A program made the translations under genes and the position numbers. A stretch of DNA of 64,000 bases from Heptranchias perlo (lineage: Eukaryota): assembly GCF_035084215.1 (NCBI RefSeq), contig NC_090346.1, forward strand, positions 9,672,001-9,736,000, read 5' to 3'. The notes beneath the pieces are model-generated. The model did no database searches. It was not told the DNA's origin and saw only the letters and a program-made list of their open reading frames with translations. Positions within the stretch are counted from its first letter, which is position 1, and every line of letters starts with the position of its first letter. This document shows, piece by piece, positions 1 through 64,000 of the stretch.

Positions 1-1187
1 AACAAGACATCCCAACTCCTCTATTCAATGTTCTGACCAATGAAACCAAGCATGCCGAATGCCTTCTTCACCACCCTATCCACCTGTGACTCCACTTTCA
101 AGGAGCTATGAACCTGTACTCCTAGATCTCTTTGTTCTATAACTCTCCCCAACGCCCTACCATTAACAGAGTAGGTCCTGGCCCGATTCAATCTACCAAA
201 ATGCATCACCTCACATTTATCTAAATTAAACTCCATCTGCCATTCATCGGCCCACTGGCCCAATTTATCAAGATCCCGTTGCAATCCTAGATAACCTTCT
301 TCACTGTCCACAATGCCGCCAATCTTGGTGTCATCTGCAAACTTACTAACCATGCCTCCTAAATTCTCATCCAAATCATTAATATAAATAACAAATAACA
401 GCGGACCCAGCACCGATCCCTGAGGCACACCGCTGGTCACAGGCCTCCAGTTTGAAAAACAACCCTCTACAACCACCCTCTGTCTTCTGTCGTCAATCCA
501 ATTTTGTATCCAATTGGCTACCTCACCTTGGATCCCGTGAGATTTAACCTTATGTAACAACCTACCATGCGGTACCTTGTCAAAGGCTTTGCTGAAGTCC
601 ATGTAGACCACGTCTACTGCACAGCCCTCATCTATCTTCTTGGTTACCCCTTCATAAAACTCAATCAAATTCGTGAGACATGATTTTCCTCTCACAAAAC
701 CATGCTGACTGTTCCTAATCAGTCCCTGCCTCTCCAAATGCCTGTAGATCCTGTCTCTCAGAATACCCTCTAACAACTTACCCACTACAGATGTCAGGCT
801 CACCGGTCTGTAGTTCCCAGGCTTTTGCCTGCCGCCCTTCTTAAACAAAGGCACAACATTTGCTACCCTCCAATCTTCAGGCACCTCACCTGTAGCTGTC
901 GATGATTGAAATATCTCTGCTAGGGGACCCGCAATTTCCTCCCTAACCTCCCATAACGTCCTGGGATACATTTCATCAGGTCCCGGAGATTTATCTACCT
1001 TGATGCGCGTTAAGACTTCCAGCACCTCCCTCTCTGTAATATGTACACTCCTCAAGACATCACTATTTATTTCCCCAAGTTCCCTAACATCCATGCCTTT
1101 CTCAACCGTAAATACCGATGCGAAATATTCATTTAGGATCTCACCCATCTCTTGTGGTTCCGCACATAGATGACCTTGTTGATCCTT
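1..1187 (-). mobile_element. CR1-type LINE (subfamily A), 5'-truncated RT region, continues off the window start; abuts the 3' end of the CR1 at 1188-4982
   Basis: RT motifs NYRPVSLTS, QHGF, YMDFSKAFDKVPH, GVPQGSVLGP, FADD in ORF 21..1250; premature TAG at 21-23; junction placed by comparison with the 3' end of the sister CR1 at 44460-44500. Confidence 0.9.
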
Positions 1188-4100
1188 ATCTCCTTCTTGA
1201 ATACATCTAATGACTTGGCCTCCACTGCCTTCTGTGGTAGAGAATTCCACAGGTTCACCACCCTCTGAGTGAAGAAATTTCTCCTCATCTCGGTTCTAAA
1301 TGGCATACCCTGTATCTGTGACCCCTGGTCCTGGACTCCCCAGCCATCGGGAACATCCTCCCTGCATCTAGTCTGTCCAGTCCTGTTAGAATTTTATATG
1401 TTTCGATGAGATCACCTCTCATTCTTCTAAACTCTAGTGAATATAGGCCTAGTCGACCCAATCTCTCCTCATACGTCAGTCCTGCCATCCCAGTAATCAG
1501 TTTGGTTAACCTTCGTTGCACTCCCTCCACAGCAAGGACATCCTTCCTCAGATAAGGAGACCAAAACTGCACACAATACTCCAGATGTGGTCTCACCAAG
1601 GCCCTGTATAACTGCAGTAAGACATTCCCGCTCCTGTACTCAGATCCTTTTGCAATGAAGGCCAACATACCATTCGCCTTCCTAACTGCTTGCTGCACCT
1701 GAATGCTCGCTTTCAGCAACTGGTGTACAAGGACATCCAGGTCTCGTTGCACCTCCTCTTTTCCTAATCTATCACCATTCAGATAATAATCTGCCTTTCT
1801 GTTTTTACAACCAAAGTGGATAACCTCACATATATCCACATTATACTGCATCTGCCATGTTCTTGCCCACTCACCCAACTTGTCTAAATCATATTGGAGC
1901 CTCTTTGCATCCTCCTCACAGCTCACATTCCACCCCAGCTTTGTGTCGTCTGCAAACTTGGAAATGTTACATTTAGTTCCCTCATCCAAATCATTGATAT
2001 GTATTGTGAATAGCTGGGGCCCAAGCACTGATCCCTGCGGTACCCCACTAGTCACTGCCTGCCACCCGGAAAAAGACCCGTTTATTCCTACTCTCTGTTT
2101 CCTGTCTGTCAACCAGTTCTCAATCCATGCCAGTATATTCCCCCCAATCCCATGTGCTTTAATTTTGCACACTAACCTCTTGTGTGGAACCTTATCAAAA
2201 GCCTTCTGAAAATCCAAATACACCATATCCACTGGTTCTCCCCTATCTATTCTACTAGTTACATCCTCAAAAAATGCCAGTAGATTTGTTAAGCATGATT
2301 TCCCTTTCATAAACCCATGCTGACTTTGTCCAATCCCATTAATGCCCTCCAAGTGTCCTGTTATCACATCTTTTATAATAGACTCTAGCATTTTCCCCAC
2401 TACTGATGTTAGGCTAACTGGTCTGTAATTCCCTGTTTTTTCTCTCCCTTTTTTAAATAGTGGGGTTACATTTGCCACCCTCCAATCTGTAGGAACTGTT
2501 CCAGAGTCTATGGAATTTTGGAAGATGATCACCAATGCATCCACTATTTCCAGGGCCACTTCCTTTAGTACTCTGGGATGTAGATTATCAGGCCCTGGGG
2601 ATTTGTCAGTCTTTAGCCCCATTAATTTCCCTCGCACTTTTTTTTTTACTACTGGTTTCCTTCAGTTCCTCCCTCTCACTAGACCCTTGGTTCCCTAACA
2701 TTTCTGGGAGGTTATTTGTGCCCTCCTTTGTGAAGACAGAAGCAAAGTATGTGTTTAATTGTTCTGCCATTTCTTTGTTCCCCAATATAATTTCCCCCAT
2801 TTCTGACTGTAAGGGACCTGCATTTGTCCTCACTAATCTTTTTCTCTTGACATATTTACAGAAGCATTTACAGTCAGTTTTTATGTTCCCTGCTAGTTTA
2901 CTCTCATACTCTATTTTTCCCCTCTTAATCAATCTCTTTGTTCTCCTTTGCTGAATTCTGAACTGCTCCCAATCCTCAGGCTTGCCGCTTTTTCTGGCAA
3001 TTTTATACGTCTCCTCTTTGGATCTAATACTATCCCTAATTTCTTTTGTAAGCCACGGATGAGCCACCTTTCCTGTTTTATTTTTGCGCTAGTCAGGAAT
3101 GAATAATTGTTGTAATTCCTGCACATGTTCTTTAAATATTAGCCATTGCCTATCCACCGTCATCCCTTTTAGTAAAGTTCCCCAATCTATCATAGCAAAC
3201 TCGCACCTCATACTGTCGTAATTTCCTTTATTTAGATTCAGGACCCTAGTTTTGGATTCAACTACTTCACTCGCCATCTTAATGAGGAATTCTTTCATGT
3301 TATGGTCGCTCTTCCCTAAGGGACCCCGCACAACAAGATTGTTAATTAATCCTTTCTCATTGCACAATACCCAGTCTCGGATCGCCTGCTCTCTAGTTGG
3401 TTCCTCAACGTATTGGTCTAGAAAACCATCACGTACACACTCCAGGAATTCCTCCCCCACAGTATTATTGATAATTTGGTTTGACCAATCTGTATGTAGA
3501 TTAAAGTCACCCATGATTATAGTTGTACCCTTCTTACATGCATCTCTAATTTCCTGTTTAATGCCCTCCCCTACATTTCCACTACTGTTTGGGGGCCTAT
3601 AGACAATCCCCAGCAATGTTTTCTGCCCCTTGGTGTTTCTTAGCTCCACCCATTCAGATTCCACATCGTGATTTTCCGAGCCAATATCCTTCCTCACTAT
3701 TGCATTGATTTCCTCCTTTACTAACAACGCTACCCCACCTCCTTTCCCTTTTTGTCTGTCCTTCCTAAATATTGAATACCCCTGGATGTTCAGTTCCCAT
3801 CCTTGGTCACCCTGCAGCCATGTCTCCGTAATCGCAACTATATCATACCCGTTAATATCTATCTGCGCTGTTAATTCATCTACCTTATTGCGAATGCTCC
3901 GCACATTAAGACACAATGCCTTTAGACTTTTTTTTTTAAGATTGCTAGTCATTTTAGTTTTATTTTGCACTATGGCCCTATTTGTTTTTTGCCCTTGTTT
4001 TCTCTGCCTTCCACTATTGCTGCTTCCCTTTCTGCCTTTTGTTTCTATCCTTGTTTCCCCCTCCTGTCTCCCTGCTCAGGTTCCCATCCCCCTGCCATTC

Positions 4101-4982
4101 TAGTTTAAACCTTCCCCAACAGCACTAGCAAACACCCCCGCAAGGACATTGGTCCCGGTCCTGCTCGGGTGTAACCCGTCTCGCTTGTACAGGTCCCACC
4201 TTCCCCAGAACCGGTCCCAATGTCCCAGGAATCTAAATCCCTCCCTCCTACACCATCCCTGCAGCCACGCATTCATCTGGTCTATCCTCCTGTTCCTATA
4301 CTTACTAGCATGTGGTACTGGTAGTGATCCTGAGATCACTACCTTTGAGGTCCTGCTTTTTAATTTATCTCCTAACTCCTTAAATTCATCTTGCAGGACC
4401 GCATCCCTTTTTTACCTATGTCGTTGGTACCGATATGGACCACGACTACTGGCTGTTCACCCTCCCTCTCCAGAATGCCCTGCAGCCGCTCCGTGACATC
4501 CTTGACCCTAGCACCAGGGAGGCAACGTACCATCCTGGAGTCACGTTTGCGGCCGCAGAAATGCCTATCTGTTCCCCTTACAATTGAATCCCCTATCACT
4601 ATAGCCCTGCCGCTCTTCTTCCTCCCCTCCTGTGCAGCAGAGCCAACCGTGGTGCCACGAACTTGGCTCTTGCTGCTTTCCCCTGATAAGCCTTCTCCCC
4701 CAACAGTATCCAAAGCGGTATATCTGATTGAGAGGGAGATGGCCCCAGGGGACTCCTGCTCTACCTGCCTAGTCCTTTTACTCTATCTGACAGTCACCCA
4801 TTTCCTTTCTGCCTGCGTAATCTTTACCTGCGGTGTGACCACCTCACTGAACGTGCTATCCACGATAGTCTCAGCATCACGGATGCTCTACAGTGAATCC
4901 ACCCGCAGTTCCAGCTCCGAAATGCGGTTAGCCAGTAGCTGCAGCTGGACACACTTCCTGCACACATGGTCGCCAGGGACAT
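1188..4982 (-). mobile_element. Near full-length decayed CR1 LINE (subfamily B): ORF1 with SGNH esterase-like domain, ORF2 with APE endonuclease and RT
   Basis: ORF1 pieces 4100-4980 (VIGDSIVRG, CLPGARVKDV, VHIGTND); endonuclease 3089-3970 (ITETWL, YRPP, GDFN, SDH); RT 1285-2637 (GVPQGSVLGP, FADD); broken by stops and frameshifts. Confidence 0.93.
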
Positions 4983-5059
4983 TGTGTGAGGTGCAAGATT
5001 GCTGCCTCATTTCCCTACACAACAGCTGCTGCATTTCAAGGTAACTTGTGTGTGAAGCA

Positions 5060-5550
5060 ACCACAACTTGCCTTTAGTGTAGTAAAAGTTCCCAAGGTGT
5101 TTCACAGGAGAGTAATCAGACAAAAATTGACACCGAGCCAAAAAAGGCAGCATTCGGACAGGTGCCCAAAAGCTTGGTCAAAGAGGTGGGTTTAAGGAGC
5201 GTCTTAAAAGAGGAGAGAGAGAGATAGAGAGTCGAAGAGGTTTAGGGAGGGAATTCCAGAGCTTAGGGCCTAAGCAGCTGAAGGCACTGCCGTCAATAGT
5301 GGAGTGATGAAAATCAGGGATGCGCAAGAGGCCAGAATTGGAGGAGCGCAGAGATTTCGGAGGGTTGTAGGGCTGGAGGAGGTTACAGAGATAGGAAGGG
5401 ATTTGAAAACAAGGATGAGAATTTTAAAATCGAGATGTTGGTGGACCGGAAGCCAATGTAGGTCAGCGAGCACAGGGGTGATGGGACTTGGTGTGAGTTA
5501 GGATACGGGCAGCAGAGTTTTGGATGAGCTCAAGTTTATGGAGGGTGGAA
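5060..5550 (-). mobile_element. L2-type LINE 3' fragment
   Basis: LADLHWLPVHQHLDFKILILVFKSL resembles the L2 ORF2 C-terminus; similar to 6870-7430 and 48230-48740. Confidence 0.7.
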
Positions 5551-5795
5551 GAGCACTTGAGATGTTCCTGAGAGACCTGATAAATGCGTCTATCCTTCTT
5601 TTCCTACTTCTTGATCTATCTCATCATCTTTCCAACTCTTTCCAACCCTGCTAGTGTCCTGCACCCTTGCATCTCATCCTGTCATCTAGCTTTCTTAATT
5701 TGTTAGTAAAGTATTTGGAGAAACTGCCTGTGAAATGGTGAGGATTGGTGAACAAGCACATTATATTGACCTATTTTTTGTTCTCTTCAAACCAG

Positions 5796-6001
5796 TGATG
5801 GACAAGAATACAGCGGAAGGCTACGAGCCTCATGTTGTTGCTGAAGCCGTTCTCACGGCGATTTGCAGGAGGAAGAAGGATGTCCTGCTGGCGGGGTTAC
5901 TGCCGACTGCCGCTGTTTATTTCCGAACCCTGGTTCCCAGTCTCTTCTTTCCCATCATGGCAGCCAGAGCTAAAAAAGAGCGCAAAATGAAGACTAATTA
6001 A
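5796..6001 (+). CDS. DHRS7B: Last coding exon of dehydrogenase/reductase SDR family member 7B
   Basis: Acceptor ttttttgttctcttcaaaccag ends 5795; VMDKNTAEGYEPHVVAEAVLTAICRRKKDVLLAGLLPTAAVYFRTLVPSLFFPIMAARAKKERKMKTN* matches the DHRS7B C-terminus from recall; tail-to-tail with TMEM11 as in other vertebrates. Confidence 0.93.
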
Positions 6002-6869
6002 CCATGTCCTGAGACTCCTAAAACACTCTCCCTACGCACAGTACTACCGAGGCCATTTGGTGCAATTCTTCCGCGACTGGTCGACAAACTGACTGGTGAT
6101 CGTTTGTGACCAAATATGTCTCCTGAACTCCATCCGTGTTTGCTTTGCTGATTTTCCAGACTTTTTGTGACACTCTGTTGGTTACACTGAAAGCGGGATA
6201 AATTATATTTATTTTTAAAGAAAAAGATTGAATGTGAGCCAAAAAAACTCTTGATTTTACACCCACTCAAAGCAGGATTCTGTTTTTAAAAAAAAAAGCA
6301 GAACAAATGTGTAAGATTAAATTCACACCCCATAAGTTTGGTGTCAGTGCAAAGTCGAAAGCACTTTTCACAGATGCTAAACGTGGAGTGGAGTGGAGTT
6401 TCTGTAATCATGTCAGGCCCTGAAGCCAAATGCAGATTGCGCTTACACCATCACTGCAAAGTGAAACCGCTAGTTATAGTGTAAATGCCTCCAGAAGTAT
6501 TTAAATGTGTAAGTGATTTGTTTACATTATGTACCGGAATTTCCATGTCACATTTCTGTGTAAGCGAATAGAGCTGATGGATAAAGGTTGGATATTTGTC
6601 AGAAACCAAGGACCTGCCACTCTGGATATTGTGCTAAATTCTGCATGTGTGCGAAGAATAAAATATGGTTATCAACTCCCTGTGGTGCAGCACAAAGCCA
6701 TGTCGACCAGGCAGGTCCCTGCTGGGGGGCTGGGTCAGCTGATTTCAGCTGGCCAGTGGTGGGAGCATCACTGCTTGCCTCGGGGGGAGAGGTGGGGATA
6801 ACCAAAGGGTTCTACTCCTGATTGTTATCCAGTCAACCCTGCTGAAAAAATGTTTGTAGATGTTTGATG

Positions 6870-7430
6870 AGGATAAGATTGCACCTGCCTCAGTTTATTG
6901 CTGCTGAAACCCTCATCCATGTCTTTGTTACCTCCAGACTCGGCTATTCCAATACTCTCCTGGTCGGCCTCCCACCTTGCACCCTCCGTAAACTTGAGCT
7001 CATCCAAAACTCTGCTGCCCATAACCTAACTCGCAACAAGTCCCGTTCTCCCATCACCCCAGTCCTCGCTGACCTACGTTGGTCTCCCGGTCCATAATAC
7101 CATAGAAAAATACAGCACAGAAGGGGGCCATTCGGCCCATCGTGTCCGCGCCGGCTCGAAGAACAACCAGGTGCCCATTCTAATCCCACTTTCCAGCACC
7201 CAGTCCAGTAGTGCCTCAAATTTAAAATTCTCATCCTTGTGTTCAAATCCCTCCATAGCCTCACCTTTCCGTGTATCTGTCACCTCCTCCAACTCTCAGA
7301 AAACTCTGCACTCCTCCAGTTCTGGCCTTTTGTGCACCCCGATTTCCTATACCTCGCCGTTGGTGACTGTGCTCTGGCATTCCCTCTCTAAACTTCTCCA
7401 CCTCCCTCTCCTTTAAGTCGCTCCTTATAA
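6870..7430 (+). mobile_element. L2-type LINE 3' fragment interrupted by a short minus-strand CR1 3' end (~7095-7200)
   Basis: HVFVTSRLGYSNTLLVGLP...LELIQNSAA...SPITPVLADL; insert contains ggccattcggcccatc typical of CR1 3' UTRs here. Confidence 0.72.
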
Positions 7431-8047
7431 CGACCTCAGGACATCCCAAAGTGCTTTTGAAATGTAGTCACTGTTGTAATGTAGGAAACGTGGCAGCCAA
7501 TTAACGCACAGCAAGGTCCCACAAACAGCAATGAGATAATGACTAACTAATTTTTTTTTAGTGATGTTGTTTGAGGAATAAATATTGGCCAGGACACTGG
7601 GGAGAACTCCCCTGCTCTTCTTCGAAAAAAATGAACTTCAATCAACTAAAAATTATGTCCCATAGATATTCTGGAAGGAGAATGCCAAGTTATAATACTA
7701 GTGTCCTACCACAATATTAGGAAAAAAAAAGACTTGCATTTATATAGCGCCTTTCACGACCCCAGGACATCCCAAAGTGCTTTACAACCAATGAAGTAGT
7801 TTTTGAATTGTAGTCACCGTTGTAATGTAGGCAATGCGGCAGCCAATTTGCGCACAGCAAGCTCCCACAAACAACAATGTGATAAATGACAGGATAATCT
7901 GTTTTTTAGTGGTGTTGGCTGAGGGATAAATGTTGGCCAGGACACCGATGAGAACTCCCCTGCTCTTCTTCGAAATAGTGCCATGGGATCTTTTACGTCC
8001 ACCTGAGCAGGCAGACGGAGCCTCGGTTCAGTGTCTCAGCGGAAAGA
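7430..8047 (-). mobile_element. Two Deu-domain (SacSINE1/AmnSINE-like) SINE pieces, 7430-7625 and 7730-8047, separated by ~100 bp of non-SINE DNA
   Basis: Reverse complement contains gatcccatggcactatttcgaagaagagcaggggagttctc...gtgtcctggccaa and an L2-like tail tgaaaggcgctatataaatgcaagtc; family name from recall. Confidence 0.75.
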
Positions 8048-11000
8048 CGTTAAACTGAAATAGCATATGTGGAGAGTGAGGTGTATTACCTATTACCATA
8101 AAGGCACCTCTGACTGGAGAAACTACAACTCCCATGTGTCAGTATGCAGAGCCTAGTTGCTGGCTGTTAATTGGAAGCAGAGCTGATGAGACCATACCTT
8201 CATTGGGACTTTACTCAATGGGGTTGAAATTCCAATCCGGCCCCAGATGCATTTGTGGTGTAAGTGCCGGAAGAGACGGGAAATAGGGCAGAATCCAGTT
8301 CCACTAGGATTGCCACTGCCCCGTTCAGGAAATTCCAGTCGGCGGGGGCAGATTCCACCCACCTCCCCTATCAACGGGGTGTGGCGAAGGGAGTATCCAG
8401 CTCTCCCCAGGAAATTCTGCCGGTACCTCTCTTGGTAGGCCCAATGAACCTGTGCCTGTCCCGAGATCTACAGTGAGCTCCATGATTCTGCTGCACAACC
8501 TGAGATGTGCAATTTAAAAAAAAATCTACCCTAGGGAGAGAGCGTATCGATTGCCACCAGGTTTGAGGCTGGTTACAGATTTGGATTTGGAGCAGATAAT
8601 GTGACTGCAGTGGCAGTGTGAAGTGCTTTCACTTTGTACCTCATACACATGGTCAGTGAGATTTCCTGGACTGGTTTAGATCGCCTGATGGGATCGGAGA
8701 GAGAATTTCCAAAGAATAATACACAGCTGGAATCCTGCACACCCTCCCCTCGCTAACATGGCTGGAATCATTTTAGTTGTCATTACAGAACCCGTGTTCC
8801 TCTCCTCACCCCACCTTTTATGAAGGTGATAACTGATGCTGGTGTCCAGCTCCGCAGGTGGCAGTGGCCATTTGGAACCTTAAGCAAGTGGCCATTCCTC
8901 GCCTGTAAATCTTCAATGAGTGATGGCAGGCTATGTGACCAGTGGGGACATCAGTGCTGAGCCTGACCTCATGCATAGATGTTTCCTGCCCAGCAGGAGT
9001 CACAGGCCAGCAACCAGGGGATGGAACCCTGCTTTATGTTTTCCTTCTCTAGATCCAGGGATATGAAAGCCAATCGTAGTGTTTGGCTATAGGCAGCTGC
9101 GATAAGCTAAGTCAGCAGAAACCAAGGATTGAATCCTGTAAGGTTCACAACCAAACCATTTTGCGCACTTAATAACTGATCCTTTAGGGGACCTTATAAC
9201 CTGTAACATTTGCAGCCAACCTAACACAATACACCCTTAATTAGTGAGGCACCAGCAGTTGTGAGAAAATGGATGGAAAAGTAAATAAAGAGAAACTGTT
9301 CCCATTGGCGGCAGGGCTACTGGGAAAGAGTGGGGGAATGGGACTAACTGGATTGCTCTTACAAAGAGCAGGCACAAGGTCAGGGGCCAAATGGCCGCCT
9401 TCTGTGCTGTAACGATTCTATGTTAATGACATGGTAGAAATGTAATCGAGAGGCTCATACTACATCGGAACAAAAGATTAATAATCAAGACATTGATTTT
9501 GGTGTGAACTTTACGGAAGAAATTTTAGAACTACCCCAATGCTGGCAGTGGCCAGCGTGCATGTTGACAGCTACTGCACTCTGCAATTAACGTGTGAGCA
9601 AGTGACATTATTACTGTAGGGTTATCGAAAAATAACCTGCAGCAGATAATTCTATGGCTAGTTTGTGTCGCTGTTAATGACACCATGGCCGTAAAATTAA
9701 ACTGTGATAATAGCAAGCAGACATTTGTACAAAATTCCTTTATCTCTATTTGAACAGAAATATTAACTTGTTTATTTCAAATAGATTAACACCTCCATTA
9801 AGATATTGGAGAGAGGAATTGAATACATATGCATTTAGCATTCATACATAGCATAACTCCACACTTAATAGGTCCTTGGGGTTTCAGTACTGAGTTTTCA
9901 ACTTTTACACACTTGCTGTGACCTGTAGGTTTCCCTTTTATTGAATTTTAGATCCACTCATAAACTGCGACAAGAGCTAATTGATCATGGTTAGAATTAA
10001 TTATTGACTGGCTGGAACTTTGCATTAACACCTGCAACAAGTAATGATTTGATTACACAGATTCTTTATTATTAATCTGTGTAATTAAATCATTTTGTTG
10101 CAGAAAGGAAATGTTGCACAAAATATATAATTAAAAGTAATTGACCATATTCTCATCTCACATTCATTGTTCCAGCCAGAGGCACTGCATAGCGATCATA
10201 ATGGGTAATTTATTTCCACCCCCCGCCCCTCCCCTGGCACTGAAGCCAGTTTGCAGTGCCCCTAATACTGTTGCAGTCAGCACACAGTGGGGATTGAACC
10301 TGGAACCTTTCTGATCTGTATGGTTGAGTACACCACGGTCCATAATTTGCTGCCAAAATAGCAGGGCATTTAACGGCACTCACCATTATTGTGTAATCGT
10401 CCAGCAACTTGTAGCGAGGAAGAGATACCCTGTGAATCGTCACAAGTCGCTGGATGATTTGCGCTGTTAGCCGTGTGAAAATGGCAGCTCGCTCTCAGAT
10501 TTCCCTTAGTTTCATGAAGTTGCTGAATTTGCGCATTAATTAGCAATTAAACTCACCAGAGAAAGTTAGGGCTGGTACTTAACAGTGCAAGTATTTTTTA
10601 ATCAGGAGATTTATGTTCCTGCAATACCACTCAACCACTCCGGCCCAGGAAGGGAACAATTTAAACTGTGGAGCCTCATTCCTACAGGTAGTAAACGTTG
10701 TTGGGGATTTTTAAGTGTAAAATTTTTTTTTAAATTCTTACTTTTCCTCTTAATCCAATCTATCTTTCTCTCTCTTTACATAATTTAACTCTAATTCTCC
10801 CTATTTCCTTCTCCATCGTGCCTCTGTTTCTTTATCCTTAAATCTCGTTGGTGAAGGAGATTAGGTTGTTGATCCCATCGTTCACCAAGGTGCCAGATGC
10901 CCGTTGCCCTCGCCGTTATCAGTTTACACTTCCAGCAAGTTACAGCGCAAAAAGATTTTTGAGCCTAAGGATGCAGGATAAAGTATAATTAATGGCACAT

Positions 11001-12034
11001 GCCACGAGATGCCCCACTCCAACATGTACGTTTATTCACTAAGCGATTGACTGGAGCCAAGGGTGACATATGGCAGGTAGTGAAGGTACAGGATAAGGCT
11101 ATGATCAAACCACAATTTGAATTAAATTTTTGTAGCATTTTATTTGAACTTCTGTGGTGCTGAGTTTTATTTCACTGTGTGGTAGAGGAACAGCATACCT
11201 GTGTGTATTACTTACACACGTTCAACTAAACCACTAAACGTTACATCTCCAACGTTGTAAATGACTAGCGCATTTCTTCCATGGGAGGTAAAGAATGGAG
11301 CATCAATGGATTAGACTTGGAATATATTGAGAAGAATTGCTGTGGAGAGACATCTGTCTTACCACAATTTGTCTATCACATCTGGAAACTTCAACACTAT
11401 TTAAACATCACATGCTCAGCATACACATCATCTGAGTATTAAAATGCTCTGAGCCCACCATAGCCATCTTCACACAATTAACATTTATTATGTTAACGTG
11501 CTGTCTTCATTAAAAGTATTTTGCCAATTTAAGTCTACAAATATGATTAGATTTATGTAATCGCTTCAAATTCCATCACTTACTGGTGATGTGATGCCAA
11601 AAATAACAGCTCTCCTGCCCAAAAGATCTTTGTTAAACATTTTAATGATAAGGCCTCAGTGAGCTGCCGAACTGAACGGATTTGACACTTTGTACCCGGT
11701 TTGTGCTGAGTTTGCCAATCTCAGCCAGTGCAGCCCTCGGGGCCTCTGCATTCCTGGGTTATGGGGGATGGGGAAATCATCAGGGTTCCTACTGATCACA
11801 AAACCACCGATTAAGTGTGTCTGTGTGGATGGCAGGATCAGGAGCTGGTGTGACGCATTCGCCCCCGTCCCCCAGTTGAATTGCTGTCACGGTTCACTGC
11901 CAAATGGACATAATTTAGATATCAGTAGCTGTGGAAACCATACCCCCATCGAGGAGTTACTATCTTATGGACAGGATTGAAAAATTGAAACAAGTGCCCC
12001 TTTCAAACACAATGCCTCATTTATAAAAGATTTT

Positions 12035-12243
12035 AAAAACAAACACACAAATGCTGGAAAGTTGCAATAACAGAAAATACACAGCAGGTCCGTCAGCATC
12101 TGGCAAGAGAAAAGATATGCTAATGTTTCGGGTAGTGACTTCTTCATCAGAATCTTCTGATTAAGAATCTCTTACTGAAATATAACCTCTCTCTTCAGGC
12201 GCTGGTGAATCTGCATGTGTATTTGCAGTGTTTTCTATTTTTA
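12035..12243. mobile_element. Old fold-back non-autonomous element with a decayed hammerhead-like motif in each arm
   Basis: Imperfect inverted arms centred near 12153 (cttcatcagaa-tc-ttctgattaag); minus strand reads CTGATGAA...CCCGAAAC. Confidence 0.55.
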
Positions 12244-14862
12244 ATTCTTGAAGACAACTTTCGGCAGTTCACTCAGGAATCCGATGCTCTTTTACTAGGC
12301 CTCTCAGGAGCAGAGGGAAATAATTTTACATTTCATTATCCATTTGTTGTAGGTTGCACACAGGGCATATTGGACATTTCTCACGAGGTTTAGTTTTCTA
12401 AAGGGATGTTAATGACTGTGCCATGTTGCCAAATGCCTGATGGTCCAATAGCATTCACCATCCAATTCAGCCAGTGTAAACAATAAAAGGAGACTGTGGT
12501 ACCGTACTGCCATAGATTTAGCGATTTCAAGGGAGGGGTGAGGCGACAAGGTTTATGTGGTCCCAAGTAAGAAATGTTTAACTGGAAGAGGATCAGAGCA
12601 TTGAGCTTTCATGTCCTAACTGGAGATTAAAATCCAATCCGAGAGGAAAGTCTCTCCTCTATAAAAAGGCAGATTCTCGGCTTAAATAAATTTGGATGCT
12701 AATCCACAGCATAAAATTCAGTACTAGTTATCACACTGTCAGCTGGTACAGTATTGGAATTGGGAGTGTTGTCAGCGCAAGGTATATTGTTAAAAGCAGC
12801 ACTGAGGAAGCCAACTTGTGCTCACATTCCTAGGCGTGCTCAGTGACAGGGAAATGTGGAGAACTTCTTATTCCCCATATCTGATATACTTCATCACTAA
12901 TTGGGAGGGCGGGGTGATTTAAAAACTCTCCGTTGAACTGTAGACCAATATCAGACAACTACAAGTCCACCACAATCTACTCAGACACCTCTGACATTTA
13001 AACAACACAATTTTCAACCAGCTTTACACCCCCGAAATTCTTCAAAAATTCTCAAAAGGTTCCAAGGACTTGCAACTATGTGGTATGTTAATTAATGCTG
13101 CATGGGCAAGTGGTGACAATAGCTCCTTAATCTCAGAACAGTTGGTTTTCACCTTCACAAATGTTATTATATTGGTTGACCGGCAGTCTGCTCATCTCCC
13201 TGATTATATTCACCTAGTGAATTCAGTCCACGACTGCAGGGTGAATCACACAATATAGATTTGGGTGTCCAACCGTCATTCTCCAACACCCCGCCCCCAC
13301 AACCAACTCAGTCCTGTGTGTACATGACCTATCTTGTGGGCCTCGAGCCTTGGAAAGGGCTGTTTGTTTTAAAGCATAGGTGGATAAATTAATGGGAAGA
13401 TGGCTGTGGTCTCCCCTCTCCACCCCTTAAGGTACAAACTTATATGGTCTGCAAAGACAAAAGCTTGGCCATCCCTAGTTATAGATAAGCATGCTGTCTG
13501 GTAAGTTAACAGTGCATTAGTAACTTGAAAGACATCTCGGGATTCAAATATAACCTGCTCATGATTTAAAGTCAACTGAATCGTGGCGCGTTGCTGCCCT
13601 GTAAATCCTACACGGAATCCTTGTAACACTGCCACCTATACCATCTTATTTGCATCCTAGAGGACCCATAGCCTCCACCATGGATTTCCCATCCGCAACT
13701 TCACTGTGTACTGAATCTCAAAAACAGTGCTGGTATTGCAACGGGACAAGAAAAAACAAATTTGCCTTCTTTTAGCAGCAACACATTCGGTTTGCTCACT
13801 AACGTGTTTATTCATAGTATGCAGTTCAAACCATTTAACACTAAGAAATGCAACACTTTTAACAAGCACACCTATTCAATCTACTAATTTGGCAGATGCA
13901 CACTTTAACAGAATGGCAAAGTAGAAATTTTCAGAACATAGTTTCAGTATTCTTTCCTATCAAAGGGGCACAGTCATATCTTACTTTTTTTTGGGCCAAA
14001 GGAGCCATGCATCATTTTCAGCATGATGCACACGCAAGTGATGCAATGATGTGTGCTTCAATGCAACTCACCCCATTGTTTCACGTAGTTGTAAATAAAC
14101 TGGCATCTGTCAAAAGCTTTTCCACAAATTCCCCTTGAATGAGCAACTGGTTCAAAAAAAATGGATATACTGCAAAGCTTCATTCACAAAAGTTACCGTG
14201 TAAACTATTTTCCAAAAAAAATAAGCACCTGTATATCAATGAAAATATTTATGGGAAATGTTTGGAAATTGATGGGGAACACTGGTAAGTGACAGGATAC
14301 AGACAACGCTGATATATACTGCCCTCTACTTCTGCCAGTGGGTCCCGATTTGAATAGTACAACACTAACACTTTGAATACTACATTTTAGTGTAAATACT
14401 GCTACAGTGGCAGCTGCACAATACTGCTTCCATTGCCCTATAAATATTGAATGCTCATTTTGCTTATTATTCAACATATGAAAGTCTAAAAGCTGATAAT
14501 GGTGTAACATGTGGAAAATGTTCAGCATTTCAAGTATGATTTAAAGCTGTGTAATTGAAATAATACTGACTCTGGATGAAAAAGGTTACCGTGACTGTCG
14601 AGGGAGTAGAGAATTTATCTGGCAAATAATGAAACTGACTCAAGACTTATAAGGGAAGCATATTCTACTGAATGGTATAAAGACATTGAATCTGTCACCT
14701 CTTTTTATCTTGCTTTACATTTCATTCTGGTGTGAAAGTCAGCCTTGGATTAGCACTTTATAATTCACTTCATGTAGACTTCTGTATAAAGAGCTACTCC
14801 TGAATGGGAAGTGTTCTTTACAATACCAAGTTATATCACGGAGTGGATCCATGGAGAGGGGA

Positions 14863-14908
14863 GGAGAGAGAGAGAGAGAGACAGAGAGAGAGAGAGCGCG
14901 CGCGAGAG
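14863..14908 (+). repeat. (GA)n microsatellite with short (GC)n
   Basis: gagagagagagagagagacagagagagagagagcgcgcgcgagag. Confidence 0.9.
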
Positions 14909-17054
14909 CGAATGCCACAATGTTCTGAGGTTGTCTCTTGTTAGCACTACTGCTGTAGTGAACACAAACACAGGGCAACCAACAGCTCCTATGTAACAAT
15001 CAGAATTACGTGACAATTCTGTGGAACATGCTTCTCCTTTAGTCTCACTTGATGTGTCTAAATATAAAATGCTTTTAATTTGGTCATATCAACTGAAGTG
15101 TTCCAGTGTCAAACATCAGATTACATTTGGCAAATGCTTCGAGAAACCTTTTAACGTGTTTGTTGGGAACACACAAACTAAGCAAGAAGCAAAAATGCCT
15201 GCTCAGCATATCCTACTGCTTTCCAGAGTGGAAGTAAATTTACATCAATACAAAACAGGTCAAATAAATCCTTTTTCAAGTATTTACCAAAAAAAGTTAG
15301 TGTCAGCCACCATCAGGTATATCGATAGCTCTGGGTATAGTGTTTGACATGGGCTCCAAATTACTGAGCACAAACCGTGCCTTCTGGAGGTGAATATTAA
15401 CCAAGTCACTGTAACATCATTTAGCACTTCCAGCACCATTTCTTCTCATTCTTTATTGGATTGTCTAAGAATGTCCAAGATACACGTATCTATAAAGTTT
15501 TCAAAAAAATTACTTTGTCTTAAAATATAATTTGCATAACATGCCCAACAATCTTTATGCCTGAAGTGTGCCATGTTTAATCAGACACACATCTTTGCCC
15601 CACGGTACACAAAGTTGATCACTGCATCGTATAAATACCATTTCCACAACGCAAGCCAAGGAAAATAAATGCAAGTTTGTTTACATTGCACTGTAATCCT
15701 AAAGTATTAGTATAACCTGAACCCACTATTCGGGGGGCCCTCCAATCCTCCATATTGCATCTTCAGAACTTTATGTTGCTTCCCATGTAATATTACCATG
15801 AGGAATGAAAAAAAATTACTCAAACATGCAGTAAATACCGACCGATGAGTCAGGCTGGAAACGTCACCAAAGTCAAGATTAGGAATCTTGGTGAAATTGT
15901 GACTGAGTCCAAAATGTTCCCTTTTATTGCCAAATAAAAAAAAGTCAGCAACAGCTTGTTTGCAGGGAAACTAGAACCAGGCGATGTATATTGCAGGCCG
16001 AATTCTAATTTCAAAGCTTTCTCGGATCTGGTTTGGAACTCAAACAACGAGTTACACCGAATCAGAGCACCACTTTAACAGAGTCTAACTCCAACACAAC
16101 TTGATGCACATTTACAACAGAAGTGAGCAAACGTGACAGCAACAAAGCTTGGATTTTTGTTCATGAAGAAAGCAGAGACCATTATATAAAAAAAATGCAC
16201 GGTGGAAGAACCTACGTTAGTAACAAAATTAAAATCCCTCTGATGAGCAGCCAGGTGCTGCACCTTTCTCAGTGGCCTTTTAAACCTCAGCACTCCTGAC
16301 TACATGGCAGTGATCTATAGTAAAAAGAAGCAAAATGACTAAGAGTTAACACACATTAAATTCAGATATGCTAAAAGTCATTATCTGGTTTGCAAATGAA
16401 CTTCATTCTATTGCCCTTAATGTGACAATGTCAATTGGAAACTGACTTGCTACAGTTTCACTATTGAAGTAATAACTGAAAATCGGGTTAAATTAATTCA
16501 TCTCAAGCACTGCAGCCTAGCTCAGGAGACAAATTTGAAGATCACATTTTACATTATATGTTCAATAATGTTTCTGATTCGCAGCAATATCAGTTGGTAA
16601 GACCCATCAAAAGCCATCACAGAAATCTTGAAAATCTATGCATTCAACTCTGAACATATATTAGGACCCTTGTGGGAATTCCTTGCTGTAAAATGTTATG
16701 ATCACAACTCAAAATATTCCATGCAAGCCAGATAATGCCTTTGTTTGGAAATGTGGAGAACATGAAAATAATTGAGAGGGTCATAGACATTTGCCTGCTC
16801 ATCACCTGAAACATCTCAGTAGTTCTGCATATTTTGAATTTCTTATACAAATGTCAGGTGTGTACTGTGGTCTTTTACACAAGGTCAAGATCATGGGGAT
16901 GGGCAAGAACTAGTACGGGGATTGGAAACGTCAGTGCACAGGGGAGATACTTCGGAAAATCTATTTGAGACCTTGTTCCTGCAGTCTTCACTGACCACAA
17001 CTTCTCATACGTGACAGAACTATTAGGTGGATACAACTGCCTCGTTTGTCCCCA

Positions 17055-17571
17055 TCATACTACACAGATCTCGCAGATTTTCTTAACACAGTACATCAAG
17101 GATGCCAATGCTATAGTGTTGTGGAGTCTTTTCCTGTGAATATCATCTTTTCTAACCAGAACCACGGGCGTGGATGAAGTGAGTGTGTTCAGAGGTAACC
17201 GGGAGAGTTTGCAGGTGTCATACTCCACTTGGTACTTGCAGCAGGGGTCGAATTGCCATGAAATGCCATATAGAGCTGCGCAGGCCACACTGATGGCCCC
17301 GATAGGCAGGGTTATGTAACGGGTGTATTCTGGAGCCAGTGCTAATGGGGTTAACAGGCAGACTGATCCCGCGATAACAGATGTTTTATGCAAGCAATTC
17401 CCGACTGTGATCCAGCGTGCCGTCTCATCCCCAATTCGGGTTGGCTCAATGATGATATACTTGTACTGGGTCTCCAGGGCTTGCTCCAGCTCATATTCAA
17501 ATTGCTCATGTGCGTTCTCCCCATTGTAGATTTCACGGACAATATAACAGTCTGTTGAATTCAGTGTTCCC
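17055..17571 (-). CDS. TMEM11: Transmembrane protein 11 (mitochondrial), coding exon 2
   Basis: DCYIVREIYNGENAHEQFEYELEQALE...WQFDPCCKYQVEYD...RKDDIHRKRLHNTIALA; acceptor ttttttttacctctgcag before 17571; phase fits exon 1. Confidence 0.97.
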
Positions 17572-17849
17572 CTGCAGAGGTAAAAAAAAAGCATGTAACA
17601 TGTAAGATGGGAAATGAGGGAGACGAGAATTTATAACAATCTGGCAACTCTTAGGGACATCAGCCGAGAAGCAGCTGTAGTTAAATTGAAGTACGTCATT
17701 TCCCCCCACCCTCCAACCTACAGCTTAAAGAGGACAGCAAAATGGGATACATTAGTTGTGGCAATTTTAGTTCAGCTCACAGATTTTTTTTAAAAACTAG
17801 TTATTTATAATTCTTCATCAAAAAAAATTAACGCCATTGATTTATAAGA

Positions 17850-18002
17850 TCTGGTCATTATCACATTGCTGTTTGTGGGTCCTTGCTGCAAACTGGCTAC
17901 ATTGCAACGGTGACTACCCTTCAAAAGTACGTTATTGGCTGTAAAGCACTTTGGGATGTCCTGAGGTCATGAAAGTCGCTATATAAAATGCAAGTCTTTC
18001 TT
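17850..18002 (+). mobile_element. Deu-domain SINE 3' fragment
   Basis: Similar to 25790-25960. Confidence 0.7.
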
Positions 18003-18289
18003 ACTCAAGAGGAGAATTAAGTAGGTATACAGCTCCGACAATTACCAGTCCAGAATCACAACCACCATGAGAATTAAAATACTGTACTTACAACATTGTA
18101 AGTGTTGCGAGAGCAAACTCCTCCTTAATAAAATCTTAACTGAAATCATCTGAACTGCAGGTTATCTTCTAGCAATACCATCTTCAGCAACCATGAAATA
18201 CCACAGTCTAATAAAACTACCATTATTGATTCCTCGTCACAAGATGTAATACTTGGAACAGGATTAGATATTTAAACTTTCATGAAAAA

Positions 18290-18615
18290 ATAAGTAGGGG
18301 AGTCCAAAACTAGAAGTTATAAATATATAAACGTAAGATAATCACTAACAAATCCAACAGGAAATTCAGGATAAACTTAATTACCCAAAGAGTGGTAAGA
18401 ATGTGGAACTTGCTACCACATGGTGTAGTTGAGGTGAATAGCATAAATACATTTAAGGGTCAGCTAGATAAGTACAAAAGAGAGAAAGGAATAGAAGGAT
18501 ATGCTGATAGGATTAGTTGAAGAGGGGTGGGAGGAGGCTCATGTGGAGCATAAACACCGGCATACACCAGTTGAGGCGAATGGCCTGTTTCTATGCTGTG
18601 GACTCTAACTATGTA
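18290..18615 (+). mobile_element. CR1 3' end fragment
   Basis: agagtggtaagaatgtggaac...gcgaatggcctgtttctatgctg; similar to 61200-61430. Confidence 0.7.
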
Positions 18616-19054
18616 AGATACACAGGACACTGAGAATACTCACCCTTCAATTCAAACAAAGTTGATAAAACAAGTTTGTATGAATATCACTTCATATCTA
18701 TAAATATACCTGACATTTCAAAAATTCTCACATCCCTACTTAGATACATAATTACATTATTTTTACTTGTGCAGATCAAATCAATATCAGTGATGTCAAG
18801 CATGGGTTTTAAAAGCCTGTAGCAGGAAGGAAAGACACAGGTAAGGAAGTAGTTCCAGAGCTTTGAGGTGCTAGGAGAGAATGATTAGAGGAGGAATAAT
18901 CTGGGGAATTTTGATTTCAACACAGTGAGGAGGAAGAGCAAGGGATATTTGCAAAAGGTGCAGGTCAGTGAGGGAGAAAAAAAAGTTATGATGAGCTTCA
19001 AGAGAAATGTTTATAATCTTAGTTGGTTCCTTGGGACACAGGAAGCCAGTGTTT

Positions 19055-19640
19055 GGCTATCTGACATCAAGACCCAGATGAGCCAAAATTTCCTTCACCT
19101 TAATGTCTGAAAAACTGAAGCTATGCTCTTCGGCTCCTGCAAACACCTACATGCCTCTGGCCGCGACTCCATGAATCTCCTCAACTGTCATCTTGGGCTT
19201 AACCCAGAAGTATGGAACTGTGACAAAGTCCTCAAGCCCAAGTCCAGCTTCCTCCTTCACACCTAATCTGACAGAGTTTCCTTGCACTTCAACATTGCCT
19301 ACCTCTGTCAAAACCCTATTCTATGCTCTTATCTGGACTTTTCCAACATTCTTTGCCAGCCCATAAACTACAAACCACTCAATGACCCGTGTCCTCAGCT
19401 GCATCCTCAAAACCCTTGTCCTCACCAAGCTCCATGTAGGTCTCCGAGTGCACCCTCTGGTCCTTCAACACTGTCTTACTTCTCACTCTCCATTCCCTCT
19501 GCTCCAGTGACTGCTCCTTCAGCCACCTTGTCACCCACCCTCTGGAGTTCCCTACTTAAGTGTTTTCACCACACCACCACCCTGACTGCCTACAAAAACC
19601 TCAAGATCCTCCTCCTTGACCTTGCCTTTGCGCCCTCCTG
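19055..19640 (+). mobile_element. Highly decayed L2-like fragment
   Basis: Remnants such as ttccttcaccttaatgtctgaaaaactgaagct and ctcaagatcctcctccttgaccttgcctttg. Confidence 0.45.
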
Positions 19641-20449
19641 ATCATCTTTTCTTCACTGACCAGGCTCTGTGTCCACTCACTATCCACTGTCCTATAAAGC
19701 ACTCCAAAATGACTTTTTGTGCTTAATAAGTCCTTTTGTTGAAGGCAAAAGAAGAAACCTGTGTCCAATTTCATTAACATCTCCCTGACTCCACAAAAGC
19801 AAAAATGCAAGCTTCAGGAGACCACTCTTACCCATGACACATCATAAGACAAACTGAATGGATCCACACATTCCCCACTGTCTTTCTGCTTTGGGAACTA
19901 AAGGGCTATAACACAGCCATACTTACCACAATCACAAGAAACCATGTCCCAGAGGGCAACTCAGAGCAGAAACTTAAGAGCATCACCTAGCTAATGGTGG
20001 GCAAGGGAGAGGAGGGAAGGACAACGGTCTTGGAGCAAAGTACCAAGAACACTGACTTGCTCAAGAAATGTCCTTCTAAAGGCTGTGACATCTAACCGAT
20101 ATTACAAGCACTTTATAGGACATGAAGGAATGCCTATCATTCTCCAGTCTGAATATTTTACCAATTCTACCCAATCATGTCAATTTTAAAAACTTCAATC
20201 ATATCTCTCTTGAGCCTACGTTACATTTAAGCAAGATCTCACTCAAAGTACCTCTGACAATGGAGCGCTCCTTTGTAGTGCACTAGATTATGCGCTTAAC
20301 TGCTGGCTCAAACTGATAATCTTTTGACCCAGAGATAAGAGTGCAGTACTACCAACTGAGTCCAACTGCTCAAAAAATATATTACTTAAAGAAAAAATAC
20401 CCACCACAAATTTTCATTTTATTAACAATTTAAGAGTTATGCCAGAGAA

Positions 20450-22600
20450 ACTTGCAAGAGCTGATAGAAAATTGGGCTCCGGCAGTGTCCCCATATATTT
20501 GAATACTGTTCAATTTCCTCTCACTTTTGTCACTGGGCAACAAAGAACTGTCAGACGAAAACAGAGGATCATTGAAACCTTCTTTAGAGCATTCAAGGGT
20601 TGCAAATGTAGATTGATACAGCAATTGAGAGACCAATAGGATCATTAAGATGAAGTTAGGTGGGTTGTGTTCATCCATTTGGTTGCACAATTACAGAAAA
20701 ACAATCCTACGTTGTTATTCCATTAGCTAAAGTATTTTATCAATCATGGATGAAAAGGAATCCTCTGGTTAGTGCCAATGATCGACAAATTGTGCTCCCC
20801 AACAAACCCATCAGGGGATTGTCTAACTCTGAAGAGAGCAATATACTAAGCTGGAGTCTCACCCAGCAGGCTGTAGTAAGGATCCATTTGCAAAGAGGTT
20901 GTAAAAGTTGGTGGAGTGTGCTTTATAGATAGAAAGCCTTAATAAACAGTTGTAGAGAAGGCAGGGGACTCCACATTGCGTCACCTGAATAGTAGGGCAA
21001 CAGGCATTGACTGTATTCATGCTAAATTCCTAACATCTCCTCTAGGCAGAGAGAATGGCGAAGGTCTTTGAAATCAGAGCCAGGAACTGCCCTTCTGAGG
21101 TGATTAAGATCCTGTTCGATGCATGTACACATTAGGTTTTCCACAGCACGGTTACGGTTTCTAACCATAAGTGAGCCCAAAACTATCAAGAAATTCTTGC
21201 CAATGTCAGTGGCTCGTCAGTTGGTTCTTTGGGTGGTCAGGACAGACACATCAGATGCTTTGAAGGTCTGCAAAGTGAGCAGAAAGGATCAGGTTGGATT
21301 CCACTCGCATGGGGAATGCGCAGGGCAGTTTATAAGATAACAAAGCCTCATGATGGTCAGGGGAAACCCACGTACATTGCTTTCATTGAAAAGGCTTTCA
21401 ACCTAGTGACTCTAGCAGCTTTCATGAAGAATCTTGAAGTTACGGGAGTACCTTGCCAAATCTTGGATTTGTATAAGGGTGCGAGAAACTGTATGAACCA
21501 CTCCCTCAAGAGTGAGCAATGTTCCAACTTTTGATTCATATCAGTACCTAGGGGTACCGTGAAACGTCAACTTCAACCACAGTCTTGTGGGACCTCGCTG
21601 AGAGGGAGAAAAAGGATTCTGCTCTCATTGAAGGGAGCTGTGAAGACCAAAGTCCCAGTGCAGGCTAATTTTGTAATTGACATGTATTCAGACAGTTCTT
21701 CTTTATGATAAGATGTGCATGATGAATTTGTGGCAAAAAAGGAGAGTTTCCTGGAGGAAGGGCTCTGGCCTACACTGACCAGTCACTGAATACCTTGGCA
21801 GGGCAGTCAGCCTCACTGGCAGGCATACTTCTTTACAAAAGCACCTGGATCAAAAGAGTTGGTGGTGAGCATGCATGGTCTATAGCACCACATTTGGACA
21901 TCTAGAAAATCAAGAGGGTTGGCACATCGCAACCTGCCCTGTGTAGAACCTTCCATCACACATAAAGCTGATATCTGTTGTATAGCTGATGAGCAAACTC
22001 AGACTTGGCGGTCCGGTACGAGATCCCTCACTCATATTGGGTTCACTGCCTACAATGACTGTGTTGAGGAGAGGCAAACGGCTGTTGCTAAAGCTCTGCT
22101 CTTGAAATGGTGGAACACCATTCAATGGGGTACACTGTATGTCCATGCTGTAGTCAGGAGTGATGGTGGCAATGCACTTACATTTTTTTGAGTTGTGCTG
22201 CTCACTATGCCACTCACGAGCAATCCCCGATTCCTACCATCCATCCAGCAAAGACTCAAAACCCCGTCAATCCTCTGTCGCAGACTTGGTAATCCAATGT
22301 CTGTGTCAAGTGGGTCTACAGTATTCTAGGGCACTGCTGATGATTGAGCCAACCTAGCCACTAATGGAACCTGGAAAGGTAGGCCTGTCACTTGGGACTG
22401 GGGTTCTTCCCACTCTACTCCCGATAACCCTGCAGACCAATGCTCTGTCAGGTAGGATGATCCTGGCTAGACAAGAAGTGGGAAACTTGCCAATGCTTTG
22501 TGCTGGTAAGCTAAGAGGTTTGAGTTAGTTATTAAGCAGTTTTAGTTCGTTACACTCCAGCAGAATCAGTTTCCATCCTTCCACCCCCTAGCTTCGGTTC
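20450..22600. mobile_element. Decayed non-LTR retroelement region: possible Tx1-like remnant on - with a short RTE-like RT fragment on + (21350-21540)
   Basis: GKPTYIAFIEKAFNLV resembles RTE RT (PLYIAFIDLTKAFDLV); FYTGQ followed by Cys-containing remnants resembles Tx1 ORF1; weak. Confidence 0.35.
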
Positions 22601-25600
22601 TGCCAACCGACACCTAAACACTCTGGACTTAGGTTAAGTGAGATGTATCTGTAAGGGAATAGAGCATGTGCTCCATACTGGACAAACTCTACTTGTATGG
22701 ATTTCTCAGCAGCTGGTTTTGGAGACTTAAACATGGTGATGGGTTTCTGCACATCAGATACCTAACTGACCAAAAAAGAGTGCAGCTGCACTTGTCTGAT
22801 AAATTGTACTTAACTTGCAATTATATTTGTAAACAAATTGATCCTATACAAATAAAAACAATTATTTGGGATACAGCTATTGCACCGCGCCACTACCACA
22901 GAATGAATAAGATGTAGGTTTGTATGTGATTCTTCAAGTGGCAAGTTCAAGACCAGGATCAAAGATTACCTGGGGTTTTAACACTGCCACATCACACAAA
23001 CATTGCTAAGCTCTTCAAGGATGTTATAGTGTCTTTAGGTGTTTTCAAACCCCTTTTCTTAAACTTTCTCTTCCTAACACTTAGCATGTGCCCCCTTAAA
23101 TTTTCATGAAATTTATCTGATCTTACCTCCACATTCTTTCATTTCTCTAGCTTTTCATCCAATTTTTGTCACATTCAATCCTATGACCTCAAAAAAAACA
23201 GAAGAAAGGCGTTCCACGCCCACAAAACAATATAACTTAAGTACGGCATCACCTAATCGCTACTTGCTGATTTACTTCATCTTGCAAATGGACCACTGCC
23301 ATTCATCAAGCTTTCTCAATTAAGAGAAAGATCTTGGAAAATATGACACTGACATCCCACTGACAGAAACTGAAATTGATCATTTAGCCCATCAGACCTG
23401 CTCCATCAAAGGAAAAATAAAGGCTCAAAATAAAATCAGAGCAGGAGTCACAATAGGACAAACTTAAGACACCCCATTGCTGGCCCAACAGGATAATCAA
23501 GAACACTGAAAAGGTGTGTAGCACAAGCATATTTAGAGATGAAAAGATAAAATACTTCGGTCACAACTTGTCTCATTACATTTGGTGCAGACGTCTTCAG
23601 ATTTAGGGTAAGATTGCAAAAACGCACTGAAACAAATACAGAAATCAGAACTAAACCATGCATGCTGGAGCCTGACATTAACAATGTGAGTGTTTGGTCA
23701 TGACGGGTAGTTACAAATTTTACCTCAACATCCAACTACTACTGCCTACATTTCCGTGGCATATTGAGCACCATCAGGAAATGTTCTGCATAACATGCAA
23801 GCACCATTATAATATTACATATTTCCAAGAAGGCTGCAAGATTTATAGATTCAACTAGAAAGGCTAATTGGCCAAAAATTAGTTAATGCCACACCCTGAA
23901 CACACTTATAATTATGTTGATCAAAAAGGCAAGAATGTTTTTAGACTAATAATTGGTACACTGAAATCTTTCAATCTGCAATATAAGATTACTAAGTGTT
24001 GAGATATATAGGATGGGTAAACTTTAAAAGACATTTGCTGAGCATAACAAGTCTGCTGAAGGAAGGGGTCCTTCAAAATAAAGAAAGTGAATATGTAAAA
24101 TCAGCAGCATTTCACACCGTTTGGGTGTACTACATAGGGAAGCAATAGTAGGGTTTTAAAGTCATTATTACATACACAAAATTTACAGCACAGAAACAGA
24201 CCATTCAGCCCAACTGCTCCATGTGGTGTTTATGCTCCACACAAGCCTCCTCTCACCTTACTGTTCATTCTGTTAAAAAGTTCTTCACATGGGCTATTTT
24301 GTACTCTTCATATTTAATGGGAATTCCAGGTAAAGAACATTTTCTTTTACAAATAAACTAAAAACGTAGTATTGTTGGCCAGAAGATTCTTCAAGTCAAG
24401 TCTCAACACACAGAAACATAGACTGCAGTAAATTAAGAAACTAGAGACATCGCGATCTAAACAAGTGTGCTCAGCACACTTGTTGCCTAGTATTTTTCAG
24501 GAAGATACATCTCATTCTGCCATAATGAACTGCAGCGCAGTTGATACATGGACATATTGAGTAACCGGTCACTTCACTGAAATGTTTAAACTTACATACA
24601 GCAGCAATGTGTTGATAAGCAGAACACTATCATACCCACTGCTTGTCAACACTGAATGACTCGGCAAACATGCTACTTGCCAAATTTAAGCAGACACACA
24701 GGAATGCCAAGTTATAGGTGCATGACCGTACAGTGTTCCCTGTTGGAAAAACAACAGTATTTACCAAAACAAGCAGCTGGAGCTTCAAAAGAAATAGATT
24801 TAGTTTAAGGTATTAAGTTTTAACATTTAAGTTAAAGTGACTGAAGTGTAAAATACCCTGGAACACAAAGCAATCAGCAACTGCAATACAATAGGGGGTG
24901 GGGGGGGGGGGGTGGGGAAGAGGGAAGCAGCAAACCCAGGACTCATTACCCTGATTTGGAAGTTAATTCCACACAGAATTATGACAAGAGCCCAGCAGAT
25001 GCAAGCTAGCGCAAAAATGGGAACCATAGTTGACCAGTCCAACATTACTGCTGGCTGTGCATCATTGTGGATTGCACAGGAGGAGGCCATTCAGCCACCG
25101 TGTCTGTGCTGGATATTACAAAATATGAACCAGTGAATACTGACCATGAGTATTTTACTGTCCACTCCACAGCAATAATATGCAGCAAAACTTAAGAGAC
25201 GAGACACCAATCTACTGATTTAATATCAGTCCCAATATCAGAGCATGAAGCCCTAGAACTTGGGACTGTCCAAGGTTTCTGTCTTAATAAGCCAATGAGG
25301 AGCATACCATGGTGGCTTGTGAGCCACATCAAAAGTTTAAATCAACATTCTCATTGATTTGTTTCTATCTCAAACTGCTCATAGTAAAATCTGGATATCC
25401 TGGGTTAGGAATTATCCACCAATGAGATAATAGCACTAAAAATAGCCCTTTCCAAATCTCCAGCTTCACCAAATTCAAATGGAGCAAACGAGCGAGTTAG
25501 AAATATAAATGCAAATAGAAAAGCTATAGTCGCTTGCGTTTGCAGGTTGCATATACTCCGTGGTATGGAAATCTATTAGTGTGTTGTGATATATTCACCA

Positions 25601-25644
25601 AAATAATTTTAACACAGCACTTCCAGTGTGAACTTTAGCATTCT

Positions 25645-25960
25645 TTTCGGATGAGATGTTAAACCGAGGCTCCGTCTGCCCTCTCAGGTGGACGTAAAAG
25701 ATCCCATGGCACTATTTCGAAGAAGAGCAGGGGAGTTCTCATCGGTGTCCTGGCCAACATTTATCCCTCAGCCAACACCACTAAAAAACAGATTATCCTG
25801 TCATTTATCACATTGTTGTTTGTGGGAGCTTGCTATGTGCAAATTGGCTGCTGCATTTCCTACATTACAACGGTGACTACAATTCAAAAAGTACTTCATT
25901 GGCTGTAAAGCACTTTGGGATGTCCTGAGGTCATGAAAGGCACTATATAAATGCAAGTCT
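25645..25960 (+). mobile_element. Deu-domain SINE, 5'-truncated, in the TMEM11 intron
   Basis: Near-identical reverse complement of 7730-8047; the spurious 62-aa ORFs differ at 3 residues. Confidence 0.8.
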
Positions 25961-27653
25961 TTCTTTTTTTTTCTAATATTATGGTAGAACTCTAGCATTA
26001 TAACTTGGCATTTACCTTCCAGAATATCTATGGGACACAATTTTTAGTTGATCGAAGTTCATTTTTTTAAATAAAAAGAAAATAATTCCAAAATTCCCCC
26101 CCCCTGCTTTTCATTTTTAAAATAGTTTGAGGCAAGAAAATGATTTAAATATTTCAAGTGAAAATTGGAGGAAATTCTTGTTACCAAAATACTCAGCAAC
26201 TTCCGCAGATTTATCTGGTTAGTTTCCTTTCTGGTTATGAACCTTTAACTTTTTTCCTAATTTAATTTCAGTTATATAAATTAGATTTCAGATATTAGGA
26301 GAGATGAGAGAAATGCTACAGATCACATAATATAATTTCTATATGCAGCTGGAAGATGTCAAGAACCAAATCTCAAGATTTATAAATATTAAATTTCAGG
26401 AAATTGCAACTTACATCTTTAATATTGTAAAACTCCCAATGTGCTTAACAGTGGCCAGTGGTTTTCATGTAACACCACAGAACTGCCTTGTACTTAAAAT
26501 AAGAGATAGTTTTTAAAGAGGGAATCTCACCAACTGGTCATTTTAAAAATCAGATTTATATGTGATACCAATCCTTATGATTTGTTCCATTTGTTTAGTT
26601 GCATTGAAACAATAAGTACTGATGCCATTTAGGCAGCTGGTTTGAAGGCATAATTGAGCCTGATCTTGCAAGAGAATGAAATTAACTGGAGATTGCTTCA
26701 GCACCAACTGGATGTGCTAATTCTGACAACCTCACACCGTTGAGCTCAGTAATTCCTTCAAGCCAGCACTTCCAATCTCACCAATTCTTGCGATTAAATC
26801 GAAATAGACACAAAAGAAAAAGGAGTTCCTTTTTTGTAATTCTTTGTAACTGTTGAATGTGCAAGAGGTACAGATGGCAAGATAGCCTCTTTTAATAAAA
26901 AAGCACTAATTTACACTCCAATGATATAAATAGAACATATAGTAAATATGCAATACAGTACCTATTTATAACTCACCGATAGGCGGTTTACCTACACATC
27001 ACCCTCCTGAAATATAAATAGACACTACAGATTTACCCATTTTGCTTCGTCACCAAGCAATAAAGAGGTCAGAGGCACTTTTTAAGTGTCATTGTCTTAA
27101 AAATTGTTTACTTGATCACTTCTCTTGTTTGACCCACAAGGGCAGAAGCGTTATTGAGCGCCTAAAATCTCACGTAAAAAACTGTGCAGCATCTCATCAA
27201 TTTACGACCAATCTAGACACAGGCCGCCAAGAAAGAATTTATTTGAAGTCTTCTTCTCCCTCCTCCACTACCCCCTCCCCAAATGTATTAATCCCTTCAT
27301 GGCTCCAACGGGACAGCTCAAGTTTGGAAGCTTCGAGAAGAGCTGCGGATGAACACGGTTGGCTCATCCCGACGGTGCGGATACCAATTTAATCGGCTAA
27401 GTTTAATTAGGAGACGGTCATTTTACATTAAACCCCCCCCCCAACCGAGTGCGTTACGGAGCCGGAGCCGGAGCCCGCCCCCTGCCTTGCCTGTGGTAGG
27501 CCGGCAAATGTGGAGCTTGCCTTCTCCCTCCCTCCTCGATTTAACAACACGAGCCGCCATCACACGCTAGGGTCGAAAGGTGACGCGCCAAGGCCGTAGC
27601 TCCATCCGTCGGATAAAAGAAAAACATAACTTCACCAGAGCGCGGATACTGAC

Positions 27654-41434: not shown

Positions 41435-42212
41435 ATGTAAACGATGTCAATAGACAAGGTTGTAGAATTTCACAAAAAGCAGTTCAAAGATTTTAAAACA
41501 ACACAAACTTCAACAATTATTGCGAACGAAGACTAACTTTAAAAAAAGTTATCCCAAAAGATTGTCGAGTTTATGCACAAGTTTTACATGTGCATTTTGG
41601 GTGGGTATTTACTGTCCTGCATGAAGCAGATCAGTCACACAATTGAAAAAACTAACTGGGTTTTAAAAAAAACTACAGTATATTTGGCTAAAATTTAATT
41701 AAATCCATCTTTCTAATGTCACAAATCAATGTTTGTGGAGAAATAAATGTATGTGGTTACAATTTTCACTCCACATCTATAAGGGGCCAACAGAATGAGA
41801 ATGTATTGTATCAAGTGCATAGTGTTAGGTTACTGAGGTGACAAGATGGTGCTCACTATCAGAATATTTATAAGCACATGTCCAAAAAGTTTTTTCAAAT
41901 AAACCTACAGGTTTGATTAAAAATCTGAGCGTTATTAATAGTCCCAATACTGCCATTTTTGAAAGCAACCCAACATCTGATCAAGGGTGAACACTTGTTA
42001 AGTTTGCTTAACATCTGGTGAAACAAAATCAAAATGAGGGCTTTTCATTCAGGAAGAGGTTTGAGCATTTTCTCCCAACCCTGGGATCCACAGTACTGAC
42101 AAAAGGAAGTTACACACATACATCATGACTGGTTCCACAGCATTCTCCCAAACTCTGTATTTAATCTATTATGAGTCCACCAATTCTTGCAATTCTGAAT
42201 TGTATCTACAGT

Positions 42213-44651
42213 AACCAACTAGAGAACAGGCGATCCTAGACTGGGTATTGTGCAATGAGAAAGGATTAATTAACAATCTTGTTGTGCGGGGTCCCTTAGG
42301 GAAGGGCGACCATAACATGAAAGAATTCCTCATTAAGATGGAGAGTGAAGTAGTTGAATCCAAAACTAGGGTCCTGAATCTAAATAAAGGAAATTACAAA
42401 AGTACGAGGTGCGAGTTGGCTATGATAGATTGGGGAACTTTACTAAAAGGGATCACGGTGGATAGGCAATGGCTAATATTTAAAGAACATGTGCAGGAAT
42501 TACAACAATTATTCATTCCTGTCTGGCGCAAAAATAAAACAGGAAAGGTAGCTCATCCGTGGCTTACAAAAGAAATTAGGGATAGTGTTATATCCAAAGA
42601 GGAGACATATAAAATTGCCAGAAAAAGCGGCAAGCCTGAGGATTGGGAGCAGTTTAGAATTCAGCAAAGGTGGACAAAGAGATTGATTAAAAGGGGAAAA
42701 ATAGAGTATGAGAGTAAACTAGCAGGGAACATAAAAACTGACTGTAAAAGCTTCTATAAATGTCAAGAGAAAAAGATTAGTGAAGACAAATGCAGGTTCC
42801 TTACAGTCAGAAATGAGGGAAATTATAATGATGTGGAGATGCCGGTGATGGACTGGGGTTGACAATTGTAAACAATTTTACAACAATTATAATGGGGAAC
42901 AAAGAAATGGCAGAACAATTAAACACATACTTTGGTTCAGTCTTCACAAAAGGAGGACACAAATAACATCCCAGAAATGTTAGGGAACCAAGGGTCTATT
43001 GAGAGGGAGGAACTGAAGGAAACCAGTATTAGTAAAAAAAAGAAAGTGCTAGGGAAATTAATGGGACTAAAGGCTGACAAATCCCCAGGGCCTAATGATC
43101 TACATCCCAGAGTACTAAAGGAAGTGGCCCTGGAAATAGTGGATGCATTGGTAATCATCTTCCAAAATTCTATAGACTCTGGAACAGTTCCCACAGATTG
43201 GAGGGTGGCAAATGTAACCCCACTATTTAAAAAAGGAGGGAGAAAAAACAGGGAACTGCAGACCAGTTAGACTAACATCAGTAGTGGGGAAAATGCTAGC
43301 GTCTATTATAAGATGTGATAACAGAACACTTGGGAGGCATTAACGGGATTGGACAATGTCAGCATTGGTTTAGGAAAGGGAAATCATGCTTAACAAATCT
43401 ACTGGAGTTTTTTGAGGATGTAACTAGTGGAATAGATAGGGGAGAACCAGTGGATGTGGTGTATTTGGATTTTCAGAAGGCTTTTGATGAGGTCCCACAC
43501 AAGAGGTTAGTGTGCAAAATTAAAGCACATGGGATTGGTGGTAATATACTGGCATGGATTGAGAATTGGTTGACAGACAGGAAACAGAGAGTAGGAATAA
43601 ACGGGTCTTTTTCCGGGTGGCAGGCAGTGACTAGTGGGGTACCGCAGGGATCAGTGCTTGGGCCCCAGCTATTCACAATATATATCAATGATTTGGATGA
43701 GGGAACTAAATGTAACATTTCCACGTTTGCAGACGACACAAAGCTGGGGTGGAATGTGAGCTGTGAGAAGGATGCAAAGAGGCTCCAATGTGATTTAGAC
43801 AAGTTGGGTGAGTGGGCAAGAACATGACAGATGCAGTACAACGTAGATAAATGTGAGGTTATCCACTTTGGTTGTAAAAACAGAAAGGCAGATTATCTGA
43901 ATGGTGATAGATTGGGAAAAGAGGAGGTGCAATGAGACCTGGGGGTCCTTGTACACCAGTCGCTGAAAGCGAGCATTCAGGTGCAGCAAGCAGTTAGGAA
44001 GGCAAATGGTATGTTGGCTTTCATTGCAAGAGGATTTGAGTACAGGAGCAGAGATGTCTTACTGCAGTTGTACGGGGCCTTGGTGAGACCACATCTGGAG
44101 TATTGTGTGCAGTTTTGGCCTCCTTATCTGAGGAAGGATGTCATTACCATGGAGGGAGTGCAATGAAGGTTTACCAGACTGATTCCTGGGATGGCAGGAC
44201 TGACGTATGAGGAGAGATTGGGTCGACTAGGCCTATATTCACTAGAGTTTAGAAGAATGAGAGGTGATCTGATTGAAACATATAAAATTCTAGCAGGACT
44301 AGACAGACTAGATGCAGGGAGGATGTTCTCGGTGGCTGGGGAGTCCAGAACCAGGGGTCACAGTCTCAGGATACGGGGTATGCCATTTAGAACCTAGATG
44401 AGGAGAAATTTCTTCACTCAGAGGGTGGTGAACCTGTGGAATTCTCTACCACAGAAGGCAGTGGAGGCCAAGTCATTAGATGTATTCAAGAAGGAGACAG
44501 ATATATTTCTTAATGCTAAAGGGATCAAGGGATATGAGGAAAAAGCGGGAACAGGGTACTGAGTTAGACGATCAGCCAGGATAATTTTGAATGGCGGAGC
44601 AGGCCCAAAGGGCCGAATGGCCTACTCTTGCTCCTATTTTCTATGTTTCTA
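42213..44651 (+). mobile_element. 5'-truncated CR1 (subfamily B) in the SMCR8 intron, antisense to the gene
   Basis: Near-identical to the reverse complement of 1188-3400; RT motifs; intact 3' UTR ending ctcctattttctatgtttcta. Confidence 0.93.
42831..42884 (-). mobile_element. 54-bp Penelope-like 3' terminus inserted in the CR1
   Basis: Matches 57773-57826; duplication aattataatg at 42821-42830 and 42885-42894; sister CR1 (2780-2795) lacks the insert. Confidence 0.9.
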
Positions 44652-44755
44652 GTACTAAGCTTAGCTTTTGCTCCAACATTCAGTCAGATCTGAATTCACT
44701 ACAAAGTAAACCAGTCCTTAAATATAGATATATTGTACCCATATTTAATACGCAC

Positions 44756-47133
44756 CTCTGAAGTCCAATGAGTTTCCAGGTCTGTAAATGGTTGACATGC
44801 AAAGGGAATGTTACCCATTGCTTTATAGAGTCTGCAGCCCTGCCGCAGTGGGGGACAAATATTGACAAAGCATTGACAAGCTTCTTGACTTTTCCTTCTT
44901 GTTCACCTACTATTACAAGTGTCCGCCCAGACAGCAAAGAAAAAATTGCCTGCTGTGCAAAAGAATATTGCCTTATAAACCACAGCGAATTCTTCCCAGA
45001 ATGCTTCTTGCGCTTTCCAGAGAGCCTCTTTGATGGACTGGTTGGGAAGGCTGGAGATGGAGTCCTATCAGAACATAAAGATGCACTAATGTAACTCATG
45101 TTGTCCAAGTACTCATCTACTGGAATTTGAGCTGTTTCTCTATTACCAGATAAATCACTGTACTCTTTTTCGTAGGTAGATAATACTTGATCAGCAGCAT
45201 CATATAATCCATCTCCCTCATTTTGCTGTGGGAAATCACCGTGGAATATTCGGTCTATGGTTTTACTGCGTTGTGGTGGAACATTGACTACTCCATCACT
45301 GTACTCTTCAGTTACAAATGTAGGTACTGATTTAGTAAAATTTGGGCTTTCTGTCCCAATACAACAAGTGGAGTCTACATGCTCAGATAAAACAGACAAT
45401 GTTATGGTATTATTTTCAACATCAGCATTGCTAAATCCATTACCACAGTTTAGATTTGCATCAGTTTGCACAAGATCTGTACTCAGCTGCCTTTCTTCTT
45501 CATTGTCTAAAGCAGGTTCTTCTTCATGTATTGCACTTGGATAGGTGGCCTTAAGATCTTCGGGTATCAGAGATTCGGTGGTACTGAGAACTTCAATGCT
45601 GTCCTCACTGTTTGTCCGCTTGGTGACTGCAAATTTCCTCCTCACAACTTCTGGATGCTGACACTGCAAGTTTGTTTGGCTGTCAGACTTGGAGGAAAAT
45701 ACTGGGGCTGGGCAGGATTTTTCTGTGCCCAGCACTTCAATGCTTTCACCACTACTGATACTTCCCTTTTCTTTCCCTTCCAATTCAAGATAGTCTGAAG
45801 TTCCTAGAGGATTTTTACATGGGATCGAATCAGCCACAGTCCCATGGTAACTCTCTACATTGACTTGCTCCAGTTTAATAGGCACAGACTCCACACAAGA
45901 CTTGTACGATTCAAAGCTGGTGGCCTCATTGGATAAACAAGGGTGTTCCAAAACCTTTGGACCGAGAATATTAAAACCTGGAAGCAGTTTGTCACAGTGT
46001 TGTTGCTTTTCAGTTTGTTCTTCATCAGTAAAGAGCAGTGGGTCTTCAAACAGAAAGGAAGTTATTTGCTGCTGTTGAAGAAGCTCTTTTTCAATTTGGC
46101 TGGTAATCAAATAGCATACATCACCTCTGAAGAATTTCTCTACCTGCCTAAGTTGTTCTAAAGTTTGATTAAAAAAGTAACTATCGCAAAGTTCTTCTAA
46201 GGTTTTCAGCTTTTTTTCAAAGCATTTTGCGGACTTAGCCCGTGTGAATTTGGGCGTGTAAGATCTTCTATCGGAAAAGCTAATTTTTTCACACAATTCG
46301 TCTGTATTCGGCAACTGTTCCAGCCCGGTGTCGGATTGTTCTATGCCACTAACTGGCTCATAAGAAAAATAATCGCCATCTTTCGTTTTTTTGTATGAAT
46401 AAGTTCTAATCTGCATTAAAAGATCTTGATGTTCAATTATACACTTTTCCACATTGGCTAACTCGTTGGCTTTTTCTATTGCTACCGACGAGTAGTATCC
46501 TTTATCGTTGGATCTTTTCTGGATTTCCGTTTCATTATGTAACACATTCCGAGTGTACTCCAGGTCCTGGAGTTTCTTTTCCAGTTCATTGGCAAAAGCT
46601 TTCCTATTTCCAGTTTTCAAACACTCGGAGGCTTTGGAAAACTCTTCCGAAAGCTCCTGGAACTCCTCCATGATCTTGTTCTCATCGGCGGAGATGTAAG
46701 CCATGCAGAACGGCCTGACGAAGCCTCTCGCCTCCAAGTCGTAGAGAGTCAAGTGATGAACGTAGGCGAAAGCCCCTTCCTTGGAGTCACCCAGCACCAC
46801 CTTGGAGTCTTCCACGAAGTTGAGCTTGGGATAGCTGGTCCCAGGAGGGTGCCCCACGAAGGAGGCTTGATAATCCACAGACATGATCCTGAGAGAGAAA
46901 TAGTTGAGATCAAAGTTACCGCGGGCATTGTCCGGGATCGTTAACAAAGGCTGAGGGCCTACCTGCTCGGAAAACTCGGAAATCAGAATGAAATCCTTCT
47001 CGAATTTAGCCGTGGCCGTCTTGGACCAGGGGTTTTCGGGTTGGAATTGGAAAGGGGGCACCGAGTCTTCGCTGTACTGCTCCCCATAGTCATCATCGCG
47101 GGTGAGAGCCACGACATCAGGGGCAGTGATCAT
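44756..47133 (-). CDS. SMCR8: SMCR8 (C9orf72 complex subunit, longin/DENN) coding exon 1
   Basis: MITAPDVVAL...DFILISEFSEQVGPQPLLTIP...HHLTLYDLEARGFVRPFCMAYIS; ATG 47133-47131; donor AG|gtgcgt; 2378 nt, phase 2 fits exon 2. Confidence 0.97.
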
Positions 47134-47269
47134 ATTTCCACCTTCCCAGACAGGGTATATAAAGCACAAAAAAAGAGCAACCCCCTTAGCAACGCCACCA
47201 CCTCCTCACAAACCACCATTTTGTTTCCATCTGACCGGGAAAGGGGGGGGGGGGGGAGGGGGGTGTGTG

Positions 47270-47610
47270 AAGCCTCACCGGAAGTAAGCATCATATACCC
47301 CTCTAACCAAAAAACGCTTTCCCAAAAAGAATTACACGTCTCTTTTATGTAAATTGTTTAAAAATTAAGTAATTTAAAAGTTGTGATGGATATTAATGTT
47401 CCCGTCAACAAAAGCATTTTTTAAAAAAAAAGTTATGGCGTGAGGCATTCTGGGGGTTGTAGTTCTCCGGCCGCACTTTAGCCCTACGGCCAATGGCGGG
47501 GTGAACTACAGATCCCAGACTGCACCGGCGCTGCCGCGGACTTCAATGGGGCTTTTTCCCACAGATGTGCGCATGCTCGCGTACTCCGCGCAAACACGTT
47601 GCAGCGCTGG
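47270..47610 (-). promoter_or_regulatory. SMCR8 CpG-rich promoter
   Basis: Divergent ZNF143-type motifs (ACTACAACCCCCAGAATGC on - near 47445-47463; ACTACAGATCCCAGACTGC on + from 47505), CCAAT 47490, NRF1-like tgcgcatgctc 47568, ETS ccggaagt 47278. Confidence 0.75.
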
Positions 47611-47954
47611 CAGGATCTGGGTTTTAATAATCTGGGCTCGTCACTGCACTGGTCCCTCCGCTTCTCGGGTTTTAATGCAGCAACAGATTCTTAATGCAAT
47701 AAAATTTGGGATGTAAAAGTTATTCTTTTCACTCAGTAACCTGCAAAGTGAAATGAGAACCAGCGCAGCCCCAGAATGTTATACTCCTAAATAATTATGT
47801 TGGACTGATCCGTGCATTTTATTTCTGTCTTCATGGGTTGCTAAGCTGCCTCTCTCGGAGTCTGGTGGGCCTGCATAATTTAAATCAAATAATTTACATT
47901 AATTTCACGCTGGTGATACCAGCTAGGTGCTCTGATATAGAATTTATCCAAGAA

Positions 47955-48740
47955 CAACTTGCATTTATATAATACCTTTAATGTAGAATAACATTCCAAG
48001 ATGCTTCACAGAGGATTAATCAGACAAAAATGGACGCTGAGCAATATAAGGAGGGATGACCAAAAGCTCGGTCAAAGTGGTTTGGGATGTCCTGAGGTGG
48101 TGAAAGGCACTATATAAATATATCCTTCCCTTTCCTTTAAAACTAAAGTGCTTTGCAGCCAATGAAGTACTTCTGAAATGTATTCACTGGTGTAGGGAAA
48201 TGCAGCAGCCAATTTGCAAAATGCAACAGCAAATTTAAGGAGCGTCTTACAGGAGGAGAGGAAGGTGGAAAGGCAGAAAGATTTAGTGAGGAAATTCCAG
48301 AGCTAGGCCCTAGACGGCTGACGGCACAGTGGGACGAAGGGAGGGGGGAGGTTGGACAAGTGGCCAGAGTAGGAGGAGAGGAAAATTCTGGGGTATTGCA
48401 GTGCTGGAGGAGGTTACAGAGAAATGGGGGGATAAGGCTTTGAAGAGATTTAAAAACTAGGATGAGAACTTTAAATTGGGAGGCAATGTAGGTCAAAAAG
48501 GACAGGGGTGATTGGTGAGTGGGATTAGATGCAGAATAGGATACAGGCAGCAGAGTTTTGGATGAGCTGAAGTTTATGGAGGATGAGAAGCTCACCAAGA
48601 AAGCATTGGAATAGATGAGTCTGGAGGTGACAAAAGCATGGATAAGGGTGGCAGATGGTGGTGGAAGTAGGTGATCTCTATAGTATATGGGGTCAGAAGC
48701 TCAGCTTGGGTTTGAATAGACAGCCGAAGTTGCAAACTCT
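47955..48740 (-). mobile_element. L2 3' fragment interleaved with Deu-SINE pieces
   Basis: Similar to 5060-5550; SINE tails at 48080-48230. Confidence 0.6.
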
Positions 48741-49099
48741 AGCCAAGCTGTTTCAGTACAGATACAACACTGGCATCTAGCATGGATAGAGGATAGGTCA
48801 GCTAACAGGAAACTTGCTATTCCCACATATATAATGAAAACTTGCTATGACAACTTATCATGCTGTAATTATGCCGTCCCACCAGGGGAGGCCAAGCCAG
48901 GTAATTATAGCTGTAGGCCACAGCCCAATCACTCCCTTTGTTGAAATGGTGTAAATAGGAAGAGCCAGGTAATTGTAGCTGCTTCTAAACTTGTACAGTC
49001 AAACAGAGGGCAGTTGTAATGGCTTGTAATCTTCAGGCTTCAGGTCGGTGTCTCTGTATTTACCCCTATTTTTTTTAAGATTGTTCTTAAGCTTGGTAT

Positions 49100-49900
49100 T
49101 ATTGGCAGATGGAATATAATGTGGGAAAATGTGAACTTGTCCACTTTGGCAGGAGGAATAGAAAAACAGTATATTATTTAAATGGAGAGAGATTGCAGAA
49201 CTCTGAGCTACAGCGGAATCTGGGTGTCCTAGTACATGAATCACAAAAAGTTAGTATGCAGGTACAGCAAGTGATTTAGGAAGGCAAATGGAATGGAATA
49301 TAAAAGTAGAGATGTTTTGCTACAGTTGTATAGGGCATTGGTGAGACCACATCTAGAATACTGTGTGCGTTTTGGTCTCCTTATTTAAGAAAGGACATCA
49401 TTGCTTTAGAGGCGGTTCAGAGAAGGTTCACTGATTCCTGGGATGAGGGGGTTATCTTATGAGGAAAGGTTGGACAAGTTGGGCCTGTATACATCGGAGT
49501 TTAGAAGAATGAGAGGTGATCTTATTGAAACGTGTAAGATCCTGAGGGGACTTGAAAGGGTAGATGCTGAGAGGATGTTTGCCCTTGTGGGAGAGACTAG
49601 AACTAGGGGCCACAGTTTAAAAATAAGGAGTCTCCCATTTAAGACAGCGATGAGGAGAAATCTTTTCTCTTAGAGGGTCGTGAGTCTGTGGAACTCCCTT
49701 CCCCAGAGAGCAGTGGAGGCTTGACATCTTTAAGGCTGAGTTAGATAGATTCCTGATTAACAAGGGAGTCAAAGGTTGTAGTAGGTAGATGGGAAAGTAG
49801 GGTTGAGATCACAATCAGATCAGCCATGATCTTATCAAATGGCAGAGCAGGCTCGAGGGGCCGAAAGGTCGACTCCTGCTCTTAATTCGTATGTTCGTAT
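49100..49900 (+). mobile_element. CR1 3' fragment
   Basis: MRGLSYEERLDKLGLY...RRMRGDLIET; CR1-type 3' UTR. Confidence 0.85.
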
Positions 49901-51426
49901 CTACCTGACAATGTGGAAAATTGACCAGGTATGTCCTGTCCACAAAAAAAAAGCAGGACAAATCCAATCCGGCCAATTACCGCCCCATCAGTCTACTCTC
50001 AATCATCAGCAAAGTGATGGAAGGTGTCGTTGACAGTGCTATCAAGCGGCATTTACTCACTAATAACCTGCTCACCGATGCTCAGTTTGGGTTCCGCCAG
50101 GACCACTCGGCTCCAGACCTTATTACAGCCTGGGTCTAAACATGGACAAAAGAGCTGGATTCCAGAGGTGAGGTCAGAGTGACTACTATTGACATCAAGG
50201 CAGCATTTGACAGAGTGTGGCATCAAGGAGCCCTAGTAAAATTGAAGTCAATGGGAATCAGGGGGAAAACTCTCCAGTGGCTGGAGTCATACATAGCACA
50301 AAGGAAGATGGTGGTGATTGTTGGAGGCCAATCATCTCAGCCCCAGGACACTGCTGCAGGAGTTCCTCAGGGCAGCGTCCTGGGCCCAACCATCTTCAGC
50401 TGCTTCATCAATGACCTTCTCTCCATCATAAGGTCAGAAATGGGGATGTTCGCTGATGATTGCACTGTGTTCAGTTCCATTCACAACCCCTCAGATAATG
50501 AAGCAGTCCGTGCCCGCATGAAGCAAGACCTGGACAACACCCAGGCTTGGGCTCATAAGTGGCAAGTAACATTCGCACCAGACAAGTGCCAGGCAATGAC
50601 CATCTGCAACAAGAGTCTAACCACCTCCCCTTGACATTCAATGGCATTACCATCGCCGAATCCCCCACCATCAACATCCTGGGTGTCACTATTGACCAGA
50701 AACTTAACTGGACCAGCCACATAAATACCGTGGCTACAAGAGCAGGTCAGAGGCTGGGTATTCTGCGGCGAGTGACTCACCTCCTGACTCCCCAAAGCCT
50801 TTCCACCATCTACAAAGCACAAATCAGGAGTGTGATGGAATATTTTCCACTTGCCTGGATGAGTGCAGCTCCAACAACACTTAAGAAGCTCGACACCATC
50901 CAGGACAAAGCAGCCCGTTTGATTGGCACCGCATCCACCACCCGAAACATTCACTCCCTTCACCACTGGCGCACTTTGGCTGCAGTGTGTACCATCCACA
51001 GGATGCACTGCAGCAACTCGCCAAGGCTTCTTCGACAGCACCTCTCAAACCAGTGACTTCTACCACCTAGAAGGACAAGAGCAGCAGGCACATGGGAACA
51101 ACACCACCTGCACGTTCCCCTCCAAGTCAGACACCATCCCGACTTGGAAATATATTGTAAACAATTTTACAACACCAAGTTACAGTCCAATGATTTTATT
51201 TGAAATTTACAAGCTTTCGGAGAAATCTATCGCCGTTCCTTCATCGTCGCTGGGTCAAAATCCTGGAACTCCCTTCCTTACAGCACTGTGGGAGAACCTT
51301 CACCACACGGACTGCAGCGGTTCAAAAAGGCGGCTCACCACCACCTTCTCAAGGGCAATTAGGGATGGGCAATAAATGCTGGCCTTGCCAGCGATGCCCA
51401 CATCCCGTGAACGAATAAAAAAAAAA
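49900..51426 (+). mobile_element. 5'-truncated poly(A)-tailed LINE of a distinct CR1/L2-group family, containing a Penelope-like insert
   Basis: ANYRPISLLS, QFGFR, DIKAAFDRVWH, GVPQGSVLGP, FADD; ends gaataaaaaaaaaa. Confidence 0.85.
51154..51221 (-). mobile_element. Diverged Penelope-like terminal fragment
   Basis: Resembles 57807-57875 with several mismatches; flanked by gaaatatat / gaaatctat. Confidence 0.8.
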
Positions 51427-51557
51427 GTCTGGTTCAACTTGAAAGTGGCTTGGGTTGGGGGGGGGTGGAATTGGTGATGTGGGTATGGAGTCTGTGGCGG
51501 AGGCTGAAAATGATCTAGCAAACATAGGAACACGAATAGGCTGTTCAGCCCCTTGAG

Positions 51558-53410
51558 GGAGAGAGAAAACAGGGAACTATAGATCAGTTAGCCTGACATT
51601 AGTAGGTAAAATGCTAGAATCTATTATTAAGGACGTAGTAACAGGGGACTTAGAAAATCATAGTATGATTAGGCAGAGCCAACACGGTTTTATGAAAGGG
51701 AAATCGTGTTTGACAAATTTATTAAGAGTTTTTTTAACTAGCAGGGTAGATAAAGGGGAACCAGTGGATGTAGTATATTTGGATTTTCAAAAGGCATTCA
51801 ATAAGGGGCCACATAAGAGGCTGTTAAACAAGATTTGGGCTCATGGGATTGAGGATTGGTTAATGAACAGAAGAGAGTAGGATCATTTTCGGGTTGGCAG
51901 GCTGTAACTAGTGGGGTGCCGCAGGGATCAATGCTTGGGCCTCAGCTATTTACAATCTATATTAATGACTTAGATGAAGGGACCAAGTGTAATGGTGAAA
52001 CTAGAACTAGGGGGCATAATCTTAGAATAAGGGGCTTCCCCTTCAAAACTGAGATGAGGGGAAACTTCTTCACTCAGAGGGTGGTAGGTCTGTGGAATTT
52101 GCTGCCCCAGGAAGCTGTGGAAGCTACATCATTGAATAAATTTAAAACAGAAATAGACAGTTTCCTGGAAGTAAAGGGAATTAGGGGTTACGGGGAGCGG
52201 GCAGGAAATTGGATATGAATTTAGATTTGAGGTTAGGATCAGATCAGCCATGATCTTATTAAATGGCGGAGCAGGCTCGAAGGGCCGATTGGCCTACTCC
52301 TGCTCCTATTTCTTATGTTCTTATGTAATGAATCCAAGTTTGCTGACAATTCAAAGCTAGGTGGGAAAGTAAGCTGTGAGGAGGATGCAAAGAGTCTGCA
52401 AAGCGGTATCGATAGGTTAAGCGAGTGGGCAAGAAGGTGGCAGATGGAGTATAATGGGAAATGTGAGGTTATTCACTTTGGTAAGAAAAATAGAAAAACA
52501 GGATATTTTTTAAATGGTGAGAAACTTAAATGTTGGTGTTCAGAGGGATTTGGGCATCCTTGTACATGAAACACAGGAAGTTAACATGCAGATAGAGCAA
52601 GCATGTAGGAAGGCAAATGGTATGTTGGCTTTTTATTGCAAGGGGGTTGGAGTACAAGAGTCAGGAAGTCTTGCTGCAATTATATAGGGCTTTGGTGAGA
52701 CCACACCTGGAGTACTGTGTACAATTTTGGTCTCCTTACCTAAGGAAGGATATACTTGTCTTAGAGGCAGTGCAACGAAGGTTCACTAGATCGGTTCTTG
52801 GGATGAGAGGGTTGTCCTCTAAAGAAAGATTGAATAGAATGGGCATATACTCAGGAGTTTAGAAGAATGAGAGGTGATCTCAGTGAAACATATAAGTTTC
52901 TAAGAGGGCTTGACAGAGTAGATGCTGAGAGGATGTTTCCCCTGGCTGGAGAGTCTAGAACTAGGGGACATAGTCTCAGGATAAGGGGTCGGACATTTAG
53001 GATTGAGATGAGGAGGAATTTCTTCATTCAGAAGGTCATTTATTTGGAATTCTCTACCCCAGAGGGCTGTGGATGTTCGGTCGTTAAGTATATTCAAGAC
53101 TGAGATTGATAGATTTTTGTACTCATAGAATCATGGAAAGTTTACAGCACGGAAGGAGGCCATTCGGCCCATCGAGTCCGCGCCGGCTCTATGCAAGAGC
53201 AATCCAGCTAGTCCCACTCCCCCGCCCTACCCCCATAGCCCTGCAAATTTTTTACTTTCAAGTAAAATAAACTGTAAGGGAATGAAGGGATATGGAGATA
53301 GGGTGGGAAAATGGAGTGGAGGGTGAAGATCAGCCATGATCTTAATGCACGGTGGAGCAGGCTCGAGGGGCCGTATGGCCTACTCCTGCTCCTATTTCCT
53401 ATGTTATGAA
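51558..53410 (+). mobile_element. Decayed CR1 RT region with nested CR1 3' ends (51995-52323 on +, ~53125-53263 on -)
   Basis: RT motifs interrupted after GTKCN; duplication tgtaatg at 51988-51994 and 52324-52330. Confidence 0.85.
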
Positions 53411-53970
53411 CCTGTTCCACCACCATTCAATCAAATCATGGCCGATCCATACCTCAACTTCATTTACTTCCCTCCCTTGAGCCATATCCATTGATACTCT
53501 CACTTAACAAAAATCTATCATCTCAGTCTTGAAAATTTCAGTTGTTGCTGCCTCCACAGGCTTTTCGGGGAGTGTTTCAGATTTCCACTACCCCTTGTGT
53601 GAAAAAGTACTTTCTGATTTCACTCCTAAATGGCCTAGCTCTAAACTTAAGACTGTAGCCCCTTTTTCTGGTTTCTCAGTAACTACCCTATCAAAACCCC
53701 TTTATCATTTTAAATAACTCAATTAGATCATCCCTCAACTCAGGGAAATACACGCCAAGTTTATGTAACCTGTCCTCAAAATTTAACTCTTTAAGCCCCG
53801 GTATCATTCTGGTGAATCTGCGCTGTATCCCCTCTATACCTTTTTTGGGGTGCAAACTAAACGCAGATGGGCTCTACGCAACTAAACCACAACTTCCATC
53901 CCCTTTGTATTGCAGCCCCCTTGAGATAAGAGCCAACATTCCATTAGCCCTTTTGATTACTTTTTGTACC
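53410..53970 (-). mobile_element. Old CR1 3' fragment
   Basis: Degenerate similarity to the reverse complement of 43980-44640. Confidence 0.6.
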
Positions 53971-54244
53971 TGTTAAGAAAAATGAGTGGAACTGGAACTG
54001 AATTGCCTGTGCTTCATTTGTTGGCTGGCCAGACCTAGTAATGGCCCAGGGGCCATCTTTTTGGATACCTTTGGTTTGGAAGGTGAAAATTTAAACAAAT
54101 GTTTGTTCAAAGTGGATAGTTTTTAGCGTACGTCTTGAAATCCGCCCCCTCAAAAAAAAAATATATAAAATCTTACTTAAGTGACTAAACAAACAGGAAC
54201 CAGTTGGTTTGAGATTTCCACTTTCCCTGCAACTCCCTGAGACA

Positions 54245-54580
54245 AGCTTACCATTCCCGCGCACGCGCACTCCGGCTGCGCGCTGCACGCCAACTGAACG
54301 TGCTGCCGCGGAATGTCGCCGGCGGCCTGTGACGGACAGCGCCGCCATCCAATAGAAACCCGAGAAGCGGCGAACGGACCAATCAGACCCGACAAAGGGG
54401 GGGGGGGCGGGACGGCGGTGGTAGTCATGTTTGGTTGATTTGAAACCCACGTGTGTTGGGAGTTTGCTACAAGGAACAATTTGGAGCTGTCAGCCCCGGC
54501 GCTCCAACTCGTGCCGCAAATTAAAACAAGCCCTCTCTGTTAAAAAAACATTTTGCAGTTTTATTATATTTATTCCGCAC
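54245..54580. promoter_or_regulatory. CpG-rich, possibly bidirectional promoter with cell-cycle-type layout
   Basis: CCAAT at 54349 and 54379, GC/E2F-like ggggcggga ~54404-54412, CHR-like TTTGAA 54439-54444, E-box cacgtg 54448-54453. Confidence 0.7.
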
Positions 54581-54581
54581 C

Positions 54582-54689
54582 ATGGCTAAAGGGAAGGAAA
54601 GCAGACCTGAGACCCACAAGATGAAACAGTCAACCGATGGGAAGCTGGAGGCACCCGAGCCGAAAAGAAAGAAAAGGACCAGGGCACAG
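54582..54689 (+). CDS. Probable first coding exon of an unidentified gene (MAKGKESRPETHKMKQSTDGKLEAPEPKRKKRTRAQ)
   Basis: Strong Kozak caccATGg, strong donor CAG|gtgagt, phase 0, NLS-like PKRKKR; no downstream exon recognised in the window. Confidence 0.6.
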
Positions 54690-55849
54690 GTGAGTGGTAA
54701 GAGGGGCCAGCAAGGAGTGCTCCAGAACCATTGCTATGCAAACTTGTGGGGTCTCTTCTCATTTCCAATGATAATAAATGTGTTTTTTTTATGACCCCCT
54801 CCCCCCCCCCCTTGTTCAATATTAAAAACTGGTGGATTTATATTGCACATTTTTAGGGGATCTTGAATGGGTGTGAAATGGCCTTAAGGAGGAATGCTCG
54901 GTAGTCCTCTCTCTTATACGACCCCCTTTTGTGTTCATGCACGCCTAAAATTATTTTCCATTGACACAGAAGTGACTGTATATATGCAGTCTTAATTACA
55001 TTGAGTTTGACTTCCTCCAAGAACAAGCACAATCACAAACTTGCTTTCATTTGGCTTTAGCAATAAAATGATTGGCAAGTGTTAAATATAACGCTGTGAA
55101 TGTATTGTTCCACAAAATCACTACCACTGTCAAATTTATATAATTGTCACTGTTTTATATAAGTATGTTGGGTTAAGGTGACATTCCATTTCTTGTGGAG
55201 GGAGTATATGATTCAATGTATGGTCTTAAAGCTTTTCTTCACATCCATTATCAATGGTCACTGAAGAAAACTGATAACACTTTGGGACTTTTATTGTTTT
55301 GGAAGCGATGGTGTAAAATTAAGTGATGTACTTAATTTGATTTGCTCCTACTTCTGCAGACTCTTTGTAATAATGTACTTCTTTAATAAACCTGCTTTGT
55401 ACTTTTTTAGCCTGCAGTATTTGGTTTGTCAGCATGGCATTTTCCACCTATTCAGGGATTAGGAGCATATGATTCACAGTCTGTACCATTTCTGGTGCCT
55501 ATCTCAACAGAAAAGGGATTGATCATTGATCTGGTGGCACACTGTCCTAGTTACTTTGTGGATAAGGTCAAGCCTTGGTTCATCGGAAGCACAGGTTTCA
55601 TATGGAAGCTGACTTTTGCTTGAAACTTGAGTAACATGTTATTAAAGAGCCTGAAATGCAATATTAACATCTGTGGGATATGGTTCATGTCTGTGTTGTT
55701 GCCTGAAGAATGGTGGTAACATACTCGTGTGTTGTGTTACTGCTGTCCACTCAGCGAGGGATCATGTCTGCCGTTATCAGTTATCCGATGACCAGCTAAT
55801 GACTATTCTTCTAGAGTCTCATTGGTGTTGAGGTGACTCCAAAAAAAGG

Positions 55850-56240
55850 GAATTTACATTTGTATTGTGCTTTATTGTGTCCTCGAAATATCCTAAAGCT
55901 TTTCACAGTCAAATAATTACTTTTTAAAGTGCAATCATGCATTGTTATCACTGACTGATATGGCAGCCAATTTGTGCAAAGCAAGTTCCCACAAACAGCA
56001 AATTAGAGGAATGACTATTAATCTGTTTTTAGTGATGTTTGAGGGGGGAATATTTTCAGATAGTGCCATGGATCTCTCACGTGCTTGAACCACTGGAACA
56101 GACTGGTTCAACGTCTTGTCTGAAAGACAGCACCTTCAACAATGCAGCACTCCCTTAACACTACACTGAAGAACAGCATAAATTATGTACATACGACCTG
56201 GAATGAGGTTTGAATTCACAACATTCTGACTCCGAGATGA
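55850..56240 (-). mobile_element. Diverged Deu-domain SINE
   Basis: ggcagccaatttgtgcaaagcaagttcccacaaacagcaa core. Confidence 0.65.
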
Positions 56241-57857
56241 AATGACGATGAAGTATTGGAATCAATTTGATTCTGTGTGGCAGATTCAGTAATCCAAAGC
56301 ATGAGACAGGTAAGTATGCTGTACTCCAGAGCATTGGTCATGATTGACCATCATTGATGAGAGGTGTATCTTTCAGCTTGGGCTGAGATTCTTCACACTT
56401 GGCTCCAAATAACAATTTAATGGGTAGGCTTGACAAGCAGTGAAAGCTCATCAGAACTCTAAGCTGGTAAACTACATGGTTATAGTGGGTTGAATTCCAT
56501 CAGTGCACCTATACATACATAGGGACCCCTAAGCCTTGACTTTTGTCAACTTGCACCTAAGTTCTCTGTGCTTGCATAAGTGGACTGACCCCCATAGAGA
56601 GAAAGTGTTTACTTTATATCGGGCAAATGGCAACTCGATTTACGTGGACATTGATTTCAAGATTCTTAGGCATGTTGATGTGTTTCAATGCATGAGGTTG
56701 ATGCAAAAACTGAATACCCTCTGTTGCAATTCGTGCTACTTCCCAATACTCTTTATTCGTGCTCACTGCAAAAGTCAACTTCTATACCAAGCCTACACTT
56801 CCTATGAATTGGAAGTTTGACCTTGTGCGTAAAATATCTGGGATAGTGAGCCACTGAGTGAACAATCTACTGTTACGCTAACAGGATATGCCCCCATGTA
56901 ATGCAGATCTCTCTGATAGGCTGACAGATTGTGTAGCTCAGGCTAAAACTCCCAATTTGACTACCATGGGAGAGAAATATACACAGAGGCATGTTGTACC
57001 AGCAAATGAAAATAACAGATACAGTACTTCTACCAATTTTTATCTGAGGACAACATAAGCATTTCATAATACTTGAGTCCTTATTTCAGATGAAATAGAT
57101 ATGGCTGTAGCTGCAGTAACTTGGATGCATGGTTTCCAAGTGATCTGGAAGCACTAGGGCTGCCATACAGATATACCTTGCTGAACAGTTTGCTCACATC
57201 GCAGAACAAAAAAGTCTGTTCCTGATTTTAGTAAGTTTCCTTGAGGTAAACGAGTTTTTAATCAGTCAGCGTCCAGGTAGTAGGAGCTTAAACTACTGGC
57301 CTTTGGGTCTTCTAAAAAGCTTAGCCTAATGTGACCATCGTGCAACTATTGTCACCGTGACAATCTTGCATATATTAACATTTCACATGCCAGAAATTTT
57401 CATCTGAAACCTATGAAATAACGTAACTATTGCCCTCAAAGGATCTAAAATTTGATGAGCTACAGTTCAAAAATCTTTGGGCCTTCTAAGTCTTTTACAG
57501 CTAGGAAAATTTCTGTTGCAATTTAACAAGTGATGCCCCCAGATCAAGTCATGTTTTTGCTTTACCAAGGGACAGATAAACTCCTAGCAGACATAGCAGT
57601 TAACAGAAACCAGTTTGAGTTTAGCACAGCTTAAGTTTCATATATTAAGATATAATGCTCAAATGTTTATGATTGAAGGAGAAAGGATCTCCATTCCATC
57701 ATAACATACACCAGAATCTGATCAAGTGTATTGGATTCAGGAAACTATAGTAAATGCAGTTCATTAATGATGATGTGGAGATGCCGGTGATGGACTGGGG
57801 TTGACAATTGTAAACAATTTTACAACACCAAGTTATAGTCCAGCAATTTTATTTTAA

Positions 57858-57898
57858 ATTCACAAGCTTTCGGAGATTTTCTCCTTCCTCAGGCAAAT
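57858..57898 (-). ncRNA. Minimal hammerhead ribozyme motif (left arm)
   Basis: Mirror of 59411-59451. Confidence 0.7.
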
Positions 57899-58148
57899 GT
57901 TTCAAGATCTCCTTGAAGCCTACGCATTTATACATATTGAACAATAATACATGGTGTTTACAGACTGCCCCTGCAACTGCCCGTTGCCAAGGCAATCACC
58001 GTGTTCAGACAGAGAGGTGTTACCTGCAGAACCTCCGAATACACATTCAACAAAAAAACAAACAGGGAAAAAAAACAGAGAAAAAAAAAACACAGAGAGA
58101 GGCAGAAACATCCGGAAGGCAGAGAGAGCCAGCAAATGACCCATTATA

Positions 58149-58652
58149 TTAAAAACAGATAACATTTGTTCGCTGGTGGGGTAACGTGTAGCGTGACATG
58201 AACCCAAGATCCCGGTTGAGGCCGTCCTCATGGGTGCGGAACTTGGCTATCAATTTCTGCTCGACGATTTTGCGTTGTCGTGTGTCTCGAAGGCCGCCTT
58301 GGAGTACGCTTACCCGAAGGTCGGTGGATGAATGTCCATGACTGCTGAAGTGTTCCCCGACTGGGAGGGAACCCTCCTGTTTGGCGATTGTTGCGCGGTG
58401 TCCGTTCATCCGTTGTCGCAGCGTCTGCATGGTCTCGCCAATGTACCATGCTCTGGGGCATCCTTTCCTGCAACGTATGAGGTAGACAACGTTGGCTGAG
58501 TCACAGGAGTATGAACCATGCACCTGGTGGGTGGTGTCATCTCGTGTGATGGTGGTATCTGTGTCGATGATCTGGCATGTCTTGCAGAGGTTACCGTGGC
58601 AGGGTTGTGTGGCGTCGTGGACGCTGTTCTCTTGAAAGCTAGGTAGTTTTCT
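58149..58652 (-). pseudogene. 5'-truncated Penelope-like ORF: Cys-rich linker plus GIY-YIG endonuclease (left arm)
   Basis: PCHGNLCKTC...CDSANVVYLIRCRKGCPRAWYIGET...LRQRMNGHR...VGEHF...GLNRDLG; no RT domain. Confidence 0.9.
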
Positions 58653-58656
58653 AGGT

Positions 58657-59160
58657 AGAAAACTACCTAGCTTTCAAGAGAACAGCGTCCACGACGCCAC
58701 ACAACCCTGCCACGGTAACCTCTGCAAGACATGCCAGATCATCGACACAGATACCACCATCACACGAGATGACACCACCCACCAGGTGCATGGTTCATAC
58801 TCCTGTGACTCAGCCAACGTTGTCTACCTCATACGTTGCAGGAAAGGATGCCCCAGAGCATGGTACATTGGCGAGACCATGCAGACGCTGCGACAACGGA
58901 TGAACGGACACCGCGCAACAATCGCCAAACAGGAGGGTTCCCTCCCAGTCGGGGAACACTTCAGCAGTCATGGACATTCATCCACCGACCTTCGGGTAAG
59001 CGTACTCCAAGGCGGCCTTCGAGACACACGACAACGCAAAATCGTCGAGCAGAAATTGATAGCCAAGTTCCGCACCCATGAGGACGGCCTCAACCGGGAT
59101 CTTGGGTTCATGTCACGCTACACGTTACCCCACCAGCGAACAAATGTTATCTGTTTTTAA
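58657..59160 (+). pseudogene. 5'-truncated Penelope-like ORF: Cys-rich linker plus GIY-YIG endonuclease (right arm)
   Basis: Mirror of 58149-58652, open from the palindrome centre to TAA 59158-59160. Confidence 0.9.
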
Positions 59161-59410
59161 TATAATGGGTCATTTGCTGGCTCTCTCTGCCTTCCGGATG
59201 TTTCTGCCTCTCTCTGTGTTTTTTTTTTCTCTGTTTTTTTTCCCTGTTTGTTTTTTTGTTGAATGTGTATTCGGAGGTTCTGCAGGTAACACCTCTCTGT
59301 CTGAACACGGTGATTGCCTTGGCAACGGGCAGTTGCAGGGGCAGTCTGTAAACACCATGTATTATTGTTCAATATGTATAAATGCGTAGGCTTCAAGGAG
59401 ATCTTGAAAC

Positions 59411-59451
59411 ATTTGCCTGAGGAAGGAGAAAATCTCCGAAAGCTTGTGAAT
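59411..59451 (+). ncRNA. Minimal hammerhead ribozyme motif (right arm)
   Basis: ATTTGC-CTGAGGA-A-GGAGA-aaa-TCTCC-GAAA-GC-TT-GTGAAT; followed by AATAAA 59456-59461. Confidence 0.7.
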
Positions 59452-61199
59452 TTAAAATAAAATTGCTGGACTATAACTTGGTGTTGTAAAATTGTTTACA
59501 ATTCATTAATGATGCCTTTGCTCATGGTAAGTTCTAATGGTCTGTACACTTACCGCCCAGAGAAAATGAACTTTGGATAGAAGTGGCTGGGTGTGGTGGT
59601 CTCAACCAACGACCATTATTGAAACAGAGTCTGTTCGTTTTTTGAGGGGAAATTAGTTGCTTGAAAAGGAGAAATATTAAAGGGTATGGGGAGCGAGCAG
59701 GAGATTGGGTTTAGACTAGGTGGCTTGTGTGGAGAAAAAAGTACGTGCAGACTTGATGGGCTCAGTGGCCCATGGTTGTGCAGTGACATTCTATTAATGG
59801 ATAACAATCGTCATACTCACAGTGAGTGGCAAACTAACTAACACCGCCATCGGTCAAATCTCCGGAGTATCTGGAAAAGTACATTCCAATACCCTGTTTA
59901 CTGTGTTTTGCAATTTGTTCTGCAGCTTTTGCTGGAAGGGGAGGTCCACACTGGGCAACAAATGTGTAAACTGTATATGGATTGGCTGCTGGGGCGAATA
60001 AAGAGGCCACGCCAATGGCACATTAACCATGCTCACTGCCAGTGCTTTACTTCTGGAGCAGAATCACCCCCCAGAGGCGCATAGCTTGTCCCATCTCACA
60101 GCACACCCTCTGAAAGTGATTCTTTAATATTACGGGGAATCCAACACACAGGATTTTCAAACATAAACCTAATTTTTACACGTTTACATTCTCATCATCC
60201 TTTAATTCTGATATAATTCCCTGGTGAATACAATAAAGCAGTACTTTTAGTTACTAAAGCACTTTAAACACTAACCAGCAGCAAATTCACCCTTAGAAAA
60301 GCAGAATACTAATGAAAGTATCATGAGATTTCAAATGATTATTTATATTTGGTCATGTAACTTGTGTACAATTCTATTAGTTCTGAGTAGTAATATCCTG
60401 TGGTGTCTAACAATTAAATTGTATATTATCACAGTTCACGTTTTTTGACTTGTGAAATAGTTACATTGGAGACTGAACATCGTGCCTTATTTGGGGGAAC
60501 TCATAATCAAAGGCTGTGATTGGCTAAATTAGTCTTCTAAAAGTGCTGGTATACTCCCCTTGGACCATCATATTAGAATTTGTTATCATTAGCCCTTTAC
60601 ATTAAGGTTATTTATTTGCTGCTGCAGAGCCTATTGATCACTTTTAGCTGTACTGGAACTTAATGAGTCATTAATCACTTTTAATTTATATTGTGTGTGT
60701 CTCTCTCTGGCACCCAAATATAATTTCAAAAAACTTGTGGGAATATTGAACTGGACAGTTGTTTGACCATTGCTGGTGATTTTTGACATGAGACAAAACT
60801 GCTTGTAGAATGGTCAGTGGTGTGATAAGTCACTTGATATTTTCGCAGCTTCAAGTTAATTGCTTGCCATTATTGTCCCTAGAACACAAACTCGGGTACA
60901 TAAGCTGCACTGTTGTAAATTGAGTGCGAAAGTGTGCGCAAAGGATGACTACTGGGTTTTAAATTATTGGCCATTGGTCTCTCTTGAGGTCAAGTTGGGT
61001 AGAGTGCACGACAGTTTATATTGTACATGGCCTATTGGAAGGCGTTAGCATGGTGGCTGCCTCAATGTCCTTTTCTCATTCCGAGCTTTGTTATGTAAGA
61101 TTAGTTGTTGCAGTTCTTTGGGTTGTCAGTAGATGGTGCCGAGAGAACAACTTTCAATAACATTGACTTGCTCTGATTCAGCAACCAATTCAGTCAATG

Positions 61200-61432
61200 T
61201 AGATTAGGGAATTCAGGAGAAACTTCTTTATCCAGAGTGATCAGAATGTGGAACGCGCTACTACAAGGCGTAGTTGAGGCAAATTGCATAGATTCATTTA
61301 AGGGGAAGCTGGATAGACACACAAGGCAGAAAGGAATAGAAGGGTATGTTGATAGAGTGGGAGGAGGCTCGTGTGAAGCATAAGCGCCGGCATGGACCAG
61401 TTGGGCCGAATGGCCTGTTTCTGTGCTGTATG
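61200..61432 (+). mobile_element. CR1 3' end fragment
   Basis: ggagaaacttcttta...gggccgaatggcctgtttctgtgctgta. Confidence 0.7.
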
Positions 61433-61649
61433 TAGACTTGATGTAGTGTGCATAACTACTTACACAGGTTGTATCCTTTTATTAGCAAGTTAGTACGTGG
61501 ATTAGTGATAAAGTTTACAGGTTTTTTTGGGGAAGAAACAAGTATTTTTCTCTTCCTATTGTACACTCCTCTTGGACTGACAGATGACCTGCTTCTAGCC
61601 CCTGTGACAGTGCTGCTCTCTAAACGGCTAGAAATAGTTGACTAAGAGA

Positions 61650-62245
61650 ATTTTCTCTCATGTGGTTGCCCTCCCTATGATGAAACTCAACTCAATGCTC
61701 CGTCCTTGGTTCCATTCTCTTTCCTCATCTATATACTCCTTGGCAAGATTATCCATGCAGTCAGCTACCACCTGTGTGATGATGACACCCCAGTGAATCC
61801 CTACGTCACCACTGTCAAGTCCACAACTGTTTACTGTGGTGTCTGCTTGTCCAACATCGAGCCGTGATTAAACCAGCACTTTCTCCAACTTGACATTCGC
61901 GAGACCTGAGCCATCCTGCAAAGTTACATGCACTCGGAGGCCACCGTCTCGGCAGGGGGGGGTTTCAACAAGCAGCATTTATAGAACGTCTTTAACACAT
62001 AGTAAATGCCCCAAGGACCTTCATTAAAAAACTATGGGAGAAAACTGGACATCCTCCATTCTCAGCTCCAGTGTTTCACGTGTCCTCTTTCCTCTCCTGC
62101 CTTTGCTCCATCATCGTTGGCAAAGTCTTCAGCCACCATGGCCCAGCACTTTGGAGTTCTCCCTAAACCCCTCTGCCTCGTTACATCTTTTCGCACATTC
62201 AAATGCCTCCTCATAATCTACCTCTTTGATCCTGCCTTCTGTCAG
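61650..62245 (+). mobile_element. Decayed L2-like fragment
   Basis: ctccgtccttggt...ttcctcatctata and gatgatgacacccca resemble GSVLGP..F.IY and ADDTQ remnants. Confidence 0.45.
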
Positions 62246-64000
62246 CTCCTCGAACTTGACTTCTTACTCCTCGGCGTCTGTTTCCCCCACTCTCGAGTCT
62301 CTGATGACTGACATCCGATCCATGGCTATTCACCCGAGTCCACGCCTGGCTCACTGAGTCCAACTGCAGTGTCCTGTATTAGCAGGAAAACACCTCATAA
62401 ATGTACTGCTCTTGCCCTGGCACAACCATTAAAGCCTCTCAGTGGTGCAAAAAAAAAGCTTAATCCCAAACATCACACAATTTTAATTATAAACTGTATA
62501 AAATGCTGAAAAAATGTGATATCTTCATATTTTTATGTTTGCTTGTGCCTATTGGACAATTGTAAATTTTCTGCACAGAAGCCACAGTACACTCTTGAGT
62601 ATTGTAGCTTTGACCCTGTTCCTGTGGAACTACAAGTGCTGCAATGTATGTCTCTTTCTCTCTCTCTTTCCTCACCCCCCCACCCACCCCCCCAATTGCT
62701 TTGTGCTGTTAATTGCAATGGTTTGTTGTCGGGTGTAATTGTTTCACAAAGGTACAGGGTGAAAACTACAACTTGTATGATGCAATACACACACTCTCAC
62801 TCTTGCAGACAGTGAAGAGATTGGACGATTTGATTGCTTGGTTTTACAGTATTTGACTTGTGAATGGTGGCTCTGCAGGGGGAATAAAACAATAATTTTG
62901 ATTGCTCGGTTTTCCGCTGGTTAAGTGGTGCTCATTGGTAATGTTTGGTGCTTTTATATTCGTAATTGGATTTTTAGCAACTTAACAGATAAATGGATAT
63001 TAATTTAAGCAATCATGGCTTTTTGCCTTATGGATGGGTATGCTATGAGGTCTCACAAAAGTGTACATGCAAGGTTTTAAATGAAATTAATTATATCAGT
63101 ATAACTAATTGGACAAACCTATTCACAGTGAAAACAAATACAAATTTCAGTTATCACCAGAACTCTGCAGAGTACCTCCTTGAATGTTTATCTTGGCTAT
63201 CTCTTAACTCTGTATGTTATATGTTGCTAGGATCAATGTGAAGGTGAGGAAATAGTGGTTGTATGCAGCATTGGATGACTCTTCAATCTGCAAAAGCAAA
63301 TGTTTCATTATTGGATGTTGAATTCAGTTTGGAAATTTTCTTGGGAAATGTCCACATCCCTTCTATTTTATAACGAGATCGGATCCTACTGAAAATAGAA
63401 ATACAAATGTACAGTACCTCCAAATGTCGTCAATTAGCCGGAATGGGCATTTCAGAGTCTATGTCTTCAAATGGTTTTTATGAAACTATCTGTAGTGCGA
63501 TATCGGATAAAGTTGCAGTAGTGGAAAAACACACATTATCTAAAACAACTGATCTGTTCTGAGTCTCCAGCTGTCACGCTCGTCATGAATGATGCGGGGC
63601 AGTACTTGTAGCATGATATATAATTAGCTCTATAACATAAGGTGAAGTAGTAATGGCTATAGGTCTGTCACTTGTGGTGATAGTAGGCTGTCAAGTCTGC
63701 TCTGCCGTTTTGTTGGCCTTCACTCTTTTAATCTCAATTTGTTGCCAAAAAAGCATTCTAGTCTTCATTTTCCCTTCTCAATTTCATCATTTCTCTCCTA
63801 ATAATAGGTTCAGACTCTTTCTGAAGAACAGTTGCACGGGTGCCACAGCTCTGATTTTTCTTGCCTAAGTGGCCATTGTTCATATCTGAACCCAGAGTAC
63901 TAGCGTCCCATCTGCAGCCCTGGCTAAAATCAGTTAACCTTTCACAGACTGAGAATTAAACTTGGGACTTTCCTATGGCTTCCTGCAATTACCTACCAAC

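What the first reader, a model, noticed from the sequence alone, without database searches (positions are those of the whole stretch)
57760..59514. 1.7-kb palindrome made by a Penelope-like GIY-YIG retroelement, with a one-sided 34-nt tail and target-site duplication
Seen: arms 57806-58653 and 58656-59503 (848 bp each) around a 2-nt GG spacer. I found no mismatch in the parts compared, including homopolymer lengths and all four mirrored ORF pairs. Only the left arm carries a 34-nt extension (57772-57805). ttcattaatgatg flanks both ends. Each arm holds a Cys-rich linker, a GIY-YIG nuclease, a 3' UTR and a hammerhead motif. Known: Penelope-like elements form inverted pseudo-LTR structures, and Drosophila virilis Penelope has a ~34-bp tail. 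Inference: a very recent insertion in which truncated cDNA folded back and copied itself, stopping 34 nt short of the primed end.
Basis: partly seen in the sequence, partly recalled or inferred. Interest (0 to 1): 0.85.

Follow-up and report, generated by a model that had tools for sequence, protein, structure and literature searches.

The report
Mirror-image shark Penelope-like retroelement insertion
This is a real, perfectly mirrored but incomplete copy of a known kind of jumping gene in a shark genome; the mirror layout is already described for this class, and what is useful here is that its joints and those of four nearby copies hint that both cut ends of the chromosome started copying the element's RNA.

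Summary
In detail: two 848-nt arms with no mismatch, a 2-nt centre, a one-sided tail and a 13-nt target-site duplication (TSD). It is a 5'-truncated, RT-less insertion of a Penelope-like retroelement with a Neptune-type zinc-finger linker. Three Heptranchias perlo RefSeq proteins match the arm at 165 of 166 residues. An inverted copy, one-sided tail, TSD, hammerhead motif and palindromic junction are all published features of these elements, so this is a new member of a known kind.

Four more copies lie in the window. Two tailless direct copies end at the same site as the inverted arms, so that site is a second fixed start site. In the 41.3-kb miniature palindrome only the tailless strand can be a self-fold-back. 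The large palindrome's centre is a 10-nt non-native insert, not a plain 2-nt loop.

Best model: the two target nicks prime at two RNA sites about 34 nt apart, with 2-5 nt of microhomology, and the products join head to head. Arm identity alone allows an age of up to about 2.5 million shark generations, so 'very recent' is not shown.

The parts
57760..57772 (.). Left copy of the 13-nt target-site duplication; its last 3 nt (CAT in element sense) may be shared with the element end
57773..57805 (-). One-sided 3' tail (33 nt clear of the TSD), between the two inferred reverse-transcription start sites
   Evidence: identical at 41401-41433 and 42831-42863; translated homologue in a Scyliorhinus torazame gene model P0072
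57806..58649 (-). Tail-bearing (direct) arm: native 3' part of the element, from the RT-EN linker to the 3' UTR
57864..57892 (-). Minimal hammerhead core in the left arm (core, helix II, GAAA, self-complementary AGCT in place of helix III)
   Evidence: activity not tested
58149..58649 (-). Truncated ORF, left arm: CX4CxxC linker plus GIY-YIG endonuclease, no RT, no start context
58650..58659 (.). 10-nt non-native junction insert containing the GG centre and an 8-mer copied from adjacent element sequence
58660..59160 (+). Truncated ORF, right arm (166 aa plus stop), identical to the left arm
58660..59503 (+). Tailless (inverted) arm, ending at the internal start site; last 2 nt overlap the TSD
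59417..59445 (+). Minimal hammerhead core in the right arm
59502..59514 (.). Right copy of the 13-nt target-site duplication
41304..41445 (+). Copy B, same family: miniature palindrome (47-nt tailless arm, 75-nt tailed arm) inside a 13-nt TSD (41304-41316, 41433-41445); separate insertion used as evidence
42821..42894 (-). Copy C: tail plus 22 nt inside a 10-nt TSD, inserted in a LINE whose sister copy near 2770-2800 shows the empty site
29090..29226 (+). Copy D: tailless direct copy of a sister subfamily with a variant hammerhead, 12-nt TSD
51147..51230 (-). Copy E: tailless direct copy, 91% identical, 9-nt TSD with one mismatch

Best explanation
A dead-on-arrival insertion of a shark Neptune-type Penelope-like retroelement, made by priming from both ends of the target break. 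The element's GIY-YIG endonuclease nicked both strands 13 nt apart (inferred from the TSD). One 3' end primed reverse transcription at the far end of the tail; the other primed at a second fixed site about 34 nt further in, each helped by 2-5 nt of pairing with the RNA (junction sequences shown; priming inferred). Copying stopped in the RT-EN linker. The tailless cDNA end snapped back on itself, leaving the templated 8-mer, and the two products were joined head to head and filled in, which gives two equal arms, one tail and a TSD (inferred). Whether the tail-primed cDNA was long and jumped onto the other cDNA's end, or short and met the returning fold-back strand near the tail boundary, cannot be told from the finished sequence. 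The copy lacks RT and the ORF start, so it cannot move by itself. Identity as a truncated inverted Penelope-like insertion: about 0.95. This two-ended route: the confidence given.
For: Family: 56 of 59 and 38 of 146 candidates were hits, the named ones all shark gene models; longer relatives carry an RT; 3 H. perlo proteins match at 165 of 166 residues. Fixed second site: the inverted arms of A and B and the direct tailless copies D and E all end within the same few bases. Microhomology: these 4 junctions overlap their TSD by 2+2+5+2 = 11 nt against a null mean of 3.0 (P 0.003) or 3.9 in AT-rich targets (P 0.01), and all 3 of 3 tailed copies have CAT at or one base into the TSD (P about 0.002 given the first). 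Polarity: in B only the tailless strand is a single self-fold-back. In A the tailless strand forms an 8-bp hairpin with a 4-nt loop at the first snap-back (-6.5 kcal/mol versus -2.6 for the other strand's equivalent). Biochemical precedent: the Anolis Poseidon protein nicks and extends both strands and starts at two RNA sites that delimit the tail (PMC11167929). The RNA 3' end here folds into a long stem-loop spanning both sites (z -2.6, 4 of 200 shuffles as good).
Against: Only 2 inverted copies and 5 insertions in all; the statistics are post hoc and the overlaps were counted by eye. B's junction could equally arise later by slippage between short direct repeats in a longer palindrome, which says nothing about priming. 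The native DNA just upstream of A's junction is known only through protein homologues, and A's centre can also be written as a slip-back on the tail-primed strand followed by a fold-back. [quoted passage not shown] That the element continues with CAT beyond the tail rests on one unnamed record (P0040). The longer 131-nt fold was not significant (z -1.5, 16 of 200).
Confidence: 0.6

Rival explanations
1. One reading: one cDNA primed at the tail end, truncated, folded back, copied itself, and was joined to the second nick about 34 nt short of its start, possibly through an endonuclease cut at the tail boundary.
For: Explains exact symmetry and identity with one priming event. Self-priming was proposed for palindromic junctions in Adineta elements (PMC3846280 Discussion), and endonuclease-mediated resolution was proposed for the tail (PMC8557442). 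A 3-bp CTA/TAG hairpin closes A's centre.
Against: 0 single-fold-back solutions for the tail-primed strand of B. In A it needs an extra 12-nt slip with no evident priming homology. Tailless direct copies D and E show the internal site is used as a 3' junction without any fold-back.
Confidence: 0.17
2. The insertion was first a longer, asymmetric inverted structure (typical inverted pseudo-LTR plus long direct copy) or two head-to-head copies, and the present centre was made later by host repair: centre deletion or cruciform cleavage with a templated insert, with the arms perhaps homogenised by conversion.
For: Longer inverted-pLTR structures with tail and TSD are the published norm, and microhomology-mediated deletions are common in them (PMC3846280). 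Short templated inserts and small-hairpin inverted duplications occur at repaired TPRT ends (10.1101/2024.12.14.628481). B has a 3-nt direct repeat at its junction.
Against: Native sequence ends at exactly mirrored positions in A (58649 and 58660) and within 6 nt in B, which two independent deletions would not be expected to give. This route still needs the two-site ends to explain the tail.
Confidence: 0.18
3. Sequencing or assembly artefact: a fold-back read or a join of two loci through the repeat.
For: Perfect identity with a 2-nt centre resembles fold-back reads (recalled); reads could not be examined, and consensus polishing could hide a few arm differences.
Against: Different unique flanks on each side, a 13-nt TSD, a tail and end points shared with four independent insertions, one with an empty-site control, and a templated junction insert. 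A fold-back read mirrors its flank and cannot create a TSD.
Confidence: 0.04

Closest known systems
Neptune (and Nematis) clade endonuclease-containing Penelope-like elements (PMC8557442, passages)
   Same: [quoted passage not shown]
   Different: Here the direct and inverted parts are the same length, so the whole insert is one palindrome with no RT. Insertion sites are ordinary AT-rich DNA, not microsatellites. No RT tree was built to separate Neptune from Nematis.
Adineta vaga Penelope elements Pen2/Pen2a/Pen3a (PMC3846280, passages and Discussion)
   Same: Inverted pLTR, 31-nt one-sided tail, 8-10-nt TSD, palindromes at the inverted junction read as self-priming.
   Different: Their junction palindromes are 18-38 nt and the authors invoke an antisense template; here the palindrome is 1.7 kb and is explained on a sense template by snap-back of cDNA.
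Poseidon element PAc of Anolis carolinensis (PMC11167929, main text)
   Same: Both target strands nicked and extended; two RT start sites that delimit the tail; AT-rich targets; hammerhead upstream of the start sites.
   Different: Different clade (no linker zinc finger). PAc initiation is reported as not homologous to the target, whereas these junctions show 2-5 nt of overlap. I saw no model of inverted copies in the parts read.
LINE-1 twin priming and dual priming (PMC2837659, passages)
   Same: Both target nicks prime reverse transcription, giving two inverted pieces inside one TSD, with junction microhomology.
   Different: Twin priming copies two different parts of the RNA with an internal deletion; here the same 848 nt are present twice and the second priming site is fixed.
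Drosophila virilis Penelope (PMC2377424, passages)
   Same: 34-37-bp terminal repeat, large inverted terminal repeats of variable size, TSD.
   Different: Penelope/Poseidon clade; the described inverted forms enclose a partial tandem with a full ORF.

Membership tests
Endonuclease-containing Penelope-like elements | GIY-YIG endonuclease with CCHH-type motif (two Cys between GIY and YIG) and conserved R, H, E, N | tested here: met
   Motif positions found in the 166-aa arm frame; Pfam GIY-YIG E 5e-4, slightly below the curated cut-off
Endonuclease-containing Penelope-like elements | Single ORF with RT upstream of the endonuclease | tested here: met
   Met for the family, not for this copy: P0057 (92% identical to the arm) has RVT_1, DKG and YIDD motifs upstream; this copy is truncated in the linker
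Endonuclease-containing Penelope-like elements | RT that groups with telomerase-like PLE RTs in a phylogeny | not tested
Endonuclease-containing Penelope-like elements | Inverted 5'-truncated copy and 30-40-nt one-sided tail | tested here: met
   feature definition from PMC8557442
Endonuclease-containing Penelope-like elements | Direct pseudo-LTRs from partial tandem insertion | tested here: inconclusive
   None of the 5 copies in the window is a tandem; no eukaryotic genome collection was searchable for a full-length copy
Endonuclease-containing Penelope-like elements | Target-site duplication | tested here: met
   5 of 5 copies, 9-13 nt; empty site seen for copy C only
Neptune clade | CX2-5CxxC zinc-finger-like linker before a C-terminal endonuclease | tested here: met
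   CHGNLCKTC at arm residues 17-25; shared with Nematis, absent from Penelope/Poseidon
Neptune clade | Placement in the Neptune rather than Nematis RT clade | not tested
   Assignment rests on the linker plus the vertebrate host; a preprint found only Neptune and Poseidon widely in vertebrates
Penelope/Poseidon clade | Absence of the linker zinc finger | tested here: not met
   Linker motif present
Minimal PLE hammerhead ribozyme | Conserved core, helix II with extra 5' nucleotide and G-C closing pair, palindromic 15.2-16.2, short helix I | tested here: met
   Pattern found at 3 places in the window, all in this family; helices I and II keep pairing despite changes in copy D; definition from PMC4209133. 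No Rfam match
Minimal PLE hammerhead ribozyme | Self-cleavage as a dimer | not testable with these tools
   Needs an in vitro assay; the dimer cofold did not predict the catalytic pairing, and the two motifs here are on opposite strands
LINE-1-type twin priming product | Two non-overlapping inverted fragments with an internal deletion | tested here: not met
   The two arms cover the same 848 nt; it works like two-ended priming but is not a classical twin-priming product

The most novel reading that the evidence does not exclude
Inverted Penelope-like insertions are made by a fixed two-site, two-ended priming reaction: one target nick pairs with the RNA at the tail end (probably at the ORF start), the other at a self-complementary site about 34 nt inside, and the tailless cDNA is the one that snaps back. 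In this shark family the reaction would routinely write perfect palindromes of any length into the genome, each a potential hairpin-RNA source and fragile site, and their junctions would be a genome-wide record from which the unsolved step of PLE transposition can be read.
Probability: 0.35. Interest if true: 0.55.

Novelty: new member of a known kind. Interest (0 to 1): 0.3.

Why it matters
As an object it is ordinary: one more truncated copy of an abundant shark retroelement with a published architecture. Its value is as a clean test case. PMC8557442 names the formation of tandem and inverted structures as an open problem of PLE biology, and PMC11167929 supplies two start sites but leaves later steps unvalidated. 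The five junction sets here give a concrete prediction (tailless-strand loop polarity, short pairing at both start sites) that can be checked across the whole shark genome by computation alone. A perfect 848-bp inverted repeat would also form long double-stranded RNA if transcribed and should be unstable in DNA (inference from general knowledge, not tested).

Tried and rejected
Rfam: 0 matches in the whole window at gathering threshold; 1 irrelevant match at E 8 in 59150-59560. PDB sequence search with a full-length relative: 0 matches. Host gene at the insertion site: Pfam on 150 of 160 stop-free frames of 75 aa or more (the 10 inside the palindrome left out) and on 104 of 140 frames of 35-74 aa beyond 52 kb (those starting after 54.5 kb) found no exon near the insertion. 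A weak Dpp_8_9_N match at 63322-63480 was below cut-off and had no homologue, so it was rejected. Six recalled topoisomerase-III motifs, tried because of recalled synteny with SMCR8, gave only hits in frames with nearby stops or in LINE sequence. A first one-sided microhomology null (P 3e-5) overstated the case and was replaced by two-sided nulls. Copy C's 5' junction can be read as a 6-nt inverted micro-arm but needs none, so it was dropped from the main count (with it: 15 nt over 5 junctions, P 0.0007). No empty-site paralogue was found in the window for A, B, D or E. The supplements of PMC11167929 yielded no text hits for six terms and their figures are not held.
Full report
Observation. 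Extending outwards from the centre gives two arms of 848 nt, 57806-58653 and 58656-59503, with no mismatch, around GG; the repeat finder agrees. The 13-mer TTCATTAATGATG occurs twice in the window, at 57760-57772 and 59502-59514. The flanks of the insert matched only themselves in the window. Between the left TSD and the left arm lie 33 nt (57773-57805) with no counterpart on the right.

Identity. Each arm has a stop-free frame of 166 native residues with a CX4CxxC linker, a GIY-YIG core with two internal cysteines and the conserved R, H, E and N (Pfam E 5e-4, just under cut-off). Homology searches gave 56 hits of 59 candidates at similar length and 38 of 146 longer ones; the named hits are all shark gene models. 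The cluster of the RT-bearing P0057 has 54 members; the 15 listed are all Heptranchias perlo. Three H. perlo proteins match the arm at 165 of 166 residues, and one of them shares two minority residues with it, so the host is H. perlo or a very close relative and the copy belongs to a young subfamily. Longer relatives carry RVT_1 with DKG and YIDD motifs. The linker motif marks Neptune and Nematis and is absent from Penelope/Poseidon (PMC8557442, passages); I call it Neptune-type on that basis and the vertebrate host, without a tree. A minimal hammerhead pattern occurs at 3 places in the window, all in this family, and copy D keeps helices I and II through base changes. It fits the PLE minimal motif (PMC4209133, parts 1-2 of 4) but matched no Rfam model.

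Four more copies. Blast of the arm found copies B (41.3 kb), C (42.8 kb), D (29.1 kb) and E (51.2 kb). All 5 of 5 have a TSD: 13, 13, 10, 12 and 9 nt, the last with one mismatch. C sits in a LINE whose sister copy (2109 of 2210 aligned bases identical) has the target once and no insert, which is a direct empty-site control for the family though not for the large palindrome. B is a miniature of the finding: inverted tailless arm, direct arm, tail, TSD. The tail is identical in A, B and C and a translated homologue appears in a catshark gene model, so it is element sequence. An artefact is therefore very unlikely; reads were not available to close the question.

Ends. The inverted arms of A and B and the direct copies D and E all end at the same site, inside a self-complementary 8-mer at the tail boundary. 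D and E have no fold-back, so this site is a regular 3' junction, which matches the two start sites delimiting the tail in the Anolis element (PMC11167929, parts 1-2 of 4). These 4 junctions overlap their TSDs by 11 nt in total (counted by eye) against a two-sided null mean of 3.0 (P 0.003), or 3.9 in AT-rich targets (P 0.01). All 3 tailed copies have CAT at or one base into the TSD (P about 0.002 given the first). One unnamed record suggests the element itself continues that way into a start codon (P0040); this is a single indirect witness. Against my reading, the Anolis paper reports initiation at sites not homologous to the target, and an endonuclease sequence preference could produce the same overlaps.

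Centres. In B, enumeration of single fold-backs gives a solution for the tailless strand (3-bp primer, 3-nt loop) and none for the tail-primed strand. In A, homologues have Ser before KLP in 28 of the 29 H. perlo proteins that cover the linker (37 examined) and in 65 of 68 matches over all fetched proteins, while the window reads Gly-Arg or Pro-Arg there. Native sequence thus ends symmetrically at 58649 and 58660, and the 10 nt between hold an 8-mer copied from the adjacent element sequence (chance about 0.003). On the tailless strand this is two successive snap-backs; on the tailed strand it needs a slip-back with no evident homology and then a fold. Both inverted copies therefore point to the tailless strand, but n is 2, the native DNA at A's junction is inferred from protein, and B could be a later slippage deletion.

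Mechanism. Shown: TSDs, fixed ends, tail origin, junction sequences, lack of RT. Inferred: staggered nicking, priming of both nicks at the two RNA sites, snap-back of the tailless cDNA, head-to-head joining and fill-in.

Age. Zero differences in 848 nt bounds arm divergence at 0.35%. At 7e-10 per base per generation (PMC10587355, abstract) the first difference is expected after about 0.8 million generations and the 95% bound is about 2.5 million. Instability of perfect palindromes (recalled) argues for youth, and arm-to-arm conversion (recalled) argues for caution. 'Very recent' is plausible but not shown.

Known versus new. An inverted truncated copy, a 30-40-nt one-sided tail and TSDs are described as typical (PMC8557442; PMC8969392, passages; PMC2377424, passages), and palindromes at the inverted junction were already read as self-priming (PMC3846280, passages and Discussion). 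Two-ended priming and small-hairpin inverted duplication are known for LINE-1 (PMC2837659 and 10.1101/2024.12.14.628481, passages). In six searches I found no paper on this shark family or on loop polarity and junction microhomology in Neptune elements. The library lacks most subscription papers: I did not see Arkhipova 2006 (Syst Biol), Evgen'ev and Arkhipova 2005 or Pyatkov 2004, nor the supplementary figures of PMC11167929, and any of these may already hold such observations. Passages of 10.64898/2026.07.22.740005 and PMC12910113 added nothing on inverted junctions.

Verdict. A real, well-formed example of a known structure: new member of a known kind, interest 0.3. The junction-polarity hypothesis is the only part with wider value, and it is cheap to test genome-wide.

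Noticed in passing
window 41304-41445: Miniature version of the same palindrome-plus-tail insertion with a 13-nt TSD; only the tailless strand can be a self-fold-back.
   Followed up: yes
window 42821-42894 and about 2770-2800: A 55-nt tailed copy inserted in a LINE; the 95%-identical sister LINE near the window start shows the empty site.
   Followed up: yes
window 29102-29130: Copy D has about 28 nt of partly repeated sequence at its 5' end (a 10-nt unit twice), suggesting template slippage; its hammerhead has a better-paired helix I than the large palindrome's.
   Followed up: partly
window 51147-51230: Older tailless copy (91% identical) that appears to interrupt another repeat; no second copy of that host repeat was found in the window.
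   Followed up: partly
window 59527-59532: A consensus-like splice donor GTAAGT lies 12 nt beyond the right TSD; whether the insertion hit a small exon was not resolved, and no Pfam match was found nearby.
   Followed up: partly
window 17058-17630 (-) and 44683-47205 (-): Host coding frames: a Mito_morph_reg (TMEM11-like, name recalled) frame, E 6e-75, and an 841-aa frame with a Folliculin domain (SMCR8-like, name recalled), E 2e-9.
   Followed up: no
window 24-4782 (-) and 42210-44497 (+): Near-complete LINE (esterase-like ORF1, AP endonuclease, RT) at the window start, preceded by a second RT frame at 24-1295, with a 95%-identical truncated sister at 42-44 kb in opposite orientation.
   Followed up: partly
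P0065, P0048, P0063, P0038, P0103 (H. perlo RefSeq); P0072, P0091 (S. torazame): Pieces of this element are annotated as exons of host isoforms (XRCC5, FAM204A, a cytochrome P450, FAM174A-like, DIPK2Ab, septin 5a, IQCK): frequent exonisation or mis-annotation.
   Followed up: no
P0040 (unnamed record): Its frame reads the tail in antisense and then the endonuclease in sense, as another inverted PLE junction would.
   Followed up: partly
window 63322-63480 (+): Weak Dpp_8_9_N Pfam match below cut-off with no homologue found; probably chance.
   Followed up: yes

Follow-up and report, generated by a model that had tools for sequence, protein, structure and literature searches.

The 64,000-nucleotide stretch of Heptranchias perlo DNA analysed here (the window) carries, at positions 59411-59451, what its sequence identifies as a genuine minimal hammerhead-ribozyme motif; it belongs to the terminal repeat of a young and very abundant Penelope-like element (PLE). 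Minimal hammerheads of such repeats have been known since 2014, and the motif itself is ordinary. Our preferred reading, which we hold to be probable, is that the hammerhead lies in the first 45 nt of a TATA-driven RNA, that it cuts slowly and that the RNA copied into the genome is mostly uncut. A ribozyme that heads the message and stays uncut in the templates would shift the question of its function away from unit-length processing and towards cap removal or translation control. The roughly 80,000 copies, the intact tandem masters and the natural stem variants provide material on the role of PLE hammerheads, which has been called unclear (PMC8557442).

The hammerhead motif and its copies in the window

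Stem I of the 59411 motif pairs a 5' strand at 59411-59416 with the 3' strand GTGAAT at 59446-59451 (6 bp, including two G.U pairs), and the core consists of CTGAGGA (59417-59423) and GAAA (59438-59441). One extra unpaired base, A59424, separates CTGAGGA from stem II, which has 5 bp (GGAGA 59425-59429 with TCTCC 59433-59437) and a three-base AAA loop. GCTT follows GAAA, the predicted cut falls after 59445, and a palindromic AGCT replaces stem III. A second copy, at 29125-29165, has the stem II variant GGAGG (29139-29143) with CCTCC (29147-29151) and a predicted cut after 29159. Every feature reported in a preliminary description of this DNA, including the stem II variant, was found in its place.

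This layout is that of the minimal hammerheads described in the pLTRs of metazoan PLEs, including Neptune and Poseidon of fishes (Cervera and De la Pena, 2014; PMC4209133). The shared traits are CUGANGA and GAAA with an NUH triplet in type I order, an unpaired base between positions 9 and 10.1 (A59424), a G10.1-C11.1 pair (G59425-C59437) and a stem III cut down to a palindromic stub, here AGCT in 15 of 15 haplotypes. The location in a terminal repeat and the predominance of scattered single or inverted copies are likewise shared, and the identity proposed earlier, a minimal type I hammerhead motif of a PLE, is supported by these published traits. Stem II is shorter here than in Schistosoma (5 bp vs 7-8 bp) and the copies are far more numerous (about 80,000 vs 2,000-9,000 in the genomes counted in PMC4209133). 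Sharks are not named in the results and discussion of that study.

The ViennaRNA centroid consists of stems I and II for both the 59411 and the 29125 copies, with weak folding z-scores (-1.23 for the bare 59411 41-mer and -2.03 for the 29125-29165 copy). Within a 207-nt leader stem I is predicted to be mostly open (probability 0.04), which weighs against the preferred reading, and a six-base self duplex of the palindrome is computed at -4.3 kcal/mol. The motif search suggested as a check succeeded with a descriptor requiring stems I and II, which has three matches in the window, all of the same family, and one match in 300 dinucleotide shuffles; it failed with the Rfam covariance models, none of whose hammerhead families matched the motif even at E 10. 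The loose core pattern is at chance level in the window (9 matches vs 8.04 expected). This last count, the weak z-scores and the lack of an Rfam match are what a chance resemblance, carried passively by a young repeat, would have in its favour. The rarity of the full descriptor in shuffles, the published location in a terminal repeat and the stems that stay paired across subfamilies already largely refute such a resemblance, and we find it hardly conceivable.

The 59411 motif lies near the outer end of an 848-nt perfect inverted repeat (57806-58653 with 58656-59503), and the element has left further copies in the window:

57760-57772, plus strand: 13-bp target-site duplication that bounds the inverted repeat (right copy 59502-59514)
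57773-57805, minus strand: optional 'tail' extension, on the inverted arm only; in intact units it extends to the ORF start codon
57806-58653, minus strand: 5'-truncated arm in inverse orientation, matching the complement of the direct arm at 100%; it has a mirror hammerhead at 57858-57898
58636-59160, plus strand: 3' piece of the element ORF, with a CX4CX2C linker and GIY-YIG endonuclease; the RT part is gone by 5' truncation
58656-59503, plus strand: direct 5'-truncated element copy, 837 of 841 aligned bases identical to a unit of the intact tandem locus L055
59377-59383, plus strand: TATA-like box, 69 nt upstream of the cut, a putative promoter
59406-59410, plus strand: predicted RNA start of the 59411 subfamily, with short-copy 5' ends at -36 to -40 (mode -39 = 59407)
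59411-59451, plus strand: the type I minimal hammerhead detailed above (stems I and II, core, extra A, palindrome AGCT)
29102-29214, plus strand: short insertion of a second subfamily, with the hammerhead at 29125-29165 and an element match from -45 (29115)
51154-51223, minus strand: copy of a further variant, 5'-truncated within stem II (near 51218), in a LINE fragment
41315-41436, no strand assigned: minute pair of element ends in fold-back arrangement; the truncation lies downstream of the hammerhead, and the plus arm bears the tail

The third hammerhead copy (57858-57898, minus strand) and the partial copy at 51154-51223 had both been overlooked in the preliminary description. Each arm of the inverted repeat carries the end of the ORF with a weak GIY-YIG match (Pfam E 5.4e-4 for the fragment 58636-59160, under the curated cut-off). 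The 59411 copy retains its TATA-like box, has no RT and no tandem partner, and by its truncated sequence cannot encode RT. The insertion at 29102-29214 is flanked by a 12-bp target-site duplication (29090-29101 / 29215-29226), and none of the three window insertions inspected shows microsatellite targeting.

Two decayed hammerhead-like cores of another repeat family also occur in the window (29041-29075, plus strand, and 12116-12150, minus strand); they read CTGATGA and differ in stem II and in downstream sequence. The first of them lies about 30 nt upstream of the site that received the 29102-29214 insertion.

The intact element and its relatives

At the intact tandem locus L055, three hammerheads lie 3,083 nt apart around 902-aa ORFs, which encode an RT, a CX4CX2C linker and a GIY-YIG endonuclease in that order. 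Pfam identifies RVT_1 in the 902-aa protein (E 3.3e-10, above the cut-off); GIY-YIG is not listed by Pfam for the whole protein, and its motif is readable in the sequence. Six loci have such units head-to-tail with a period of 3,069-3,086 nt and a hammerhead in each unit, and the ORF starts 93 nt downstream of the predicted cut. With the hammerhead in its pLTRs, the element is by these sequence features an endonuclease-bearing PLE, and it is of Neptune type by the linker criterion. It shares with the Neptune clade (PMC8557442) a single ORF with RT, then a CX2-5CxxC linker, then a C-terminal GIY-YIG, as well as pLTRs, tandem units, an inverted truncated arm and an optional tail of 30-40 bp.

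A close comparison is offered by PAc, a Poseidon element of the anole (Frangieh et al., 2024; PMC11167929), which also has tandem units, a tail at one end and a hammerhead near the ORF start. Unlike PAc, in which the ORF starts within stem II, the element described here starts its ORF 93 nt past the cut, and it has a Neptune-type Cys linker in its protein. The non-LTR retrozymes of animals, reported in one chondrichthyan among others (bioRxiv 10.64898/2026.07.22.740005), share the type I hammerhead, which they owe to the terminal repeats of PLEs. They form tandem arrays that are short and non-coding, whereas the unit here is coding and 3.08 kb long (ORF-bearing units of 3,069-3,086 nt in six loci) and the short copies are single or inverted. 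Titles and abstract openings retrieved from the open literature mention no shark PLE hammerheads and no copy ends that track a TATA box; supplements could list shark motifs.

Genomic copies were counted by sequence patterns, with reversed-pattern controls giving zero. The core frame is kept in 80,517 copies (pattern with the stem II interior free), a 30-mer spanning the cut occurs 43,013 times and a tail-side 24-mer 65,560 times.

We further note several features of the wider family. Four loci (L144, L145, L147 and L148) belong to a related but older family, which shares the core, has TATATAT as its box and a stem I of 4 bp, and is a source of deeper covariation. Mixed traits of two subfamilies or long tree branches are seen in L128 (G000:C1:5949562), the minus arm of L054 and L025, hinting at template switching or chimeras. 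A cluster of three short copies at G000:C1:3996800-4012700 (L104, L105) is present three times as a local segmental duplication, and its duplicates were dropped before counting. Very short head-to-head fold-back pairs are common on G000:C1 (e.g. L008, L098, L112, L122); complementarity within stem I, or a small palindrome, is often found at their junctions, and the tail is usually on one arm only.

Covariation and constraint on the fold

The fetched loci yielded 152 full frames with 56 distinct sequences, 16 of them seen at least twice; removal of one fold-back artefact left 15 haplotypes for alignment, two of which are represented by the window copies. All 15 haplotypes have the same C-U-U triplet, the same palindrome and the same core bases apart from position 7, which is G or C; loop II varies. 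Across the alignment 97.6% of 164 stem cells are paired, against 23-49% in slid-structure controls; shuffle values for the alignment are not probabilities, because the haplotype rows are related. The covariation called for earlier is present, in that three of the 11 stem pairs have changed on both sides, but the independent events behind it are few (about three). The downstream tail matches the core in conservation, which by itself is therefore not specific. Since about three two-sided events appear independent, the fold looks selected across subfamilies, of which there are at least four in these data, and the earlier claim of selection in at least two subfamilies is borne out.

The specific change first offered as compensatory, from A-U to G-C in stem II, has held up in part. 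Both states exist, but the pair is the weakest support for the fold because it is loop-closing and tolerant of mismatches, of which there are 18 among 100 copies listed out of 80,517. Those 100 listed copies have G-C in 44, A-U in 24 and A.C in 16, the rest being G.U (12), C-G (2) and G.G (2) by hand count; of the two free pairs further in, one is intact in all 100 and the other in 99. A tree of 24 long copies, built from upstream sequence alone, places the G-C, G.U and A-U states in one weakly resolved lineage, which is consistent with a stepwise path G-C / G.U / A-U at this pair.

Pair 10.3-11.3 gives stronger support: both sides have changed in 2,563 copies (G-C in 99 of 100 listed). This double change represents one subfamily and one event; the subfamily also carries a compensated stem I pair, and the loop-closing pair is A.C in 86 of 100 double-change copies listed. 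A double change at 10.4-11.4 was considered as covariation and rejected: it occurs in only 6 copies, and we read it as post-insertion decay because the partner arm is unchanged in 2 of the 6.

The fold could also have lost its ability to cut and persisted because the RNA leader needs it for binding or folding. Such a history would suit a genome without a trace of cutting (see below) and the very slow cutting of published minimal hammerheads (PMC4209133), but the pattern of constraint is catalytic, with the C-U-U triplet fixed and position 7 alone varying in the core across 15 of 15 haplotypes, and we consider it very unlikely.

The predicted RNA start and the role of cutting

Of 36 long references, 34 have a TATA-like box at a distance of 67-76 nt upstream of the cut, and the other two have a degenerate form of it; between box and motif the references diverge in base sequence and by indels. 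Against these references we mapped the 5' ends of 138 tail-bearing copies (124 distinct) from the first 6.1 Mb of C1. Ends fall 30-49 nt upstream of the cut in 57 of the 124 distinct copies, at 50-54 nt in one and beyond 290 nt in 32; an anchor spanning the cut supplied 33 of these copies, and the tail-anchored subset has 40 of 91 at 30-49 nt.

The position of these ends differs between subfamilies. In the 59411 subfamily (box at -69), 69 of 99 ends lie at -36 to -40 with a mode of -39 (hand tally of 100 listed of 1,105 matches, one indel row dropped). The subfamily of the 29125 copy (box at -75/-76) has 35 of 94 ends at -36 to -40, a mode of -45, at which the element match of the window insertion itself starts (29115), and two ends beyond -48 (hand tally of 100 listed of 4,909 matches, six deletion-variant rows dropped). 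The difference is significant in these hand tallies of listed matches (Fisher p 7e-6; medians -39 and -43), with overlapping distributions (30 of 99 ends of the 59411 subfamily beyond -40, 14 of 94 of the other at -40) in which microhomology where fold-backs join blurs the positions. Each mode lies 30 nt from the box of its subfamily, and about 30 nt is the usual spacing between a TATA box and the start of transcription. The 29125-copy subfamily also has an initiator-like TCATTTC, with A at -46. These observations suggest that the element RNA likely begins some 30 nt past the box and a short distance ahead of the motif.

Promoters within the terminal repeat have been described in Drosophila virilis (PMC2377424) and Adineta vaga (PMC3846280), and the A. 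vaga pLTR has a putative TATA box (TATA/Inr). The D. virilis Penelope promoter, the only one mapped for Penelope, is TATA-less and internal, which counts against the TATA-driven start proposed here. The passages on these promoters draw no link between copy 5' ends and a box.

The pile-up of 5' ends might instead reflect a stall or template switch of the RT after it has unwound the hammerhead, which would account for the many short copies that are fold-backs with stem I complementarity at their junctions and for the ends at -36 to -40 in both subfamilies. A stall should produce one distance from the fold, yet the edge shifts from -40 to -46/-48 with the box. A third subfamily, with a degenerate box at -69, also argues against it, since 8 of 9 short arms inspected by eye end at -37 to -42. 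We judge a stall to be quite unlikely.

Under the preferred reading, with a start set by the box, the TATA-like promoter of the terminal repeat would drive a capped RNA starting 4-11 nt before stem I. The element protein would begin reverse transcription downstream, at tail borders, by analogy with the anole element (PMC11167929), pass the uncut ribozyme and run off where the RNA starts, so that copies of 100 nt would retain the whole hammerhead. Such run-off would place the hammerhead within the first 45 nt of the message, and the tens of thousands of copies would form a DNA record of the RNA start of each subfamily. Cutting would be slow and would need either a second copy, pairing via the palindrome, or the element protein, and most of the RNA copied into the genome would therefore likely be uncut. 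In published work the minimal hammerhead is inactive as a monomer and of low activity as a dimer (PMC4209133), and cutting by the hammerhead of PAc depends on protein, while insertion in vitro can do without this hammerhead (PMC11167929). Uncut RNA is the main insertion template of PAc (PMC11167929), a likeness that we propose for the Heptranchias element. The cut, when made, would strip the message that carries the ribozyme of its capped 40-nt leader or, alternatively, trim read-through RNA from an upstream tandem unit.

If cut RNA commonly served as a template, starts at +1 would be expected. For positions -2, -1, +1, +2 and +3 of the cut, the copies that start there number 100, 64, 110, 88 and 153, as counted with start-position patterns that each detect about half to two thirds of junctions, so that 5' ends of genomic copies are no more frequent at the predicted cut than at neighbouring bases; +1 starts make up less than 1% of the family. 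An apparent excess at the cut (9 of 100 listed; 110 vs 64, p 6e-4) vanished once positions -2, +2 and +3 were counted. A variant with one inserted base seems to account for more than a third of the listed +3 rows, and microhomology in stem I for many of the +1 starts. The claim that the ribozyme processes the element RNA thus fails to find a counterpart in the 5' ends of genomic copies. Circles that are cut and religated restore the junction and are therefore invisible to this comparison, and the flat +1 starts leave room for religation or for cutting of RNA that is never copied.

Processing of the element RNA, as in the preliminary description and the 2014 model, could also be obligatory, with paired hammerheads cutting tandem transcripts to units that circularise and are copied by rolling reverse transcription into tandem inserts. 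The head-to-tail units, 3,069-3,086 nt apart with one hammerhead each, and the invariant palindrome agree with it, and religation would hide the cut in DNA copies. Short copies nevertheless end at a box-dependent upstream position that is absent from a circle, copy starts have no peak at the cut, and anole hammerhead mutants insert normally in vitro, with no reads ending at the cut (PMC11167929). We regard obligatory processing as unlikely. A more specific version of the preferred reading, possible if rather doubtful, is that the hammerhead acts as a self-decapping switch, which would stay uncut while the RNA is scarce and remove the cap only when two copies meet or the protein binds. Self-decapping of this kind would limit translation or hand the RNA from the ribosome to the RT.

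Elsewhere in the window, two minus-strand host exons are apparent: an 841-aa open frame with a Folliculin-domain match (44680-47205), which we take to be probably SMCR8, and a 191-aa frame with a Mito_morph_reg match (17055-17630), presumably TMEM11. Two LINE copies (1-4075, minus strand, and 42210-44500, plus strand) are 93-96% identical and lie in opposite orientation about 40 kb apart.
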